In this document: one piece after another, positions 1-64,000 of the stretch
How positions within the stretch are numbered: position 1 is the stretch's first letter
How the letters are laid out: each line of letters opens with the position of its first letter
DNA from: an uncultured Candidatus Saccharibacteria bacterium
Lineage (GTDB): Bacteria > Patescibacteriota > Andersenbacteria > UBA10190
Length of the DNA: 64,000 bases
Direction of reading: 5' to 3'
Assembly (NCBI GenBank): GCA_964371255.1
Contig: CAYJKV010000001.1
Location: 32,573 to 96,572, forward strand
Notes under the pieces: generated by a model
What the model was told of the DNA's origin: nothing
Database searches by the model: none
The model's input: the letters and a program-made list of their open reading frames with translations, nothing else
Made by a program: the position numbers and the translations under genes

Positions 1-17
1 ATCGCTGGGCAGCGCGA

Positions 18-764
18 GTGGAAAAACAAATAGCTCGTTTGATGGATCGTTACTGCGAACAGTTCGCCCGTTATCAGGAAAAATACGGGTCAAGCTTACC
101 GGGGTTTTGCGAGGACGAACCAGCTGACCCAGAGCCTACGCCCAGTCCTTCACCTAGTCCCAGCATTTCATCAAGCCCGTCGCCGACGCCAAGCGAATCG
201 CCAAGTCCCACACCTACACCCAGTCCCAGTCCTTCACCCAGTCCCAGCTCATCGCCAAGTCCCACTACTGCCCCGACCTCTAGTATCGTGTTAAGTGAGA
301 TTTATTATGATGTGGATGCAGCACATGGCGCCGAAACAACTAATGAGTGGGTGGAAATTCGCAATAGCACGGACACAGCCGTTGATGTTAGCGGTTATAT
401 GTTAACGGATGCGACGACGAATGATGTTTTGCCGGCGGGAACGATTGTACCGGCCAATGGGTATTTATTAATTACTGACGAAAGCTCAACTATTACCTTT
501 TGGACGATTCCGGCCGGCTCTCCGGTCGTGGTATTGGGCAGCGCTATCGGCAACGCTTTAGGTAATAGTGGCGATGTGCTGCGTCTGAAAGATGCTGGCG
601 GCATAGAGCTAGATGCGGTCAGCTGGGGTAATAATGTTTCTGCTTTTGATCCCGCGGTGCCGGTGGTAGCAGAAGGATCGTCTATCTCTAGGGTAAGCGG
701 TGGGGCTGATACTGATACGGCTGCAGACTGGATAACCTTGACGACACCAACTCCGGGAGAATAG
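18..764 (+). CDS. Secreted or surface protein: Pro/Ser/Thr-rich low-complexity linker followed by a C-terminal lamin-tail (LTD) domain. GTG start; the frame is open to the window edge, so it may be 5'-truncated.
   Basis: PSPSPS/PTPSPS linker (aa ~40-90), then the LTD-like stretch SEIYYD...NEWVEIRN...GYML..L.....G....V..W. Confidence 0.55.
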   Translation: MEKQIARLMDRYCEQFARYQEKYGSSLPGFCEDEPADPEPTPSPSPSPSISSSPSPTPSESPSPTPTPSPSPSPSPSSSPSPTTAPTSSIVLSEIYYDVDAAHGAETTNEWVEIRNSTDTAVDVSGYMLTDATTNDVLPAGTIVPANGYLLITDESSTITFWTIPAGSPVVVLGSAIGNALGNSGDVLRLKDAGGIELDAVSWGNNVSAFDPAVPVVAEGSSISRVSGGADTDTAADWITLTTPTPGE

Positions 765-865
765 TCAATTTGATCGGGGGCTGATCAAAGCATGACGTGA
801 AAGTTATATAAGGAGTTTTTGCGGTATTAATAAGGCCGTTAAGAAATAGTGCTTGACAAAAAAGA

Positions 866-888
866 GCCCCAACAGTAGTTGTTGGGGC
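866..888 (-). terminator. Intrinsic-terminator-like hairpin: 9-bp stem gccccaaca/tgttggggc, loop gtag. A T-run follows on the minus strand (A-run on plus).
   Basis: Perfect inverted repeat read directly. It sits between the convergent ORFs 18..764(+) and 914..1102(-). Confidence 0.45.
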
Positions 889-913
889 ATGTGTCGCCGC
901 ACTCACCTCTAAT

Positions 914-1102
914 TTAGAACGAACTCACCAGCAACCATCCCACACCGAGAAAAAGAAATCCCATTGCGTTCGCGAGCTTAAAGAAGCATGACTGTTGTTG
1001 TTGCCGCAGAGCCCAGAACTCACGGGCATTTGCGCCTACAAGACAACCGAAAGAGAAACCTATTAGTAACGAACCTGCGAGGTGAACAACACTATCTGCC
1101 AT
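914..1102 (-). CDS. Small hypothetical membrane protein (62 aa).
   Basis: Hydrophobic ORF immediately upstream (in minus-strand reading) of the terminator hairpin. No recognisable family. Confidence 0.3.
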   Translation of the reverse strand: MADSVVHLAGSLLIGFSFGCLVGANAREFWALRQQQQSCFFKLANAMGFLFLGVGWLLVSSF

Positions 1103-1887
1103 GGTCCAACTCCTTCCAATAAAGGACGTGATGTAGGGAAGGAAGTCTTCACTATTTGATGCGAAAATGACTACTTCCTTCCCTAGGAGGTGGACCTATT
1201 TAGAGCGTCGCCAGAGCGCACACACCTAAGAAAGCTGCGCATTAACAATGTGAGGCCAGATTCATCTGGAATCTGGGAACAGGAGTTGATGCTCTGTCGA
1301 GCATCTTTAAAAGTATGCCATAAGTAGCTATGTTTGTCAAATCTATTTCGCTCTACGTGCCACCATGCCAACAACGTTGATTGGCAACAAAAACCGCGAA
1401 ATCATTGGCAAATCCGCAGTTTCCTGCCTGTGATTGGCTTAGACTAATTCCGCTGTTTTCCGGGTCCCGTGGTGGCAGTATAGCCTTTCGATAATCTAGC
1501 ACTATTTCGGAAACGCCGGGCAGAATCACACCTCGACTGCCGATGCCTTAGGGGATTTCAGGTCCATGGGAATCCAGGCTAGAGCCCGCGGTAGGTTGGG
1601 AGGCAGGAAATCGGTTGATCCTGCCGAGCCTCGCATCCGGATGGCCCAGGCCACGAACCGAGACAAGAGCATAAACATCAAGAACGTCTACAGGACACTG
1701 AAGACTTCGCGGTCGCCACTGTATCCGCATGCGATGATGGCGCGAATGTGAAAGAAGTCGACACTGGAGCGGTTTAGCGTGTAGAGCAATTCGATTTCCA
1801 TTTTATCCCCACCTATGGCATGGTCATCAGCTACCCCGTTCAGGGCGTAGCCGGTGACTATTTCTCTCACACTGAAGGGGATAAACC

Positions 1888-2256
1888 ATGGTTAACGTGT
1901 TGCTCTGGCTGTTGACTGCATTTGTCCTGTTGGTTGTGGCGTCCACTATATTTCAGCTTGGCCGGACCAGTCTGCTGATAGAATCAGCTGACTACCGACA
2001 GACAATGTGGAGACCCCTCTCAAGTCTCAGCGGCAAAACCATCGTCGTCGTCGGAATGACTCTTCAACTCTTATCATTGGCATTCCACATGGGCTCACTG
2101 TCTTGGCGGGGTACTGAACCTTTTAGTGATGTTGTTCTTGCTAGTTCCTTTAGTATCCTCTTTGCCCTGGTGATTGGGGTGCCCGTTTTCAACGAGCTGT
2201 ATGCTCGTTACTGTCACCGGTTTGATCAGAGCCGTAGCCACGAGGACAAACCGTGA
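1888..2256 (+). CDS. Hypothetical membrane protein (122 aa).
   Basis: N-terminal TM segment LLWLLTAFVLLVVASTIF; purine-rich stretch before the ATG. No family recognised. Confidence 0.3.
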   Translation: MVNVLLWLLTAFVLLVVASTIFQLGRTSLLIESADYRQTMWRPLSSLSGKTIVVVGMTLQLLSLAFHMGSLSWRGTEPFSDVVLASSFSILFALVIGVPVFNELYARYCHRFDQSRSHEDKP

Positions 2257-2581
2257 CGATCGTAGCTGCACCCATACAACTTACTAGTTCCTTCCGACCT
2301 AGCCTCCCGGCGGGTCTTTTTATTTCAGGCTTTGACGTATTCCGACTAACCAACAGGACAGGAGATTTCCGGATGACCAATGTCCGCCACGAGTCGGCCA
2401 TAGCAGAGCGCCGTATCCACTTTGGCAAACGGTGACGGCTAGCCCACTCCTGAAGAATGACAAGCGTACGCTCAACGACTCAATGCTCGCCCGAGAAAAA
2501 CGCTTAATTTTTACACACCTGCCGAGAAGTTTTATTCTTTAATTACAAAGCGGAGGATTGCGTTAGTTTTTTGAAGTCAGC

Positions 2582-2610
2582 CCACAAACGCTTGACACTA
2601 ATCTGTATTT
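2582..2610 (+). promoter_or_regulatory. Candidate sigma-70 promoter: TTGACA, 17-nt spacer, TAGGAT, upstream of the DEAD-box helicase gene.
   Basis: Exact TTGACA -35 hexamer at 2582-2587. The -10 is weak. Confidence 0.3.
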
Positions 2611-2719
2611 ATATTAGGATAAAGGAATTACTTTGAATCGCGCATTTAGTGCGAGGTAATGGACTCGAGCCTAGGGCATATAATGTGACCTAATCGCAAC
2701 CGGGTCATAGATAAATTAT

Positions 2720-4132
2720 ATGTCACAAAAACAACACTCTGGGCAGGGCGTTACCTTTTCAGATTTAGGAATTTCCCCAAAACTGTTAAAGGTTCTGGCA
2801 GGATTAAAATTTAATATTCCGACGCCGATCCAGTTGAAAGCTATTCCGATAGCGTCAACCGGCAAGGATGTGATTGGTATCGCCCAAACCGGGACGGGCA
2901 AGACTTTAGCGTTTGCTTTGCCTATGCTGCAGCAAATTGCCCGATGGAAAAAACAGGGATTAATTTTAGTACCAACCAGGGAGCTGGCCATTCAAGTGGA
3001 GGAACAATTTTCGATGGTCGGTAAGAGCTTTGGCTTACGCCATGCACTGTTAATCGGGGGCGGAGCGATGGGACGGCAAGTTGAGGAAATTCGTCGGAAG
3101 CCGCACGTGATCATTGCCACCCCGGGGCGGCTGATTGATCATTTACAGACGAAACGTCTAAGTTTGAGCCGCGTGGGTATACTGGTGTTAGACGAAGCAG
3201 ATCGGATGCTAGATATGGGATTTGCCCCGCAAATAAAACAGATATTGGGACAGGTGCCAAAGGAGCGTCAAACCATGTTGTTTTCTGCAACTATGCCAGC
3301 GGAAATAGTAAAGATTGCCACAACCCACATGAAGCTGCCGGTTCGAATTGAAATTGCGCAGACCGGAACAGTAGCGGAGCAAGTGGACCAAGAGTTATTT
3401 ATTGTGCGCAAAGAAGACAAGAGTCGTTTACTCGAGAAGCTGCTCAATGAATATAAAGGGACGGTCTTAGTGTTCTCACGAACTAAGCACGGCGCCAGAA
3501 AATTATGTCGAGCAGTTAACTGTATGGGACACGAGGTAGCAGAAATCCATTCTAATCTATCGTTAGGGCAGCGACGGAAATCGATGGAAGGATTTAAGTC
3601 AGGCAGATACCGCGTGCTGGTGGCGACGGATATTGCCGCGCGAGGCATTGATGTCCGTGACATTGAATTAGTGGTGAATTTTGATTTGCCGGACAGCCCG
3701 GATGATTATGTGCATCGAGTGGGAAGAACAGGCCGGGCAGGAAAAGTTGGACGGGCCATTTCCTTTATCATGCCAGATCAGCGGGGAAAAGTGCGGACCA
3801 TTGAGCGGTTAGTGCGTCAGCAATTGCGTGTTTCACCGCTGCCGGAATTGCCTGCTCATCGTCCAGTACCGCATGAGACAAAGTACCGCGGGCAGCAGGG
3901 CAGATATGACCGTACGAATAATAGGCAGACGATGGGTTTTAACCAATCACGACCGCGAGCCGGAGGGGGCAGGTCTAGCGGCAAGTGGCCCAACTCATAC
4001 CCAAGGAAGCAAAACAATCAAGCTGGGGGTAGGGGCCATTGGAGCCAGACAGATAGACCGATCAAAGCGACAGGGACGCGAGTTGACCGCCAGGGTGGCC
4101 AGCGGCAAGATTTGGCTCGCATTCATACCTAA
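2720..4132 (+). CDS. DEAD-box ATP-dependent RNA helicase with an Arg/Gly/Gln-rich C-terminal tail.
   Basis: Q motif PTPIQ, motif I AQTGTGKT, Ia PTRELA, II DEAD, III SAT, VI HRVGRTGRAG. Confidence 0.9.
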   Translation: MSQKQHSGQGVTFSDLGISPKLLKVLAGLKFNIPTPIQLKAIPIASTGKDVIGIAQTGTGKTLAFALPMLQQIARWKKQGLILVPTRELAIQVEEQFSMVGKSFGLRHALLIGGGAMGRQVEEIRRKPHVIIATPGRLIDHLQTKRLSLSRVGILVLDEADRMLDMGFAPQIKQILGQVPKERQTMLFSATMPAEIVKIATTHMKLPVRIEIAQTGTVAEQVDQELFIVRKEDKSRLLEKLLNEYKGTVLVFSRTKHGARKLCRAVNCMGHEVAEIHSNLSLGQRRKSMEGFKSGRYRVLVATDIAARGIDVRDIELVVNFDLPDSPDDYVHRVGRTGRAGKVGRAISFIMPDQRGKVRTIERLVRQQLRVSPLPELPAHRPVPHETKYRGQQGRYDRTNNRQTMGFNQSRPRAGGGRSSGKWPNSYPRKQNNQAGGRGHWSQTDRPIKATGTRVDRQGGQRQDLARIHT

Positions 4133-4138
4133 AAATAT

Positions 4139-5956
4139 ATGTCGTCTAACATTAGAAACGTGGCGATTATTGCCCACGTTGATCACGGAAAAACTACCTT
4201 GGTTGATGCACTGCTGCGTCAATCAGAATCTTTTCGTATTAAGGACGATGAGGCCAATTTAATCATGGACTCGAATGTGCTGGAAAGAGAACGTGGCATT
4301 ACGATTTTTTCCAAAAATGCCGCTGTCCAGTATCAAGGATGCAAAATAAATATTATCGACACTCCCGGACATGCTGATTTTGGCGGCGAAGTCGAACGAA
4401 TTATGACGATGGTGAACGGTGTCTTGCTGCTGGTGGATGCCAAAGACGGACCCATGCCGCAGACGAAGTTTGTGCTGAAGAAAGCGCTGGAAAAAGGCCA
4501 TAAAGTGATTGTGATTATTAATAAGATCGATGTGCCGCAAGCGCGTGTTGACTGGGTGTTAGATCAAACGTTCGGACTGTTCGTGGATTTAGGGGCGACG
4601 GATGCGCAGGCTGATTTTCCTGTGCTTTACGCGTCAGCTATCCAGGGAAAGGCTGGGGCGGAACCGACTTTAGACAAAATGGAAAATATTACCCCGCTCT
4701 TTGATGCAATCATTAAATATATACCTGCGCCTTCGGTCAATAATGGAGCCATGCAAATGCTGGTAGTAAATGTGACCTATGATTCGTATAAGGGGCAAAT
4801 CGCGATTGGCCCGCTTGTCAGCGGCCGTCTAAAGAAAGGGCAGAGTGTGGCGCGCATTGAAGCGGATGGCACGATCAAACCGGCGAAACTAACGAGTGTC
4901 ATGACCTTTGATGGCCTCAGCAGGGTGGAGACCGATGATGTTGTGCCGGGGGATATTGTGGCGGTGGCTGGTATCGAGGCCGTTAAAATTGGCGAGACAA
5001 TCGCCGATGCAGAGAATCCGCAGCAGTTGCCGGTTATTATGATTGATGAGCCGACGGTTAAGATGAGCTTCGCGGTAAACACTTCACCGTTGTCTGGAAC
5101 AGAAGGGGAGTTTTCTACGTCCCGACATTTAAAGGCGCGATTGATGCGTGAAGTGCTGGCGGATGTGGCGTTAAAGGTGGAAGTAAACAGTTCGTCCGAT
5201 GCTTCATTTACCGTGTTTGGCCGGGGCGAGCTGCATGTGGAAATTTTGATAGAGAAAATGCTGCGTGAAGGATATGAGTTTGAAGTGGGCAAGCCGCGAG
5301 TCATTTTTAAGGAAGAAAACGGGAAGAGATTAGAGCCGTTTGAGGATGTCTATATTGAGTGCCCCGATAATTATTCCGGCACGGTCATTGAGAAAATGGG
5401 CAAACGCAAAGGCGAGATGAAAGACATGAAAGTAGAAAAGGGGTTGACCAAGATGCATTTTTTATTGACGACCCGGGGTTTGATCGGGTACCGATCGGAA
5501 TTCCTGACCGATACACGCGGTGAAGGAATTATCAATACTTTGTTTAATAGTTACCAGCCCTACTTGGGCGATATTGAAACACAGCAACATGGGTCTCTAG
5601 TGGCGCATGAGGCAGGAGTAAGCACGCATTATGGTTTGGTGGCAGCGCAAGGCCGTGGGGTAATGTTCATCAAACCAGGAACGAAAGTTTATGAGGGGAT
5701 GATCGTGGGGCAAAATTCCCGTGCCACCGATATCGACGTAAATGTGTGCAAAGAGAAGAAGCTGTCTAATATGCGGGCAGTGGGAGATGGAGCCGCGGAA
5801 GGTTTACACTCGCCTCGAGACTTGAGTTTAGAAGAAGCGATTGAATATTTGGGTGATGATGAACTGCTGGAGGTCACACCGAAGAGTCTGCGGCTGCGCA
5901 AAATGCATCTGACAAAGATTGAAAGAAAACGAGTGAGGAAGAAAACGAGTGAATAA
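4139..5956 (+). CDS. typA: Translational GTPase TypA/BipA.
   Basis: G1 AIIAHVDHGKTTL, DTPGHADF, NKID. 605 aa with EF-G-like domain order typical of BipA. Confidence 0.9.
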   Translation: MSSNIRNVAIIAHVDHGKTTLVDALLRQSESFRIKDDEANLIMDSNVLERERGITIFSKNAAVQYQGCKINIIDTPGHADFGGEVERIMTMVNGVLLLVDAKDGPMPQTKFVLKKALEKGHKVIVIINKIDVPQARVDWVLDQTFGLFVDLGATDAQADFPVLYASAIQGKAGAEPTLDKMENITPLFDAIIKYIPAPSVNNGAMQMLVVNVTYDSYKGQIAIGPLVSGRLKKGQSVARIEADGTIKPAKLTSVMTFDGLSRVETDDVVPGDIVAVAGIEAVKIGETIADAENPQQLPVIMIDEPTVKMSFAVNTSPLSGTEGEFSTSRHLKARLMREVLADVALKVEVNSSSDASFTVFGRGELHVEILIEKMLREGYEFEVGKPRVIFKEENGKRLEPFEDVYIECPDNYSGTVIEKMGKRKGEMKDMKVEKGLTKMHFLLTTRGLIGYRSEFLTDTRGEGIINTLFNSYQPYLGDIETQQHGSLVAHEAGVSTHYGLVAAQGRGVMFIKPGTKVYEGMIVGQNSRATDIDVNVCKEKKLSNMRAVGDGAAEGLHSPRDLSLEEAIEYLGDDELLEVTPKSLRLRKMHLTKIERKRVRKKTSE

Positions 5957-6067
5957 ATAAGTAAAATAATAAAGAGATAATTCAAGTAAGGTGCCGGCAG
6001 TGCGAGAGGCTGCCTTGTTTGTGTACGGGGGGTCGTGAAAATTTATTACCTTTGCTAAGGTAGGTAT

Positions 6068-8284
6068 ATGGCATGGATTAAGTGGCTATCAGGTCTGGCG
6101 GTCGGCGTCGTCGTCCTTCTTTTGTTATTGAGCCCAGTCAAATATTATCGGACGGTGAGTGAAGGAACGGATGTGTATGAAGCGCATTATGTTTTATATG
6201 GCGACCGGATACAGGAACAAAGAGTGCAAATAGATCATGAGTTAGTGGGGATAGGAGCGATAGCAGTAGATTTCCGCCGCTCGCAGAACTTGAAACCACT
6301 GGAAGTGACAGTGCGGACGCTGGATGGAGAGATAGTGTCTCGGGGAAAAATTTCTCCCGACAAGGTAGCAGACGATAGCTTCGTCTGGGCTGAATTGAGC
6401 GAGAGGGTAGAACGCCGGGGCGAGGTAGTTATTGAATTCAAAGCACCACAGGCGGAAGTGAAGAATCCGGTGGGGCTACGTTTTGAAAAGGAGAGTGGGC
6501 ACGTAGCGTTGGGGCTGCTGGAGAGGGTGTCGTTAGCCCAGAGAACTGTGATTTGGACACAAGATCATCCGGACAGAGCGTTAAGGCTATGGCTGGTGGT
6601 CACGGGCGGATGTTTAATAGCGCTTATTTTGAGCTTGGCTGGCATACAAAGAAGGATAGGCAAATTGAGTGTAACTACTTGGCTGATTATTGGACTGGCC
6701 ATTATTACATTGTTAGTGCGAATTAGGACGGCGGTGCAGGTGGAAAGCGTATTTGGCGGAGATGCTTTTAACTATTTAATTCAGAGCCAGGCTTGGTTGG
6801 CTGGTGACAATCCATTTGCGGAGGAATTTAGAAGAAAGGCGCCATTTTTACCATTTTTGTTATTACCGGGGTGGCTGGGACTGATTGATCCGATCGTGTG
6901 GGGAAGAATTATTAGCATGATCGCGGCAGCGGGAGCGGTAGTGATGCTGCCCCGATTGTTAATGTTTTTTCAAATACCGCGTCAATTGGCGCTGGGGGCA
7001 GGATTATTGTTGGCTGTTAATAGAAATTTTTGGTGGGAGTCGGTGCATGGTTTGGCTAATACTTTGTATGCCGCGCTGATAGTGGGGGCAGTGTATGCAT
7101 TTATGCTGCACCGCAAGAAATATGGCAGATATTTAGTTGGGGTATTGGTGGGATTGACGACATTAACGCGATGGGAGGGAGGAGCAGTCGCGGCAGTACT
7201 GTTGCCAGCGGTGTGGATTTGGCATCGATTAAATATTAAAACAATTATTTATAGTGGCTGGCCGGCGTTAGTTTTGGTGGCAGTTCCTTTTGTCTTCTGG
7301 CCAATCACTGGTGAAACTGGCATGCGAACTGTGGCTGATATCGCGGGTGACGGGGGACTGAAACTGGCTTATTCATGGGGCGATTTTGTCGGCAACCTGG
7401 AAGGGCTAGAGCTTTTCTTGGGAAGAAACTGGATTTTGGTGGAAGGGGTGGGTGAGCAGTTGGGGTGGCTGGCGGGTGGTTTGGCGAGTGGTCTAGTTTT
7501 AGGCTTCTGGCACCGGAAAAAATACTGGATTTATAGCGGACTGGTGAGATTTCTGCCTTATGGGCTGATAATTATTTTATTGGTCGTATTAGCGGGCAGT
7601 TCGCGGGAGAGCTACAAATACCTGACGATGGTTTTGACGGCACTGACGGGGGCGGGCTGGGGAGCAAGTCTCGTGATCAAACCGAAATTTAGTATACCGG
7701 TGGGCCTAATGCTGATTGGTCAAGTGTTGGTGATAACCATGATATTGCCGAAGTCGAGATATTATTTACAGTTGATTCCCTTCTTATGTGCGGGGTTGAT
7801 ATTTGGCTTGTGGATGATCAGCGATTGGCGGCGGTCATCTGTAAGCCGAGTGGGCACGATTTTGTTGGTCGGAGTTTTCTCGATGATGGTTTATTTGGAC
7901 AGTGCGCGGGCGATGCCCGGCACGATAAGCGGCTATAATGAGAAATCCGGCAATCATACGGTCGTGACGCAAGCGTGCAAATACTTATTAGACAAGCCAG
8001 GAAATGTGGGAGTGGTTGAAGAAAGCGATCTGCCGGCACGGGTTTACTTAACTTTAGAGCGGACGAGAATTTTTCCCATCGAATGGGCAGAGAATATGGA
8101 AGATTTAACCGATGAGGAGATTTATAGGTGGCTCGAGGAATTTAATATCAGCTACATGATCGAGACAACTGCTCAACCAGTGTTTGATATAGTTGAACGG
8201 CACCCGGATGATTTTGAGTTTCTGAAGAAATTTAGCAGCCGGTACACGGAAGAGGAAGCGACGGTATATCGGGTAAAAAAATAG
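6068..8284 (+). CDS. Large polytopic membrane protein (738 aa, more than 12 TM segments plus a C-terminal soluble domain). Possibly a GT-C-type glycosyltransferase.
   Basis: Many hydrophobic segments. Convergent with a GT4 glycosyltransferase. No catalytic motif confidently identified. Confidence 0.45.
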   Translation: MAWIKWLSGLAVGVVVLLLLLSPVKYYRTVSEGTDVYEAHYVLYGDRIQEQRVQIDHELVGIGAIAVDFRRSQNLKPLEVTVRTLDGEIVSRGKISPDKVADDSFVWAELSERVERRGEVVIEFKAPQAEVKNPVGLRFEKESGHVALGLLERVSLAQRTVIWTQDHPDRALRLWLVVTGGCLIALILSLAGIQRRIGKLSVTTWLIIGLAIITLLVRIRTAVQVESVFGGDAFNYLIQSQAWLAGDNPFAEEFRRKAPFLPFLLLPGWLGLIDPIVWGRIISMIAAAGAVVMLPRLLMFFQIPRQLALGAGLLLAVNRNFWWESVHGLANTLYAALIVGAVYAFMLHRKKYGRYLVGVLVGLTTLTRWEGGAVAAVLLPAVWIWHRLNIKTIIYSGWPALVLVAVPFVFWPITGETGMRTVADIAGDGGLKLAYSWGDFVGNLEGLELFLGRNWILVEGVGEQLGWLAGGLASGLVLGFWHRKKYWIYSGLVRFLPYGLIIILLVVLAGSSRESYKYLTMVLTALTGAGWGASLVIKPKFSIPVGLMLIGQVLVITMILPKSRYYLQLIPFLCAGLIFGLWMISDWRRSSVSRVGTILLVGVFSMMVYLDSARAMPGTISGYNEKSGNHTVVTQACKYLLDKPGNVGVVEESDLPARVYLTLERTRIFPIEWAENMEDLTDEEIYRWLEEFNISYMIETTAQPVFDIVERHPDDFEFLKKFSSRYTEEEATVYRVKK

Positions 8285-8329
8285 GAAAACAGTGACGTCG
8301 GATTGGTCGAAGAGCAGGGAGTTTGGCGG

Positions 8330-9505
8330 TTAGGCCGGTTTTTTGCTGAGATCGGTATAGAGGTCAATGAATTGCTGAATGACAGTATCGATGGCGTGGT
8401 TTTGAATACGTGCCAGACTGGCTTGGCCCATGCGCCGTAAAAGTGGCTGGTCGGCAAGCAGACGAAGTAAATGCCGGGCAAACTGCTCGTGGTCATGGGC
8501 TGAGAATAATAAGCCATTCTCGTCAGCAGCAACGAGCTCAGGAAGGGCTACGGAGTTGGCCGCGACAACGGGAAGACCGCAGGCCATGGCTTCCATGGTG
8601 GCGATGCTTTGTAATTCGGCGGTACTGGCGGTAGTGAATATTTGGGCTGAGCAGTAGAGGGCAGGCAGATCCGGGGCGGGAACAAAACCGGTAAAAGTAA
8701 CAGCCTGGTCGATTTTTAATCGCCTGGTAAGGTGACGCAGGTGATGAGCGGCGCTGCCATTTTTCGAGCCGACGACGACCAGGTGGATAGGCCTGGTTTG
8801 GAGCACTTGGGCCACTGTGTGCAGGATGGTGTCGATGTTTTTTTCTTTATCTAAGCGGCCAACGGTGATGATGGTGGGCAAGTTAGGCAGCCGGTATTTT
8901 TTTCTAACCGCTGGCGTGTCGTAGTGGGGATTAAATTTTTTCAGATCAATGCCATTGGAAATAACTTGAACAGGTTTGGTGAAACCGTGTTCGATCAGAA
9001 GATTAGCAGCAGTTCGGGTAGGTGTGGTGACGGCGTCCAAGGAAGCAAAGTAATTAATGCATTGCTGCCACAGTTTAGCGTTGAGACGGGCTTCGACAGC
9101 CGGGGGGAGGCGCAAATAATGAGTTAAGTTATCCGGCATAAAATGGTTAGTACCAACGATGGGGATACGTAACTTTCTGGCCTGACGAACGACGGCCTGG
9201 GAAAGCCAGAAATGTCCCTGGGCATGAATGATATCTGGTTGAAACTGTTTGATGGCAGAAGCGATGGTTCGCTGATTCAGGCGCGGTACGGCGATGCGCA
9301 TATTGTTGATATACAAGGGAACTGAACGTATGCCGAGGGTAGTAACTTTGTCTTGTAGATATTTTTCTTGGCGGCCTGATCGGGAGGGGGCGATGACCTG
9401 GACCTGATGCGAGTGCTCAGTCAGTCTTTGGGCTAAACGATAGGTGAAATAAGCAGCGCCATTGACGTGCGGCGGGTAAGTATCGGTGACAATAAGAACT
9501 TTCAT
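8330..9505 (-). CDS. Glycosyltransferase family 4 (GT-B fold).
   Basis: N-terminus MKVLIVTDTYPPHVNGAAY; C-terminal EAMACGLPVVA...E motif (E-x7-E). Confidence 0.8.
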   Translation of the reverse strand: MKVLIVTDTYPPHVNGAAYFTYRLAQRLTEHSHQVQVIAPSRSGRQEKYLQDKVTTLGIRSVPLYINNMRIAVPRLNQRTIASAIKQFQPDIIHAQGHFWLSQAVVRQARKLRIPIVGTNHFMPDNLTHYLRLPPAVEARLNAKLWQQCINYFASLDAVTTPTRTAANLLIEHGFTKPVQVISNGIDLKKFNPHYDTPAVRKKYRLPNLPTIITVGRLDKEKNIDTILHTVAQVLQTRPIHLVVVGSKNGSAAHHLRHLTRRLKIDQAVTFTGFVPAPDLPALYCSAQIFTTASTAELQSIATMEAMACGLPVVAANSVALPELVAADENGLLFSAHDHEQFARHLLRLLADQPLLRRMGQASLARIQNHAIDTVIQQFIDLYTDLSKKPA

Positions 9506-9618
9506 AATTGAGATGACAATTCAGTAAATAAAGAGGTGCGATGACTATAGTAACTATACTGCTTGCAAGCAAGGAAGATAGGTTGGGCGCCGCAGCGTGA
9601 GGGGAAAGAGCGAGCCAG

Positions 9619-10092
9619 TTGGGACTGATACGGACTGGATGTTTACGTGAGGTCCCTTATACTAGAGGTATGGCGGGATGGATTGTTTATGCACTTTTGT
9701 CGGCGGCTTTCGCGGGGCTGGTCGCGATTTTTGGAAAAATTGGCATCAAGGACATTGATTCCACTTTAGCGACCACGGTCCGGTCGGTTATTATGGCAGG
9801 GTTTTTACTCATCACAGCCTTGGTGCTTGGCAAAGTGAAGTATCTATCTTCGATTGATAATAAAGCGTTATTCTTCATCACATTGTCCGGAATAGCCGGG
9901 GCGTTGTCGTGGTTAATGTATTTTGTGGCGTTGCGAACAGGTCCGGCGTCCGGTGTAGCGGCAGTCGATCGGTTAAGTGTTGTGTTTGTGCTAGTCTTCG
10001 CGGTGCTTTTTCTGGCCGAGCAGCTAACGTGGCGAACGGCTATGGGTGCGGGATTTATCACGATTGGTGCGATCTTGATGACTATTCGTTAG
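9619..10092 (+). CDS. EamA-like 4-TM transporter (DMT superfamily half-size protein). True start probably the internal Met (MAGWIVYALL).
   Basis: Four hydrophobic helices of ~140 aa with an EamA-like pattern. Confidence 0.55.
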   Translation: MGLIRTGCLREVPYTRGMAGWIVYALLSAAFAGLVAIFGKIGIKDIDSTLATTVRSVIMAGFLLITALVLGKVKYLSSIDNKALFFITLSGIAGALSWLMYFVALRTGPASGVAAVDRLSVVFVLVFAVLFLAEQLTWRTAMGAGFITIGAILMTIR

Positions 10093-10202
10093 CGAAAGGA
10101 GCGGTAAAAACTAATAAACACAAATCATCCCATTAATGATGGGTGTGATTAGCGTTAAATTGGCAGAGAAGGTGTAATAATAAGTGTCTGCTCAAGCTTG
10201 GG

Positions 10203-11300
10203 GTGGTAAGAACAGATAGATTGTTTTATGGTGAGATGACTATGTTCAATAACTCGATCAAAGAAAAATTACCAGAATTATTAGCGGAACTAGAGAAGCA
10301 GCCGCTACGGGTATGTGTTGAGCCAACCAATGCATGTAACGCGTTGTGTTCTTTTTGCGCGAACAAAGATTGCAAGCGTGAGCGCAAGATTATGAATTTT
10401 GAGCAGTACAAAAAAACCTTAGCACAAATTATGGAGACGGGCAGTAAGGAGCTAAAGTTCACACCAATTATCGGTGATCCGTTCGTAGACCCGGGTTTTT
10501 TAGAAAAGGTTAAATATGCTAAATCGCTTAATTATTTCGAAGTAATATACACGTTTTCCAACATGATTGGAGCTAGTTATGAAAAAGCGGACGAGATAGT
10601 TAATAGCGGCTTAACTCAGTTGATGATATCGACTTGTTTACAGGGCCGGGAAGATTATAAGCGCATCTACGGGGTTGATCGATTTGATCAAGCCATGAAA
10701 AATATTTTGACACTACTGGAAGCGAATCATAAATTTGGCAACCCGCTAGACATCAGCCTTTGGTTAAGGCATGACAAGGGCTTTAATTTAAAAGCCAGTC
10801 CTTTCTATCAGAAAATGCTGCGGTATACTAGTAAGATTAATGTGCTTAATGACGATTATGACAACTGGTCCGGCAAAGTTAAGGAAGAGGATTTACCGAA
10901 AGGCCAGAAGTTCAAGAAGAAAAAAGACAATACTTGGCCGTGCGCGCAATACTACAATGGTTTAGTGGTCGGCCCCTCTGGAGAAGTGGGAATGTGTTGG
11001 GCGAGAGATACTGACTTTGAGCTACTGGTGGGCAACATTAACGATCAGAATTTTAAAGAAATATGGCAGGGCGAAAAAGTGCAGGGATTACGTCAACAGT
11101 GGTTAGCTGGGAAGATACCTTATCCCTGCAGCGACTGCTTGCAGTATTGTTCAGTGCTAGAGCACTCACTCGTGCAAAAATATATTTTAAGACACCTGTG
11201 GAAATATCCACAGTTTTTGCCCCAGGTCGCCCGGTCGAAGTGGCTGGCGCTAGTGGAAAGAGTCTTAGGGATGTGGCGACAATGGCGGCAGATTGGCTAA
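10203..11300 (+). CDS. Radical SAM enzyme with a C-terminal SPASM/twitch-type auxiliary Fe-S domain.
   Basis: CNALCSFC (Cx3Cx2C) near the N-terminus. C-terminal cysteine array WPCAQYY...GMCW...YPCSDCLQYC typical of SPASM. Confidence 0.75.
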   Translation: MVRTDRLFYGEMTMFNNSIKEKLPELLAELEKQPLRVCVEPTNACNALCSFCANKDCKRERKIMNFEQYKKTLAQIMETGSKELKFTPIIGDPFVDPGFLEKVKYAKSLNYFEVIYTFSNMIGASYEKADEIVNSGLTQLMISTCLQGREDYKRIYGVDRFDQAMKNILTLLEANHKFGNPLDISLWLRHDKGFNLKASPFYQKMLRYTSKINVLNDDYDNWSGKVKEEDLPKGQKFKKKKDNTWPCAQYYNGLVVGPSGEVGMCWARDTDFELLVGNINDQNFKEIWQGEKVQGLRQQWLAGKIPYPCSDCLQYCSVLEHSLVQKYILRHLWKYPQFLPQVARSKWLALVERVLGMWRQWRQIG

Positions 11301-11331
11301 CTGTTAAGGAAGATTATTAATATATTTATAT

Positions 11332-11724
11332 ATGAAAGGCTATATCGCTAATATTGAGCAGGAAACAATTAATAATAAAGATTACCGCCGGATTTTATAT
11401 ACCGGACGATATACTCAGCTAGTTGTAATGAGTTTGCAAGCTGGTGAAGAAATCGGGAACGAGATGCATGGGCTAGATCAGTTTATACGCATTGAAGAAG
11501 GTCAAGCGAAGGTGGTACTGAATAACGGCGAAACGGTGAAAGATCTTAAAAACGACTGGATGGTTATTGTGCCAGCCGGAACGTGGCATAATATAATTAA
11601 CACTGGCAAGGAACCGCTGAAACTTTATACTTTGTATTCACCACCTGAACACAGGAAAGATGTAGTACAGGCCACCAAGGCTGATGAGAAAGAAGAACAT
11701 TTTGACGGACAGACCACTGAATAA
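11332..11724 (+). CDS. Small cupin-domain protein.
   Basis: 130 aa; G-x5-H-x-H-like motif region EMHGLDQF...VPAGTWHNIINTG. Confidence 0.6.
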   Translation: MKGYIANIEQETINNKDYRRILYTGRYTQLVVMSLQAGEEIGNEMHGLDQFIRIEEGQAKVVLNNGETVKDLKNDWMVIVPAGTWHNIINTGKEPLKLYTLYSPPEHRKDVVQATKADEKEEHFDGQTTE

Positions 11725-11901
11725 AAACTGAGATGGGTGTGTTGGGAAATCTAGGGTAAAAAATATAGGACTAGAAAAATACTGAAACTGAAAAGTTTAC
11801 GCGCTCGCTATTGATCGGAATACTAGTAGCTAGTTAAGGATTGGTGGCTGAAAGGTTTTTTGCAGCAAACAATGGTCTGCTAGGGGTATACTAAAAAGAT
11901 A

Positions 11902-13119
11902 ATGACCAGACGGATAATTGGTAGGGCGATAATAGGCGGAGTGGTTGCGCTAATAGTGTTAGTGTCAGTGGCGCTGTGGTTTGCGTGGGATGGTCTGGCG
12001 GTAGAGAGGTGGATAACAAAAATGAGTCCGGATTTAATGGCCTGTGGGGTAGAAATGGTGCTGTTCAGCGAATGGCCAGCGGACAAGGATAAAGTATCGG
12101 CGATAACACCATTAGGTAGCATGGAGCCTGAAAGCGGAATGGTGTTTCCTCGTGATCGCCTGTTGTGGCATACGGGGGGTAAGGGTGGAGCGAACAACGG
12201 TGATCAGTCGATGCCCGTACAGATAGTGGCACCGGGTAATGGGTGGATAACTAAAGTCGAGGAGATTGAGTGGTGGTCTGGTAACAAAATGACAGAGCGG
12301 GATTTTGTGCTTTATTTTTCCCCCTGTCGAGAAGTGGAAGCTAAATTCAGTCACATACAAATGCTGGCTACCAATATCGATGAGCAGACGAAAGGGATGT
12401 GGAGTGAACAAGTTAGTGATCAGGCAGGTGCGGTAACTGTTCGATCAAGAGAGGCAAAAGTCAAGATTGCAGTGCGGGCAGGGGAGGGTATGGGTCGAGT
12501 TGGTGGAACAGAGCGCTCCCAGGCTTTTGATTGGGGTATGACAGACGAGAGAGGCAAAACCTTTAATCTTGCGAGTGCAACGCCTAAGGAATATCAAGCA
12601 GATTACACAGTTTGCCCGTTGGATTACTACGGGGGAGGGGTGCGGCGAGAATTGGAGAAATTGTTGGGAGATGGTCAAAAAACTAGAGAAATCATGCCGG
12701 TTTGTGGCTGGATAGACAAAAATATCGTGGGCACTTTGCAAGGCAGGTGGCGAGCAGAAAAGACGGCCCCGGGCGTGGGGGAGGATCAGCATGTGGCACT
12801 GGTGCATGATGAGATTGAGCCGCAGAAGCCTGTAATTAGCATGGGGACATCACTGCGGAAGAGCGGTTTGAAGGCCGGCTTGTATTATTTTCAAACAATG
12901 GAGACGGGCTATGTAAACAGAGATTTTGGCACGGTGACGGAGCAGGGGCAAGTTTATTGTTATCAGGGGATACGCGATGACCGGGGACAAATCGTACAAA
13001 GAATCGTGTTAATTGAACTGGTGGACGATAAATCTCTGCGCATGGAAGCGAGGCCGGGTTTTAGCTGTGCGGCCAATAATTATAATTTTTCTGACAGGAT
13101 GACAGCTTTTGAGCGTTAA
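11902..13119 (+). CDS. Hypothetical membrane-anchored protein (N-terminal TM, ~370-aa soluble domain), immediately upstream of the hydrogenase small subunit.
   Basis: TM segment IIGGVVALIVLVSVALWFAW. No family recognised. Only a 5-nt gap to the next gene. Confidence 0.4.
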   Translation: MTRRIIGRAIIGGVVALIVLVSVALWFAWDGLAVERWITKMSPDLMACGVEMVLFSEWPADKDKVSAITPLGSMEPESGMVFPRDRLLWHTGGKGGANNGDQSMPVQIVAPGNGWITKVEEIEWWSGNKMTERDFVLYFSPCREVEAKFSHIQMLATNIDEQTKGMWSEQVSDQAGAVTVRSREAKVKIAVRAGEGMGRVGGTERSQAFDWGMTDERGKTFNLASATPKEYQADYTVCPLDYYGGGVRRELEKLLGDGQKTREIMPVCGWIDKNIVGTLQGRWRAEKTAPGVGEDQHVALVHDEIEPQKPVISMGTSLRKSGLKAGLYYFQTMETGYVNRDFGTVTEQGQVYCYQGIRDDRGQIVQRIVLIELVDDKSLRMEARPGFSCAANNYNFSDRMTAFER

Positions 13120-13124
13120 CAGGC

Positions 13125-13646
13125 TTGGATAAATTTTATGTTATGATAGGGCACATGAAGGAACAAACCAAAAAATTGCGGGTGGGATGGTTTACCTTCA
13201 CTTGCTGTGAGGATTCGACAATAGTTTTTACAGAAGTTTTAAATGATTATTGGCAGGAATGGCGCAAGCGCATTGATTTTGTGCACGCGAGGATTTTGCA
13301 GGCAAAAAACTCGGAGGGGGAGTTAGATGTAGCATTTATTGAAGGGGCAATTTCCTCGGCAGAACAAAAGCAAAGATTAGAGAAGATTAGAAAGCAAGCG
13401 CAGTGGGTGGTGGCCGTGGGATCATGTGCGGTGGTGGGTATGCCCTCGGCGCAGCGTAACCAATTTGACGAAAAAACTAAACAAGAAATTGGCTTTATTT
13501 TAGAAAGATTTCATCACTTAGAGCACGTCATGTCTGTCAAGGACGTGGTCAAGGTGGAAGCGGAGTTGCCAGGTTGTCCGATGGATCCGAAGCAGTTTGT
13601 GGCGGTGGTCAATAAGGCGCTGGAGCATTTTGGCGTTGTTTCTTAA
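13125..13646 (+). CDS. [NiFe]-hydrogenase small subunit, NuoB/HoxY-like, with only the proximal [4Fe-4S] cluster.
   Basis: Four-Cys pattern FTCCEDS ... VGSCAVVG ... PGCPMDP (NuoB/Oxidored_q6 signature). No Tat signal. 173 aa. Confidence 0.75.
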   Translation: MDKFYVMIGHMKEQTKKLRVGWFTFTCCEDSTIVFTEVLNDYWQEWRKRIDFVHARILQAKNSEGELDVAFIEGAISSAEQKQRLEKIRKQAQWVVAVGSCAVVGMPSAQRNQFDEKTKQEIGFILERFHHLEHVMSVKDVVKVEAELPGCPMDPKQFVAVVNKALEHFGVVS

Positions 13647-13660
13647 AGCAAAGCACTAAT

Positions 13661-14956
13661 ATGCATACGATAGATTTAGACTTGTCCTTGGATGAGGTGA
13701 CAAAAGTGGAAGGAGCAGCAAAATTAGCAGTGAAGGTTCGCCGAGGCAAGGTTGAAAAATGCACTTTCGCGATTACTGAATATAAAAGATTTTACACGCA
13801 GGCCATGCGGGGAAAAATGTATAAGTCACTGCCGCAGCTGCTAATGAGGATTTGCGGTACTTGTTCTAACGCTCACCTGCTGGCTTCCATTGAGTCTTGT
13901 GAAAAGGCGCTGGGATATGACGTATCAGGACAAACTAAGATTATGAAGAATTTGACGGTAGATGGTTTATTAATTCGGGATCACGCGTTACATCTGTATT
14001 TATTCGCTTTGCCAGATCTGTATGGCAAGGACAATTTCCTGTCTTTAGACGACCAGGACGAGGAGCAACACCAGCATCTGCATGATGCTTTCGCCATCAA
14101 AGCAGCAGGGAATTATTTAGCGCAAATTATTGCTGGCCGCAGCGTCCACGCGATCAATCCGGTGATTGGCGGTTTTCTAAAAGTACCGTTGCAGGAAGAA
14201 GTAGATGAAGCAATTCGGTCGTTGGTTGAGATCAGGCCGGCGGTGCTGCGGTTAATTAATACGTTTGCCAAGTGTGACTGGCATTTTGATCGGCAGACTA
14301 ATTATATGGCGTTAGTGAGCAATCCCTATGGCTATTTGGAAGGACAAATTAAAGACAATCATGGCAAGGTTATTCCGGAAGATCTATACCGTGATCATCT
14401 GGAACGGGTGGTACTGCCTTACTCCCAAGCGTCTGGCTATACGTATCAGGGGGAGTCTTTTATGGTGGGAGCGCTGGCCCGAATGAATTTGTCCAAAGAA
14501 ACATTGCACGCAGACACTAAAAAGGATGCGGCTAAAGCGTTAGAAAGGTTTCCGTCCACTAATATTTATGACAATAACCTGGCTCAGGCGATTGAGATAT
14601 TAAATGCCATGGACACGGCCGAGTATCTGCTTAGAACAACTAAGTTTAAAGCAGAGAAACCAGCCGAACCGACAAAAAAAGAGGGTGTAGGCGTGGGGGT
14701 AGTGGAAGCACCAAGGGGGACATTATATCATCGGGTTGAAATTGAGACGGATGGCAAAGTGTCGCAAGGCACTATCGTCGTACCAACCGGGCAGAATCAG
14801 ATCAATATCGAACAGGACTTAGCGAGTGTAGCTGAGCAGAAGATAAGCGAGGGGAAAAACAAGGATGAAATTCAATTTGAGATGGAAAAACTGATCCGAG
14901 CTTATGATCCGTGCATGAGCTGCGCGGCGCATTTTTTGGAAGTTAAATGGAACTGA
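13661..14956 (+). CDS. [NiFe]-hydrogenase large (catalytic) subunit.
   Basis: N-terminal L1 motif RICGTCSNAH (RxCGxCxxxH) and C-terminal L2 motif DPCMSCAAH (DPCxxCxxH). 431 aa. Confidence 0.9.
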   Translation: MHTIDLDLSLDEVTKVEGAAKLAVKVRRGKVEKCTFAITEYKRFYTQAMRGKMYKSLPQLLMRICGTCSNAHLLASIESCEKALGYDVSGQTKIMKNLTVDGLLIRDHALHLYLFALPDLYGKDNFLSLDDQDEEQHQHLHDAFAIKAAGNYLAQIIAGRSVHAINPVIGGFLKVPLQEEVDEAIRSLVEIRPAVLRLINTFAKCDWHFDRQTNYMALVSNPYGYLEGQIKDNHGKVIPEDLYRDHLERVVLPYSQASGYTYQGESFMVGALARMNLSKETLHADTKKDAAKALERFPSTNIYDNNLAQAIEILNAMDTAEYLLRTTKFKAEKPAEPTKKEGVGVGVVEAPRGTLYHRVEIETDGKVSQGTIVVPTGQNQINIEQDLASVAEQKISEGKNKDEIQFEMEKLIRAYDPCMSCAAHFLEVKWN

Positions 14957-15332
14957 CTTGATTGAGCTTTCTAATGACAGCAGCTAGAGCTGCTGGCGGG
15001 GTGATGCGGACTGGTAGACCAATAATTATAAACGGTGGCAGGCGGTTTAACTTGGCGAGCCAACGTAAGTTAGTGATCAGGTCGAAGTCATGGAGCGTGA
15101 CGCGGGGGGAAAGCTTGAAAGCGTCGAGCGATCGAAAAGTCTGAGGAGATTTCAGGCCTTTAATAGTATCGATGATTATCAGCCGCGAGGGTAGGGTCCA
15201 TTCTTCGTGAGGGTCCTTAACAATGAACTCAAATTGAGGAAGTTTTTGTTGGAGGGTTGGCAGAATGCGCAGGGGTAAAGCGTCGGGGGGGAAGTCGGGA
15301 TTACCGAAGACCCAAACTGGTTGCCGTTTCAT
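14943..15332 (-). CDS. Hydrogenase maturation endopeptidase (HycI/HybD family).
   Basis: VFGNPDFPPDALPLRI near the N-terminus and TLHDFDL; 129 aa. Convergent with the large subunit. Confidence 0.7.
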   Translation of the reverse strand: MKRQPVWVFGNPDFPPDALPLRILPTLQQKLPQFEFIVKDPHEEWTLPSRLIIIDTIKGLKSPQTFRSLDAFKLSPRVTLHDFDLITNLRWLAKLNRLPPFIIIGLPVRITPPAALAAVIRKLNQVSSI

Positions 15333-15382
15333 AATGATTTAAACTCCCGATGTCCACACCTGGTGTGGACATCGGGAAGGGA

Positions 15383-16150
15383 TTAGAGGGTTTGGTTAGC
15401 GAGGTTAATTGATAAGGCTGTGTATTTCTTGAGGTTAGCTAGTTGGCGGGCAGAAATGATATCGCAAGGCGTATCCCAGTGTAAGGATATAATATCGTTG
15501 ACTTGCAGGCGGTCGAAGGTGGGGAGGGCAGTAAAGGGACGGACTATTTGCTGAGTAATAGCGGTGCCGAGAGATAGTTTTTGGTGATGCAGAGTTAATG
15601 GTTGGCGAGTAATAGTTAGCAGCGGACCATTGATGGCCGTTACTTGTCCCCAAGAAATGAGACACTGATCGAGGCTAGCTAATGTGTGGTCGACGTTATG
15701 ATGGCCAGTACGGCGCCAGACATTTAAGACATGAAAGGAATGATGCATGAGCGCACCCCGCGTGAGTTTGTCTTTAAGGCGATCCATGGCTGGACCGGAG
15801 GGGAGGGGCCGGAGATGGTTTGTAATATGTCGATAAAAAGTTTTGGCGGGAATCGTGTCGAGCAAGTGGTTGCCCAGCCAGTAAGCTTCAACGACGCGGT
15901 AATCAAATGGGTCTTTGATATGATTAGCGGCGGCAATTTGCTGGAGGTAAGGAAAAAGGGTCTGAAATTTGGCAACGATATTGGTGAGTCCGGAATCGAC
16001 AGCTCCAGCGTTGATGTAGCTTAATACTTCCTGGTTCATATCCGGTCCGCAGAGGTGGAGACGGTTCGGACCAAAAGCATAACGCGTGCAAACGGCTACA
16101 CCGTCGCGGACCGGCTGATGGCGCGAAGAGACAGCCTGTCTTGCGATCAT
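15383..16150 (-). CDS. Hypothetical protein (255 aa, His-rich), overlapping by 4 nt with (and so probably co-transcribed with) the upstream DMT transporter gene.
   Basis: ORF with no recognised family. HHSFHV, HH, HH clusters. Confidence 0.4.
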   Translation of the reverse strand: MIARQAVSSRHQPVRDGVAVCTRYAFGPNRLHLCGPDMNQEVLSYINAGAVDSGLTNIVAKFQTLFPYLQQIAAANHIKDPFDYRVVEAYWLGNHLLDTIPAKTFYRHITNHLRPLPSGPAMDRLKDKLTRGALMHHSFHVLNVWRRTGHHNVDHTLASLDQCLISWGQVTAINGPLLTITRQPLTLHHQKLSLGTAITQQIVRPFTALPTFDRLQVNDIISLHWDTPCDIISARQLANLKKYTALSINLANQTL

Positions 16151-17070
16151 GGGTGCGGCGAATAATCAGGTTGGGGGCGATGATGAGCGGGTAAATTACC
16201 AGCGCGGGAAATAATAAGGATGGTGCCTAGACTGATCAGGGCGGTGCTTAGCAACTGCAGGGACGGAAAAGTGTGAGTGATGAAAATGGCAGTGAGGATG
16301 TTGGTGACAAGAGTGGCTGGTACTAGCAGGCTGGCGACTAATACGGCTGGAGCATACTTAAGGGCGGTGTACCAGGTGACGACGTAGCCGGTAAGCAATA
16401 GGCCGGTGAGAATAGTCCAACTCCATTGCGCGGGCGAGAGAGTGAGAATGACGCTGGTTTTGTGTTGAGCAATTAGCACTAGACTGATGACAATGGAGCC
16501 AATTAACATGCGGGTGCTGGCGACCAATAAACTGGAGCAACTATTTAATACTTTCTTGGATATGATATTTTCAATCGCCCACAGCAGGGTGGCGCCGAGA
16601 ACCATAAATTCACCAATGTGACCGGTAAAGCGCGGGATGCCAAATAGTCCTAAGTTACCGATTAGTAATAAACACAGGGCGCCCAGTTGCAGCCAGCTAA
16701 TCTTTTCCTTAAGGAAGGGTACGGCGAGCAGGGCAACCCAGAGAAAAAGTGTCTTATGAATAAAAGCTGCCTGGGCGACCGGAATGAGCGATAGGCCAGT
16801 AAAGAAAAGAATAAAAGGAACTCCACCGCCCAATATACCGATAAATAGCAGCTGAATAATTTGTGGTTTTCGCAGGAGTTTAATTTCGCGCCAGCGACTG
16901 GTGATTAAAATAGCACTGAGTAGTAAAAGGACTGTAATGGCATTTTTAAGGAAGGTGAAGACTATTGGATCCGCAACGGTTGTGACTGCGATCTTGGATA
17001 AAAAATTGTTGGTTCCGGAAATGAAAGCCGTTACCAGACCTAAGATTATGGCAAGCTTTAGTTTGGTCAT
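16147..17070 (-). CDS. EamA/DMT-superfamily transporter (10 TM).
   Basis: Two EamA-like halves; 307 aa, highly hydrophobic. Confidence 0.75.
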   Translation of the reverse strand: MTKLKLAIILGLVTAFISGTNNFLSKIAVTTVADPIVFTFLKNAITVLLLLSAILITSRWREIKLLRKPQIIQLLFIGILGGGVPFILFFTGLSLIPVAQAAFIHKTLFLWVALLAVPFLKEKISWLQLGALCLLLIGNLGLFGIPRFTGHIGEFMVLGATLLWAIENIISKKVLNSCSSLLVASTRMLIGSIVISLVLIAQHKTSVILTLSPAQWSWTILTGLLLTGYVVTWYTALKYAPAVLVASLLVPATLVTNILTAIFITHTFPSLQLLSTALISLGTILIISRAGNLPAHHRPQPDYSPHP

Positions 17071-17076
17071 AGAAGC

Positions 17077-18315
17077 CTAGGTGGGAATAAGCTTATTGAG
17101 GTCAAAATTAGAATCGGCTAGCTCAGATTTTTTATCGGCAATGTTTGTATTACTAGCGATTATTTTGCTAATGGCTTGCAGGATAGGTGTTTGGTTGATT
17201 AAGACGGCACCGACCACTTGATCGCTGACGGTAATAATTTGAGCGTGCTGGTTGGCGGATAGTCCGTGGCGAATGATGGTCGAAATCGTCTTTTGCGGAC
17301 TGACGTTGCCAATAAAGGTAATAGAAGTATCGAAGCCGTGAGAAGTATAAAAAGAGACGAAGGTGAAGGGTGTTTTAGCGCCTAACATATTCAAACCGGC
17401 GATCCGGCCTTGCTCTTGGGCGTTAACCCAGTTACCGAGTTGCACCTCTTCTTCGAGAATCGGATCAGAAAATTGTGATACGTCGCCGGCGGTCCAAACG
17501 TCTGGCAGATTAGTTTGCAAGTGTTGGTCAGCGAGGATGCCACGGTCTATTTTAATACCTGAATCCTTGACCCAATCAATATTACAACAGGCACCGATCC
17601 CGCAAATAACTGCATCACAGGGAATGGAAGTGCCGTCCTGCAAAGTGACCCCGGTCACATTAATGTTGCCATCGATATGAGTGACCTGAGCGCGTCGGAT
17701 CATTTTAACTCCGTTTTGTTCAATAGCTTGTTCAACGATCTGACTGGCGGTCTCATCCAGGATGGATTCCCAAAACCGGTTTTCCCGGATGATAATAGTT
17801 ACCTCTGCCCCGGACATACGCATAATATTGGCCATTTCAAAACTGATAAAACCGCCACCCACGGCCACGGCACGCTTAACTGTGCTAACCGATTCAATAA
17901 TTCCTTTGCCTTGGTCAAGGGTGCGCAGATAATGGACCCCGCGTTTTTCAATACCAGGCACGGCGAGGGGTCGAGGCGATGTGCCCGTGGCTAAGAGTAG
18001 CTTGTCGTACTTAATACCAGAATTGTCGTCCAGATGGATCAGCTTGTCTTGGTGGTCTAAGCTAGTAACGGTTCGGCCGCCGATAAAAGTGATGTTTTTG
18101 TCTTGATACCAGTTCTCATCGCGCAACCAAATTTGGTCAAAAGGAATTTTTCCCAGAAAAAAATTGGGTTTCGACAGCATGATGCGGGAATACAGGTAGT
18201 GCGGCTCGTCGCTAATAATCGCTATAGTGCCGGTGGAGTCATGTTGACGAATAGTACCGGCCGCGGTAGTGCCGGCCACACCGCCTCCGACAATTACATA
18301 TTTATATTCCGGCAT
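17077..18315 (-). CDS. FAD-dependent pyridine nucleotide-disulfide oxidoreductase, ferredoxin/rubredoxin-reductase-like.
   Basis: N-terminal GxGxxG VIVGGGVAGTTAA; second NAD(P) fold VAVGGGFISFEMA; 412 aa. Confidence 0.8.
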   Translation of the reverse strand: MPEYKYVIVGGGVAGTTAAGTIRQHDSTGTIAIISDEPHYLYSRIMLSKPNFFLGKIPFDQIWLRDENWYQDKNITFIGGRTVTSLDHQDKLIHLDDNSGIKYDKLLLATGTSPRPLAVPGIEKRGVHYLRTLDQGKGIIESVSTVKRAVAVGGGFISFEMANIMRMSGAEVTIIIRENRFWESILDETASQIVEQAIEQNGVKMIRRAQVTHIDGNINVTGVTLQDGTSIPCDAVICGIGACCNIDWVKDSGIKIDRGILADQHLQTNLPDVWTAGDVSQFSDPILEEEVQLGNWVNAQEQGRIAGLNMLGAKTPFTFVSFYTSHGFDTSITFIGNVSPQKTISTIIRHGLSANQHAQIITVSDQVVGAVLINQTPILQAISKIIASNTNIADKKSELADSNFDLNKLIPT

Positions 18316-18318
18316 GGA

Positions 18319-18573
18319 TTAACTAACTAGTTGGCCATCCTTGTCGTAGAGGGATATGGCCTTGGTGGGGCAGGCTTGGGCCGAGGCAATTAAAGCGTCA
18401 TCATCAGGCGCATTGGCGTCCTTAACAACAACCTTATTCTCGTTGTCCATTTCATAAGCAGCTGCAACCGGTGCCAGGCATGATTGAGCACCAATACACA
18501 AGTCGCGGTCGACGACGATCTTGGCGATTTTTGAACCTGCTTTATTGCGTAGATATTCTATTTGGTTGGACAT
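18319..18573 (-). CDS. Small single-cluster ferredoxin. Start assigned to the internal ATG (MSNQIEY...).
   Basis: VVDRDLCIGAQSCLAPV ... ACPTKAI pattern of single-[3Fe/4Fe-4S] ferredoxins. Directly downstream of the oxidoreductase. Confidence 0.7.
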   Translation of the reverse strand: MSNQIEYLRNKAGSKIAKIVVDRDLCIGAQSCLAPVAAAYEMDNENKVVVKDANAPDDDALIASAQACPTKAISLYDKDGQLVS

Positions 18574-18637
18574 AAAAAAATAATGAAAGATAAATAGGGT
18601 TGCGTTTAAATATATTATAGCCATAGTAGTAAAGTAT

Positions 18638-19831
18638 ATGCGAGTTTATCTTGACCACGCGGCCACCACCGCTTGTGATAATGAGGTGATGCAAGCGATG
18701 CAGCCTTATTGGCAAACGAAGTTTGGTAACCCATCGTCGCCTTATGGTATGGGCGGGGAGGCGGAAGAGGCTTTGCAAACAGCCAGACAACAAGTGGCGG
18801 ATTTGATAGGGGGAAGTCGCGATGAAATTGTCTTCGTGGGAAGCGGGACAGCGAGCGATAACATGGCTGTCAAGGGGGTAGCGTTCAAGTGGCAAAATAA
18901 AGGACGACATATTATTACGACACAAATTGAGCATCCGGCCGTACTGGAAAGTTGTCGCTGGCTGAATAAACAGGGATTTGAAATAACGTATCTGCCGGTC
19001 GATGCGTGGGGGGTCGTGCAATTAAGTGAATTAAGAAAGGCGATCCGGGATGATACCATTTTAGTGTCGGTCATGCATGGTAATAATGAGGTCGGCTCCC
19101 TACAGCCGATTGAGCAGATTAGCAAAATCACGCGGGAAAAGGGAGTTTATCTGCACGTTGACGCAGTGCAAACGGGCGGCAGCGTACCGATCGACGTTAA
19201 AAAATTAGGAGTTGATTTGTTAAGTTTATCAGCCCATAAACTTTACGGGCCCAAGGGCGTGGGCGTGTTATATATCAGAAAGGGCGTAACTTTGGATCCA
19301 TGGCTGCATGGCGGCCAGCAGGAGAATCGGTGGCGTGCCTCGACACAAAATGTGCCGGGCATTGTCGGTTTTGGACGGGCGGCAGAATTGGCGCGGGAAA
19401 GAATGACGAAGGATTCGGTCCGGATGGCTACATTACGAGCTAAGCTGCAGAACGGCCTGGTCAGTCGCATACCAGATATTAAAATCAATGGCCATCCGAC
19501 GGACCGGGTGCCAAATAATTTGAATATTTCAGTGGTCGGGGTAGAGGGAGAAGGGATGGTATTATACTTAGATACGGCAGGGGTAATGTGTTCGACCGGT
19601 TCCGCGTGTTCATCGCACAATTTACAGCCATCACATGTTTTATTAGCGATGGGTTTAAAACATGAAGTAGCTCATGGTTCGTTACGGTTTACATTAGGGC
19701 GAGAAACAACGACTCAACAAATAGATTATGTGCTGGAAGTTTTACCGCCGATTGTGAGTAGGTTACGGTCTATGTCGCCATTGGTGCAGACGCAGGCCGG
19801 CCAACCGAAGATAATGGTCGGCGCTCACTAG
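18638..19831 (+). CDS. iscS: Cysteine desulfurase (IscS/NifS family).
   Basis: PLP-lysine motif SAHKLYGPKG; active-site loop SSGSACSS; 397 aa. Confidence 0.9.
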   Translation: MRVYLDHAATTACDNEVMQAMQPYWQTKFGNPSSPYGMGGEAEEALQTARQQVADLIGGSRDEIVFVGSGTASDNMAVKGVAFKWQNKGRHIITTQIEHPAVLESCRWLNKQGFEITYLPVDAWGVVQLSELRKAIRDDTILVSVMHGNNEVGSLQPIEQISKITREKGVYLHVDAVQTGGSVPIDVKKLGVDLLSLSAHKLYGPKGVGVLYIRKGVTLDPWLHGGQQENRWRASTQNVPGIVGFGRAAELARERMTKDSVRMATLRAKLQNGLVSRIPDIKINGHPTDRVPNNLNISVVGVEGEGMVLYLDTAGVMCSTGSACSSHNLQPSHVLLAMGLKHEVAHGSLRFTLGRETTTQQIDYVLEVLPPIVSRLRSMSPLVQTQAGQPKIMVGAH

Positions 19832-19876
19832 CTAAAAATTGCGTGTCAGGATAGTTGACTATTAAAATAGGCTCAT

Positions 19877-20254
19877 ATGCTTCAATACAGCGAAAAGGTC
19901 AAAGACCACTTAATGAATCCACGGAATGTAGGAACGATGGACGAACCCAGCGGGGTTGGGTCCGTTGGAAATCCAGTGTGCGGCGATATTATGGAAATGT
20001 ACCTGAAAGTAGAAAACGGTGTGATTACCGATGCTAAATTTCGCACGTTTGGTTGCGGCGCGGCGATTGCCACCAGCTCGATGGTGACAGAGCTGGTGAA
20101 GGGCAAAACGTTGGAAGAAGCGATGAATATTACGAAAGAAGTGCTAGTAAATGAGCTCGACGGTTTGCCACCGATTAAGACGCATTGCTCGGTGTTGGGG
20201 ATTGAGGCTTTACATAAAGCCATCGCTGATTATAAGGCTAAGAGTGTTGCTTGA
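19877..20254 (+). CDS. iscU: Fe-S cluster assembly scaffold (IscU/NifU N-terminal type).
   Basis: NPRNVG, CGD, FGCGAAIA and KTHCS motifs; 125 aa. Confidence 0.9.
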   Translation: MLQYSEKVKDHLMNPRNVGTMDEPSGVGSVGNPVCGDIMEMYLKVENGVITDAKFRTFGCGAAIATSSMVTELVKGKTLEEAMNITKEVLVNELDGLPPIKTHCSVLGIEALHKAIADYKAKSVA

Positions 20255-20318
20255 TTGACGATGACTTATTTGGTTCGGAACGCGGGACAGGTCAGGGCGA
20301 TCGTGTTAGAATAGTGTT

Positions 20319-20906
20319 ATGGAAAAAGGAACAAAGAAGTCGGTCCGTAAATGGAGCTTAACTTTTATTAGCGGTGCTTTCGCGGTGGCACTGGCGATGT
20401 TGTACGTTCTAGTATTACGCAGTGTCGCCGTGCAGCTCGAACAGCCACCACCACAAATGACGGAACCATATCCTGATATTAGTACAGAACAAAAGTGTGA
20501 GGAGATGGGTGGCCGCTGGGTGGCGATGCCGGAAGGTAAAGGTGTGGGGACGGAACAGATGGCAGTACCAGTGAGGGAGGGACAAACTATCAGCGCGTAT
20601 TGCCAGGGGCCGCTTAGATTTGAACGGGAAAGAGAAAAACAAATGGAAGATAGCCGACAAATGTCACTGTTTGTGTTCGCGGTGGGTGGGGCGATAGCGG
20701 TAGCGAGCAGTTTGCTGATCGTGCAGCTTAGACCGGTGGCGCCAGGATTAATGATGGGTGGCATCGCCTCGTTTTTTGTAGCTGGCATTCAGGTGTGGAT
20801 GCTGGCGCCGGGACTGGGCAGGCTGGCGACGATCGTGGTCATCTTTATTATATTGCTTGGGGTTGGGGTGTACGTTTTTCGCGAAAAGGAAGGCGAGGAA
20901 ATCTAG
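20319..20906 (+). CDS. Hypothetical membrane protein (N-terminal TM, two C-terminal TM).
   Basis: Hydrophobicity pattern only. Confidence 0.35.
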   Translation: MEKGTKKSVRKWSLTFISGAFAVALAMLYVLVLRSVAVQLEQPPPQMTEPYPDISTEQKCEEMGGRWVAMPEGKGVGTEQMAVPVREGQTISAYCQGPLRFEREREKQMEDSRQMSLFVFAVGGAIAVASSLLIVQLRPVAPGLMMGGIASFFVAGIQVWMLAPGLGRLATIVVIFIILLGVGVYVFREKEGEEI

Positions 20907-21076
20907 CCTTGAGACGGCATGGCGGCTACCAAAACCTTGACTGGTTTGGCGGCCGGTTTGTTTATAACAATTAGGGGGGGTATTGAAGAGAAGGTGTGAT
21001 AGCTAGGGATGAGTGAGTTGAATAAATATATATGATATGGTAATACTTGATATGATATATCTGGTATAATGTTTTT

Positions 21077-21838
21077 ATGGCCAAAGACCTTTATATATAC
21101 ACGAGCGCAGAGAAACAATGGGGACGGGTACGACCGCTGAGGGGCTGGACGGAACGGAAGGTATTAGCGTTCTCGCCCCACGCTGATGATTTAAGTATTG
21201 CGGCTGGCGGATTCTTGCATCTACTGGGCAAGCAAAATGACGTGCAGCCGGTATTAGGTTTTACGGGATGGCGGGGAGTAGGTAATGGTCTAACCAAGAA
21301 TGAAGCGACCGTCTGGCGGGAGAAGGAAATGACAGCCGAGGCGCAATTGTTAGGCATTAAACCGCCAGTATTTTTGAGACTGTTGTCATATGAAAATACA
21401 ATGGAGGAGGATATTAATAAGGACAGGGCGACGGTGAAGGAACTAATTGATCAAGAGCAACCAGACATAATCTTTTTGCCGAGCAAGGATGACAGCCAAC
21501 CGCGGCATAGTCTGCTGACAAAATTAATCTGGCAGGCAGTAGAGAAAAGCTCTGCACCAGCGACCCTCGTTTATTATGAAACGCCCTGGTCGTTATTCGC
21601 GGCCGATCGGATTGATTTACTGGTACCGCTTGATCAGGCAGTAATGACGCGGAAAATAAAGGCGATAAAAGCGCACGCATCGCAGTTAGCGCGGACGAAT
21701 TTTGTGAAGATTAGCCAGACGATGCTGGAATACCGTGCGCTGACGGTACCGGAACAACTGGTGAGTGGTTTTGGTTCGCAGAATGATTTTGGGCAATGGA
21801 TGGAGGTTTATGCTATGGAGCGCTATAAAGAAGAATGA
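21077..21838 (+). CDS. PIG-L/LmbE-family N-acetylglucosaminyl deacetylase.
   Basis: FSPHADDLSIAAGG (HxDD zinc-binding motif of the LmbE family). Confidence 0.7.
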   Translation: MAKDLYIYTSAEKQWGRVRPLRGWTERKVLAFSPHADDLSIAAGGFLHLLGKQNDVQPVLGFTGWRGVGNGLTKNEATVWREKEMTAEAQLLGIKPPVFLRLLSYENTMEEDINKDRATVKELIDQEQPDIIFLPSKDDSQPRHSLLTKLIWQAVEKSSAPATLVYYETPWSLFAADRIDLLVPLDQAVMTRKIKAIKAHASQLARTNFVKISQTMLEYRALTVPEQLVSGFGSQNDFGQWMEVYAMERYKEE

Positions 21839-22584
21839 TGGGCATAGAAAGAATTGTAGTGGATGATTATGAGGAATTGTCCAAACAAGCGGCCAAGCTA
21901 GTCGCGCAGAGAATAAAAGAAAAGCCGACGCTGGTTTTAGGATTAGCGACTGGCTCGACACCAATTGGTTTGTATGAACGATTGGTGGCGATGTATCGCC
22001 AAGGTGAAATTGATTGGTCGCAAGTAACGACTTTTAACCTGGATGAGTATTGCGGGTTAGAGACCAGCCATCCGCAAAGTTACCGATATTTTATGGATGA
22101 ACATTTGTTCAGCCGGGTGAATATTGATCGTGGAAGGACTAATTTTCCCAGCGAAAGAAAGGTTGCAGGTTATGAACGGGCAATCAAGGAGGCCGGCGGC
22201 ATTGATCTGCAAATACTAGGCATCGGGCGGAATGGGCACATAGGTTTTAATGAACCAGGGTCGCAGTTTGATTCGCAAACGCGCGTGGTGGAGCTAACCG
22301 AGACGACGATTCAGGACAATGCACGGTTTTTTGTGCGGAGAGATGAGGTGCCAAGAAAAGCGGTAACTATGGGTTTAGAGACTATTATGGAGTCCCGGGA
22401 AATATTATTGCTAGCCAGCGGTGCCAATAAGGCGGAGGTGGTGCAGAGAATGTTGTCTCAAAAGCCGTCCTGGGATGTACCGGCTTCGGTATTGCAAGGA
22501 CATAATAAGGTGATAATAATGACAGATAGAGAAGCGGCAGGGACAATCGCCCCGGATCACCAATTGCCCATGACCAAACATTGA
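21835..22584 (+). CDS. nagB: Glucosamine-6-phosphate deaminase.
   Basis: LGLATGSTP and LGIGRNGHIGFNEPGS signatures. 4-nt overlap with the deacetylase gene. Confidence 0.8.
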   Translation: MMGIERIVVDDYEELSKQAAKLVAQRIKEKPTLVLGLATGSTPIGLYERLVAMYRQGEIDWSQVTTFNLDEYCGLETSHPQSYRYFMDEHLFSRVNIDRGRTNFPSERKVAGYERAIKEAGGIDLQILGIGRNGHIGFNEPGSQFDSQTRVVELTETTIQDNARFFVRRDEVPRKAVTMGLETIMESREILLLASGANKAEVVQRMLSQKPSWDVPASVLQGHNKVIIMTDREAAGTIAPDHQLPMTKH

Positions 22585-22632
22585 CTAAGTCGTAAGGTCA
22601 AAAACCCTAACCATAAACAGGTATTAAAACAA

Positions 22633-22953
22633 ATGGAGCAAAGAGAAGATAAGAGAAATTTATTTAAAATTGCCTTCTTACAGGCGGTTGGCTTAATCGG
22701 ATATTGTGGATTAGTGGCGCTGATATTTTTAGATGGCAATGATTGGGTTGGACCGATGAGTTGGTGGGGCCCGCTGCTTTTTCTGGTGTTATTTGTGGTG
22801 TCAGCCTTGGTCTCAGCCTTAATCACGTTGGGTTATACGGTCTATTTGATTTGGGACAAGAAACAAGTTAAAGAAGGACTAATGCTGACAGTTTATACAG
22901 CCGGGTACTTGCTGATTTTTGTGGTTGGTGTAATTGTGGTGATGGCAAACTGA
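22633..22953 (+). CDS. Small membrane protein (106 aa, 3 TM).
   Basis: Hydrophobicity pattern only. Confidence 0.35.
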   Translation: MEQREDKRNLFKIAFLQAVGLIGYCGLVALIFLDGNDWVGPMSWWGPLLFLVLFVVSALVSALITLGYTVYLIWDKKQVKEGLMLTVYTAGYLLIFVVGVIVVMAN

Positions 22954-23103
22954 CTGATAAAGACATGGCTCGGGGGTTAGGTGGTGATATAGGAGATGCG
23001 CTTAAGACTATCTGTAATTTGTTAATGATGAATGACAATTGCAGTTTTATTTTTGTATACGCCTGGCATAAGATTGAAGAATAGAGAAAGGAGGTGACTG
23101 AAT

Positions 23104-23355
23104 ATGAAAGCAGTGCATGTGATAAGTTTTGTGCTAGTGGTGGTGGGAGCAATCAATTGGGGCTTAGTTGGCCTATTCAATTTTAATCTGGTGGCATTGG
23201 TGTTGGGTAGTGTGACTTGGTTGGAAAGGTTGATTTACGTGCTTGTAGGTGTGGCAGGAGTGATTCTAATAGCCACGCATAAAAGTTCATGCAAGGAGTG
23301 TGCCGGGAGAGATGTGGTAAAACCCTCGACTCCGACAGTGGAGCAGGCAGTCTAA
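23104..23355 (+). CDS. DUF378-family small membrane protein.
   Basis: VGAINWGLVGLFNFNLV pattern; strong SD AGGAGGTG 8 nt upstream. Confidence 0.55.
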   Translation: MKAVHVISFVLVVVGAINWGLVGLFNFNLVALVLGSVTWLERLIYVLVGVAGVILIATHKSSCKECAGRDVVKPSTPTVEQAV

Positions 23356-23441
23356 GAGGGGGAGAAGGAAAAGGGTGATTGTAACAGATGGCCGGTGTTT
23401 TTTAGTATGGATGGTAAATTAGAGAATAAAACTGTTAATTA

Positions 23442-23825
23442 ATGCAATTTATTATAATTATGATGAGATATAATATAACGCAACTGGCGATCAATTGGCT
23501 GGTAGCTACCTTGGCGATTGTCATTTCGACATATTTGGTACCGGCTGTGCAGGTGTCGGGATTATGGGCTGCCTTAGTGACTGCGTTGGTGCTGGGAATA
23601 ATTAACGCCTGCCTGCGACCATTATTGCTGGTGCTGACATTGCCGATCAATGTTTTAACGCTGGGACTTTTTACGTTAGTGATTAATGCCGCGTTGATAA
23701 TGCTAACGAGTGCACTGGTACAAGGTTTTTACGTGCCTGGTTTTTGGTGGGCATTATTCTTCAGTGTGGTGTTGATGCTGGTAAATATGGGGCTGCATTT
23801 GCTGGAGCATGGCAGAAACCTCTAA
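23442..23825 (+). CDS. Phage-holin-family-IV-like 4-TM membrane protein.
   Basis: 127 aa, 4 TM; GLWAALVTALVLGIINACLRPLL motif resembles the family-4 holin superfamily. Confidence 0.5.
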   Translation: MQFIIIMMRYNITQLAINWLVATLAIVISTYLVPAVQVSGLWAALVTALVLGIINACLRPLLLVLTLPINVLTLGLFTLVINAALIMLTSALVQGFYVPGFWWALFFSVVLMLVNMGLHLLEHGRNL

Positions 23826-23872
23826 TAGGGGTGGACAACCAGAAGAAGGTGCCGGCAGGGATGTTTATTTAA

Positions 23873-24613
23873 TCAAGGACTATCAGTAGAAGTGGAAAAT
23901 AGAATATTCAGTGGGTTTAGCCAGGCGGACAAGTCGGCCTGTTTGGGAACATACCCGCGCAGGTCAAGTTTAGTGCCAACAAGAATAGCGAGATGTAAGT
24001 GTTTTCTCTCGCCATCTGTGGCGTCGCTCTTATCCTGTCCCAGGTAACCGATGGTTTCACCAGCAGCGACGGGATTATTTTCTTTAATTAACCGCGCCGG
24101 ATCAAGATGGCCATAGATACCGAGATGCGGCTGGTTGTTGATGATATGTTCAATAACTACCACACCACCATAGCCGTTAGAGCGTCGAGCGGACCGGACT
24201 GTGCCAGCGGTAATGGATCTGACTGGTACATCGGCGGTGATATCCGTGTACTCGGCATCGGCGCCAGTGTGATAACCAGTAAATCTCTCCGGCTGAACAG
24301 GTGAGTTTTTGGGATCAATATAAATCCCAAAAGGTTTTTTGGTGACACGCCGCACAAAGTTTTCGACTGGTTCAACGAAAGATTCCGATGGCAGGGCGGG
24401 AGCAGGGGAGATGGATGACGGGGAAGGTGTGTTGAGAAGGGGTGAAGACGGTGAAAAGGGAGATTGGCTTAGGTAAGGTTCAGACGGGGGAAAAGAGTTT
24501 TCAGTAGTGGCTATGAATTCCGGGGCGTTTTGTTTCGGCCAGATAAGGAAGGCGCTGGCAAGGACTAGAATGCCAATGATGGCAAGGAGGGGAGAGGCTT
24601 TGAATAGGGGCAT
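23873..24613 (-). CDS. M23 (LytM) family metallopeptidase with an N-terminal anchor and a Pro/Ser-rich linker.
   Basis: HTGADAEY...D ... HLHLAI (HxxxD / HxH M23 motifs). Confidence 0.75.
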   Translation of the reverse strand: MPLFKASPLLAIIGILVLASAFLIWPKQNAPEFIATTENSFPPSEPYLSQSPFSPSSPLLNTPSPSSISPAPALPSESFVEPVENFVRRVTKKPFGIYIDPKNSPVQPERFTGYHTGADAEYTDITADVPVRSITAGTVRSARRSNGYGGVVVIEHIINNQPHLGIYGHLDPARLIKENNPVAAGETIGYLGQDKSDATDGERKHLHLAILVGTKLDLRGYVPKQADLSAWLNPLNILFSTSTDSP

Positions 24614-24774
24614 AGATAGTTAATTAATACTATCAGAATACAGTTAATCTCTTAAAGTTGTTTCATGATGTTCTCCAGGGGCCTAATACTTATTGTTTAA
24701 AATCTTTTTCATTAAATTATGATTTGAAAGTTATGCAATATTATTGACAGTAGAAAACGTGGTTGGTAAGCTTG

Positions 24775-24960
24775 GTTTACTGTTAGTCAGCGATGGCTGA
24801 CGAGACAAGAATGAATTTTAAAAATTTGTCATTAGTTTGGTGAAGCGGGTGTAAATCCCGCGCTGTGCCGCAACGGTGTTCCAGCCAAAAAGCTGGTCAG
24901 TCCGATCCTAAATTAATGGAGAGAGTGCTTCCGAGCAGGAGTTAAGAGTGATCAGTAAGA
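24775..24960 (+). promoter_or_regulatory. Cobalamin (B12) riboswitch aptamer.
   Basis: Core GGTGAAGCGGGTGTAAATCCCGCGCTGTGCCGCAACGGTG matches the conserved GGTG..AA.TCC...GC.G.CCCGCaAC.GT cobalamin core. Followed by agccaaaaagctgg and a terminator. Downstream genes are B12-related. Confidence 0.6.
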
Positions 24961-24961
24961 C

Positions 24962-24991
24962 TTCCAGGCTCGGTTAGCAGGAAGTTTTTTT
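24962..24991 (+). terminator. Riboswitch expression-platform terminator (acttcc/ggaagt stem followed by T7).
   Basis: Hairpin plus ttttttt immediately before the DUF4430 gene start. Confidence 0.45.
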
Positions 24992-24992
24992 A

Positions 24993-25547
24993 TTGACTAA
25001 TGATATGAAGATTGAAGTATTGAGTAAGCTACTTAAGGCCAAGACCGAATTGATCATCTTGGCGATATTGGTCCCGCTAGTGTTAACGCTGGGCGTGATA
25101 TTGGCGAAGTGGTCTACGTGGCAGGAGATAGGTGTGCCGGCACCGTCGACGACATCGCCAGGGTTAGAAGAAAATCAAGGGAGCGCGGCGGTGGAGAAAA
25201 CAATAACGTCGATGGAGTCGGAGGTAGCCAAGCAGGCAGTCTCTTTGGCAGTGGAAAACGGCGCGGACAAGACCACGGTACTGGTGCCGGTGGCGGGAAC
25301 CGCGTCGGTGGCAGAGGTGCTGCAGACAGCAGTGGCGGAGAACAAAATAACGATGGAGTATAAAGATTATGGCGCGGCGATGGGCATATTGATTGAATCG
25401 ATAAATAATATTGCGAACAATAGCGGACAGAAACGGTATTGGTACTTATACGTGAATGGTCAGCTATCACCGGTGGGAGCAAGCCAAGCACAAGTTGAAG
25501 CTGGTGATGTCATAACCTGGAAGTATGAAGAGGAGAAAGATGAGTAA
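24993..25547 (+). CDS. DUF4430-domain protein (transcobalamin beta-domain-like) with an N-terminal membrane anchor. Probable start is the ATG at 25005.
   Basis: C-terminal GQKRYWYLYVNGQLSPVGASQAQVEAGDVITWKY matches the DUF4430 signature (W.Y.VNG...G.....GD.I.W.Y). Confidence 0.7.
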   Translation: MTNDMKIEVLSKLLKAKTELIILAILVPLVLTLGVILAKWSTWQEIGVPAPSTTSPGLEENQGSAAVEKTITSMESEVAKQAVSLAVENGADKTTVLVPVAGTASVAEVLQTAVAENKITMEYKDYGAAMGILIESINNIANNSGQKRYWYLYVNGQLSPVGASQAQVEAGDVITWKYEEEKDE

Positions 25548-27594
25548 AAACAAGAAAAAATGGCTGGGAAGCGTTGGGGCGATAACGTTAATAGTGGGTT
25601 TTGGTTTGCTAGCTGGCCAGATGGTGGCAGGGGCGACAGAGGGGACCAAAGTTCAGATGAGGGTGGAAGGGCAGACAGAACGCTTGTTTGAAGGAGAAGT
25701 GACGATCGGAGATTGCATTGCACAGGATGATGGTGGCACGGAACATTCGTTGTCGGGGGTGGCACTATGCGGGTTGGTTGACATGGCAAATAGCGAATCC
25801 ATGGCGCTTAGTTTGCAGGACTTTGGCTTTGGATTATTTGTGGCTGGCATAGGCAGTGATATCACACCGGCGGATTGGTCAAGAAGCTGGTCATTTTGGG
25901 TTAATGAGGAACCAGCCGCGGTCGGGGCAGATACGTACCCAGTCATGGAGGGGGATGAGATATTATTCGCTTTCAGCGGATACCCGACTGTACCTTTGCG
26001 GGTAACTGCGCCGGAGCAGGTGGCGGCAGGCGTGCCGTTTACGGTGGCCGTCGAGAAAAAAATCGGTGAGTATGATGCCAACTATAATTGGCTGGGACAG
26101 TGGGTGCCGGCTAGCACGATCCGGTTATGGATAGGTGATAATGAAGCGGTAATTGATGAAGAAGGGAAAGCGACGGTGAAGATAGATAGTCCGGGAATAG
26201 TTGATTTATGGGCGGAAGGTGACGGTTTAGTAAGAAGCGCGCGCCGGCCAGTTATAGTGGAAGAGGGGCAAGAAACAGTAGGGCCGACAAATACGCCTGC
26301 ACCGACAATTTCTCCACTAGTATCTCCGATAGTAAGTCCGACGATAAGTCCGACACCCTCTAGTAGTGTGACACCAGAGCCGGTGATAACGGTAGCGCCG
26401 CCCAGTCCGACGCCAGCAGGCGGTAAGCTGCTGATTGACGAAGAACGAAAGAGAGCGGCGAGGGCAGCAATTAACTATCTAAGCAGCCAGCAGGGCGCGG
26501 ATGGAAAAATTGAAGGTGATCTGGTAACAGCTTGGAGCGCGATCGCTTTTGCCGCAGATGGACAGCGGGGAGACACTGTTAAAGGGCCAGGCGGGTCTTT
26601 GTGGGCTGGATTAGCGGCGGCCGAATTATCCAGTGCCACCGATATCGAAAGACAGATAATGGCGGTGGCAGCGACCGGTGGCAATCCGCGAGATTGGCAA
26701 GGCAGAAATCTGGTTCAGGAACTGAGGGGGTATTTCATTGGAGGACAGGTAGGAGAGGTGACTATTATTAACGATGATATTTTTGGAGTGTTAGCCTGGT
26801 TGGCGGCTGGTGAACCGGTTGACTCGAGTGAAGTAGAGCAGACAATAAGAACGGTTATAGCCAATCGGGACGATAATGGAGCGTGGGGGTCCATTGATTT
26901 GACGGCAGCGGCGGTGCAAGGTTTACGGGAATACGCGAAGCGAGGCGGATTGATCAACGTAAATCCAGTGATTGAAGAAGCACGGTCATATTTGCGAAAC
27001 CACCAGGACGAATACGGGGGATGGGGGAAAAACTTAGCTAGTACAGCCTGGGGCATACAAGCTGTCGTGTCATTAGGAGAGAACCCGGCAGAGTGGCCAA
27101 ATCCGGAGGGAAAAACAGGCTGGCAAGCGTTGGCACGATACCAAAATGATAACGGTGGTTTTGGCTGGCAAGCGAATCAAGATGTCTCCAGCTTTATGAC
27201 GGCTTACGCGGTGCCGGCTCTGTTAGGGAAGTCATGGCCCATAACACCGGAGCAGGCGATAGAAAGTGAGACAAGCCTTGATGAAACAACAGAAGTAGGA
27301 TTGAAGGCGGTCCCCACAACCGCAATCGTCACTGCTTTGCCACTTAATCCAATGGTGGCTGGGATTCAAGCAGGAGACGAAGGTGAAATAAGCGGGCCAG
27401 GCGAAGTAGGTACGAGGGAAGAAACAGTTCAAGCTGACAGTAGCGCACAGACCGAGCGTGGGCCTGGCGACAGGGAGGTTGTGAATAAATTTATTCAACC
27501 AAATGAGCGTGATTGGCAATTCGTTTTTTCCGTGTTCAGTCTGGCTAATATTGGGATTGGTGTTACAGTAGCTAGATTGTTTATAAAGATATGA
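25525..27594 (+). CDS. Surface-anchored multidomain protein: signal/TM, DUF4430-like domain, P/S/T linker, prenyltransferase/squalene-cyclase-like alpha/alpha-toroid repeats, C-terminal TM anchor.
   Basis: WSFWVNEEPAAVGADTYPVMEGDEILFAF (DUF4430-like). Repeats DDNGAWGS, DEYGGWGK, NDNGGFGW (QW/terpenoid-cyclase-type). Linker PTISPLVSPIVSPTISPTPS. C-terminal hydrophobic FVFSVFSLANIGIGVTVARLFI. Confidence 0.6.
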   Translation: MKRRKMSKNKKKWLGSVGAITLIVGFGLLAGQMVAGATEGTKVQMRVEGQTERLFEGEVTIGDCIAQDDGGTEHSLSGVALCGLVDMANSESMALSLQDFGFGLFVAGIGSDITPADWSRSWSFWVNEEPAAVGADTYPVMEGDEILFAFSGYPTVPLRVTAPEQVAAGVPFTVAVEKKIGEYDANYNWLGQWVPASTIRLWIGDNEAVIDEEGKATVKIDSPGIVDLWAEGDGLVRSARRPVIVEEGQETVGPTNTPAPTISPLVSPIVSPTISPTPSSSVTPEPVITVAPPSPTPAGGKLLIDEERKRAARAAINYLSSQQGADGKIEGDLVTAWSAIAFAADGQRGDTVKGPGGSLWAGLAAAELSSATDIERQIMAVAATGGNPRDWQGRNLVQELRGYFIGGQVGEVTIINDDIFGVLAWLAAGEPVDSSEVEQTIRTVIANRDDNGAWGSIDLTAAAVQGLREYAKRGGLINVNPVIEEARSYLRNHQDEYGGWGKNLASTAWGIQAVVSLGENPAEWPNPEGKTGWQALARYQNDNGGFGWQANQDVSSFMTAYAVPALLGKSWPITPEQAIESETSLDETTEVGLKAVPTTAIVTALPLNPMVAGIQAGDEGEISGPGEVGTREETVQADSSAQTERGPGDREVVNKFIQPNERDWQFVFSVFSLANIGIGVTVARLFIKI

Positions 27595-28202
27595 CGAGAT
27601 CGCAAACAGAAAAAATAATATGGTCGGTGTGTTTGATAGTAGTGGTTTTAATGATTAGGACTAGCGATCATATGCCCAACGTGGTGCCGATCGCAGCGAT
27701 CGCTTTATGGGCAGGGGCTGTTTGGCCGATGCCGGGAGCGATGGTCGTCCCATTGGTTGCGATGTTGCTGGCCGATATGGTTATCGGCCTGGCCAGCTGG
27801 CCGGTCATGTTAGCGGTTTATCTGTCATACGGTCTGATTGCCGGGATGGGCCGGTGGGTGAAGGAACGGTTTAGGCCGGCGAAAATTGTCGGCACGGCCA
27901 TGTTGGGGGCCACGGTATTTTATTTGATAACGAATGCGGCCGTGTGGTGGTTTGACGGCTTGTATCCGCGCACGATGACTGGTTTGATCCTGTCTTATTT
28001 TTACGCTTTGCCATTCTATCGCAGTACGTTACTAGGCGATATTGTTTATACTGGCAGTTTGTTTGTAGTGTGGCATAGTTGGCCGGCGGCAGTTGGTTGG
28101 GTGACCAAAAAGCTAACAGGCAAGACGCAGTTCGAGAGTTTGGCGCTCAAGACAGACATGAAACTGCAGAAGGCAGAAATAAGGAGAGAAAAGGTTAATT
28201 AA
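27591..28202 (+). CDS. Polytopic membrane protein (6 TM, 203 aa); possible ECF-type S component for vitamin uptake. Translationally coupled to the preceding gene.
   Basis: Hydrophobic profile and size typical of ECF S components. Start overlaps the upstream stop. Position within the B12 cluster. Confidence 0.4.
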   Translation: MTRSQTEKIIWSVCLIVVVLMIRTSDHMPNVVPIAAIALWAGAVWPMPGAMVVPLVAMLLADMVIGLASWPVMLAVYLSYGLIAGMGRWVKERFRPAKIVGTAMLGATVFYLITNAAVWWFDGLYPRTMTGLILSYFYALPFYRSTLLGDIVYTGSLFVVWHSWPAAVGWVTKKLTGKTQFESLALKTDMKLQKAEIRREKVN

Positions 28203-28207
28203 TTATA

Positions 28208-28237
28208 TTGACGGTGACTAAAGCGGATTGGTATACT
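28208..28237 (+). promoter_or_regulatory. Sigma-70-type promoter: TTGACG, 18-nt spacer, TATACT, upstream of nrdJ.
   Basis: Near-consensus hexamers read directly. Confidence 0.45.
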
Positions 28238-28323
28238 GGTTTTACTTTTCAAATCGAACGGAAAAATAGTTCGCTTTGGCTAATCCTTTAATAAAACGTT
28301 TTCCACGCGTTTCCATTTAAGGG

Positions 28324-30654
28324 TTGGGTTATTTTGTAACGTTTACCCTTAATAAAAATAAAAACATGAACAGCTATTTCAACATAACGAGAGTGGATCT
28401 ACAAAATTTAGCTAAGATTAAAAAACGAGACGGACAGGTAGCGCCGTTTAATTTTGCCAAGATTTCGCAGGCGGTACTGAAGGCCATGACAACTACTGGC
28501 GAGGGGAATGAAAAAGACGCTGATTTAGTGGCGCGGAAAGTGGTTCGGGATTTACTTAAATTACGAAGAGCCAGTCAGGAAAAAAGTTTTCTGCCCAATG
28601 TGGAAATGGTGCAGGATTTAGTGGAAGAAGAGCTGATGTTGTTAGATTTCGTGAAGACCGCCAAGTCATATATTTTATACCGAGAAAAAAGGGCGTCACT
28701 GCGGGCGGAAGTGGGAGAAGTGCCGGAAGACGTAAGGGAGTTAGTAGCAGAAAGCAAAAAATATTTTAGAAATTCACTGGCCGAGTTTGTTTACTGTCGG
28801 ACCTACGCGCGCTGGATTGATAAGGAAGGACGGCGCGAAACATGGATTGAAACGGTGCAGCGGTTTATTGACTATATGAAGGATAATTTAGGCAAGAAGC
28901 TGACAGAGAACGAGTACGAAGAAGTCCGGCAGGCAATTTTAAAGCATGAAGCAATGCCGTCGATGCGACTGATGCAATTTTCCGGCCCGGCAGCGAAGGC
29001 GACCAATGTGTGCGCCTATAATTGCTCTTATATTGCCCCGTCGAAAGTGCGGGATTTTTCCGAGATTATGTATGTGTTAATGTGCGGGGCCGGTGCCGGC
29101 TATTCAGTGGAAAGCCAGAACATCCAAGCGTTGCCGCAAATCAAGCATCAGTCGGGTAAGAAAGCGGCTAGCCAAGTGGTGGATGACAGTAAAGAGGGTT
29201 GGGCCAATGCCTTGGAGCTGGGTATGAATACCTGGTTCAAAGGAGAGGATATAGAGTTTGATTTGTCCAAACTGCGACCAGCGGGGGCTCGTTTGAAGAC
29301 GATGGGCGGCAAAAGCTCGGGACCAGAGCCGCTCCGGCAAGTATTGGAGTTCGCACGCGATAAGATATTAGCCAAGCAAGGTAAGCGATTATCTAATTTG
29401 GACGCCCATGATATTATTTGCAAAATTGGCGAGTGCGTAGTCGCCGGCGGGGTAAGGCGGAGCGCATTAATATCCCTATCAGATTTGGACGATATTGAAA
29501 TGAGAGACGCCAAGAAAGGCCAGTTCTTTATGACCGAGCCGCAACGCAGCATGGCTAATAATTCGGCGGTGTATAATGAGAAACCGACAGCGGAACAATT
29601 TTTTGATGAATGGATCGCTTTGATGAAGAGCGGATCAGGTGAGCGAGGCATTTTTAATCGCGGTTGTCTTAGCAGTACGTTGCCCAAACGCCGGATTGAT
29701 TTATTAAGGAAGAAAAAATGGCCGCAGTGGGGAACCAATCCGTGCGGCGAAATTATATTGCGATCCAAACAGTTCTGTAATTTATCGGAAGTGGTAGCGA
29801 GGGCGGAAGATACGGAAGAGACGCTAATGCGAAAAGCTCGGATCGCCGCGATCTTGGGCACTTATCAGTCGACGCTGACTAACTTTCCTTACTTGTCGAG
29901 CGAATGGAGAAAGAATTGTGAAGAAGAACGATTGTTAGGCGTTTCGATTACCGGTCAGTGGGATTGTCCGAAGGTGCGAGAAGCGGAAATGTTGAACAAG
30001 ATCAGGGAAGAGGTGTTAAAAGTAAATCGAAAGTATGCTAAGCGGTTTGGAATTAATGCATCATCGTGCGCGACTTGCGTGAAGCCGTCCGGGAACGTAT
30101 CGCAGATGACGGATTGTGCGTCCGGTATGCATCCCAGACATGCCAAGTATTATATCCGACGGGTGCGGGTATCAGCGACCGATGCGCTGTTTAAGATGTT
30201 GCGTGACCAGGGAGTGCCATATCATCCTGAGGTGGGCCAGTCATTAGAGGACGCGACTACCTACGTATTGGAATTTCCGGTCAAAGCGCCAGCGGGAGCT
30301 ATCCTCAAGAATGACCTGACCGCGTTGGAGCAATTGGAGCATTGGAAAAAGGTAAAAATAAACTATACAGAGCATAATCCTTCAGTGACAGTGTCGGTGG
30401 GTAATGACGAGTGGGTAGCCGTGGCAAATTGGCTTTATGAAAATTGGGAGATTGCCGGCGGATTATCTTTCTTGCCTCGGTCAGATCATGTGTATCAATT
30501 AGCGCCTTATGAAGAAATTGATGAAAAGAGATACGAGGAACAAGTGAAGCGACTAGGTCAGATTGACTATTCCAAATTAGTTTCTTATGAACGTGAGGAT
30601 GAGCTAGATGTTAAGACGGAACTGGCTTGCGTATCGGGCACGTGTGAAATTTAG
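28324..30654 (+). CDS. nrdJ: Adenosylcobalamin-dependent (class II) ribonucleotide reductase with an N-terminal ATP-cone. Likely start is the internal Met (MNSYFNIT).
   Basis: ATP-cone N-terminus; active-site TNPCGEI (class II PCGE motif); 776 aa monomeric type. Confidence 0.85.
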   Translation: MGYFVTFTLNKNKNMNSYFNITRVDLQNLAKIKKRDGQVAPFNFAKISQAVLKAMTTTGEGNEKDADLVARKVVRDLLKLRRASQEKSFLPNVEMVQDLVEEELMLLDFVKTAKSYILYREKRASLRAEVGEVPEDVRELVAESKKYFRNSLAEFVYCRTYARWIDKEGRRETWIETVQRFIDYMKDNLGKKLTENEYEEVRQAILKHEAMPSMRLMQFSGPAAKATNVCAYNCSYIAPSKVRDFSEIMYVLMCGAGAGYSVESQNIQALPQIKHQSGKKAASQVVDDSKEGWANALELGMNTWFKGEDIEFDLSKLRPAGARLKTMGGKSSGPEPLRQVLEFARDKILAKQGKRLSNLDAHDIICKIGECVVAGGVRRSALISLSDLDDIEMRDAKKGQFFMTEPQRSMANNSAVYNEKPTAEQFFDEWIALMKSGSGERGIFNRGCLSSTLPKRRIDLLRKKKWPQWGTNPCGEIILRSKQFCNLSEVVARAEDTEETLMRKARIAAILGTYQSTLTNFPYLSSEWRKNCEEERLLGVSITGQWDCPKVREAEMLNKIREEVLKVNRKYAKRFGINASSCATCVKPSGNVSQMTDCASGMHPRHAKYYIRRVRVSATDALFKMLRDQGVPYHPEVGQSLEDATTYVLEFPVKAPAGAILKNDLTALEQLEHWKKVKINYTEHNPSVTVSVGNDEWVAVANWLYENWEIAGGLSFLPRSDHVYQLAPYEEIDEKRYEEQVKRLGQIDYSKLVSYEREDELDVKTELACVSGTCEI

Positions 30655-30656
30655 CA

Positions 30657-31190
30657 ATGAGCGTCTTGTACACTGGCCGCGGTGATGACGGTACCACGAC
30701 TTTGTACGGAGGGCCGAAGCGTCTGGGTAAGGACTCCGATGTGATTGAAGCGTTGGGCAGTGTTGATGAGATAAATTCCTTTATTGGTTGGTGTCGGACG
30801 CAGATGGAAGAGACGGCATTGCAAAAAATATTGGAAGATGCCCAACAAGTATTGTTTATTCTACAAGCTGAAATAGCGGGAGCGAACAAAGCGGTGCGCC
30901 GGGAAGATGTGCAGCGGATGGAGACAGTAATAAAGAAACTTAGCGCGGAATTGCCGTCAATCAAAGGGTTTGTGCTAGCCGGAGAGACGGCAGCCGCAGC
31001 TATGCTAGATGTGGCGCGGACCATCGCGCGGCGGGCAGAACGGGTGATAAATAAAGGGATGAAGAAAAAAGAACTGATAGTGGGGGAAGGAGCCTTGGCG
31101 TATTTGAACCGTCTATCTAGCCTGCTCTATGTCTTGGCGAGGGTACAAAATTTCCGGAATAACAAAATAGAAAAAACGCCCAAGTATTGA
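30657..31190 (+). CDS. ATP:cob(I)alamin adenosyltransferase, PduO type.
   Basis: N-terminal YTGRGDDGTTTLYGG...R signature; 177 aa. Start 3 nt after the nrdJ stop. Confidence 0.85.
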   Translation: MSVLYTGRGDDGTTTLYGGPKRLGKDSDVIEALGSVDEINSFIGWCRTQMEETALQKILEDAQQVLFILQAEIAGANKAVRREDVQRMETVIKKLSAELPSIKGFVLAGETAAAAMLDVARTIARRAERVINKGMKKKELIVGEGALAYLNRLSSLLYVLARVQNFRNNKIEKTPKY

Positions 31191-31235
31191 CTACTAAATC
31201 ATGTGGTACTCAAATAGACTTTATTAATGACCAGG

Positions 31236-31868
31236 TTAGTGTTCGTCGTATTCGAGTGAAAAATCCAAAGCTTCTTCAATCGCTCCCTTAAGTTGGGAAG
31301 GATAGTCGATGATCGCTTGCGGATGACCTGGTTGAAGCAACTGTTCGTCGTGATAACCCCAAGTAACACCAATACACGGGATGCGAACACGTTTGGCTTC
31401 CATGATATCGCCCAGAGTATCCGTGATAAAAACACACTCGGTCGGCTGAACCTGATAGTGTTGCAGGAGGAGCGAGAATTTATCGGATTTTAGATTGGGA
31501 ATATCATTAGAAAAGATCGCACTAAAATGACGAGTGAGATTATGCTGTTGCAGGTACTGTTTAATGGGGGGGCTGGTAGTGGAAGAGACCAGGATGGTAG
31601 TGAAATTAGCGCCGATAAACTCAAGGGCATCGACGATGCCGGGAACGATAGGCTGGTCGACAATGCCTTGCGCATAGGCGGTAAAGAAATCAAAACCGGC
31701 GTTGGAAAAAGATTGTAACAGCTGGGCCCGAGATTTATCACGGGCAAATCTTTGTCGGAATAATTGTTCGGATTCGCCGGGATTTATCTGTGAGACTATG
31801 TTGAAGCACAGCTGAAACGAATCGACAATGACACCATCAAAGTCAATTAAGACAAATTCTGACTGCAT
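31236..31868 (-). CDS. HAD-superfamily hydrolase (phosphatase).
   Basis: Motif I LIDFDGVIVDS; 210 aa. Confidence 0.7.
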   Translation of the reverse strand: MQSEFVLIDFDGVIVDSFQLCFNIVSQINPGESEQLFRQRFARDKSRAQLLQSFSNAGFDFFTAYAQGIVDQPIVPGIVDALEFIGANFTTILVSSTTSPPIKQYLQQHNLTRHFSAIFSNDIPNLKSDKFSLLLQHYQVQPTECVFITDTLGDIMEAKRVRIPCIGVTWGYHDEQLLQPGHPQAIIDYPSQLKGAIEEALDFSLEYDEH

Positions 31869-31938
31869 GGTTGGCTGGTAAGGTTTAAGGTAAAAATTAG
31901 CGTGGTTTTATTATAAGATAGTTTGGCAGTAGATTGAA

Positions 31939-31968
31939 CAAACGCCCGAGTGGTAACTGGGGCGTTTG
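31939..31968 (-). terminator. Hairpin caaacgccc/gggcgtttg downstream of the small acidic-peptide ORF.
   Basis: 9-bp inverted repeat. The following T-rich stretch on the minus strand is weak. Confidence 0.35.
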
Positions 31969-31988
31969 CTGACAACTAGAAAACTTGA

Positions 31989-32114
31989 TTACGCAGTTGT
32001 CTCTGCTTCATCACCTTCCACTGGAGTCTCTTCGGCTGGAACAGCCGGGGTCTCTTCTGGAGTCTCTTCGGCTGGAACAGCCGGGGTTTCTTCTGGCATT
32101 GTTTCATCGTCCAT
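31989..32114 (-). CDS. Unannotated small acidic repeat peptide (41 aa): MDDETMPEETPAVPAEETPEETPAVPAEETPVEGDEAETTA.
   Basis: ATG preceded by GAGGAGGTGATC, an SD at ideal spacing. Contains an in-frame 36-nt tandem duplication. Followed by the hairpin. Confidence 0.45.
   Translation of the reverse strand: MDDETMPEETPAVPAEETPEETPAVPAEETPVEGDEAETTA
32023..32094. repeat. 36-nt direct tandem repeat (2 copies, 1 mismatch) inside the small acidic ORF.
   Basis: ggagtctcttcggctggaacagccggggt(c/t)tcttct occurs twice consecutively. Confidence 0.8.
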
Positions 32115-32219
32115 AAAAGATCACCTCCTCTAAGTAAGATAAGTTTCTGCAAGTATTAGTTTGTCTTAGCAACATTATTATTAGTCTAAAGGTAAAAAGC
32201 GATTTAGACAATGTGTGTT

Positions 32220-33134
32220 TTAGTCAGCAGCAGCTATCGCCTGCATGTTACGTAACATGAGATTGATGTAGCTATCGTCGGGAACGATGCCACCAAGGTC
32301 ATCGAGGGACATGATTTTCAGTCCGAATTCTTCCTGCATGAAACGAACACCGGTGGAGGAGGTTTTGGCTGGTTCAGTATAAAAAGTTTTTATATGGTAC
32401 TGCTCGATCAGTTGCCGTAAATACTGCAGGTCACTGATAGTGGGAGTTTGGCCTTCAATAGGTTCGTAGGTGGCGACTAGGGATAGGCCATAATGCGCGG
32501 CGAAATAGGACCAGGCATCATGTACGGCAATAAAATTGGGTTGAGCAACCCGGCTAAATTGTTGCTGCAGGTTGGCTTCCAACCGATCAAGTGATTGACG
32601 GTAGGCAGTGAGGTTGGAATCGTAGTCGGCAGCGTGGGCGGGGTCGAGGCTGGTGAGTTCGGTGGCGATAGTGGCGGCGATAGCCTTGGCGTTAGGCGCG
32701 GTCAGCCAGTAATGGGGATCAAGGTCGGAAACTGCGCGCGCATCATGGTCGGTGTCACTGGTACTAAAGGGGCGTAAAGTGATGTTCCGATCAACCGTGA
32801 TGACTGGTGATAGTTTGATTTTCAAGGCAGTGTCGGTGACGTGGTTATCCAAACCATGGCCAATAGCGAAAATAACCTGGGCGTCAGATAGTTGGCGAAT
32901 TTGTTGAGGGGCGAGGGCAAAGGAATGAGGGTCGGAGTTGCTCGGGATGATTTGTATTACCTGAACATAAGGTCCGGCTATCTGCCGGGTGATATCGGTG
33001 AGGGGAAAAATTGTCGCAGCGACGGACAGTTGGCTGGAGGTTGGTGGAGATTGACGAGGAATTCTTCGACCAACTAATAGGCCGGCGGCAGAAATGACAA
33101 TCGCCAACAATACAATTAGATATATTTTGGGCAT
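32220..33134 (-). CDS. Metal (Zn/Mn) ABC-transporter substrate-binding protein, ZnuA/TroA-like.
   Basis: Cluster-9 SBP architecture with a His-rich/acidic segment DTDHDARAVSDLDPHYWL. No adjacent permease or ATPase. Confidence 0.7.
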   Translation of the reverse strand: MPKIYLIVLLAIVISAAGLLVGRRIPRQSPPTSSQLSVAATIFPLTDITRQIAGPYVQVIQIIPSNSDPHSFALAPQQIRQLSDAQVIFAIGHGLDNHVTDTALKIKLSPVITVDRNITLRPFSTSDTDHDARAVSDLDPHYWLTAPNAKAIAATIATELTSLDPAHAADYDSNLTAYRQSLDRLEANLQQQFSRVAQPNFIAVHDAWSYFAAHYGLSLVATYEPIEGQTPTISDLQYLRQLIEQYHIKTFYTEPAKTSSTGVRFMQEEFGLKIMSLDDLGGIVPDDSYINLMLRNMQAIAAAD

Positions 33135-33161
33135 AAATCAATAGTGCTGGAATGCTGATGA

Positions 33162-34505
33162 TTAATGAGGCATGGAGTGGCCAGCCGTGTCTTGTGGGCG
33201 AGGACGCACCCAGCCACGCAATAACATAGTCCGTTGCAACCGTTTAATGGCCAGGGCATAGGCGGCCTGGCGAAGATTGCCGGCAGGCAACTGCTGGCTT
33301 AAAACATCGCAGGTAGCTTGCTGCATTTTTTGCCGCAACTTATCGTTTATTTCTTTTTCACTCCAGTACAAATTCTGGATGTTTTGGGTCCATTCAAAGT
33401 AGCTGACAGTTACGCCCCCGGCATTGGCCAGTATGTCTGGGATGACAGGAATATTTTTCTGGTCGAGGACGGTTTGTGCGTCTGGTGTGGTGGGTCCATT
33501 AGCCATTTCTAAAATCAGCTTCGCCTTAATTTGGTCAGCGTTATCACCGGTGATTTGGTTTTCAATAGCGGCTGGTACCAGTACATCCACTGCCAGTTCG
33601 AGCAGTTCTCGGTTGGTAATTTGCTCACAGGTGTCATCGGCGGAGGAACCGGCCTTTTCGACTGACAATTTGGGGTAGCAGAGGTTACGGTCTAGTTTCC
33701 CACCATGCTGAATGGCCTTAATGACGGATGGTATGTCCAGTCCTTGTGGATGATAAATACCACCTTCGGCATCGGAGATAGCGACAACTTTGAAACCGGC
33801 CTGATCAGCTAAGAAGGCGAAATTTGATCCGACATTACCAAAACCCTGAACGGCGACGGTTAGTTCAGATGACGGCTGCTTGGTTTGCGCGAGATATTCT
33901 TGGAGAACGATTAAACCGCCTAAACCGGTAGCCGCCTCCCGTCCTAAACTTCCGCCGAGGTCGATCGGCTTGCCCGTAAAGGTCGCGGTGATGTGTTCGT
34001 GGTGATTATTGAGCCGAGAATATTCGTCGGTAAACCAAGCCATGATTTGAGCGTTGGTATTAACATCGGGAGCTGGAATGTCGTTGGTCGGACCAATATT
34101 ATTGCCTAATTGAGCGATGTATTGGCGGGAGAGGCGTTGAAGCTCGCGATCACTGAGTTGCTGAGGATCAATGGTGATGCCACCTTTAGCACCGCCGAAC
34201 GGGATATTAACCACGGCCGTCTTGAGCGTCATCCACGCGGCGAGGGCTTTCATTTCGTCCAGATCAACGTTGGGGTGGAAGCGGACACCGCCCTTATATG
34301 GACCGCGCGCATTGTTATGCTGCACGCGGTAACCTTGATAGATAGCAATGTCGCCGGAATCTTTCTCGATGGGCAGTTCGACCGTAATCACTTTTTGGGG
34401 CGCGGACAGAAAGGCAATGATATCCGGGTGAGCATCAATTAACTGACCGACTTCACGGAGGGTGGAGGTAAAGCTATAAAAAGGCGAATTGGATTGATTA
34501 GACAT
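33162..34505 (-). CDS. gdhA: Glutamate dehydrogenase (Glu/Leu/Phe/Val dehydrogenase family).
   Basis: Catalytic motif FGGAKGGI; Rossmann motif GFGNVG; 447 aa. Confidence 0.9.
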   Translation of the reverse strand: MSNQSNSPFYSFTSTLREVGQLIDAHPDIIAFLSAPQKVITVELPIEKDSGDIAIYQGYRVQHNNARGPYKGGVRFHPNVDLDEMKALAAWMTLKTAVVNIPFGGAKGGITIDPQQLSDRELQRLSRQYIAQLGNNIGPTNDIPAPDVNTNAQIMAWFTDEYSRLNNHHEHITATFTGKPIDLGGSLGREAATGLGGLIVLQEYLAQTKQPSSELTVAVQGFGNVGSNFAFLADQAGFKVVAISDAEGGIYHPQGLDIPSVIKAIQHGGKLDRNLCYPKLSVEKAGSSADDTCEQITNRELLELAVDVLVPAAIENQITGDNADQIKAKLILEMANGPTTPDAQTVLDQKNIPVIPDILANAGGVTVSYFEWTQNIQNLYWSEKEINDKLRQKMQQATCDVLSQQLPAGNLRQAAYALAIKRLQRTMLLRGWVRPRPQDTAGHSMPH

Positions 34506-34602
34506 GGATGATAGTTAATAATAAACAAAAAAGATTGACAAATGTTTAATGTTCCAGAATGATTATTAAGTGATTGCTTAATCTATTAATCAAGGTAATA
34601 GG

Positions 34603-34941
34603 ATGTTAACGAAGAAGCAAGCGGATATTATTAAAAAAGATGTCGGTGATGACAGCGGCCAATTGGCAGTATCGCTACAGGCGCTGGCGGATATTGGCCG
34701 GTTAAGGATTTTTCGATTACTGGCTAAATATGAAGATTTATGCGTGACTGATCTAGCCAATGTGCTGGACGTTTCTGTGCCGGCTGCTTCACAACAATTG
34801 CGCATCATGGAATTAAGCGGACTAGTTAAAAAAGAACGGCGGGGGCAGATGAGCTGTTACACTTTAGCCAAGGACAAAGAATTAGTGCGGGCGCTGCGAC
34901 GGCTGGTAGCTGGAGGAAAAGAGGTCGTCAAGAACAAGTAA
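34603..34941 (+). CDS. ArsR/SmtB-family transcriptional regulator.
   Basis: wHTH RLRIFRLLAKYEDLCVTDLANVLDVSVPAASQQLRIME. Confidence 0.7.
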   Translation: MLTKKQADIIKKDVGDDSGQLAVSLQALADIGRLRIFRLLAKYEDLCVTDLANVLDVSVPAASQQLRIMELSGLVKKERRGQMSCYTLAKDKELVRALRRLVAGGKEVVKNK

Positions 34942-34970
34942 ATAGAAGTTTATCATTAATTATATAATTT

Positions 34971-35204
34971 ATGCCAAAAGTAGTCATTTATTCGACGCCC
35001 ACTTGCGGGTTTTGTCAGCTCGCTAAAGCTTATTTCAAAGAAAATAATGTGGTCTTTGAAGAAAAGGATGTAGCCACTGATTTAGCGGCTCGCGAAGAAA
35101 TGGTTAAGCTGACGCAGCAAAGTGGTGTGCCAGTGATTGATATTGATGGAGAAACAGTGATTGGCTTTGATCAACCAAAGCTAGCGCAGTTATTGGGGTT
35201 GTAG
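34971..35204 (+). CDS. Glutaredoxin-like small redoxin (77 aa).
   Basis: CxxC motif TCGFC at the N-terminus; thioredoxin-fold size. Confidence 0.65.
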   Translation: MPKVVIYSTPTCGFCQLAKAYFKENNVVFEEKDVATDLAAREEMVKLTQQSGVPVIDIDGETVIGFDQPKLAQLLGL

Positions 35205-35314
35205 AGGCGAGTGTGGAGTGTGAATGAGGAGCTCGGCGCGAGGGTGGGCAGCTTGCCGGGAGTATGATTATTAAAGAAAGACAAATTTTGCAAGTAAGAT
35301 GTTTGTAGTGATTT

Positions 35315-36076
35315 ATGGTTGATCAAATTATGAACGAGGGGACAGAGGAAGATAAACTTATTACCAAGGTGGAAAGAAAACAGCAGCGCCGAGCAGAAAG
35401 GCAACGAGCGCGGGAGAGTGATGCCAGAAGACAACAAACTAAACGAGGGCTAGTTTGGGGATTAGTGGTTGTTGGACTGGCTGGTATTTTTTGGTACGCG
35501 ATTGATGCGGGCAGAGAACAGGTGGGGGAAACGGGGCAGGCTGTTTTAGAAGGGCAAATCAGAACTGATGATTGGGTAAAAGGGAAGATAGAGGCCAAAG
35601 TAGTTTTGGTAGAGTACGCGGACTTTCAATGTCCGGCGTGCGCCAGTTATGCAGAGATAGTTAAGCGGTTAAACGACAATTATGGAGATCGGGTGGCCTT
35701 TGTTTACCGCCAATTTCCATTGAAACAGATACATCGTAATGCGGAGGCAGCCGCTTATGCGGCGGAAGCGGCTGGAGAACAAGGCAAGTTTTGGGAGATG
35801 CATGATATATTATATGAACGACAAGCTGATTGGTCAGACGTTGGTCGGGCCGAAACAATGTTTACAGATTACGCGCGCACGATTAGCTTGGATGTAGAGC
35901 GATGGCAAGCTGAAATGACGTCCACGGAGGTTAGGGAAAAAGTGGCAAACTCATACACAGAGGCAATTAGACTAGGTTTACAAGCAACGCCCTCGTTTAT
36001 ATTAAATGGCAAAAAAATAGAAGCCCGATCATATGAACAATTCGAGCAGCTTATCAAACGCGACTTGGGGGAATAA
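35315..36076 (+). CDS. DsbA-like thioredoxin-domain protein, membrane-anchored.
   Basis: N-terminal TM; CPAC active site (DFQCPACASY); FWEMHD motif. Confidence 0.7.
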   Translation: MVDQIMNEGTEEDKLITKVERKQQRRAERQRARESDARRQQTKRGLVWGLVVVGLAGIFWYAIDAGREQVGETGQAVLEGQIRTDDWVKGKIEAKVVLVEYADFQCPACASYAEIVKRLNDNYGDRVAFVYRQFPLKQIHRNAEAAAYAAEAAGEQGKFWEMHDILYERQADWSDVGRAETMFTDYARTISLDVERWQAEMTSTEVREKVANSYTEAIRLGLQATPSFILNGKKIEARSYEQFEQLIKRDLGE

Positions 36077-36515
36077 ACCTAAGTGGTTAGTGGGGGGACA
36101 AATCGGGGTGGCAGTGATTGGCCTATTTATCGCTACTTTTCTGGCGGCTGAGCATGTGCGCGGTACTTTTCCGCCTTGTTCAATTATTGATGGCTGCCAT
36201 ACTGTGTTAGGCAGCAAATATGCTGAGGTTGGCGGGTTACCGACAGCGTCCTTCGGAGTAATTTATTATTTGGCATTAATACTGTTGGGAGTGGCGTACT
36301 TGCAAGGCGGGCGGATGGCTTGGTTGCAGTTGTCTCTTCGATTATCGGGGATGGGGGTGCTGGTATCGCTTTATCTAGTTTATCTGCAACTGTTCGTCAT
36401 CGGTGCTATTTGCCCGTATTGCATGTCGTCAGCAGCAGTCTGTTTTTTGTTACTGGGAATTGATTTGCTAATCTGGCGGCGGCACATACACGACCATCAA
36501 GAAGTTTTGGCTTAG
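36033..36515 (+). CDS. Vitamin K epoxide reductase (VKOR) family protein.
   Basis: Loop Cys pair (PPCSIIDGCH) and active-site CPYC in a TM helix. Overlaps the DsbA-like gene. Confidence 0.65.
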   Translation: MNNSSSLSNATWGNKPKWLVGGQIGVAVIGLFIATFLAAEHVRGTFPPCSIIDGCHTVLGSKYAEVGGLPTASFGVIYYLALILLGVAYLQGGRMAWLQLSLRLSGMGVLVSLYLVYLQLFVIGAICPYCMSSAAVCFLLLGIDLLIWRRHIHDHQEVLA

Positions 36516-37357
36516 GCAGAAGGCTGCGCCGTGAAGTCACTGATGAGGGCTAACGCGCCATAAAAAGCCCGGTCATCACCGAGCGCGGCCGGTTTGATGG
36601 CGGGAGGGGTGGGTATGAACGCAGTGAGTTGAGTAGTCAAGTCGCTGACCTGATTAATGGAAATATCTCGCATCATCGGACCTCCCAACACGATCACAGA
36701 AGGGGACCAGAGAAAGGTTATGTTGGTTAAACCGTAAGCGAGGGACTGGGCCAGCAATGACCAAACAGCAGAGTCCTTAATTTCTTTGGGGTGACAATTA
36801 AATCGCCGCGCGACGCTGGCACCGCCCACTAAATCTTCTAGGGTAGAGGGGTGGTGGCAGTTAGGGCAGAGGTGACCACTGGCATCAATGATCTGGAAAC
36901 CAGGCTCAAAACCATACGTATTCGCATCGATTTTTTGATTGACGATGCGGGCACCGCCAACTCCGGTGCTGATGGTTAGATAGGCGACGATAGCAAAACC
37001 GCGGCCGGCGCCGCTGCAAGCTTCGCCTAAACCAGCCAAAGCAGAGTCATTAATAATATGAACCGGAGCGTGGGATATTTTTTCCAGAGCGGCTTGAATA
37101 GGCTGGCCAATCCAGCCGCGTAAGTTAGGAGAAGCGGCCAAGCGGCCGGCTGATTTATTGAACGTACCGGGTAAACCAACTATAACGCCTTGGAGGTTTT
37201 GATCGGCAATGAGCGGACGGATTTGGCCGTCAAGCAAACTGACCGCGTCGGCAAAAATAGGCGGGGTGGGAAATTTAACGGGTGGATTGAAAGAAGCAGA
37301 GGAAGACGCAGTGGTTAGGCGCGTGTTGGTGCCGCCGATGTCTATTAGGAGGAACAT
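36512..37357 (-). CDS. ROK-family sugar kinase / BadF-type ATPase. Start assigned to the internal ATG (MFLLIDIGGTNTRL).
   Basis: N-terminal LIDIGGTNTR phosphate-1 motif; Cys/His zinc motif HLCPNCHHPS. Confidence 0.65.
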   Translation of the reverse strand: MFLLIDIGGTNTRLTTASSSASFNPPVKFPTPPIFADAVSLLDGQIRPLIADQNLQGVIVGLPGTFNKSAGRLAASPNLRGWIGQPIQAALEKISHAPVHIINDSALAGLGEACSGAGRGFAIVAYLTISTGVGGARIVNQKIDANTYGFEPGFQIIDASGHLCPNCHHPSTLEDLVGGASVARRFNCHPKEIKDSAVWSLLAQSLAYGLTNITFLWSPSVIVLGGPMMRDISINQVSDLTTQLTAFIPTPPAIKPAALGDDRAFYGALALISDFTAQPSA

Positions 37358-37749
37358 AATAATAGTATAAAATCCCAAATCAGAAATACGAAATAAATTC
37401 CAATAACCAATCAAATCCCAAGCCCCAATAACCAATGACCAAGCAAATCTTAAATCCCAAATCCTAAAAAACAAATTCTCTTTTTCACCAAGTCCCCAGC
37501 TTTTTGTAATCGCTGGTTCTGGGTGAGTTCTCCCGGGATAAGGGGAGTTAGAAGGGTTTTTCGTTAATGGGTGCCAGTTAACTCCCCTTATTCTCTCTTA
37601 ACCCCCCACATCGCCGAGGCTTCGCAGGACACAGTAGGGGGAAATCATAACTTTCTCCTTATGATGGTGAGTTGTTACAGCTTTTACGAACTTGTGTATT
37701 AAATGAGCTTGGGTATAATAACGTGATAATTATTTATTATATTTGACTT

Positions 37750-38508
37750 ATGGTGAATCAAGGCGAGGATAGACCGACATCAACGACCGAAACGCAATCG
37801 GCGGTGGGAGTGCCGGTGGCGATAGTGGTAGCAGGCGCATTAATTGCGGCGGCCATTTACTTCGGCGGATCATCGGTGAAAACCGAGGGGGGCGCAGTAG
37901 TGAACGGGCCAACTAAGGCAGCCGTACAGCCAGCGGATGACGGCCAAGTGGCTGGCGTGGAAGTAGGCAATATCCGGCCAATAGATGATAAGGACCATGT
38001 ACGAGGAGCAGCGAATGCTAAAGTCACGATTATTGAATATTCGGATATCGAGTGCCCATTTTGCAAACGGTTCCATCCAACCATCAGGAAGGTTTTAGAA
38101 GCATATCCGAACGATGTGCGATGGGTTTACAGACACTTCCCGCTGGAGCAATTGCATCCCAATGCCAAGGTGGCAGCTTTGGCCACGGAGTGTGCCGGTG
38201 AACAAGGCAAGTTTTGGGAAATGCTGGATTACTTGTTAGAAAAAGTGCAAACCGGAGAGGAATTGGCGGAAGCTAACTTGCCGTCTTTAGCGCAAAAGGC
38301 TGGAGTCCCGGCGGTGAATCAGTTTACTGCTTGCCTGTCGTCACAGAAGTATGAGGCTAGAATCGCCAGTGATGTGCAAGATGCGGCGACGGCTGGCGGG
38401 CAGGGAACGCCATATAGTGTGATCATCGGTCCGAATGGAGAGAAAGAGCCTTTGTCAGGTGCGCAACCCTACGAAGCGGTTAAAGTAGCGGTAGAGAAGT
38501 TTCTATAG
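37750..38508 (+). CDS. Second DsbA-like thioredoxin-domain protein (paralog of 35315..36076).
   Basis: CPFC active site (IECPFCKRFH); FWEMLD motif shared with the paralog; N-terminal TM. Confidence 0.7.
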   Translation: MVNQGEDRPTSTTETQSAVGVPVAIVVAGALIAAAIYFGGSSVKTEGGAVVNGPTKAAVQPADDGQVAGVEVGNIRPIDDKDHVRGAANAKVTIIEYSDIECPFCKRFHPTIRKVLEAYPNDVRWVYRHFPLEQLHPNAKVAALATECAGEQGKFWEMLDYLLEKVQTGEELAEANLPSLAQKAGVPAVNQFTACLSSQKYEARIASDVQDAATAGGQGTPYSVIIGPNGEKEPLSGAQPYEAVKVAVEKFL

Positions 38509-38902
38509 TACTGAAACCAGAGGATTGGTATAAAAATAATAGGAGTTGATATTCCAGCATGACCGGAGGCTAAAGGATAAAATCCTAAATCCTATCCGCC
38601 AGATGGCGGACTAAATCCTATAACAAATTCTAAATAAAAAAATCATAAATCTTAAGCATAAAATGATTTAAGGTTGATGATGCGCTAAAGGTAGAATCCT
38701 TAACATAAAGCTAGAAAGCCAAAACCTGTCTGCAGGTAAGGCTGACTCTGTTGGCGGCGAATCCCGATCACATCCCGTCCGCCTCCGCCAGTAGGCGGAC
38801 GGCGGAACGATGGCCTATTTAAAAATGGTGCAGCGGTGATTTAGGATAAGTGACTGCTTGGGGAAATGAGATAAAGAAAGAGGGTCGTGATATAATAGGT
38901 TC

Positions 38903-39964
38903 ATGAAAGATTGGTTGTTTAGCAGTCCCCTTTGGGAAGCGGTGCTGTTTGGCAATACTTTATACGACTACCTGCTGGCAGTGGGTTTATTTGTGTCGTT
39001 TGTCCTCGTTTTTAAAGGACTACAATGGGTGGCATTGCGATCAGTTGAAGAGTTGATCAGACGAACAGAAACAGCCTGGGATGACGCAGCGATCACGATC
39101 ATTAAGACGATACGGCCGCCATTTTACTGGTACGTGGCGTTTTATATCGCGCTGAAATATTTAAGAATTGAGAGCTGGCCAGCCAAGGCGGTGGATTTGA
39201 TGTTAATAACCTGGCTGGTGTATCAAGTAGTGCTGGCCCTGAGGATTCTGATTGATTTTTATGTGGAGCAGCGGCTATCCAAAACTGACAAAGGAGCACA
39301 GGCAGCCACCCAGCTGGTGCATAGTTTGGCGGGAGTGGGATTGTGGTTGTTGGGGGGTTTGTTTATATTGCAGAATTTCGGGATTAACGTGACGTCCTTG
39401 ATCGCCGGTTTGGGTATCGGCGGGATTGCTATCGCTTTAGCGGCGCAAAATGTTTTAGCTGACCTGTTCAGTTCGATAGCGATTTATTTTGATAAACCGT
39501 TTGTGCCGGGCGACTTTATTGAGTTGAACGGTAATAAAGGTACCGTGCAGAAAATCGGAATTAAAACAACCCGGATCAGAGCACTGAACGGGGAGGAGAT
39601 TATTGTGCCCAATCGAGAAGTGACAGGAGTAGTAATCAGGAATATCGGGCGGCGGAAAGAGCGGCGGGTACTATTTAACATTGGTATTGTCTATGAGACT
39701 TTAACGGACAAGGTAAAAATGGTACCAGACTTAATCAGGCAGGTAATTGAAGCTCAAGAGCAGACGGAGTTTGACCGGGTGCATCTCAAGGAGCTGGCCG
39801 AATCAGCTCTCAATTTTGAGGCGGTCTATCACATTAAATCGAAAGACTACGAGATATACATGGACATTAACCAGCAAATATTACTGGGAATAAAAGAAGC
39901 GTTTGAACGGAACGGTATTGAGATCGCCTATCCTACGAGAACGGTCTATGTCAATAAATTATAA
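38903..39964 (+). CDS. Small-conductance mechanosensitive channel (MscS family).
   Basis: TM3 pore helix region GGLFILQNFGINVTSLIAGLGIGGIAIALAAQ followed by a beta domain. Confidence 0.8.
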   Translation: MKDWLFSSPLWEAVLFGNTLYDYLLAVGLFVSFVLVFKGLQWVALRSVEELIRRTETAWDDAAITIIKTIRPPFYWYVAFYIALKYLRIESWPAKAVDLMLITWLVYQVVLALRILIDFYVEQRLSKTDKGAQAATQLVHSLAGVGLWLLGGLFILQNFGINVTSLIAGLGIGGIAIALAAQNVLADLFSSIAIYFDKPFVPGDFIELNGNKGTVQKIGIKTTRIRALNGEEIIVPNREVTGVVIRNIGRRKERRVLFNIGIVYETLTDKVKMVPDLIRQVIEAQEQTEFDRVHLKELAESALNFEAVYHIKSKDYEIYMDINQQILLGIKEAFERNGIEIAYPTRTVYVNKL

Positions 39965-40031
39965 AAGGGGCTAAGTTACCGGATTGAGGAATATTGACTT
40001 TAAAGGAGAGAAGAAACTAGTAGAATAATTT

Positions 40032-40442
40032 TTGTCAATTAGTTTTGACAAAAATTTTGAATGCTCGCACAATCTTAACGTGTGGTTCCTTTTTTATTTC
40101 GAGGTTTTTGCAAGGACGTTTGTGATGCTTCAAACCTTCTCTTTTCAGTCGATGTTTCGGGATATTCGGCCATCAGATGTGCAGAAGATCGCCAGGCGTC
40201 AGGTGTGTTGCGTAACAGGCAAACAGATTAAGCCGGAGGACTGGCTGGCGATTGTGGTGGACGGAGGAACGCGGAAGTTCTGTTTGTCGGATTGTGTCAA
40301 CGGTCGTCGGGCTTGTGTACCAACCAGAGAACTCGTGGAAACGATGGTGCCTGGTTTTAGCAATCTGAAGCTGAAAACGGTCGATCGCTATTCATCAGGG
40401 ACTAGGAAGAAAAGCGGTACGAACGTTATGGCGGGGGTGTAG
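40032..40442 (+). CDS. Hypothetical Cys-rich small protein; possible TRASH/YHS-like metal-binding motif. Real start may be an internal Met.
   Basis: VCCVTGK...(22)...FCLSDC arrangement (C-x~22-C-x3-C). Confidence 0.3.
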   Translation: MSISFDKNFECSHNLNVWFLFYFEVFARTFVMLQTFSFQSMFRDIRPSDVQKIARRQVCCVTGKQIKPEDWLAIVVDGGTRKFCLSDCVNGRRACVPTRELVETMVPGFSNLKLKTVDRYSSGTRKKSGTNVMAGV

Positions 40443-40713
40443 CGGTTGAAGAGGGTGAGATGATATCTGGTATTATTACTCTTTTTTGATCTTGGGAGCT
40501 GTTGATGAAGAAGCCAAGAAACAACAGGCAGAATAATGCCGAGAAGCGAACAGTGGCAAACGGTACAGGGGAGAGCATTGGCTATAATCCCCCCAGCACA
40601 GTCAGGAGACGACCCAGCATAGTGCTCAGAAGAGTTCTGGTGCATGCGATGCCACTTCCCCGGAAAAATGGAAGCAACTCGAAATAGTGCATCAGGCGAT
40701 GTCATTGGCACAA

Positions 40714-40736
40714 GGCGAATGGAATCGCCTTTTTTT
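40714..40736 (+). terminator. Intrinsic terminator: ggcga-atggaa-tcgcc followed by T7.
   Basis: Hairpin plus ttttttt, 25 nt upstream of the lgt start. Confidence 0.5.
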
Positions 40737-40761
40737 CTTGGTTTAAATGTGTTGAACTATA

Positions 40762-41502
40762 ATGATGATTGAGCTATTACCCAGCCGCGAAGTTGTTATT
40801 AGTATCGGCCAATGGTCGGTGCGCTGGTACGGCGGATTATATGTGGCTGCGTTTGTACTGGGTCTATGGCTGCTGCCAAAATTACAGAAGTATCGCGGGT
40901 TGCAACTGAGAGCTGGGCTGTGGCTGGAAATGGTAACCTGGGCGGCGGCTGGGGTGCTGATAGGAGGACGATTGGGATACGTGGTGCTGTATGGATGGGA
41001 ATATTACCAAATGCATCCAAGAGAGATCTTCAATCTATGGCAGGGTGGCATGTCGAGCCACGGCGGATTTATCGGGGTGGCCATAGCGTTATGGGTCGCG
41101 AGCCGATTACAAAACATTAATTATTGGCAAATACTCGACGTGTTCGCGGTGCCGGCAGCACTGGGTTTATTATTAGGGCGGATCGGGAATGTGATTAATA
41201 ACGAAATCTTTGCGACACCGCTAAGCCAATTCTTGGTGGTAGGGAAAGATTTATTAATCGCCGTAATATGCTGGTGGCATCTACGGCGGGCAGAGGCGGC
41301 ACCGGGAAAGACGATGGCGCTATTTTTAGTCGTGTACGGAATAATGCGATTTTTGATGGAGTATGTGCGGGAACAGGATTGGCCAAGCGTCTGGGGATTA
41401 ACGCGGGGACAGTGGTTTACGTTACCGGTAATAGTGGCAGGAGTTGGCATGTGGTGGTATTTTAACCAAACCAATGATCAATCAAAAACGACATTTCGGT
41501 GA
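40762..41502 (+). CDS. lgt: Prolipoprotein diacylglyceryl transferase.
   Basis: Lgt signature region GGRLGYV and polytopic profile; 246 aa. Confidence 0.8.
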   Translation: MMIELLPSREVVISIGQWSVRWYGGLYVAAFVLGLWLLPKLQKYRGLQLRAGLWLEMVTWAAAGVLIGGRLGYVVLYGWEYYQMHPREIFNLWQGGMSSHGGFIGVAIALWVASRLQNINYWQILDVFAVPAALGLLLGRIGNVINNEIFATPLSQFLVVGKDLLIAVICWWHLRRAEAAPGKTMALFLVVYGIMRFLMEYVREQDWPSVWGLTRGQWFTLPVIVAGVGMWWYFNQTNDQSKTTFR

Positions 41503-44500
41503 GCAAATAAGAGAAAGAAGGACTCTGCTTACTCGTTTTGCGGTCCTTTATAAACAGCTCAACGCAGAGCAGCGGGAAGCGGTTGATACGATCGAGGGGC
41601 CGGTAATGGTGATGGCTGGTCCAGGAACAGGCAAAACACAAGTTTTAACGATGCGGATCGCTAATATCCTACGGCAAACGGATACCGATGCCAGCAGTAT
41701 TTTATGCTTAACTTTTACTGAATCGGCGGCGGCGGCGATGCGCGAGAGATTACTGGGAATAATTGGTACAGACGCTTACCGGGTGCGGATAGGGACCTTC
41801 CACTCTTTTTGCAATGACATTATTCAGGACAACCCGGAAAAGTTTGCTTTAGCCCAGGAGTGGCAGGCGTTAGCGCAGGTGGAACGAATTGAGGTGTTAC
41901 AGCAGGAAATTGATCGATTGCCAGGGCATAGCTCCTTGAAACCATTTGGCAGCCCGTACTTATTTTTACCGGACATTATTGAGAATTTGCAATGGCTCAA
42001 GAAAGAGGGGATAGAAGCGAAAGAGTTGCAACAACTCGTGCAAAGCAGTCAGATTTTTGCAGAAGAAGTTAGGCCATTGGTTGATGGTTTTGCTCAACAA
42101 CGGGCAACTGACCGCACCGAGCAGGCAACTAATCAATTGATTGAGGCATTGAAAGGGCGGCAGCAAAAAACAAAAGCGGGCCAGGCAGTCTGGCGCCTCG
42201 CGCAAGAGGTGATAAGGGAATATGAAACAGCCGAGGGCCAGGCGGAAAATAAGCGGCAACAAGGGAAAGCCCGTACGCAATTTAAAAATAAGTTAAAAAA
42301 AATAACAGAAGGATTGGCCAAGCAGGCACCGCGACAGGCGGAATTGGTCCGAGTATATCAAGGGTATCAAAAGCGGCTAAAAGAGATGGGGCGATATGAT
42401 TTTGACGACATGATATTGCAGGTATTGGCTGTCCTGGCAAGAGATGATGAATTGCTGGCTCAGTATCAGGAGAAATGGCAATACATACTAGTTGATGAAT
42501 ATCAGGACACTAATGGAGCACAAAATGAAATCGTTAATTTAATTAGCCGCTGGCACGAAGCGCCTAATGTATTTGTGGTGGGTGATGATCAGCAATCGAT
42601 CTTTCGTTTTCAAGGAGCTTCATTGGAGAATTTACTTGGTTTTTGGCAGCGTTATCAGACACACATCAAAGTAATAACCCTAAAGAAAAATTATCGCAGC
42701 CACCAACTAATTCTGGACGCGGCCGGACAGCTGATCAACCATAATCAGGAAACGGTGGCGCGGTATGTGCCAGGGACAAAAGTCGCGTTGACGGCGGCCA
42801 ATGGGAATGAAGCGTACAAGATAGAGGAAATTAAGTTTGAGACAGAAGAAATGGAAAGATATGGGGTGGCGCAGCGGATTAAAAGTTTGATTGAGACTGG
42901 GGTAAAGCCGGCCGAAATTGCCGTACTGGGCCGCTACAATCGCGATGTTGAAGAAATGGGTGAAGTGCTAATTAAACTGGGAGTACCTGTGGCTTTACAA
43001 GTGGGATTCAATGTTTTGCGGGAGGTGAGGGTTCAGCAATTTAAGCGTTTAGTAGAATGGGCTGTGGGGACACAGCGAGAGGACAGATTGGCCGACGTTC
43101 TGCAATATGATTGGTGGGGGTTCAAACCACTGGATGTACTGAAAATCATTTATTACGCCGGCCAAAAGCGCATGGGGGTTTTGGGTGTGCTGATGAACGA
43201 ACAGAAGCTGAAGCAGGCAGAGGTGGAGCAGCCAGATAAATTTATTGCCTGGGCACGGAGGGCGGCTAAATGGAAACGCCAGCTGGTAAATCAACCGTTA
43301 GTTTTTGTGTTTGATGAATTGCTAAATGACACAGGTTTATTAAGGAGGATTTTGCAGGAACCAAATGGATTAAACGTTTTAAATGCGCTGAACTCCTTGT
43401 GGGCGGAGCTGAAAAGAATGAGTGCGGTTAAACCTGACCTAACGATGGAGAATTTTATGGACCGTTTAGCTTTAATGGAGGAAAACCGGCTACCATTAAT
43501 GGCCGAAGCCGGGCTCAAGGGCAGCGGCGGGGTACGATTAATGACAGCGCACAAAGCGAAGGGTTTAGAGTTCGAGCAGGTCTTTATTATAAAACTGGTT
43601 GATAGGCATTGGGGTAACCAACGGAATCGGACCAGGCTGCCCTTACCGCCGGGGATTGTAAGGTTTGATCCCGTCGCCGGACAGGAAAATGATGAAGATG
43701 AACGCCGACTATTTTATGTCGCGTTAACGCGAGCTAAAAAGCATTTATATTGGTCATACGCTCAATTTGATACGAATGGAAAAGAGCAGATACCGGCTCA
43801 GTTTCGGGGCGAGGTGAGCGCGGAGTTGGTTGAATCGACGAACTGGGCCATGAGCGGGAGGCAAAGCCAAGAGTGCGCATTGCTGCAGCATGAACGCGCC
43901 GGGAAGCAATTGAATGACGAGATGATTAGGCACTGGGCAGCGGAGAAGCTCAAAACCTATGTTATGAGTGTGACGCATCTGAACCATTATTTAGAATGTC
44001 CCAGGATGTTTTATTACCGAAGTTTTCTGCATGTGCCAGCGGCAAAAAATAAACACTTAGCTTTTGGCACGGCGATGCACGGGGCGCTGTATGACGCTTG
44101 GCAAATGACGCGAGAGTCAAAACCAGTGTCAGAGAAATATTTGGTAGATCGGTTTAAGCGACGGTTGCGACGGGAGATTTTGTCCGTTAGGGATCGGCGG
44201 GACAGCATAGCAATCGGTGAAAAAGTTTTGCGTGAATATTTTCAGTATTATGGTTTTGTCGCAGGCAAAAAAATGGAGTTGGAATATAATTTTCGGCGGC
44301 ATGGTGTGCTGCTGGGGGAGTTGCCATTAACGGGGCAACTGGACAAGATTGAATATTTGAACAAGCAGCAGGTGAAAGTGGTGGATTATAAGACTGGCAA
44401 TCCTGACAGTGCATATCAAGAAAGCCGGCCGGGTGGAAAGTATCATCGCCAACTCGTGTTTTATAAACTGCTTTGTGATGAATCAAAAAGGTTTAATTAT

Positions 44501-44728
44501 CAGATGGTGAGCGGAGAATTAGATTTTATTCAGCCCAGTATGCGCCGGGGAACACTTATCCGCCTGGAGTACGTGATTACCGCGCGAGAAGTGGCGGAGC
44601 TGAAGGATACCATCGGGCGCGTGTGGGCTGAGATTAAGACATTAAAGTTTATGGATGAGGGTGCCGGTTGCGGTAAGTGCGATTACTGCCTGGCACCGCG
44701 TGCCGCAAGGCTGGTGAAATTAAAATGA
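41444..44728 (+). CDS. UvrD/PcrA-type SF1 helicase fused to a C-terminal PD-(D/E)XK (Cas4/AddB-like) nuclease with a Cys cluster.
   Basis: Walker A AGPGTGKT; motif II VDEYQDTN; C-terminal nuclease region with LECPRMFYY and a terminal CGKCDYC cysteine triad; 1094 aa. Confidence 0.8.
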   Translation: MACGGILTKPMINQKRHFGEQIRERRTLLTRFAVLYKQLNAEQREAVDTIEGPVMVMAGPGTGKTQVLTMRIANILRQTDTDASSILCLTFTESAAAAMRERLLGIIGTDAYRVRIGTFHSFCNDIIQDNPEKFALAQEWQALAQVERIEVLQQEIDRLPGHSSLKPFGSPYLFLPDIIENLQWLKKEGIEAKELQQLVQSSQIFAEEVRPLVDGFAQQRATDRTEQATNQLIEALKGRQQKTKAGQAVWRLAQEVIREYETAEGQAENKRQQGKARTQFKNKLKKITEGLAKQAPRQAELVRVYQGYQKRLKEMGRYDFDDMILQVLAVLARDDELLAQYQEKWQYILVDEYQDTNGAQNEIVNLISRWHEAPNVFVVGDDQQSIFRFQGASLENLLGFWQRYQTHIKVITLKKNYRSHQLILDAAGQLINHNQETVARYVPGTKVALTAANGNEAYKIEEIKFETEEMERYGVAQRIKSLIETGVKPAEIAVLGRYNRDVEEMGEVLIKLGVPVALQVGFNVLREVRVQQFKRLVEWAVGTQREDRLADVLQYDWWGFKPLDVLKIIYYAGQKRMGVLGVLMNEQKLKQAEVEQPDKFIAWARRAAKWKRQLVNQPLVFVFDELLNDTGLLRRILQEPNGLNVLNALNSLWAELKRMSAVKPDLTMENFMDRLALMEENRLPLMAEAGLKGSGGVRLMTAHKAKGLEFEQVFIIKLVDRHWGNQRNRTRLPLPPGIVRFDPVAGQENDEDERRLFYVALTRAKKHLYWSYAQFDTNGKEQIPAQFRGEVSAELVESTNWAMSGRQSQECALLQHERAGKQLNDEMIRHWAAEKLKTYVMSVTHLNHYLECPRMFYYRSFLHVPAAKNKHLAFGTAMHGALYDAWQMTRESKPVSEKYLVDRFKRRLRREILSVRDRRDSIAIGEKVLREYFQYYGFVAGKKMELEYNFRRHGVLLGELPLTGQLDKIEYLNKQQVKVVDYKTGNPDSAYQESRPGGKYHRQLVFYKLLCDESKRFNYQMVSGELDFIQPSMRRGTLIRLEYVITAREVAELKDTIGRVWAEIKTLKFMDEGAGCGKCDYCLAPRAARLVKLK

Positions 44729-44738
44729 AGTTGATATA

Positions 44739-45344
44739 ATGTTGACGATGAAGAATATCGGTCTAATTGGGCTAGTAGTCGCATTAGTATTAGTCTTTGG
44801 GGGCTATCTGTCCTACCGGGCGACCGGCCCGGGGACGCAGCCTAGCGTAAGTAGCGAGGGAAAGGAAAACCAAGCGGGTGCCCAGTTTATTCAAATGAAA
44901 CCGGATAACCTGCCGCCGGTGGAGCAGGAAGCAGGTCAATTAGTCGAACAAAGTACGCTCGTAGGGGAAAGTGATGAGGAGAAGACCGGAACAGTGAGCG
45001 GCGCGCGCGACGCTAACCAAGGGGGCGAACCGAAGCAGGTGAACGAGGCTAGCAAGACAGCGGTGGACCAACCAGGTGTCGTGGTCTCAATGACTGACAC
45101 AGGTTTTTTCCCGTCCACGATAACAGTAAAGGCGGGGACGATCATTAGTTTTGTAAATGATGGACAAGCGTTGCATTGGCCGGCCTCCGATCCCCATCCC
45201 GCGCATGATGGTTTGCCGGGATTTGATGCGGGGGATGGAGTGGCGACCGGAGATACTTTTGAATTTCAATTTGACCGGATAGGAGAATGGAGTTTTCATG
45301 ATCATTTAGTTCCGAGTCAGACAGGAAAAATAATCGTGGAGTGA
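44739..45344 (+). CDS. Hypothetical membrane-anchored secreted protein; C-terminal His-rich beta-rich domain (HWPASDPHPAHD...FHDH).
   Basis: N-terminal TM. No family confidently recognised. Confidence 0.3.
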   Translation: MLTMKNIGLIGLVVALVLVFGGYLSYRATGPGTQPSVSSEGKENQAGAQFIQMKPDNLPPVEQEAGQLVEQSTLVGESDEEKTGTVSGARDANQGGEPKQVNEASKTAVDQPGVVVSMTDTGFFPSTITVKAGTIISFVNDGQALHWPASDPHPAHDGLPGFDAGDGVATGDTFEFQFDRIGEWSFHDHLVPSQTGKIIVE

Positions 45345-45398
45345 GGTTAGACGGTTTATTGAGTTGAACAAAAAGGGCGTGAAGGAAGGACAATAATT

Positions 45399-46805
45399 AT
45401 GGTGACAGTAACGTTTTTTGGGGGCGCGGGCGGCGTGACGGGCTCCAAACATCTGGTGGAGCATAACAATAAAAAGACTTTGTTGGATTGCGGGACTTTT
45501 CAGGGTTTGTCAGATGTGAGGGAACGCAATCGCGCTTTGCCCTTCAGGCCGGAGACAATTGATCGGGTAGTATTATCCCACGCCCATGTTGATCATTGCG
45601 GCATGTTATTGATCTTGGTGAAGCGAGGTTTTACTGGTCCGATTCTAGCCACGGCCGCGACAAAAGAAGTGGTCAATTATATGCTGCTCGACATGGTAGG
45701 GATAGAGGCTGGCGACGCGGAATTTAGACGAAAACATCGGATCGGTGCGCCGGACGAGCGTGAGCCTTTATTTGAGGAAGAGGATGTAGCGCCAGTGATG
45801 AAGCAGTTTGTGGAGGTGCCGTACGTGCGGGAAAACAAAGGTTGGTACCCGATTGACGACGAGACGGACCTAAGGTTTTATGATGCGGGACATATTCTAG
45901 GGTCGGCTGTCAGTGTGCTTCGTTTCAAGTCGAGTAATTTTACCATGGCTTATACCGGCGATTTAGGCTCAGTCGGGATGCCGCTATTGTTTGATCCGGA
46001 AGTACCACAAGAAGAGATCCAGTTTGTGATTTGTGAAAGCACTTATGGCAGCCGCAAACATCAACCTTTGCAGCAAGCCCTGGACAGAATGGCTGCGGCG
46101 ATTAACCGGACATGCGCGCGAGGCGGAAAAATTATTGTGCCAGCTTTCTCCTTGGGACGGACGCAAGAGCTAGTCTATTGGTTACATAAGATGGTGGATA
46201 CTAAACAAATTCCCCGGTTTCCTATTTACGTTGATTCACCATTAGCAACTGACTTAACAGAGGTTTATCGGCATCATCGAGATGATTATGATGAAGAGTC
46301 ATGGACAGATTTTCCCAGGGCAGATGATCGGCCATTAGCTTTTCGCAATCTACGGTATGTGACATCGCGCGATGAGTCAGTCAGTTTGAATAGTAAAGCA
46401 GGGCCTTTTATGGTGATTTCCGCGTCAGGTATGATGTCGGCGGGACGAGTAGTACATCATTTGAAGAATAACTTATCAGATGCGAAGAACACAGTTTTTG
46501 TTACCGGATACCAGGCGGAGGGAACGTTGGGACGAAGAATACTGGAAGGAGCAAAGAGTGTCGATATATTTGGTGAGCCGGTAAGGGTCAGAGCCCAGGT
46601 GGAACTGTTGAATGAACTATCCGCACATGCTGATCGTGAACAACTACAGAGTTATCTGGAAAAAATCAGGGGACTGAGACGTGTCGCATTAGTGCATGGC
46701 GAGCCGCACCAGGCGGATGATTTAAAAAAGCAACTACAAACAGCCCATTCTGATTGGCAGGTTGATCGACCCGAGGAAGGAGAAACTCTTGAGATTAATA
46801 AGTAA
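45399..46805 (+). CDS. Metallo-beta-lactamase / beta-CASP RNA-processing nuclease (RNase J / CPSF-like).
   Basis: HAHVDHCG (HxHxDH); beta-CASP motifs including SAHAD near the C-terminus; 468 aa. Confidence 0.8.
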   Translation: MVTVTFFGGAGGVTGSKHLVEHNNKKTLLDCGTFQGLSDVRERNRALPFRPETIDRVVLSHAHVDHCGMLLILVKRGFTGPILATAATKEVVNYMLLDMVGIEAGDAEFRRKHRIGAPDEREPLFEEEDVAPVMKQFVEVPYVRENKGWYPIDDETDLRFYDAGHILGSAVSVLRFKSSNFTMAYTGDLGSVGMPLLFDPEVPQEEIQFVICESTYGSRKHQPLQQALDRMAAAINRTCARGGKIIVPAFSLGRTQELVYWLHKMVDTKQIPRFPIYVDSPLATDLTEVYRHHRDDYDEESWTDFPRADDRPLAFRNLRYVTSRDESVSLNSKAGPFMVISASGMMSAGRVVHHLKNNLSDAKNTVFVTGYQAEGTLGRRILEGAKSVDIFGEPVRVRAQVELLNELSAHADREQLQSYLEKIRGLRRVALVHGEPHQADDLKKQLQTAHSDWQVDRPEEGETLEINK

Positions 46806-46862
46806 ACCGCTTGATGCTCACAAAATCATAAGGGTGAGGCCAAGCGGGGTAGCGGTGAGGCG

Positions 46863-47090
46863 CTATTTTTTACCGTGCCATTTGTTATGTGTTGGATGCC
46901 ATTGCGCGTTATGGATGGCGGCAGACTTGATGTTTTTGGCGTACTTGTCACTAATCGATGCTTTACCGCGGGCACCGAGAGCGTTACCGACAATAATGCC
47001 GAGAATAATACCGGGACCAAAACCAGTTATAGCATACAGAGTAACGTAAGAGAGGATTTGAAATAAGAAAGCGATGTCCATAGTAGTCAA
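46863..47090 (-). CDS. GlsB/YeaQ/YmgE-family small membrane protein (transglycosylase-associated).
   Basis: GFGPGIILGIIVGNALG motif; TTG start in the ORF track, likely true start at the internal ATG. Confidence 0.6.
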   Translation of the reverse strand: MTTMDIAFLFQILSYVTLYAITGFGPGIILGIIVGNALGARGKASISDKYAKNIKSAAIHNAQWHPTHNKWHGKK

Positions 47091-47280
47091 CGAACCTTGG
47101 TGCTACTGGCTTCGGCTAGTGTCCAGACAATGAAAAAACCCAGCACGAAACCAGCTAAAAAGAAGGCTCCCCAAAGTGTTAGGTGGTCAAATAAAGTCAG
47201 CATAAGATAGTATGATTATATACCAAATTTGAGAGATGTCTGGAAGGGGGTTAAAAAACCACCGGGAGGGGTGGTTAGGG

Positions 47281-47913
47281 CTAGTTGTTATAGAATTTGA
47301 CGTAGGCATACCAGGTGATGAAAGTGAGTCCGATGGTGAAACTTTCCATCAAATAGCAAACTGGCCAGCACATGGCGGCAGGTAAAAAGGAGATGAGCCG
47401 GCTGTTAAAAGTGCAGGTAAATAAGAAACAACTGAAGATCATCAGGCTAATAGTGCGGGCTTTACCAAACCATTGGGCATGGCTAGACAGACCTTTGGCC
47501 GCGCCGAGACACCTTAAAGCCATAACATAATTGTCCCGCCAAACATTAACTGCGAGGAAGACGACTAATAAGCAGGCATGGCCAGGATTGGTCAGAGTGA
47601 GGGGTAGCAGGCAGCTACTAACAACAACCACTAAAAAATTTTTATCGTGAACCGTATCCAGGAGGCCGCCGAACTCTGAAACGCCGCTGTAGTTGCGGGC
47701 TATCCAGCCATCGAAGGTGTCGGTGAGAGCAGATATAATTAGCAGTCCAAGGCCTACTTCGGCAGGCCAAGGGATGTGGGTTGACCAACCATATAAACCG
47801 CACATAACACCCAGCAAAGCAATTGGGGTGCGAGTGTGAGTAATAAGATTAGCCAGAGAGGTAGCGTTGTCATGACGGTTGGCAGCTGTCAGGTCGGTTC
47901 TTAAAATAGTCAT
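47281..47913 (-). CDS. pgsA: CDP-alcohol phosphatidyltransferase (phosphatidylglycerophosphate-synthase-like).
   Basis: DTFDGWIARNYSGVSEFGGLLDTVHDK, i.e. the D-G-x2-A-R...G-x3-D-x3-D motif. Confidence 0.8.
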   Translation of the reverse strand: MTILRTDLTAANRHDNATSLANLITHTRTPIALLGVMCGLYGWSTHIPWPAEVGLGLLIISALTDTFDGWIARNYSGVSEFGGLLDTVHDKNFLVVVVSSCLLPLTLTNPGHACLLVVFLAVNVWRDNYVMALRCLGAAKGLSSHAQWFGKARTISLMIFSCFLFTCTFNSRLISFLPAAMCWPVCYLMESFTIGLTFITWYAYVKFYNN

Positions 47914-48113
47914 GGCTTACTCCTTTGATTAAGTGCCTCGACAGGTGAAAAGAACACGATAACAGTAGGACTAATAAATAGTTCAGTCAATTTTAATAAA
48001 CCAAGAGGTAATTTAGTAAAAAGCGCCGGTATTTATTTACGCAGGGATACATTAGGCAGGGGAGACCAGGAGTGACGGATAGGTAGACGTCTACTCTTGT
48101 ATATATCATATCT

Positions 48114-48368
48114 TTGTGGTACTATATCAGGGTGAAACAAAAGAAAAACAAAGAGGACGATGTTAATTTTATCGGCTCGACGAGCGATGTTTTCATTAAA
48201 TACTATAATGAGAACATTCCAGCGTCTTTTCCTCGGGCGACGATTAAGATATTAAAAAAATTCCAAGCACTATACCCAACGCTTTTTAAAAAAAATGGTG
48301 AATGGACGATCAATAAGCACAGAAAAAAATTGATGGATTGGCTTTCTTCGTATCGGGACGATGATTAA
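48114..48368 (+). CDS. Hypothetical small basic protein (84 aa).
   Basis: ORF only; no family recognised. Confidence 0.25.
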   Translation: MWYYIRVKQKKNKEDDVNFIGSTSDVFIKYYNENIPASFPRATIKILKKFQALYPTLFKKNGEWTINKHRKKLMDWLSSYRDDD

Positions 48369-48497
48369 AAATCGCTGGTAGAACTGTTTTATATTTTGAC
48401 CGGACGCCTAGCAGGCGTTCGTTGTTTTTGGGATCGAAGGCGGAGGGGGGGGAGCAGTTGGCCTGTAATATTAAGCGGTAGTGTATAATTAACAGGT

Positions 48498-48893
48498 ATG
48501 AATACTTATGAATGGTACGCCCAATTAATCAAGCCGTCCTGGTCGCCGCCGGCGGGGTTGTTTGGACCGGTTTGGATGGTACTTTATGGCTTAATCGCCT
48601 TTTCTTTCGGCAAGGTGTTTTATCTGGTGTGGAGAAAACAACTGCCGAGCAAAGTTGTTTGGCCGTTTGTTTTAAACTTGGTTTTTAACTTTGCCTTTAC
48701 GCCGCTGCAATTTGGATTAAAAAATAATACGATGGCGGCGATTGATATATTGTTGGTATTGGGGACGTTGTGGTGGGCGATGGCAGCTATTTATCCATAC
48801 CGGCGATGGATTGCCTATCTGCAAGTTCCTTATTTATTATGGGTAAGCTTTGCGACGGTTTTACAATTAACGATTACTTTTTTAAACAATTAA
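48498..48893 (+). CDS. TspO/MBR-family (tryptophan-rich sensory protein) membrane protein, short form.
   Basis: LIKPSWSPP...FGPVWMVLY signature at the N-terminus; Trp-rich. Confidence 0.6.
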   Translation: MNTYEWYAQLIKPSWSPPAGLFGPVWMVLYGLIAFSFGKVFYLVWRKQLPSKVVWPFVLNLVFNFAFTPLQFGLKNNTMAAIDILLVLGTLWWAMAAIYPYRRWIAYLQVPYLLWVSFATVLQLTITFLNN

Positions 48894-48896
48894 TTT

Positions 48897-49175
48897 ATGG
48901 GAAAAACATACCGGAGTTGTCAAAGTTGCGGGATGCCGATGAAGAAGGATCCGCAGGGTGGGGGAACGAATGTGGACGGGACAAAGTCAGGCAAGTACTG
49001 CAGTTATTGTTATTTAAACGGGGGTTTTACGGGGCCAGACTGGACGGCGGAGAAAATGCAAGAATTTTGTAAGGGGAAATTAATAGAAATGGGCTGGCCT
49101 GGCTGGATAGCTGGATGGTTTACAAAAAGCATACCGAAATTAGAGCGGTGGAACGGCCAAGGTGATAAACCATAA
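48897..49175 (+). CDS. Zinc-ribbon-domain small protein.
   Basis: CQSCGMP...CSYC four-Cys ribbon. Confidence 0.45.
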   Translation: MGKTYRSCQSCGMPMKKDPQGGGTNVDGTKSGKYCSYCYLNGGFTGPDWTAEKMQEFCKGKLIEMGWPGWIAGWFTKSIPKLERWNGQGDKP

Positions 49176-49303
49176 AAAAGGCTAAAAAATAACAGTGACC
49201 AGCCGTAAGTTAATGTTGTGCAAGGGAGAAGGACATGAGGCATACGCGAGGTCATATTAAGCCATCTGGACAGATGGCAAATGGTATACTATAACAATCT
49301 CTT

Positions 49304-51184
49304 ATGCCAATAGACGAGTTAGTAATTGGTGAACGGCGGATCGGTCCAAACCAGCCGGTTTTTGTCATTGCTGAAGCGTCCGTCAACCATAATGGCAGCG
49401 TCAAGCGGGCGCGCGAATTGATTGCGGCGGCCGCGGCAGCGGGAGCCGACGCGGTCAAGTTCCAGAAGCGTAACTTGGACCAAGTGTACCAAAAAAAACT
49501 GCTTGATAATCCTAATAGCGCGGAGCAGAAATATCAGTATCTGCTACCTTTATTAAAGGAATTTGAACTGGCCGATGAAGTGTTTGTGGAGCTGGAAAAG
49601 TATGCGCACGAGCTGGAAATAATGTTTCTGGTTAATGGATGGGATGCCATGAGCGTCAGGTGGATTGAGGAAAATTTGCGGATGCCAGTGCATAAGGTGG
49701 GATCGCCGGATATGACTAATGATGAGTTATTGGAAATTATTATGGCCACCGGTAAGCCCATGATTGTTTCCACGGGGATGAGTCGGGAAGAAGAGATTGA
49801 CCATATGGTGGCGTTACTGCAGAGTCATCACGCCGTATTCGCCTTGCTGCATACGAATAACATTTATCCGGCGCCGTTTGACGAGATCAATCTGAAATTC
49901 ATGGACCGGTTGGCTAAATATGGTCAGCCAGTCGGCTATTCTGGTCACGAACGGGGCATCGCGATATCGATTGCGGCGGTAGCGCGTGGAGCGACGGTGA
50001 TTGAGCGTCACTTAACGGTGGATCGGTCACTGGAGGGGCCGGACCACCAAGCCAGTTTGCTGCCAATGGAATTCAAGGAAATGGTTAAAAGTATCCGACA
50101 GGTTGAGATAGCATTAGGGGATGGTAAGAAAAAATTTACAAGAATTGAGCAGATGAATCGGGAACAATTGGGCAAGAGTATCGTAGCGAAAACTTTTATC
50201 AGTGATGGCGCGATTATCACCAGGGAATTGTTAACAACCAGGAGTCCGGCGAAAGGATTGTCGCCACAAAGAATGCAGGAGATAATTGGCATGAAAGCGC
50301 CACGAGATATTCCAGCAGGGGATGCATTGACGGAGGATGACCTGACGGCTGATCAAATATTAAAAACCTTCAACGGCAAAGGATTGCCATGGAAGTGGGG
50401 TCCAATTGTGCGGCTCAAAGAAGATTTTGAACGGTACCTGGAATATGAGCCAAAAGTGTTTGAGTTTCACTTGAGCGACAAAGATTTGGAAGAAGAGGTG
50501 CCGCGCGGCCGGTTCAGTCAGGAAGTGATAGTGCACGCTCCGGAGTATATGCATCGGTTATATTTAAATCCGGCAGCGGAAGACGCCGAAGAAAGAAAAG
50601 TTGCTATCAACACTTTGCAGCGGAGCATTACGGTAGCGGAAAAGTTAGCGGAATCTTTTACAGGACCGGTGAAATTGGTAATCCATCCGTGCGGGATAAC
50701 GTCACAGCCAGCAGACAATCCGGCGAAATTATTAGAGATATTTGGCGATACTTTACAGCAGCTTAAAACTCATACGGTGGAGTTGCTGCCGGAGAATATG
50801 CCTCCCCGGCCATGGGTGTTCGGAGGAGAATGGGTAGGGAATATTTTTCTGCTGGGCGAGGAGATTAAGCGATGGTTGGAACAGACGGGTTATCAGATGT
50901 GTTTTGATACGTCACATGCGGCGTTAGCTTGTAATGCGGCCGGATATGATCTGGTAAAAATGGTGCGAGAATTGAAGCCATTCATCCGACATTTGCATGT
51001 TTCAGACGCTAGCGGGATAGGAGATGAGGGATTGCAAATTGGCGAAGGGACGATCGATTGGGTGAATGTTATGCGGGAATTAACGGGATATAAGCATACG
51101 ATGGTGCCGGAAATATGGCAGGGACATTTGCATGGCGGCAAAGGTTTTCTCCAAGGGATGGAGCATTTACGAAAATATTGGTAA
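49304..51184 (+). CDS. Fusion protein: N-acetylneuraminate (nonulosonate) synthase NeuB-like (TIM barrel plus SAF domain) joined to a C-terminal xylose-isomerase-like TIM-barrel sugar-phosphate isomerase/epimerase domain.
   Basis: NeuB N-terminus QPVFVIAEASVNHNGS..A..LI..A...GADAVKFQ. SAF region KSIVAKTFISDGAIITRELL. C-terminal domain with HLHVSDASG and CFDTSHAAL. Confidence 0.75.
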   Translation: MPIDELVIGERRIGPNQPVFVIAEASVNHNGSVKRARELIAAAAAAGADAVKFQKRNLDQVYQKKLLDNPNSAEQKYQYLLPLLKEFELADEVFVELEKYAHELEIMFLVNGWDAMSVRWIEENLRMPVHKVGSPDMTNDELLEIIMATGKPMIVSTGMSREEEIDHMVALLQSHHAVFALLHTNNIYPAPFDEINLKFMDRLAKYGQPVGYSGHERGIAISIAAVARGATVIERHLTVDRSLEGPDHQASLLPMEFKEMVKSIRQVEIALGDGKKKFTRIEQMNREQLGKSIVAKTFISDGAIITRELLTTRSPAKGLSPQRMQEIIGMKAPRDIPAGDALTEDDLTADQILKTFNGKGLPWKWGPIVRLKEDFERYLEYEPKVFEFHLSDKDLEEEVPRGRFSQEVIVHAPEYMHRLYLNPAAEDAEERKVAINTLQRSITVAEKLAESFTGPVKLVIHPCGITSQPADNPAKLLEIFGDTLQQLKTHTVELLPENMPPRPWVFGGEWVGNIFLLGEEIKRWLEQTGYQMCFDTSHAALACNAAGYDLVKMVRELKPFIRHLHVSDASGIGDEGLQIGEGTIDWVNVMRELTGYKHTMVPEIWQGHLHGGKGFLQGMEHLRKYW

Positions 51185-51242
51185 TAGTTGTTCTTTTGAG
51201 GAGCAGGTTGTAATAAGCATTTTAAGGAATTAGTTTGAATAT

Positions 51243-52034
51243 ATGTACAAGTTAAGAAAATTTTATCCACCAGGTTTTAATCCCCAGCAATATTGGGCAG
51301 ATAGATACGCACAGGAGCATATTGCTGGCCGCAGCAGCGATGAGTTTCGACGGCAGGATTTTTGGCCGCTCATGAAGCAGCATTTACCCCGAGATAAGAA
51401 AATACTGGACGCTGGTTGCGGCGTTGGGGGATGGATTATATTTTTAAAGGAGGAGGGTTTTGATGTCGAGGGTATTGATAGCGCGGCGCGGACGGTGCGG
51501 GCAATGACGGAATATGACCCTGAAATAAAAGTGAAGATAGCAGACGTAGATGCTATCCCCTATCCAGATAACTTGTTTGGGGGAGTGGTCGCAGTGGGCG
51601 CCCTAGAATACGTGGAGGATAGAGTGGATGAGGCACTTAGGGAAGTTAATCGGGTGCTTGGGCCGGAGGGTGTATTTCTTCTGGAGGTACCGATTACAAA
51701 CTTATTGCGGCGCCTATTTTATATTCCGCTAAAAGAGCTGGAAAGACGGATAAAGGGATGGCAGGGTAATGAACCTGTCTTTGCCAATTATTTTTTTGAT
51801 CGACATGAGCTGGTCAGGAAGCTCAAAGCGACTGGTTTTTCTATTATCACAGAGCAGCCGCACGAGTTGCCAGACAGTAACAGTCATTATGGTTTATACG
51901 TTGATTGGAAATGGTTAAGAGGCAGCGAGCCGTATCATCTGAATTTTCTTGGGTTGGCCATCAAAAAATTAGCCAACCTTATTTCACCATGGATTGCTTC
52001 GACCGGTATGGTGATTGTCGCAAAGAAGCGTTGA
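51243..52034 (+). CDS. Class I SAM-dependent methyltransferase.
   Basis: Motif I ILDAGCGVGGW; motif post-I DVEGID. Confidence 0.7.
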   Translation: MYKLRKFYPPGFNPQQYWADRYAQEHIAGRSSDEFRRQDFWPLMKQHLPRDKKILDAGCGVGGWIIFLKEEGFDVEGIDSAARTVRAMTEYDPEIKVKIADVDAIPYPDNLFGGVVAVGALEYVEDRVDEALREVNRVLGPEGVFLLEVPITNLLRRLFYIPLKELERRIKGWQGNEPVFANYFFDRHELVRKLKATGFSIITEQPHELPDSNSHYGLYVDWKWLRGSEPYHLNFLGLAIKKLANLISPWIASTGMVIVAKKR

Positions 52035-52059
52035 CTAATTTTTGTTTGATAACATCAGA

Positions 52060-52155
52060 TTAAAAACCTCCGCCAAAGACAGCGAGACCGAGAGTTAGTG
52101 CAATGAAAACAAGAAGAGCGAGGGTTAACCACTGCATCGTATTTTGCTCATTCAT
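52060..52155 (-). CDS. Unannotated small hydrophobic peptide (31 aa, single TM): MNEQNTMQWLTLALLVFIALTLGLAVFGGGF.
   Basis: ATG preceded by GGGAGGTGATCC. Same SD/spacer architecture as the acidic peptide at 32114. Confidence 0.3.
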   Translation of the reverse strand: MNEQNTMQWLTLALLVFIALTLGLAVFGGGF

Positions 52156-52327
52156 GAAGGATCACCTCCCGTAGTTTTTCTATAAAAGATAGATAACTAG
52201 TAATTACTATTTTACCTTAATTCGTTTGAAGTTGCGAGTAAAGCCTGGGAGTTTTTTGGGAGTGTTCGTTTTAGCAAGAACCAAGGCAGTGCAGCGCCAA
52301 ACAAGATGGAGTATACTTGACTTTTAG

Positions 52328-53131
52328 GTGACGGCGAGTAGTCTTCTAATCTATTACATTAATTTTTACTTTGACCAGATGAGCCAAGACAATAACAGTA
52401 TAAGAGGCAAAATAGTGGTTTTAACCGGTGGGTGCGGTTTTTTAGGTAAATATTTTAGCCGCCTCTTGCTTGAGGCAGGAGCTAAAGTGATTGTGACAGA
52501 TGTGACGAAGGGGGCGGATTTGATAATGGATGTGACAGATCAAAAATCTATTGATGGGAGTTTGGAGGAAATCACAAAGGAACACGGAAAGATTGATGTA
52601 ATGATTAATAATGCCGCGATTGATCCTAAGTTTGACGTGGGTGTGAAGCAGAATCAGTATGAGTTCGTGAATTATCCGGAGGAAGCGATGCAGCAAAGCA
52701 TAAATGTTAATTTACTAGGCACGTGGCGGGTGTGCAAGACGGCTGTAAAAATTATGCGTGAACAAGGGTTTGGCAATATTGTGAACGTGGCTTCGTTTTA
52801 TGGGGTCACGCCCCCACGACAAGAAATCTACCCGGCGGGGACAGAAAAACCAGTTGATTATCCAGTGACAAAAGCGGGTGTGATTATGTTAAGCAGGCAG
52901 ATTGCATCCCAATTCGGACGGGATGGGATCAGGTGTAATGTGCTGGCACCCGGCGGCGTTTTAAAAGAGCAGTCGCTGGAATTTCAGGCTGAATATGAAC
53001 GACATACCTCCTTGGGCCGTATGACGATGCCAGATGAAGTGAGTGATGCATTGTTATTCTTAGCCAGCGACCGTTCACGGGGAATGACCGGCGAGGTTTT
53101 AGTGGTTGATGCCGGTTGGCGGTCAAGATAA
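52328..53131 (+). CDS. Short-chain dehydrogenase/reductase (SDR). True start probably the internal Met (MSQDNN...).
   Basis: TGGCGFLG (TGxxxGxG); NNAAI (NNAG-like); YxxxK region. Confidence 0.8.
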   Translation: MTASSLLIYYINFYFDQMSQDNNSIRGKIVVLTGGCGFLGKYFSRLLLEAGAKVIVTDVTKGADLIMDVTDQKSIDGSLEEITKEHGKIDVMINNAAIDPKFDVGVKQNQYEFVNYPEEAMQQSINVNLLGTWRVCKTAVKIMREQGFGNIVNVASFYGVTPPRQEIYPAGTEKPVDYPVTKAGVIMLSRQIASQFGRDGIRCNVLAPGGVLKEQSLEFQAEYERHTSLGRMTMPDEVSDALLFLASDRSRGMTGEVLVVDAGWRSR

Positions 53132-54073
53132 TTAGATAGAAGGCCAGTGGGCCGGATCGACTTGATGAGGATCAGTAATGGCCAAATCAGACAATTTAGT
53201 AAGAACTGCCGGTGGCAGGGGGTCTTTATTAATCGCCGAGAGAGCGCTTCGTAAATGTTGCGGATCGATTGTACCAATTAGAATGGTCGAGACGGCTGGA
53301 TTGGCAGCGGCAAAACGAATAGCCAAACTGGGCAGGTCGGTGGACATTTTTTCCGCGATAGCCGCGGCTTGCGCGGAATTTTCTTTGAGTGGATTTAAGG
53401 CAAGGGGGAGATGCCGGACGGCGTTAGTGAGAGCACCCTTTAATAAAACTGAGCGATTGATAATACCGATACCATGAGCCAGGGCAGAGGGGAAAACATG
53501 TGCAGCCATGCGTTGATCCAGGATACTATAAGCAGTTTGGATGGTGGAAAAGAAACCGGTTTTAATGGCCGTGAGTGGTGCCTCTTCACCCCGGGTGGCA
53601 ATTCCGACATGCTGCACTTTTCCCTCTTCGATTAAACGTCGCAAAATATCTATTAATTCTCCACGCTCAATTTGTTCTGACGAACCGCCGTGCAGCTGTA
53701 ATAACTGGAGGGAGTCTTGCCGCAGCCGGCGTAGGCTTTCTTCTACCTCGACCCGGATCATATTTTCCAAATCACGGCCGCGCGGATCGGCGCCTTTTTC
53801 TAAGAATTGAGCGCACTTGGTGCCGATTATGATATTTGGCAGGCGACCGATACCGGAACGGCCAATGCGTTCTTCAGCTACGCCATAACCATGAGCGGTA
53901 TCAAAATAAGTAATCCCTAAATCCACAGCCGTTTTTAGAATTCGCTCGGCTGCTTCGTTGGTCGGTAGTGAAGTCGCCCCAATGCCATATGGCAGACCGA
54001 TTTCAACAGTACCAAGACCGATCGGCGAAACATTGAAGACAGTTGAACCCAAAGGGCGTATTACGGTAGTCAT
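53132..54073 (-). CDS. Aldo/keto reductase family oxidoreductase.
   Basis: FDTAHGYG motif; (beta/alpha)8 length of 313 aa. Confidence 0.85.
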   Translation of the reverse strand: MTTVIRPLGSTVFNVSPIGLGTVEIGLPYGIGATSLPTNEAAERILKTAVDLGITYFDTAHGYGVAEERIGRSGIGRLPNIIIGTKCAQFLEKGADPRGRDLENMIRVEVEESLRRLRQDSLQLLQLHGGSSEQIERGELIDILRRLIEEGKVQHVGIATRGEEAPLTAIKTGFFSTIQTAYSILDQRMAAHVFPSALAHGIGIINRSVLLKGALTNAVRHLPLALNPLKENSAQAAAIAEKMSTDLPSLAIRFAAANPAVSTILIGTIDPQHLRSALSAINKDPLPPAVLTKLSDLAITDPHQVDPAHWPSI

Positions 54074-54149
54074 AGTTTAAGCGTAGCATATTGGGAACAA
54101 TGTTTAGAGGAGATCGGGAAGATGGCAGAGAACATCAAAAAAGAAGTAA

Positions 54150-54656
54150 TCAAGCTAAGAGCGACAGGGGGATTTTGACAATTAATTTTTGTACGAAGTT
54201 ATTGCCAGAGTGGGGCAGGCCGGGCTGATGTGCGTCAGGAGGGAAGAAAACGGCGACGCAGCGGGGTAGCATGACAACGGATCGCAATGGTTTGCGGGGA
54301 GGATTATATAAAGTATAGTCCGCAGCGGGGTGATGCGAGATGGGAGATAATTGATCAATGGGAGCGACTTGAATGATTTCACTGCCGGATAAACAAATAT
54401 GGATGTCAATATGAAGCAAATGGGATTCGTATCGGTTTTGGTCTGGCCGGGCGGTTGCCATTGTTTTGAGATGAGCTTGAATAGTAGGGAAATCTGGATG
54501 ACAGAAAGTATTGTCCTGGTCGGAAACGGGAATGGCAGGCAGCCAAGAAAACACCGCGCGCCAAGCAGGCTGCGGCAGCTGTTTGTATAGCAGATCGAGG
54601 TTGTCCAGACTGCCGATAATTGCCATATGTTTGTTTTTAGTATAACCACTTAACAA
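54150..54656 (-). CDS. YhcH/YjgK/YiaL (DUF386, NanQ-like) family protein. Probable start is the internal Met (MAIIGSL).
   Basis: HIDIHI (HxDxH) cupin-like metal motif; ~154 aa. Family associated with sialic-acid metabolism. Confidence 0.5.
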   Translation of the reverse strand: MLSGYTKNKHMAIIGSLDNLDLLYKQLPQPAWRAVFSWLPAIPVSDQDNTFCHPDFPTIQAHLKTMATARPDQNRYESHLLHIDIHICLSGSEIIQVAPIDQLSPISHHPAADYTLYNPPRKPLRSVVMLPRCVAVFFPPDAHQPGLPHSGNNFVQKLIVKIPLSLLA

Positions 54657-54690
54657 TAAGTAAGTAGGAATAATGTTTCTCTAACATAGC

Positions 54691-55575
54691 TTGCGTTATT
54701 GGTCAATAAAGTGGTATAGAGAGCGCATGGGTAAAGAGACTAATAATCCGAAAAGGGACACCGTAGAAGTGGTCGCAATTATTCCTGCTCGGGGAGGACA
54801 GCAAAGCATACCTTACAAAAATTTACAGCCGCTTGGCGGAAAAACTTTATTGGCTTGGGCGGTTGAAGTCGCAATAGCAGCGGAATCGGTAGACGCAGTG
54901 CTTGTATCTACGGAAGATGCAAGGATAGCGAGGGAGTCAAAGAAATTAGGCGCGATAGTAATCCCCCGCCCGAAAAAATATTCGCAGCCGGACAGCAGCG
55001 ATGCGGGGTGGTATAGCCACGCGGTGCAGTGGATGGAAGAGGAAAAAGGGTGGCAGCCGGAACTGATCGTTAATTTGCGGCCGACCAGTCCGCTGCGTTT
55101 TGCGCGGGATGTGGACGCGATGGTCAAATATATGAGGAATAATCCGCAAGCCGATGGGCTTAAGAGTGTGGTCCCAGCACCCATCCATCCTTATAAAATG
55201 TGGACTTTTAAGTCTGAGACTGCGGGGGATAGCGGAGCGCGCGGCAATGAGGATAATGACCGGTCATTAGCAGTGGGCGAAGCGGCTGAACTGCAGGCTG
55301 TGTTTGATAATGATTTTCGCCGGACGCATGGCCCGGACCAGCCGCGACAATATATTCAACAGCAGTGGCCGATTTATTGGCAGGACGGGCAGGTTGACAT
55401 TACACGACGCCGATTTGTGCTGCGTCCGGAATGCTTAGAATATGATAATGTGTGGGGAGAAAACCTTCATGGCTACGTTCTGGATCCGCGTACAAGTACA
55501 GACTTAGATACACCCGAGGATTTTTACCGGGCAGAAAAAATATATAAGGAGTTGCGGGCAGCTAAGGGAGAATGA
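54691..55575 (+). CDS. Acylneuraminate (CMP-nonulosonate) cytidylyltransferase.
   Basis: VVAIIPARGGQQSIPYKNLQPLGGKTLLAW, the N-terminal cytidylyltransferase signature. Confidence 0.75.
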   Translation: MRYWSIKWYRERMGKETNNPKRDTVEVVAIIPARGGQQSIPYKNLQPLGGKTLLAWAVEVAIAAESVDAVLVSTEDARIARESKKLGAIVIPRPKKYSQPDSSDAGWYSHAVQWMEEEKGWQPELIVNLRPTSPLRFARDVDAMVKYMRNNPQADGLKSVVPAPIHPYKMWTFKSETAGDSGARGNEDNDRSLAVGEAAELQAVFDNDFRRTHGPDQPRQYIQQQWPIYWQDGQVDITRRRFVLRPECLEYDNVWGENLHGYVLDPRTSTDLDTPEDFYRAEKIYKELRAAKGE

Positions 55576-55892
55576 TACTTATATTCGAAACCCTAAGCTT
55601 TTAAATCCTCCCTAAGTGATCTCTTTGGGATCAACAAATCCGAGATAGGCGATAAAAATTATAAATTCGAAACTCTGAAAATTCTAAAGGATTAAAAAGC
55701 TAAAGGCCAAAGTTCAAACAGCAAAGGAATTAACTGATACCAAACGACAGTGATTGACATGCTCTCTTGGATGTAACAAGACAGGCGGATCAGGCGGTGG
55801 TTGTCTGTCGGACCTGGGATTGTTGGGTGCGAAAGAGAGGAAGTCTTTCATTAAAAAGAGAAGGAAAGCAGAAGGTTGAGGTTTTAAATAAG

Positions 55893-56216
55893 TTATTGTT
55901 GGCGCAGTTCGTCTTCCAGGTCCTTCATGCCGGCTGGTCCTTGGCGTGCAGCTCGTTCGATTTTGGAACGAAGACCAGCTGGCATTTTAGACAGTAAACC
56001 TTGCATCAGGTCCTCAGCAGTGACGGTGGTATGGCCAGCCTGGCGGGCGTGATCTTCAGCGGCCTTAGTTAGCTGTTTTCGGACAGTTCCTTTGAGGGCA
56101 CCAGGCACCGGTGCTTGACTCAAGGCTTTGGCTAAAGCTTCAGAAGCGGCAGCGTCCCAAGTAAGCTTGGATGGCGTGTCGCCGGGATTACTTTTTTTGG
56201 AAAATAGTTTAAACAT
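55893..56216 (-). CDS. Hypothetical small protein (107 aa).
   Basis: ORF only. Confidence 0.3.
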   Translation of the reverse strand: MFKLFSKKSNPGDTPSKLTWDAAASEALAKALSQAPVPGALKGTVRKQLTKAAEDHARQAGHTTVTAEDLMQGLLSKMPAGLRSKIERAARQGPAGMKDLEDELRQQ

Positions 56217-56337
56217 ATGTCTTACTGTAGTCGAGTGGTAAAAAAGGTAAAGAGAAAATGAAGTAAGGCGTCAAGAATTCGTAGGGGTGTGTATAACGAG
56301 ATAAGCAATTGACGATTTTATTGTATGATGAACCGCG

Positions 56338-57060
56338 ATGATTAAAAGGCAAGAAGGAGAAATTATCTTAGGCGGACAGAGGTATAAGTATAGTCTGCGG
56401 CGCAACAAACGGGCGAAGCGGTTGATAATTAAAGTAAGTCAGATGGGTGATATAACGGTAATAATGCCTTGGTCCGGCGCAACCAGAGTGGCGGCAGAGT
56501 TCGTGCGCAGTAAGTCGGACTGGTTAGCTAAAGCGATTAAGGTTCAGCAAGCAAAAAAAGCGTCGCCCTTGGTGGAGCTAAGGGGCGGAGCGTGGCTGCC
56601 AATTCTGGGTGATGTTAAACAATTACGCATAGAGGTGGACCAGAACAGGCAGCGATCTACTTATAAAGAGAAAGGCAATGTTCTGGCGGTGACAGTAGCG
56701 CGAACAGGAGCGGTGAGGGAAACGGTGATCAGATGGTATCGGGTAAGAGCGGAAAAATATGTAAAAGTACAGGCAGACAGGCTGGCTAACCAAATAGGGG
56801 TAGGATTGAAAAAGATGGTGATGTCCAGTGCCAGAACCCAATGGGGCAGTTGTATTAAAGGAAAGGGAAGGATCTCTATTCAATGGCGTTTAGCCCAAGC
56901 CCCGCTGGGGGTGCTGAATTATGTTATTGCTCATGAGGTGATGCACTTAAAATTCGGTGGGCATGGCAAAGATTTCTGGGACGGTGTGTCCACTGTTTGT
57001 CCGGATTATAAGGAGAGACGACGGTGGTTAAGGGAAAAGGGCCAAAGCTTGTATTGGTAA
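56338..57060 (+). CDS. YgjP-like (DUF45) metal-dependent hydrolase / M48-related.
   Basis: HEXXH HEVMH near the C-terminus within the YgjP-type architecture. Confidence 0.7.
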   Translation: MIKRQEGEIILGGQRYKYSLRRNKRAKRLIIKVSQMGDITVIMPWSGATRVAAEFVRSKSDWLAKAIKVQQAKKASPLVELRGGAWLPILGDVKQLRIEVDQNRQRSTYKEKGNVLAVTVARTGAVRETVIRWYRVRAEKYVKVQADRLANQIGVGLKKMVMSSARTQWGSCIKGKGRISIQWRLAQAPLGVLNYVIAHEVMHLKFGGHGKDFWDGVSTVCPDYKERRRWLREKGQSLYW

Positions 57061-57368
57061 GAGAAGAGAAAACACCAAGATAGACGGTCTAGATAGGCAA
57101 CGATACTAATCTAAATAGGGTAGATACGAAAATAGAAATTAGTATCTATTCACAAACCTGAGAAACCCCTCCTAACCCTGCCTACCGGCAGGCAGGCTCC
57201 CCTAGTATCAGGGGAGGAAACGTACTTGTCCCCCCCATGATAGGGGGGGGGTTAAGGGGGTTTTAAGGGACACCGCTCAGATTTGTGAGCTCGTACAGAA
57301 ATTACTATTGACAGCAGTATGCTAATATGGTAGTGTTGCAGTACTAAAAGATATTCTTAAATATTCAT

Positions 57369-57866
57369 ATGGCTTCAATAACAGGTGGAAATGCAATGGT
57401 AATGGCAAGCGTAACTATCGGATTAATGTTTATAATCCTAGTTGTCTTTGTGGTGAACGCGTTTGATCTAGACCGATTCCTATCGGTCAACAGTTGGACT
57501 AGTGATGGTAAGAAAGACGAGCCGGCTGTGACTGAAGAGGCAAAGGTAGAGGAAGAGCCGACTTTAGAGGCGGAAGAGGTGCGGCAGTTATTAGGTTTTA
57601 TTGATTATCCGGTGGTGAAGATTGAACCAAGATTGATAAGCTTGTTTTCGCCAGAAGCGCAAGAGGGGGTAGGACGGCTCAGCGAGGAAGAAATTCAGCA
57701 AAGGTGTGCTTTTATCTCGATTGATTTCAATCGTGATCGGTGCGTGCAGGCGGAGAGAGTTTGTGCTGAGATGATTGCGTCCGACCAGCAACACTGGGCG
57801 TGTCTCAATAGCAATGATTTTTGGATCGGAAAAGACTTAGCTTACGGAAAAGGAACTACCAAATAA
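57369..57866 (+). CDS. Hypothetical membrane-anchored protein (165 aa).
   Basis: N-terminal TM; acidic linker. No family. Confidence 0.3.
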   Translation: MASITGGNAMVMASVTIGLMFIILVVFVVNAFDLDRFLSVNSWTSDGKKDEPAVTEEAKVEEEPTLEAEEVRQLLGFIDYPVVKIEPRLISLFSPEAQEGVGRLSEEEIQQRCAFISIDFNRDRCVQAERVCAEMIASDQQHWACLNSNDFWIGKDLAYGKGTTK

Positions 57867-57924
57867 CACGCGGTCGAGGCAATTGCGGCTTGGCAACCGG
57901 GTGATTTTCTGATAAACAGACCAT

Positions 57925-58482
57925 ATGTTAGGAATGAACGACATAAAAAAAGGTAAGATGGTAGTGCTGGATGGTCAGCCGTTTGTGGTTATGACGGCGG
58001 ACTTTTTGAAGAAACAACAGCGACGGCCGGTAGTACGGGCAATTTTGAAACATATTAAAACAGGCCAAAATAAAGAACATACCTTTATGCAATCGGACAA
58101 GGTAGCCGAAGCAGAGATAGATCGGCGGCCATATCAGTTTTTGTATAAAGACGAAAGCGGCTGGCAGTTTATGGATCCGAAGACCTATGAACAAATTAGC
58201 TTGGCAGATGATGTGGTTGGTGAGATGGGCAAGTGGCTGATTGAAGGACAGGAGGCGTCGTTATTGATGTTTGAACAGCTGCCAGTTTTGGTGGAGCTGC
58301 CGATTAAGATTGACCGAGAAGTGATGATTGCTCCGCCTGGCATTAAGGGTGATACTTCGACTAATGTGATGAAAGAAGTCGAGATCGAAGGAGGAACAAA
58401 AGTAAAAGCACCGCTATTTATTAAGACGGGTGACAAGATCAGAATTGATACCAGGACCGGAACATACGTGGAGAGAGCGTAA
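57925..58482 (+). CDS. efp: Elongation factor P.
   Basis: Collinear with E. coli EF-P (NDIKKGKMVVLDGQPFVV; GIKGDTSTN...KVKAPLFIKTGDKIRIDTRTGTYVERA); 185 aa. Confidence 0.8.
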   Translation: MLGMNDIKKGKMVVLDGQPFVVMTADFLKKQQRRPVVRAILKHIKTGQNKEHTFMQSDKVAEAEIDRRPYQFLYKDESGWQFMDPKTYEQISLADDVVGEMGKWLIEGQEASLLMFEQLPVLVELPIKIDREVMIAPPGIKGDTSTNVMKEVEIEGGTKVKAPLFIKTGDKIRIDTRTGTYVERA

Positions 58483-58557
58483 GGACGGAAGCTCAAATTT
58501 CAAAATCTAAATGTCCCCTATCCCAATGACCAACGTAATCAGTTCTAGGAGGTAACA

Positions 58558-58854
58558 ATGTACGTGCACATTGCTCTTTTTAAGTGGAAACCAGGCATTA
58601 AGTTGAAGGATGTTGACCATGCCTTGAAAGGCGTGGAGGCACTCAAGGATAAAATACCTGGTCTGGTGGAGATTAGCACCGGTCAAAACAGTTCTCGCTA
58701 CTCGGCGGGATATACTCATGTCGTATTGGTACGCGCGAAGAACCAGGGAGCGATCGACGCATATCGGCAACACCCTGACCATGTGAAACTGGCGCAGGAG
58801 ATCGAAGCGATGGAGGAGCACGGTATTGGCGTAGATTTTAGCACGAACACATAG
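58558..58854 (+). CDS. Dabb-family stress-responsive alpha/beta-barrel protein.
   Basis: MYVHIALFKWKPG N-terminus; 98 aa. Confidence 0.7.
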   Translation: MYVHIALFKWKPGIKLKDVDHALKGVEALKDKIPGLVEISTGQNSSRYSAGYTHVVLVRAKNQGAIDAYRQHPDHVKLAQEIEAMEEHGIGVDFSTNT

Positions 58855-58893
58855 ACCAAGGTCCTATCAAGAAGCGGGCACTAGCGAAATTGA

Positions 58894-59733
58894 TTACGAT
58901 GACGCGCTGCTGTAACGGCGCAGACCGGCCCGCCAGGCAAGATTGGCCAGAATTAGCAAGATGGCTGCGATGGCAATGGCGGTAGGCAGTTGCCATAATT
59001 GGAGCCGGCCGGTGATGGCTTGGGCAGGGACGAAAACAATAAAAGCTAGAGGCAGGGCATAGGTTAAGGCTAGACGGGGAGCGGTAGGAAATACATCAAA
59101 AGGAACCGTGAGCGGTTCAGTGATTAACTGCAGAAAACTCCAGAGTGCTTCCAGCCTCTCAATATAAAATACCAGTGAAGCAAGGAGAATGAGGAGGCTA
59201 TAGAAAACGATTAATCCGGTGGTGATCAGCAAAATCATCATTAACCAGGCACTAAGGTTGGGCTGGTAATTAAGTTGGGACAACGCATAGAAGAGAACAG
59301 CCAATCCGCCGCTGATGTGGCCGATAGTGCTATGCAGATAGAATTGTTTAAAAGAAGTGTAGAAAAGCACGGGACTAGGTTTGGTTAGATAAAAATCAAA
59401 ACTGCCTTTTTGCACAATGGTTGGCAGGTCGGCTATGTTACGGGTGAAAAAAGTGTCCATAATACCTTCAACAATACGAGAGAGGGCAAGAATAATCAGC
59501 GCCTCCGGTTTTTGCCAGCCGCCGATTGACTCAGTCTGGCTAAAAATTGTTTCAATCAGAAAAATGAAGGCGGCCAGCCACATGCCTTGTCGTAATATAC
59601 CGAGAAAGAAATTAGAGCGGAACTCCATTTCGCGAATAAAGCTGGCGCGGGCGTTAGCGCGCCAAACTCGCCACAGGTAACGGCTATTGGCCAGGAACGG
59701 CATAGTGCTGCAAGCCTTTTTGCCAGAGAGCAT
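58894..59733 (-). CDS. ABC-2-family transporter permease.
   Basis: 6-TM profile, 279 aa. Operonic with the ATPase. Confidence 0.6.
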   Translation of the reverse strand: MLSGKKACSTMPFLANSRYLWRVWRANARASFIREMEFRSNFFLGILRQGMWLAAFIFLIETIFSQTESIGGWQKPEALIILALSRIVEGIMDTFFTRNIADLPTIVQKGSFDFYLTKPSPVLFYTSFKQFYLHSTIGHISGGLAVLFYALSQLNYQPNLSAWLMMILLITTGLIVFYSLLILLASLVFYIERLEALWSFLQLITEPLTVPFDVFPTAPRLALTYALPLAFIVFVPAQAITGRLQLWQLPTAIAIAAILLILANLAWRAGLRRYSSASS

Positions 59734-60655
59734 AGGCGATCATGATTGTTAGAAAGATCCAAGCAGTCTGGTAAGACAATAATTGAAGTGATTGGTTAAA
59801 GGAGGTTTGGCCGAGCAATATTTCGGCCGGGACGGAAACGATGTACCGGAAGGGCAGAAAACTAAGAGCGGCATGGACGGCTGGGGGCATCATGACGAAG
59901 GGGACTAGGACACCGGAAGCGACAAGTTCGAAAATGTTCTTAAAACTTCTGATTTGTTGTGCTTCTTCGAGCCAAAAAGCCAGGAAACCAAAACAGGTTT
60001 CCAAGGTGAAGGATAAAATAAGGGCGAAGAGAAGGCTGGGGATAAAAAGCAGCCAGTGGGAAGGAATATAGATTTGAGGGGAAAGGGCGTGGGGAAAAAT
60101 AAATAGAAAAAAGATAAAAAGAGGGAGAGGAATAAGTAATTTGATACATTTTTCCACGGTATTGTTGATAATATCATTCCAAATCATGGGAAAGGGCCTG
60201 ACTAGATATTTGACGATATCGCCATTGAGAATCTCCCAGGCCGTAAAGAAACCGTGCCAGGCATCGGTAATGAGTTTGATAAAGATGACCAGCAGGAAGT
60301 AAGTTAAAGTGGCTTGGGGGGAGGGGCCGGTAGGGTTGTGCAGCGATACATTATACCAAAGAGCCAGAGATACCAGGGGGATGGAGGCCCCGGCCAAAGA
60401 CCAAGCGATGACATCGATGCGATATTCGAGTACGCGGCTCCATTCCATGGCATATACCCGCCCGATTTTTTGAAAAAATTTACGCATAATTCTGGTTAGT
60501 GAAGAGCTCACGGACAACATTTTCGAGTGATGGTTCATCGATGGAAATGTCTTCGACTGGAAACTTGGTGAGTAGCTGGGCAGCGCGCTCGGTGGTTTGG
60601 TGGCGGGGGACATGTAAGACAGCGTGCAATGGCTGATATTTAACAATCTGTCCAA
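59684..60655 (-). CDS. ABC-2-family transporter permease (second).
   Basis: 6-TM profile, 323 aa. Overlaps neighbouring genes. Confidence 0.6.
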   Translation of the reverse strand: MDRLLNISHCTLSYMSPATKPPSALPSYSPSFQSKTFPSMNHHSKMLSVSSSLTRIMRKFFQKIGRVYAMEWSRVLEYRIDVIAWSLAGASIPLVSLALWYNVSLHNPTGPSPQATLTYFLLVIFIKLITDAWHGFFTAWEILNGDIVKYLVRPFPMIWNDIINNTVEKCIKLLIPLPLFIFFLFIFPHALSPQIYIPSHWLLFIPSLLFALILSFTLETCFGFLAFWLEEAQQIRSFKNIFELVASGVLVPFVMMPPAVHAALSFLPFRYIVSVPAEILLGQTSFNQSLQLLSYQTAWIFLTIMIAYALWQKGLQHYAVPGQ

Positions 60656-61466
60656 ATGGCAGCAGGACGTCTCTGGCTACAGGCTGGGAGAAGGTTAGAA
60701 CGATACGCCGATGATCGACGTGCTGCTTGATCAGATCCTCGGTTGAACCATCATAGGCGATGCGGCCATGGTCAATTATGACTAGGCGACGAGCCAGTTC
60801 CCGGACATCGTCAAGGTAATGGCTGGTGAGGATAATGGTGGCGTTGTATTTTTGCTGATATTGTTTAATGAATTTACGAATTTTTTTCTGGACGACAATA
60901 TCAAGGCCAATGGTTGGTTCGTCCAGAAATAAGACTTGCGGGTGGTAAATTAAGGCGGCAGCCAGTTCGCCGCGCATGCGCTGGCCGAGTGAGAGTTTGC
61001 GGACCTGCACCTTAATGAATTTGTCGAGGTCTAATAGTTCGGTTAGCTCCCGCAAGTTGGCCTGAAAGACAGATTGGTCTATTTCGTAGATGTCCCTTTG
61101 CAGTAACAGCGAGTCGTAGAGGGGCAGGTCCCACCAGAGCTGGGCTTTTTGCCCCATGACGAGGGAAAAATTTCGCAAGAACTCCTTTTTCCGCTCCCAC
61201 GGGACATAGCCCATGACGGTGGCGGTGCCGGCGGTGGGATAGAGCAAGCCGGAGAGTATCTTTAGCGTGGTGGTTTTGCCAGCGCCATTAGGGCCGATAA
61301 AGCCAACGAGCTCGCCGGTCTGGATCGAAAGACTGATATTGTCAACTGCTGTGATCGTTTTATAACGACGCTTGAATAAACTCCTAATTGAGCCGTAAAT
61401 TCCTGGATCTTTTTGATGAACTCGGTAAGATTTGGTTAAACCTTTGATGTTAATTATGGCTGGCAT
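60480..61466 (-). CDS. ABC transporter ATP-binding protein. Start assigned to the internal ATG (MPAIINIKGL).
   Basis: Walker A GPNGAGKTT; signature LSLGQRMR; Walker B LFLDEPT. Confidence 0.85.
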   Translation of the reverse strand: MPAIINIKGLTKSYRVHQKDPGIYGSIRSLFKRRYKTITAVDNISLSIQTGELVGFIGPNGAGKTTTLKILSGLLYPTAGTATVMGYVPWERKKEFLRNFSLVMGQKAQLWWDLPLYDSLLLQRDIYEIDQSVFQANLRELTELLDLDKFIKVQVRKLSLGQRMRGELAAALIYHPQVLFLDEPTIGLDIVVQKKIRKFIKQYQQKYNATIILTSHYLDDVRELARRLVIIDHGRIAYDGSTEDLIKQHVDHRRIVLTFSQPVARDVLLPFGQIVKYQPLHAVLHVPRHQTTERAAQLLTKFPVEDISIDEPSLENVVRELFTNQNYA

Positions 61467-61629
61467 AGAGAAATATGATGAAATATTGGTGGCTAAGTCA
61501 AGGGGCTTTAGTAAGACAAAAATTATCGGCAGATCTTTTTCATTATCCACAGGTTAGGTTAAACTACTATAACAGTATTTTAAGGTAGAGTTTGGTGCAG
61601 GTTATTTGCTCAATAATTATTAATGAAAA

Positions 61630-62493
61630 ATGGGTAATAGTATTACAGTTAGAACGAAACAGGTTTCTTCCTTAAGGCAATACTTGGAAGAAATTGGCCG
61701 TACTCCTTTATTAAAGGCTGAGGAAGAAGCTCGACTAGCTTTTAGAATCCAGGAAAAGCAGGACGAAGACGCGCGACAGTTGCTGATGAGAGCAAACTTG
61801 CGATTAGTTGTAAGCATTGCTAAGCAGTACGCTGCACCGCAAGATCAGGAAATGCTGTTGGATTTTATTCAGGAAGGGAATATCGGATTGATGAGGGCAG
61901 TTGACCGTTTTAAGCCGGAGTTTAAGACACGTTTTTCGACGTATGGAGTGTACTGGATCAGGCAGGCTATCTTGCGGGCGTTAAAGGCGCGGCGGATAGT
62001 GCGGCTGCCGGAGAATGTGGTGGATCAAGTAATGCAAATGAAGCGGATGCGCCAATCTCTTTATCAGATTCTTGGACGTTGGCCGACGACAGATGAACTG
62101 GCGGAGGAAATGGGTTTACCAATAAAAACTATAAACAGGCTGGAGGTAGCGGGAGCAGAGGTGGTGTCACTGGACCAACCGGTGCGGGGTAAAGAAGGGG
62201 AAGAAGAAACTCAGTTGAAAGAAATGATTGAGGATACAGAAACGATGAGTCCGAATCAGGTCACGCAGCGGGAGATGGTACGGAACGAGATAAGTTCAGC
62301 GGTAGCTTCGTTGCCGCCAAGGGAGAGGAAAATATTGGAACTGCGATTTGGTTTGGGTAACAAGAAGCGTCCATTTACGCTGGAAGAAATTGGGGCAGAG
62401 TTTGGGATCAGCCGCGAACGAGTCAGACAGTTGCAAAATGTGGCATTGTCGAGATTACGGCAAAGAAAAACAATGCAGCAGTTTTATAGCTAG
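61630..62493 (+). CDS. Sigma-70-family RNA polymerase sigma factor (compact, regions 1.2-4).
   Basis: YLEEIGRTPLL (1.2); region 2 with DFIQEGNIGLMRAVDRF; region 4 HTH TLEEIGAEFGISRERVRQ. Confidence 0.85.
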   Translation: MGNSITVRTKQVSSLRQYLEEIGRTPLLKAEEEARLAFRIQEKQDEDARQLLMRANLRLVVSIAKQYAAPQDQEMLLDFIQEGNIGLMRAVDRFKPEFKTRFSTYGVYWIRQAILRALKARRIVRLPENVVDQVMQMKRMRQSLYQILGRWPTTDELAEEMGLPIKTINRLEVAGAEVVSLDQPVRGKEGEEETQLKEMIEDTETMSPNQVTQREMVRNEISSAVASLPPRERKILELRFGLGNKKRPFTLEEIGAEFGISRERVRQLQNVALSRLRQRKTMQQFYS

Positions 62494-62575
62494 GAAATGT
62501 CTGGTGCTAATACGGCATTGTATTGAGCACATAGACAAGGATTAGAGGTTGCTATAAGCATGATACAATGTCAGT

Positions 62576-63757
62576 ATGGGTCAGGCTTTTTTATATGGCG
62601 CAGCTACCAGCGCTCACCAGACGGAGGGCAATAACGTCAATAATGATTGGTGGGCCTGGGAGATGGGCCGGCCGACGGAGAAGAGATCTGGTTTGGCCAC
62701 GGACCACTATAATTGCTTCCGCGAAGATTTGGAATTAGCAAAACAGCTTGGACATAATGCCCATCGTTTTTCATTGGAATGGAGCCGGATTGAACCGCGG
62801 CGGGGAGAATGGGATAGATCTGCCCTAGCGCATTACCGGGAAGTCTTAGAAGAGTTGAATAAACTGGGGATGACACCCTTTGTCACTTTGCATCATTTCA
62901 CTAATCCCAGGTGGTTTGCGGAGCGAGGGGGGTGGTTAAAGGGTGATGCCGCTGAGCTTTTTGCCCGCTATGTGCGGGTGGTGGCCGATCATTTGGGCGA
63001 CCTGGCCCAATTTTGGATTACCTTAAACGAACCGGTGCTGTGGAGCAGCCTGGCATATTGGCAGAAACGATGGCCGCCCCAGCAGCACAGCGGTTACAAG
63101 TTCAATCGGGTCGTGCGTCATTTAGCCGCGGCTCATAATAAAGCCTACCGGGTACTGCATCAAAAGAGTCCCCGGGCGCAGGTGGGTATCGCTAAACACT
63201 TAGTGGCTTACCAGAGTGCCAGTGAGGCGTGGGCAGACCGCGCGGCCTGCCGGTTAATAGATTGGTGGTTTAATCGCCGGTTTTACAGCTTAACTTGGCC
63301 TAGACATGATTTTTTGGGTGTTAACTATTATTTTCAAAGGAAGGTGCAAGGGCAGATGCTTCCGCTTAAGATCCGACAAAGCGATGTGGCGGGGGGAAAA
63401 ACAGATATTAATTGGACGGTCGCGCCGGATGGTTTGCGTCAAGTATTAGAAAGCTTGCGATACTTGGAGCGTCCAATTTATGTGACGGAAAATGGTTTGG
63501 CTGACGCGAATGATCGACTGAGGGGTGATTTTATTCGAGACCACTTGCGTGCGGTGGAAGCGGCACAAGCCAACGGAACGGATGTGCGTGGGTATTTGCA
63601 TTGGTCTTTAATTGATAACTATGAGTGGGACTTGGGATTCGTGCCGCGATTCGGCTTAGTAGCGGTGGATTATAAAACAATGGCACGGCAGGTGAGGCCG
63701 AGTGCGCACGTTTACAAAAGTATTATTGAACAAGGCCGGAAGGAATCGCTGCATTAG
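62576..63757 (+). CDS. Glycoside hydrolase family 1 beta-glucosidase.
   Basis: FLYGAATSAHQTEG; acid/base TLNEP; nucleophile YVTENG. Confidence 0.9.
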   Translation: MGQAFLYGAATSAHQTEGNNVNNDWWAWEMGRPTEKRSGLATDHYNCFREDLELAKQLGHNAHRFSLEWSRIEPRRGEWDRSALAHYREVLEELNKLGMTPFVTLHHFTNPRWFAERGGWLKGDAAELFARYVRVVADHLGDLAQFWITLNEPVLWSSLAYWQKRWPPQQHSGYKFNRVVRHLAAAHNKAYRVLHQKSPRAQVGIAKHLVAYQSASEAWADRAACRLIDWWFNRRFYSLTWPRHDFLGVNYYFQRKVQGQMLPLKIRQSDVAGGKTDINWTVAPDGLRQVLESLRYLERPIYVTENGLADANDRLRGDFIRDHLRAVEAAQANGTDVRGYLHWSLIDNYEWDLGFVPRFGLVAVDYKTMARQVRPSAHVYKSIIEQGRKESLH

Positions 63758-63996
63758 GCAGAAGGGAGAGAACGGAGTTGGGTTAGCAGATTTTTTTGGC
63801 TGGTAAATTTAATCACCTGCGCCGCCATAGCGCTTATGAAATGCGTGATGACACCTTGTTTGATGGCAACATAGATCGGTTTTTTTAGGGCGTAAGCGTA
63901 ACCAATCTCTAAGAGCATACCTTCGCTTGGCTCTGAGTTTTTGATATAGGCCAGGATGATGTCGGCGGCTCGCAAGTGCGGCAGAGACGAATCCAT
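63754..63996 (-). CDS. Nucleoside 2-deoxyribosyltransferase-like protein. Short, or truncated by the window edge.
   Basis: EIGYAYALKKPIY motif of the deoxyribosyltransferase-like fold. Sits 4 nt from the window edge. Confidence 0.45.
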   Translation of the reverse strand: MDSSLPHLRAADIILAYIKNSEPSEGMLLEIGYAYALKKPIYVAIKQGVITHFISAMAAQVIKFTSQKNLLTQLRSLPSA

Positions 63997-64000
63997 AATT

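Follow-up and report, generated by a model that had tools for sequence, protein, structure and literature searches.

A riboswitch-linked locus with a probable role in corrinoid capture, uptake, and use in a Patescibacteria bacterium

A locus from an Andersenbacteria-like member of the Patescibacteria probably serves the capture, uptake, and use of corrinoids (vitamin B12). In the window, the 64-kb stretch of DNA that was analysed, a cobalamin-clan riboswitch and a terminator-like hairpin are followed by three overlapping genes, ORF1 to ORF3, and then by nrdJ and the gene for a PduO adenosyltransferase (Table 1). ORF1 and ORF2 overlap by 23 nt, and ORF2 and ORF3 by 4 nt. An earlier sequence-only reading had described this run of three overlapping genes behind a cobalamin riboswitch, a ribonucleotide reductase and an adenosyltransferase in the same cluster, and a window free of cobalamin biosynthesis genes; every feature was located at its given coordinates, the two enzymes match Pfam and TIGR models of class II ribonucleotide reductase (RNR) and PduO, and no cob or cbi genes were found within the 64 kb. 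The label of obligate scavenger, given in that reading, goes further than a 64-kb stretch can bear out. No ECF module was found in the 64-kb window either, and ECF A and T genes are also absent among the conserved neighbours. The role in B12 capture and uptake appears well supported by homology and context, and is the best reading of the locus: it follows from conservation of the riboswitch, DUF6580, and SLBB over 80 related loci, and from the predicted fold of ORF3 and its kinship with the transporter CbrT.

Table 1. Positions of the features of the locus, numbered from the first letter of the window
Feature	Position	Strand	Basis or detail
Cobalamin-clan (AdoCbl-type) riboswitch aptamer	24810..24950	+	RF01482 sub-gathering match; custom covariance model R1
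Terminator-like hairpin and U7 tract	24960..24991	+	Read from sequence; RNA fold
ORF1, membrane-anchored SLBB/DUF4430 protein, CbrS-like	24993..25547	+	Pfam DUF4430 E=9.7e-18
ORF2, surface protein	25525..27594	+	689 aa; Pfam DUF4430, AF2 model
ORF2 layout (residues)			Signal peptide, SLBB 40-151, beta-sandwich 157-246, P/S/T linker 253-299, toroid 300-580, stalk 581-660, TM 661-688
Alpha/alpha toroid domain of ORF2	26422..27264	+	
ORF3, DUF6580 membrane protein, CbrT/BtuM-like putative corrinoid translocator	27591..28202	+	Pfam, AF2, Foldseek
Sigma-70-like promoter candidate for nrdJ-pduO	28208..28237	+	Consensus match only
nrdJ, adenosylcobalamin-dependent class II ribonucleotide reductase with ATP-cone	28324..30654	+	Pfam ATP-cone, RNR_Alpha, RNR-II_ins_dom
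PduO-type cob(I)alamin adenosyltransferase	30657..31190	+	Pfam Cob_adeno_trans E=4.2e-46

An Rfam scan at the gathering score gave no match anywhere in the window. In a permissive scan, the full-length RF01482 AdoCbl model matched at 24814-24945 with 41.2 bits (E=4.4e-6), below the curated Rfam threshold (gathering score 50). The same element scores 98 bits with covariance model R1, built from 24 homologous upstream regions, and a P4-type hairpin covaries over 50 homologues (GC 25, CG 10, AU 9, UA 5). Of the 21 positive loci checked in relatives, 9 have an element that attains the Rfam gathering score (RF01482, RF01689, or RF00174), and these matches confirm the identity of the riboswitch. Downstream, the hairpin at 24960-24985 encloses an AGGAAG ribosome-binding site and runs into a U7 tract that ends at 24991, abutting the TTG start of ORF1. 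The conserved CCGAGCAGG segment was paired with the hairpin region (24960-24991) in the RNA fold, and the hairpin and U7 tract are predicted to be an expression platform working as an OFF switch. A simple terminator scan did not list the hairpin because its loop exceeds the limit of the scan. Linkage to the riboswitch, which had been proposed as a check by gene-neighbourhood survey, proved strong, with the element directly upstream in 63 of the 80 homologous loci, nearly all from Patescibacteria.

The first two genes encode proteins whose signal and anchor segments, read off the sequence, point to an extracytoplasmic topology. ORF1 (184 aa) has an N-terminal hydrophobic anchor (TM ~aa 19-41), a linker, and an SLBB domain (~aa 95-181) that matches Pfam DUF4430 with 64.8 bits and, directly and weakly, the beta domain of intrinsic factor (E=0.037). 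ORF2 carries a second DUF4430 segment (27.5 bits, E=4.5e-6; Pfam cutoff 23.8), within which a pair of Cys residues is conserved, a feature that likewise favours an extracytoplasmic location. Its AF2 model (pLDDT 79) has confident domains at 40-151, 157-246, and 300-580, disorder at 253-299 and 580-660, and a terminal helix at 661-688; inter-domain placement is not fixed by the model (pTM 0.51). The sequence-only reading had thus described both proteins well, since the membrane-anchored DUF4430 protein, the second DUF4430 segment, and the signal peptide, P/S/T linker, and C-terminal TM of ORF2 are all present.

The alpha/alpha-toroid assignment also held, on the AF2 domain at 300-580 and on cyclase-type Pfam matches in relatives, which for ORF2 itself are sub-threshold (squalene-cyclase-type, E 0.017-0.05). 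Among 37 relatives, SQHop_cyclase_C was matched by 30, Prenyltrans by 16, and Cobalamin_bind by 8, and no Pfam Cobalamin_bind match was obtained for ORF2 of the window. Structural comparison, suggested earlier with transcobalamin in mind, recovered the toroid fold but placed it elsewhere: in both sequence and fold it matches squalene-hopene and drimenyl-diphosphate cyclases best, and so resembles class II terpene cyclases more than transcobalamin. Such matches, and source annotations of relatives as 'terpene cyclase/mutase family protein' or 'prenyltransferase/squalene oxidase repeat-containing protein', would suit a B12-unrelated enzyme or binder (a terpene cyclase, prenyltransferase, glycan-active alpha/alpha6 protein, or thioester-type trap) merely co-located with B12 genes. 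This is very improbable, as the DxDD catalytic motif is absent across the toroid family, with (S/N)-(V/I)-D-(L/M)-T-A in its place, and no CGEQ thioester was found in the family. The protein is, moreover, extracytoplasmic and membrane-tethered, most loci have the toroid fused to SLBB and a cobalamin riboswitch ahead of it, and the Cobalamin_bind matches of the eight relatives argue in the same direction.

How the toroid is paired with SLBB varies among the relatives, which show three layouts: SLBB-toroid, toroid-only with a separate SLBB, and toroid-SLBB. The surface-displayed, two-polypeptide analogue of transcobalamin that had been proposed stands in part; toroid and SLBB proteins are both there, but with an SLBB already present in ORF2 the word 'split' fits only in part. 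Pairing in trans appears feasible because about 13 of the approximately 15 relatives with toroid-only proteins have an adjacent separate SLBB gene, and pairing in cis, between the SLBB and toroid of ORF2, is as possible as pairing with ORF1. A stronger version, in which ORF2 alone is a complete transcobalamin analogue and the locus is not split, is a tenable minority view. ORF1 would then act independently, as a second binder or a relay, in the manner of the small SLBB proteins that occur in pairs in Lactobacillales. This view draws on the SLBB within ORF2, on the toroid being fused with either one SLBB domain or two in about 57 of the 80 relatives (four in the toroid-SLBB order of transcobalamin), and on Lactobacillales loci in which two small SLBB proteins occur with no toroid, implying that SLBB can function toroid-free. 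Weighing against it are the toroid-only relatives with their adjacent SLBB genes, the beta-sandwich and ~50 aa linker that separate the two domains in ORF2, and the retention of a separate SLBB gene adjoining the toroid gene in 75 of the 80 loci.

The third gene had been taken for an ECF S-component-like membrane protein, and this was borne out. ORF3 (203 aa) belongs to DUF6580 (Pfam, E=1.2e-36), and its AF2 model (pLDDT 85.6) is a multi-helix membrane fold; as modelled, this is the ECF S-component fold. Foldseek returned cobalamin-bound BtuM first (TM 0.63/0.71, 18-20% identity), followed by FolT, RibU, and ThiT. At the sequence level no match to BtuM was found, and the sole PDB match of the DUF6580 profile is CbrT (6fnp_A, E=8e-5 and 3e-6), a relation to which hhalign gives 80% probability. 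CbrT itself falls in Pfam PF12822/PF07155, in contrast to DUF6580 for ORF3. B12 transport by CbrT, which uses a shared ECF module, has been demonstrated by experiment (ECF-CbrT, PDB 6FNP; Santos et al. 2018, PMC5997447), and BtuM of Thiobacillus denitrificans is a solitary S-component-like B12 transporter (PMC6072759). BtuM shares the small six-helix S-component fold and binds cobalamin at its outer face, but it is found in Gram-negative bacteria along with BtuB, and its invariant cobalt ligand, Cys80, has no counterpart in the ORF3 family, which has no conserved Cys.

DUF6580 occurs in 43 of the 80 loci, adjacent downstream and often overlapping in 38 of them. The remaining 37 have a riboswitch-SLBB-toroid unit with no DUF6580 within 6 kb, and in loci L074-L076 and L079 DUF6580 lies beside nrdJ, upstream of the riboswitch. 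These arrangements would fit surface proteins that sequester or hoard corrinoids for competition or storage and feed no dedicated transporter, with ORF3 independent. That is unlikely given the 38 loci with DUF6580 immediately downstream, the overlap of ORF3 with ORF2 here, and the predicted repression by B12, which suits an uptake function; hoarding and uptake can also coexist and are not mutually exclusive.

Beyond ORF3, the nrdJ product scores 313.6 bits with TIGR02505, just under the cutoff of 340; its start is likely the ATG at 28366, and a public gene call gives 762 aa. PduO scores 165.6 bits with TIGR00636, above the cutoff of 108. The two genes probably have their own promoter, judging from a candidate with TTGACG, an 18-nt spacer with TG, and TATACT (10/12 consensus matches). 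NrdJ is present in 14 and PduO in 8 of the 80 loci, and nrdJ-pduO lies outside riboswitch control in several relatives.

Taken as a corrinoid system, the locus would work as follows. With plentiful intracellular cobalamin, the leader riboswitch would form the terminator hairpin, hiding the ribosome-binding site and turning ORF1-ORF3 off, as the aptamer and hairpin suggest. When B12 is scarce, ORF1 and ORF2 would be displayed at the cell surface on flexible tethers, and a corrinoid would be gripped by the toroid on one side and an SLBB domain, either that of ORF2 or that of ORF1, on the other, on the model of transcobalamin, intrinsic factor, and haptocorrin; the spare SLBB may serve as a relay. 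The ligand would then pass to ORF3, as an S-component-type protein related to CbrT and BtuM, and across the membrane, with ORF3 either using an ECF module encoded elsewhere or acting alone like BtuM. In the cytoplasm, PduO would adenosylate the cofactor for NrdJ, as is established for these enzyme families, and the product would also feed back on the riboswitch.

Several known systems share parts of this design. Relative to mammalian transcobalamin, intrinsic factor, and haptocorrin, ORF2 has its domains in the opposite order and sets them apart by a beta-sandwich and a long linker; the window proteins are membrane-tethered rather than soluble and include an extra SLBB protein. Their resemblance in sequence is marginal, and nothing implies a receptor-binding function. 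BtuG and BtuH, surface B12-capture lipoproteins of Bacteroides, follow the same functional logic, in that they are under riboswitch control, bind corrinoids with high affinity at the cell surface, and supply a transporter in the membrane, but their folds are unrelated (beta-propeller) and their partner is the TonB-dependent BtuB of a diderm envelope. The nrdJ-cbrS-cbrT-pduO cluster of Lactobacillales likewise combines a class II RNR, extracytoplasmic DUF4430/SLBB proteins, an S-component-type membrane protein, and PduO, but without a toroid protein. In a Lactobacillales locus with a CbrT relative, the order is NrdJ, DUF4430, DUF4430, CbrT, PduO, with two DUF4430 genes in the cbrS position; the present analysis identifies cbrS as DUF4430. 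These SLBB proteins are small, one a lipoprotein and one secreted, and a search of this locus gave no riboswitch.

A split, transcobalamin-like alpha (toroid) and beta (SLBB) pair is encoded beside an ECF S-component in the homologous Lsa1836-1840 system of Lactobacillus sakei, for which a preprint argues for heme as the substrate (10.1101/864751). This is the layout of the toroid-only relatives with separate SLBB. The operon of L. sakei also includes genes for an ECF ATPase and a T component; in the window, the toroid protein has an SLBB as well. By extension, the SLBB/toroid proteins and S-component described here might capture heme or another tetrapyrrole in place of corrinoids. This is very unlikely for a locus that lies next to genes for an AdoCbl-dependent RNR and a cobalamin adenosyltransferase, in a family with cobalamin-clan riboswitches directly upstream in most members (the 63 loci above), and with CbrT and BtuM, the closest solved relatives of ORF3, both specific for B12.

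The idea of B12 scavenging by such proteins is not new. Burroughs, Balaji, Iyer, and Aravind (2007) predicted bacterial transcobalamin-like SLBB-toroid scavengers with a second SLBB paralogue in the operon (PMC1796856). As in ORF2, those proteins have an SLBB, a toroid C-terminal to it, immunoglobulin-fold inserts, and a signal peptide or anchor, and their predicted role is likewise to scavenge B12, in organisms that do not make it. Their set is mainly from Firmicutes and some archaea, with CbiO/CbiQ-type ECF links, whereas the window belongs to a Patescibacteria lineage and has a DUF6580 S-component, no ECF A/T genes nearby, and cobalamin riboswitch control. Novelty implied by the sequence-only reading was therefore overstated, because the concept was already in print with this prediction, the L. 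sakei pair, and the Lactobacillales cluster (PMC1796856, PMC5997447, 10.1101/864751). For the candidate phyla radiation, no report of a B12 scavenging system of this kind was found in the literature searched. The locus would give a tiny-genome bacterium of this radiation surface proteins resembling both halves of animal transcobalamin, together with a small membrane transporter.

The locus is best explained as a surface corrinoid capture system that would feed an S component, with the PduO-type adenosyltransferase and NrdJ as the predicted users of the corrinoid. We consider this reading probable, and the mechanistic steps beyond domain identity and gene linkage are ones that we infer. The sequence-only reading had placed three partly overlapping genes behind a cobalamin riboswitch, followed by nrdJ and an adenosyltransferase gene, and this arrangement was confirmed, with all five genes on one strand.

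Features of the corrinoid capture locus, with positions in the window
Feature	Position	Strand	Length and matches
Full-length AdoCbl riboswitch match (RF01482)	24814-24945		permissive Rfam scan
Leader hairpin	24960-24985		followed by U7
ORF1	24993-25547	+	184 aa; Pfam DUF4430, E=9.7e-18
ORF2	25525-27594	+	689 aa; Pfam DUF4430, 27.5 bits (above cutoff)
ORF3	27591-28202	+	203 aa; Pfam DUF6580 (PF20221), E=1.2e-36, sole Pfam match
Promoter-like site of nrdJ	28208-28237	+	consensus match
nrdJ-like gene	28324-30654	+	776 aa as listed; Pfam ATP-cone, RNR_Alpha, class II insertion domain
Adenosyltransferase gene	30657-31190	+	177 aa; Pfam Cob_adeno_trans, E=4.2e-46

ORF1 and ORF2 overlap by 23 nt and ORF2 and ORF3 by 4 nt, and a 121-nt gap precedes the nrdJ-like gene. 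NCBIfam assignments were concordant for the two downstream genes, with RTPR at 313.6 bits, slightly below its cutoff, for the nrdJ-like gene and PduO_Nterm at 165.6 bits, above its cutoff, for the adenosyltransferase gene. Housekeeping genes of ordinary type lie on both flanks. The 64-kb window holds no cob or cbi genes, in line with the earlier claim that cobalamin biosynthesis genes are absent from it. It also holds no ECF A or T components (CbiO-like ATPase or CbiQ-like T), and its sole ABC ATPase is partnered with an ABC-2 permease. The locus was therefore rejected as an ECF operon of the CbiMNQO or CbrTUV type, there being no A or T genes nearby.

Several other features of the window deserve mention in their own right. 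Neighbouring genes at 13125-14956 match the small (Oxidored_q6) and large (NiFeSe_Hases) subunit families of NiFe-hydrogenases, a hydrogenase-like pair in a genome of the candidate phyla radiation (CPR). A cluster at 49304-55575, encoding a NeuB-family synthase fused to an AP_endonuc_2 domain, a methyltransferase, a short-chain dehydrogenase, an aldo/keto reductase, a DUF386 protein, and a cytidylyltransferase, looks like a pathway for nonulosonic-acid (sialic-acid-like) sugars. Two ORFs, at 6068-8284 (738 aa) and 11902-13119 (405 aa), have N-terminal hydrophobic segments and no Pfam match at E<=1e-4, and a protein encoded at the window edge (18-764) carries a Lamin Tail Domain (PF00932, E=2.9e-15).

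A peptide-pattern scan of species-representative genomes returned 254 relatives of ORF2, and the best 80 of 254 were examined, almost all of them from Patescibacteria, apart from a few MAGs that carry the label Actinomycetes. The module also occurs in complete CPR genomes, CP066682.1 among them. A separate gene for an SLBB (DUF4430) protein is present in 75 of these 80 loci, immediately upstream in 72, and DUF6580 is encoded in 43, adjacent and downstream in 38. NrdJ (14/80) and PduO (8/80) are less frequent companions, and no other neighbour family is conserved across the 80 loci, in particular no ABC or ECF genes. The domain order of the toroid protein varies: one or two SLBB domains precede the toroid in about 57 of the 80 loci, about 15 encode a toroid-only protein (about 13 of these adjoining a separate SLBB gene), and four (L059, L062, L063, and L080) have the toroid-SLBB order of transcobalamin. 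The coexistence of these three layouts makes both cis and trans pairings of alpha and beta domains plausible, and either is plausible for the locus in the window. In three of these four, L059, L062, and L080, the separate SLBB gene follows the toroid gene instead of preceding it, and none was detected in L063. Four further loci (L074-L076 and L079) have the gene order DUF6580, NrdJ, (PduO), then SLBB and toroid; among them only L074 and L079 yielded a riboswitch in the interval from PduO to the SLBB gene, which places the putative DUF6580 transporter of these two loci outside the control of that element.

At the Rfam gathering score, the whole window gave no match, and the full-length AdoCbl match came from a permissive scan at 41.2 bits (threshold 50, E=4.4e-6), below the curated gathering threshold of the members of clan CL00101 (RF00174, RF01482, and RF01689). 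A regular-expression search nevertheless located the aptamer core (the GGUG..UCC hairpin, GCCGC.ACGGU, and the AGUCCG B12-box region) in the window and, in about 27 loci, 5′ of the homologous genes. A custom covariance model, R1, made from 24 of these regex-positive loci, scored the window element at 98 bits and placed an element on the coding strand, directly 5′ of the module, in 63 of the 80 related loci, so that the riboswitch linkage anticipated for homologous loci was borne out. Nine of 21 R1-positive loci that were checked pass the Rfam curated threshold at the same coordinates (RF01482, RF01689, or RF00174), and the main aptamer hairpin shows covariation. By its conserved core, covarying helices, and threshold-passing homologues, the window element qualifies as a predicted cobalamin riboswitch. 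As the score in the window and the minority of model-positive loci that pass both illustrate, cobalamin riboswitches of CPR bacteria often fall below the Rfam curated thresholds. They also have in common a 3′ hairpin with an almost unchanging motif, (U)CCCGAGCAGG(A), which may act as a kissing loop or an anti-terminator (window 24810-24950; upstream regions of L001-L080).

The U7 run after the leader hairpin ends two bases 5′ of the TTG start codon of ORF1, and the hairpin, which was not listed by a simple terminator scan, contains an AGGAAG ribosome-binding site. The hairpin, the U7 run, and the included AGGAAG together point to a conventional OFF platform. Since nrdJ has its own promoter-like site and lies 5′ of, or divergent from, the riboswitch in several relatives, the regulated unit is probably ORF1-ORF3. 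In locus L047, a second cobalamin-riboswitch-like element (8821-10687 with its gene; R1, 68.6 bits) lies 3′ of pduO and directly 5′ of an ORF (9005-10687) for a soluble-looking protein of 560 aa with a Cys-rich C-terminal tail and no Pfam or PDB sequence match, a putative B12-regulated gene in a Patescibacteria MAG.

The DUF4430 domains that had been read into ORF1 and ORF2 were both recovered by Pfam. ORF1 runs from a hydrophobic N-terminal anchor through a linker to an SLBB/DUF4430 domain at its C-terminus, and this domain gave a direct match to human intrinsic factor (IF), within its beta domain (residues 308-367, E=0.037). ORF2 has a signal peptide and C-terminal transmembrane segment, both read from its sequence, and its homologues form 51 clusters from Andersenbacteria, Parcubacteria, and other CPR assemblies. 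Single-sequence phmmer searches of ORF2 and ORF3 against PDB sequences gave nothing useful, and profiles alone worked. A 37-sequence profile of the ORF2 family found squalene-hopene cyclase (SHC), a protein with QW-type repeats, as its best match (4.8e-24), followed by the IF beta domain through its N-terminal region (1.8e-3) and the transcobalamin alpha domain (9e-3), with alignments to IF 316-393 and haptocorrin 366-433. ORF2 has just two cysteines, C64 and C82 (window 25714-25770), both within its N-terminal SLBB domain, and the family consensus retains them, which suggests a disulfide consistent with an extracytoplasmic location.

The AF2 model of ORF2 (pLDDT 79) comprises an SLBB domain (40-151), a beta-sandwich (157-246), a disordered P/S/T linker (253-299), a toroid (300-580), a disordered stalk (580-660), and a terminal transmembrane helix; with a pTM of 0.51, it leaves the placement of these domains relative to one another uncertain. 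The alpha/alpha toroid proposed from the repeats thus holds in the model and in the family-profile match to SHC, but ORF2's own Pfam matches to squalene-cyclase and TED families are sub-threshold only. The modelled fold fits a transcobalamin-like role, but is not specific to that role. ORF2 in the window does not match Pfam Cobalamin_bind (PF01122), and among its 37 relatives Cobalamin_bind matches 8 (best E 7.6e-6) and SQHop_cyclase_C 30. These affinities would suit a terpene cyclase or prenyltransferase, yet the catalytic DVDDTA of SHC (DxDD, D374-V-D-D) aligns with SIDLTA in ORF2, the family consensus at this site is (S/N/G/D)-(V/I)-D-(L/M/I)-T-A, no member has DxDD, and the protein is extracytoplasmic. 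Against a thioester trap of the TED type, as in alpha2-macroglobulin and complement, the CGEQ motif is absent from all 37 family members. With DxDD replaced and the thioester motif absent, both readings were rejected.

ORF3 had been proposed as an S component on its size and six transmembrane segments, and structure and profile searches agree. Its AF2 model (pLDDT 85.6) has the six-helix fold of an ECF S component, and the top two Foldseek matches in the PDB are BtuM structures bound to cyano- or hydroxocobalamin (8c7p and 8ovv; TM 0.63/0.71, probability 1.00), followed by FolT, RibU, ThiT, and PanT. Family profiles match exactly one solved protein, 6FNP chain A, the CbrT subunit of a vitamin B12 ECF transporter (E=8e-5 with 15 sequences and 3e-6 with 127), and hhalign pairs the ORF3 family with CbrT over TM1-3 at 80% probability, where both have the motif R...PNVxPV...M..(D/N)..GF. 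Because CbrT relatives belong to PF12822/PF07155 and not to DUF6580, ORF3 is a distant relative of CbrT that shares its fold, and not a member of its family. BtuM is the best match in structure, but its invariant cobalt ligand, Cys80 in BtuM of T. denitrificans (PMC6072759), has no counterpart, as neither 15 close nor 148 broader ORF3 relatives have a conserved Cys; membership in the BtuM family was rejected for this reason. Among the 148 relatives, the DUF6580 residues H27, D62, Y77, and R144 are highly conserved, with D62 invariant and R144 kept in 108, and their spacing hints that they may correspond to the conserved H28, D67, Y85, and R153 of BtuM (PMC6072759). At E<=1e-3, DUF6580-like proteins make up at least 5,491 representative clusters, and ORF1 and ORF3 had no tblastn match among PLSDB plasmids.

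The concept of a bacterial transcobalamin-like B12 scavenger is already in the literature. Burroughs et al. 2007 (PMC1796856) described bacterial SLBB domains fused on either side to an alpha/alpha toroid, with inserts of immunoglobulin fold and an operon that encodes a second, paralogous SLBB protein, in hosts without B12 synthesis; they predicted a role in B12 scavenging and proposed this class as the source of the animal carriers. The locus shares with those operons the surface SLBB-toroid fusion (ORF2) and the second SLBB paralogue (ORF1, as in the 75 loci with a separate SLBB gene), but differs in that neither a CbiO-like ATPase nor a CbiQ-like T component is encoded in the window or among the conserved neighbours of the 80 loci. 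Transcobalamin, intrinsic factor, and haptocorrin share the SLBB-type beta domain with ORF1 and ORF2, but each is one soluble polypeptide that runs from an N-terminal alpha to a C-terminal beta domain, whereas ORF2 is membrane-anchored, with its SLBB domain N-terminal to the toroid and a beta-sandwich and linker between them. The earlier description of a "split", two-polypeptide analogue is apt for the separate SLBB protein, ORF1, but not for ORF2, which has an SLBB domain of its own.

Lactobacilli offer two further comparisons. In L. sakei, a two-polypeptide alpha/beta pair lies beside an ECF transporter, and its authors argued for heme (10.1101/864751), while Santos et al. 2018 (PMC5997447) cite a cluster nrdJ-cbrS-cbrT-pduO in L. 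delbrueckii. A Lactobacillales-type locus with a CbrT relative of 67% identity (L084, 2947-7095) has the order NrdJ, DUF4430, DUF4430, CbrT, and PduO, so that cbrS is the DUF4430/SLBB component, here duplicated as one lipoprotein (LTAC lipobox) and one protein with a signal peptide. The locus in the window holds the same kit, but differs in its toroid-bearing SLBB protein, its S-component family, and its riboswitch; no riboswitch was detected in L084.

CPR bacteria have tiny genomes and obtain cofactors from their neighbours, and to our knowledge their acquisition of B12 is essentially undescribed. Literature searches found no paper connecting Patescibacteria, cobalamin, and riboswitches, none on DUF6580, and only incidental mentions of DUF4430, with nothing on its bacterial role. 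No new principle is revealed here. The function was predicted long ago, and what is new is how widely the system occurs in Patescibacteria, how tightly it is coupled to the riboswitch, and that DUF6580 is linked to CbrT and BtuM. The locus and its relatives (the best 80 of 254) point to widespread surface capture under riboswitch control in Patescibacteria and suggest roles for two Pfam families of unknown function, DUF4430 as the counterpart of CbrS/SLBB and DUF6580 as a CbrT-like S component. They also supply many natural variants of the alpha/beta architecture for testing the hypothesis, put forward in 2007, that the B12 carriers of animals came from bacterial scavengers.

A bolder and rather doubtful proposal is that DUF6580 of Patescibacteria is an ECF-free corrinoid translocator, working in the manner of BtuM without its Cys and receiving its ligand directly from a modular alpha/beta capture complex that resembles transcobalamin and is tethered to the membrane. 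If true, DUF6580 and the capture complex would be the monoderm/CPR counterpart of BtuG-BtuB piracy in Bacteroides, and episymbiotic cells could use them to take B12 away from their hosts. The three layouts (toroid-only proteins with SLBB partners, SLBB-toroid, and toroid-SLBB) would in that case be a record of how the transcobalamin architecture, later acquired by animals, was assembled.

Follow-up and report, generated by a model that had tools for sequence, protein, structure and literature searches.

Why should a bacterium with a tiny genome make, as a single polypeptide, a synthase of the sialic acid family that carries a second TIM barrel at its C-terminus? The question is raised by a gene found in the window, a stretch of 64,000 nucleotides from a member of Candidatus Andersenbacteria (CPR). 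The gene cluster around this two-enzyme fusion is real and conserved. The answer that we favour, and to which we would grant an even chance, is that a synthase resembling NANS of animals would have been fused to a phosphatase barrel, in a cluster dedicated to a sialic-acid-like surface sugar. The features under discussion are collected in Table 1. All three domains of the fusion exceed the curated Pfam cut-offs (NeuB PF03102, 254.1 bits against 22.1; SAF PF08666, 38.4 bits against 21), with the AP_endonuc_2 match extending over residues 407-625 of the 626 (E 7.4e-22). These boundaries bear out the preliminary description, which had read NeuB, SAF and a C-terminal xylose-isomerase-like domain in one protein. 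The protein is longer by about 280 residues than bacterial NeuB, LegI or PseI.

Table 1. Features of the fusion gene and its neighbours (positions in the window).
Feature	Position	Strand	Remarks
NeuB/barrel fusion ORF	49304..51184	+	ATG start, 626 aa; three domains: NeuB, SAF, xylose-isomerase-like TIM barrel
NeuB-type TIM-barrel synthase domain, NANS-like subtype	49304..50143	+	residues 1-280; Pfam NeuB 39-276, E 1.6e-75
SAF (antifreeze-like) domain	50171..50347	+	residues 290-348; Pfam SAF 292-347, E 1.8e-9
Endonuclease-IV-like / xylose-isomerase-fold TIM barrel, putative phosphoesterase	50390..51184	+	residues 363-626 and stop codon
Class I SAM-dependent methyltransferase	51243..52034	+	263 aa; Pfam Methyltransf_23/11/25
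Classical SDR, PtmA-like	52415..53131	+	238 aa; adh_short_C2 1.4e-41; alternative GTG start 52328
Aldo/keto reductase	53132..54073	-	313 aa; Pfam Aldo_ket_red 7e-36
YhcH/YjgK/YiaL (DUF386) protein	54150..54626	-	158 aa; Pfam DUF386 2.9e-22
CMP-ulosonate synthetase-like cytidylyltransferase	54727..55575	+	282 aa; CTP_transf_3 7.5e-16; alternative TTG start 54691

A long ORF of this kind might result from an assembly or frameshift artefact that joined two genes, and the fact that the halves stand as separate ORFs in a genome of the Andersenbacteria type (L018) and in L061 could be taken as support for it. The artefact is refuted by an identical 626-aa protein on 21 contigs from independent samples, by a shared three-domain architecture of some 626 aa in over 120 clusters formed at 90% identity, and by the presence of NeuB and barrel as a single ORF in 77 of 80 species-representative genomes, so that we leave it virtually no chance. 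Far from being separate genes in all relatives and joined by a frameshift here, the two halves are as a rule one gene; in a further locus (L011) they are split into two genes that overlap by 4 bp. The single-ORF fusion spans CPR, Desulfobacterota, Chloroflexota, Gemmatimonadota, Leptospira, Chlorobium and Methanoregula, the one archaeon among the genomes, while the barrel domain is carried by at least 592 species genomes. In a neighbour-joining (NJ) tree the fused NeuB domains all fall in one clade. The fusion is obligate and old. It is no peculiarity of its source genome but widespread, and its architecture, already noticed and published for Leptospira in 2012, is not new.

The neighbours of the fusion are those previously listed, a methyltransferase, an SDR, an aldo/keto reductase, a YhcH protein and a CMP-transferase, and they support the view of a cluster that builds and activates a sugar of the nonulosonic acid type, with a NeuB of unusual length at its core. 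The names CMP-nonulosonate synthetase and NanQ hold at the level of the family, but both proteins remain below the NCBIfam equivalog cut-offs. The cytidylyltransferase scores 59.0 against a cut-off of 22.6 with CTP_transf_3, matched by its N-terminal half only; it reaches 82.1 bits with the PseF equivalog, below the required 205.7, and stays far below the cut-offs of the KdsB models. The YhcH protein passes TIGR00022 (52 bits, cut-off 45.5) and falls short of the NanQ anomerase equivalog NF040884 (58.7, cut-off 160). The top NCBIfam matches of the SDR, PRK09186 and the flagellin modification protein PtmA, are likewise both below cut-off. All six genes recur in relatives, with order and orientation shuffled, next to fusions that are only 59-65% identical to that of the window, which argues for a functional linkage of the set. 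The methyltransferase lies directly 3' of the fusion in all loci of the Andersenbacteria type, and a profile built from this cluster retrieves a methyltransferase in 41 of the 80 loci. SDR homologues are present in 35 of 80 (the gene is called in L001), 54 of 80 have a cytidylyltransferase homologue no more than 10 kb from the fusion, and the aldo/keto reductase is a partner nearly confined to Andersenbacteria-type loci. This module of six genes is confined to Andersenbacteria; the core that recurs outside this group consists of the fusion and the CMP-transferase alone (L010, L012 and loci of Chloroflexi).

What the synthase half is likely to use as a substrate may be read from its residues. 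The fusion has the same Pfam domains as bacterial NeuB, LegI and PseI (NmNeuB 1XUZ, PseI 8H2C) and keeps their catalytic glutamate, histidine metal ligands and PEP-binding lysine and serine: E24, H215, E234 and H236, the counterparts of NmNeuB E25, H215, E234 and H236, are retained in 75-76 of 76 fused proteins. It differs from them by its overall sequence (28-36% identity), by the lack of an accompanying NeuC, LegG or PseG hydrolase, and at two telling positions. Aspartate (D136) replaces NmNeuB E134 in all 76 fused proteins, and arginine is never found at position 314, a serine in the window protein (G 39, S 31, T 3, A 2, C 1 among the 76). Unfused bacterial enzymes in the same comparison have Glu at 134 and Arg at 314, the pair that marks bacterial synthases acting on free sugars and that the window protein (D136, S314) lacks, whereas in six vertebrate NANS sequences aspartate is found at the first position in all six, with Gly or Ala, never Arg, at the second. 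Both changes have been described as specific to eukaryotes, E134 being close to the phosphate of ManNAc-6-P and Arg314, in the SAF domain, being essential in NmNeuB (PMC8208679). The NeuB domain of the window thus displays both hallmarks of NANS, E134D and a residue other than Arg314, and also shares its GYSGHE, DHxAS and LGKS motifs. NANS is its best-scoring unfused relative in BLASTP (228-238 bits, against at most 207 for unfused bacterial NeuB, 146 for NmNeuB and 129 for PseI), while the equivalogs for N-acetylneuraminate synthase (TIGR03569, NeuB_NnaB; 319.8 bits, cut-off 399.65) and pseudaminic acid synthase (TIGR03586, PseI; 217.6 bits, cut-off 340.25) are not reached. The likeness has its limits, with 36-39% identity and an R56 that is invariant in fused proteins and serine in NANS. 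In the NJ tree, a small sample of six NANS and ten unfused outgroups, NANS lies within the group that is sister to the fused proteins.

The C-terminal barrel tells a second part of the story. In an alignment of 31 members, which share no more than 27-40% of their residues with the domain of the window, 11 residues are invariant (E33, H57, D181, H184, H211, D214, E221, G222, G228, E249, G253), so that this domain does possess conserved candidate catalytic residues. Its best matches in sequence and structure, with an identical fold, are the uncharacterized MJ1311 (PDB 3WQO), to which the family profile aligns with 6.7e-19, and endonuclease IV (Nfo), with 7.9e-12, 2.7e-8 and 7.9e-6 within a range from 7.9e-12 to 1e-4. 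H57, H107, E143, D181, H184, H211 and E249 coincide with identical residues of the Mycobacterium tuberculosis endonuclease IV, that is, seven of the nine metal ligands of this enzyme, the identities of which are established for E. coli Nfo. The third metal site lacks its Asp-x-His pair, in place of which stand E221-G222, the D229/H231 segment ('rdrh' in 5zhz) being an insertion that the barrel family lacks; furthermore, in the CBS-type members, about one-third of the family, H107 becomes N and E143 becomes Q. The loss of the pair and these two substitutions indicate that the site is not a canonical endonuclease IV centre, which counts against the favoured reading. Unlike endonuclease IV, the barrel invariably occurs together with a sugar synthase, and its substrate would presumably be not DNA but a sugar phosphate of small size.

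The preliminary description had proposed that the fused domain supplies or epimerizes the hexosamine substrate. As a metal-dependent isomerase or epimerase of sugars or sugar phosphates, the barrel would make the manno-configured aldose needed by NeuB, for example from fructose-6-P to mannose-6-P, from GlcNAc(-6-P) to ManNAc(-6-P), or by epimerizing a keto-sugar produced by the SDR. Pfam does describe AP_endonuc_2 as a 'xylose isomerase-like TIM barrel', and E497, D535, H565 and E603 of the window protein occupy the positions (strands 4, 5, 6 and 8) of the metal-binding and catalytic tetrad of epimerases. The SDR, the barrel and the reductase would fit a scheme of oxidation, epimerization and reduction, and NeuC-type enzymes are absent in 75 of the 80 loci, which leaves a substrate-supplying step to be filled. 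Yet the family profile meets sugar epimerases at 5e-3 to 0.2 only, 7 to 10 orders of magnitude below endonuclease IV; the first glutamate of the tetrad, on strand beta-4, the catalytic base of ketose 3-epimerases, is replaced by Gln in the CBS-type members, about a third of all; and the invariant set is rich in histidine (H57, H184, H211, H254) where sites of sugar isomerases are rich in carboxylates. Moreover, a NANS-like NeuB would still require a phosphatase, and none is encoded nearby. We see this as the weaker reading, and an unlikely one. The match to the endonuclease IV profile, the seven shared ligands, the NANS-type synthase and the rarity of NeuC-type genes lead us to favour a phosphatase.

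A phosphoesterase might also act before the condensation, releasing the aldose moiety of a sugar-1-phosphate or nucleotide sugar in place of a NeuC, LegG or PseG hydrolase. The endonuclease-IV-like signature and a weak match to CbiR, a phosphodiesterase acting on small molecules, are compatible with this role. Genes of the NeuC/LegG epimerase-hydrolase type occur in five of the 80 fused loci only, in four of which (L027, L066, L070, L087) a second, unfused NeuB accompanies them, the fifth (L053) having none. In many loci, furthermore, the fusion is flanked by a nucleotidyltransferase with a 4,6-dehydratase and an aminotransferase (Gemmatimonadota type) or with a GHMP kinase (Leptospira and Chlorobium type). 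However, the cluster of the window, as well as the minimal loci made of fusion and CMP-transferase, is devoid of nucleotide-sugar genes, and E134D with the loss of Arg314 points to a phosphorylated acceptor, not a free sugar. Known NDP-sugar hydrolases cleave a glycosidic C-O bond, a chemistry unlike that of endonuclease IV. We hold this role to be somewhat less probable than that of an epimerase. Still more doubtful is a barrel that would modify the keto-acid sugar after condensation, as a dehydratase, epimerase or oxidase, in the manner of IolE, AsbF, TM0416 or the DUF692/MbnB iron enzymes, which share its fold but to none of which it has similarity at the profile level. The fusion recurs amid very different tailoring genes, which makes a generic step tied to the reaction of the synthase more likely.

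We can therefore return to the phosphatase that we favour, and understand the 626-aa protein as a putative two-step enzyme. Its NeuB/SAF part would condense phosphoenolpyruvate with a hexose or hexosamine phosphorylated at position 6, either mannose-6-P or ManNAc-6-P, into a nonulosonate 9-phosphate, from which the endonuclease-IV-like metal barrel would remove the 9-phosphate. The adjoining cytidylyltransferase would then activate the free acid, and the cluster would thus make and CMP-activate a nine-carbon, sialic-acid-like sugar destined for a surface glycan. The methyltransferase, the PtmA-like SDR, the aldo/keto reductase and YhcH may be lineage-specific tailoring or helper enzymes, with possible roles in O-methylation, in epimerization by oxidation and reduction, or in handling of anomers or ring forms. 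As judged from its signatures, the pathway is probably like that of sialic acid in animals, with the two-step logic of NANS and NANP. The barrel would stand in for a phosphatase which there has a HAD fold and here would be fused and have that of endonuclease IV. A second parallel, one of pathway logic, is found in Bacteroides thetaiotaomicron, where a Kdn-9-P synthase, a separate HAD Kdn-9-P phosphatase and a CMP-Kdn synthetase operate from a common sugar phosphate, much as the fusion and CMP-transferase core might do. Regarding supply, it speaks against the favoured reading that the cluster encodes neither a kinase nor a ManNAc-6-P epimerase nor a mannose-6-P isomerase, and it differs from the NANS pathway in having no GNE-type epimerase/kinase; the sole candidates of the window are NagB and, at a distance of 12 kb, a generic ROK kinase. 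A further point against this reading comes from those fused loci that comprise 4,6-dehydratase and aminotransferase genes: these enzymes, if they feed the fused synthase, would deliver 6-deoxy sugars, unable to carry a 6-phosphate.

The same hypothesis of a synthase joined to a phosphatase was published earlier for the Leptospira member of the family: Ricaldi et al. (2012, PMC3438082) proposed a phosphatase role for the C-terminal domain of the nonulosonic acid synthase of L. interrogans (YP_002104 / NP_711794). According to these authors (data not shown), the Leptospira enzyme does not cluster with animal synthases, an observation at odds with the favoured reading, to be set beside our own NJ tree with its few outgroups. 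Our comparison used the locus of Leptospira ainlahdjerensis (L083) instead of the L. interrogans accession. There, as in the window, a NeuB-type synthase is fused to a homologue of endonucleases that cleave phosphodiesters, and the putative mechanism would be shared; the ORF belongs to the same NJ clade, with a C-terminal domain 38% identical to that of the window. The surroundings differ: the Leptospira locus is of the legionaminic acid type, with a GHMP kinase, an SIS protein and a nucleotidyltransferase, whereas the module of methyltransferase, SDR, aldo/keto reductase and YhcH is found only in genomes of the Andersenbacteria type.

Nonulosonic acids are sugars found on flagella, pili, S-layers and capsules, where they influence how cells interact with each other and with hosts. 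The gene content that the preliminary description had assigned to the synthesis of such a sugar proved correct at its coordinates, in its Pfam domains as in its neighbours, and Pfam places NeuB, SAF and AP_endonuc_2 in the one open reading frame. The C-terminal barrel begins near residue 363, judging by conservation and by the AF2 model; the full-length model has a pTM of 0.52, so that the relative position of the two active sites in it is not usable. The methyltransferase and SDR genes are separated by some 380 bp, where a GTG at 52328 could lengthen the SDR; no convincing ORF, Rfam match or tRNA was found in this gap, and Rfam and tRNA scans over the whole window found nothing.

Genes and domains in the window (nucleotide positions, or residues of the fusion protein)
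Feature	Location	Strand	Size or matches
405-aa protein	11902-13119		405 aa
NiFe-hydrogenase small and large subunit genes	13125-14956	+	Oxidored_q6, NiFeSe_Hases
PIG-L-family deacetylase	21077-21838		
PIG-L deacetylase with glucosamine-6-phosphate deaminase	21077-22584		
ROK-family sugar kinase	36512-37474	-	
beta-CASP/MBL ribonuclease	45399-46805	+	
Six-gene module	49304-55575		
Fusion ORF	49304-51184	+	626 aa
NeuB domain of the fusion	residues 39-276		Pfam, E 1.6e-75
SAF domain of the fusion	residues 292-347		Pfam
AP_endonuc_2 ('xylose isomerase-like TIM barrel') of the fusion	residues 407-625		Pfam, E 7.4e-22
Class I methyltransferase	51243-52034	+	
Gap between methyltransferase and SDR	52035-52414		
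Classical SDR	52415-53131	+	best NCBIfam matches PRK09186 and PtmA
Aldo/keto reductase	53132-54073	-	
DUF386/YhcH protein	54150-54626	-	
CTP_transf_3 cytidylyltransferase	54727-55575	+	

An assembly artefact joining two genes is ruled out. The exact 626-aa protein is present on 21 contigs, which come from several samples in ENA and Logan, one of them the 157.8-kb contig that contains the window; more than 120 clusters (90% identity), whose named members are 'Candidatus Andersenbacteria', are 57-99% identical to the window protein and share its three Pfam domains and its length of about 626 aa; and NeuB and barrel lie in a single ORF in 77 of the 80 loci kept from a scan in which one genome stood for each GTDB species, so that the halves are not separate genes in all relatives. 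The family is large: that scan, run with a profile of the barrel built on a trimmed 11-sequence alignment, found the domain in at least 592 species genomes. The 80 loci belong to CPR lineages, Desulfobacterota, Chloroflexota, Gemmatimonadota, Acidobacteriota, Nitrospirota, Leptospira, Desulfofustis, Chlorobium, one Campylobacteraceae genome and Methanoregula. The C-terminal domain alone (residues 355-626), searched against 1.84 billion representative proteins, has 674 relatives at E <=1e-3 and 350 at <=1e-10. About 90 of the best 149 carry an N-terminal NeuB, as NeuB-SAF-barrel (~630 aa) or CBS-NeuB-SAF-barrel (~750 aa), and some 25 of these 149 are complete stand-alone barrel proteins; in the one context examined for the latter (locus L011), the gene shares 4 bp with a NeuB-SAF gene that is separate from it. 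In a neighbour-joining tree all fused NeuB domains form one clade, which leaves out every unfused NeuB of the same loci together with the PseI and N. meningitidis NeuB sequences of the PDB. It follows from this single clade and from the breadth of the family that the fusion is old, obligate and widespread.

Two loci, L018 (2545-4425) and L061 (8797-10795), have synthase and barrel as separate or overlapping ORFs, reflecting either a genuine split or an assembly frameshift. Five others from Gemmatimonadota and Kiritimatiellia (L068, L069, L077, L082 and L089) have longer fused genes, of about 770-870 aa. The tailoring genes that follow them are of another and elaborate kind, with a thiamine-diphosphate enzyme and a GFO oxidoreductase besides an SDR and an FkbM methyltransferase.

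The same six genes, the fusion among them, stand together in all 13 of the Andersenbacteria-type species genomes retrieved (L013-L025), and they recur in another order and orientation in L007 and L008, two loci whose fusion proteins are 59% and 65% identical to that of the window. Neighbourhoods that are shuffled yet retained are good evidence of a functional linkage among the six genes. When the neighbours in the 80 loci were clustered and annotated with Pfam, and the metagenome contigs L010 and L012 added, the CMP-transferase was found near the fusion in 54 of the 80 loci, a methyltransferase in 41 and a PtmA-like SDR in 35. Several loci, among them L010, L012 and those of Chloroflexi, amount essentially to the fusion, the CMP-transferase and transferases; L010 lies within a Wzz/ABC capsule locus, and the loci of Chloroflexi have, in addition, genes for PAPS synthesis, for a Capsule_synth protein and for a sulfotransferase-like product. 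Six Chloroflexota loci (L028, L030, L031, L033, L039 and L045) keep a conserved series. It runs from a gene resembling a bifunctional sulfate adenylyltransferase/APS kinase through SDR, CMP-transferase, fusion, Capsule_synth (KpsS/KpsC-like) and methyltransferase to a gene that has a sulfotransferase-like motif. Such a series suggests an ulosonic-acid polymer that is sulfated, although sulfurylase and sulfotransferase were assigned by eye.

The synthase half retains the catalytic and metal residues E24, E234, H215 and H236, and falls below the NCBIfam cut-offs both for NeuB/LegI-type and for PseI enzymes. Eukaryotic NANS is set apart from bacterial NeuB by two changes, Glu134 to Asp and the loss of Arg314, and Glu134 has been placed near the phosphate of ManNAc-6-P (PMC8208679). 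The fused proteins have Asp at the first of these positions (N. meningitidis numbering) in 76 of 76 sequences, and Arg at the second in none of the 76 (G 39, S 31, T 3, A 2, C 1). Among the eight unfused bacterial homologues in the loci of the fusion, Glu134 is found in six, and Arg314 in all six that contain SAF; PseI has both. Six of the 13 conserved positions specific to the fused clade are common to vertebrate NANS (L58, D136, Y212, G214, H248, K291). In BLASTP comparisons the window NeuB domain reaches 228-238 bits with six vertebrate NANS (found with a human sequence as query, the database proteins themselves being compared), at most 207 with unfused bacterial homologues, 146 with N. meningitidis NeuB and 129 with PseI. 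An affinity to the animal enzyme is visible at the level of residues in the aligned proteins. The phylogeny that had been called for against NeuB and PseI sets the fused domains apart, and NANS, with two short unfused Chloroflexi proteins, forms their sister group; this placement is a lead and not a result, since the tree is small and distance-based and disagrees with an unpublished remark of Ricaldi et al. (PMC3438082).

As for the barrel, sequence profiles do discriminate between its candidate families. A profile of 31 diverse members matches MJ1311 (the protein of PDB 3WQO) at 6.7e-19 and endonuclease IV proteins at 7.9e-12, 2.7e-8, 7.9e-6 and about 1e-4. Seven residues, H57, H107, E143, D181, H184, H211 and E249 (H411, H461, E497, D535, H538, H565 and E603 of the full-length protein), pair with identical residues of M. 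tuberculosis endonuclease IV. In E. coli Nfo the trinuclear metal site has nine ligands, of which these are seven and D229 and H231 the other two. The segment of endonuclease IV that carries this last pair is an insertion absent from the barrel family, where an invariant E221-G222 stands. Conserved residues are indeed present in the C-terminal domain, several of these putative ligands among them: E33, H57, D181, H184, H211, D214, E221 and E249 are invariant across the 31 members, and H254 nearly so. The CBS-NeuB-SAF-barrel subgroup has H107 changed to Asn together with E143 to Gln, the His of 'HPGG' and the Glu of 'PEN' in the 31-sequence alignment, a coupled loss of two ligands of metal site 1.

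Taken alone, these residues would also suit an isomerase or epimerase, as ketose 3-epimerases have their Glu-Asp-His-Glu tetrad at positions that all belong to this endonuclease-IV-type set. Yet a third of the family would lose the epimerase base through the Glu-to-Gln change, and epimerase-type proteins match the profile at only 5e-3 (UlaE) to 0.05-0.2 (L-ribulose 3-epimerase, D-tagatose 3-epimerase, YcjR), against 7.9e-12 for endonuclease IV, so that we regard this role as improbable. The interpretation in the preliminary description is supported in part. Its suggestion that the barrel might supply or epimerise the hexosamine is the weaker reading: a phosphatase is favoured over this and other roles, with roughly even chances of being right.

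The most economical model is that of a bifunctional enzyme. Its NeuB part, a NANS-like synthase, would form a nonulosonate-9-phosphate, the fused barrel would remove the phosphate and CMP activation would follow. A NeuC/LegG-type UDP-GlcNAc 2-epimerase is present in only five of the 80 loci, and four of these (L027, L066, L070, L087) have a second, unfused NeuB, none being found in the fifth, L053; in most loci, then, the fused synthase is not accompanied by the hydrolase on which canonical bacterial synthases depend for their substrate, and this is compatible with a substrate taken from the pool of sugar phosphates. Elsewhere the fusion has beside it genes for a nucleotidyltransferase, a 4,6-dehydratase and an aminotransferase, or for a GHMP kinase and a SIS protein, and there the barrel may be a phosphoesterase acting before the condensation. 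In L083 (Leptospira ainlahdjerensis), L092 (Chlorobium phaeovibrioides) and L086, the fusion is flanked by a GHMP kinase, a nucleotidyltransferase and a GmhA/PtmF-like protein with a SIS domain, a set that resembles the GDP-heptose pathway minus its phosphatase, and also PtmE and PtmF; a decarbon sugar made from heptose-7-P was weighed for the Leptospira and Chlorobium loci and not adopted. The genes match these legionaminic-acid enzymes too.

To come back to the synthase-phosphatase model, four lineage-specific genes join the core of synthase and CMP-transferase in Andersenbacteria. The methyltransferase suggests an O-methylated sugar; the SDR and the aldo/keto reductase could epimerise a hydroxyl via a keto intermediate, and the YhcH protein could speed up the interconversion of ring and open forms ahead of activation. 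The product may be Kdn-like or Neu5Ac-like. Taken jointly, and still tentatively, the fused proteins would be a prokaryotic sister lineage of the eukaryotic Neu5Ac-9-phosphate synthase, the 'animal-type' phosphorylated route would be ancient and widespread in bacteria and archaea, CPR included, its phosphatase step would fall to a previously unrecognised class of endonuclease-IV-fold small-molecule phosphatases that includes the orphan structure MJ1311, and the Andersenbacteria product would be a methylated, redox-tailored surface nonulosonic acid.

This architecture is common, and it had been noticed before: for Leptospira interrogans, Ricaldi et al. (2012; PMC3438082) reported 'a unique gene fusion' and proposed an animal-like route, in which a phosphorylated hexosamine is condensed and the fused domain then dephosphorylates the product. 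We found in the literature no later experimental test of this proposal, nothing under the description of a NeuB fused to a xylose isomerase-like domain, nothing useful on MJ1311 and, in what is searchable, no paper on nonulosonic or sialic acids or NeuB in CPR/Patescibacteria. Current annotations ('N-acetylneuraminate synthase family protein', 'sugar phosphate isomerase/epimerase', 'sialic acid synthase SpsE/sugar phosphate isomerase/epimerase') probably misstate both halves. What is reported here is the fusion in CPR, with a distinctive and conserved six-gene module. The finding is of moderate interest, and the residue-level likeness to the animal enzyme is straightforward to test. Were the barrel a phosphatase, a phospho-sugar ('animal-like') sialic acid route would be common in environmental bacteria and archaea, with a bearing on the debated origin of the eukaryotic pathway, and the endonuclease IV fold would gain a small-molecule phosphatase function.

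The window as a whole has about 47% G+C, with a positive GC skew throughout. Outside the cluster, the PIG-L-family deacetylase adjoins a glucosamine-6-phosphate deaminase whose score of 278.8 lies above the NagB equivalog cut-off of 236.9; in this small CPR genome the two form an amino-sugar-phosphate node. The ROK kinase, whose weak matches include glucokinase and ManNAc kinase models, is encoded 12 kb upstream of the cluster. With these three genes, hexosamine-6-phosphates are plausibly available. As the dedicated substrate supply of the cluster they were rejected, the ROK protein being generic and below all NCBIfam equivalog cut-offs, and none of the three being linked to the cluster in L007 and L008. 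The NiFe-hydrogenase genes stand beside a 405-aa protein without Pfam match. The beta-CASP/MBL ribonuclease, upstream of the cluster here as in L008, has as its best NCBIfam match the type VII CRISPR Cas14 model, at 394 bits and far below the cut-off of 800, and also matches aCPSF1.
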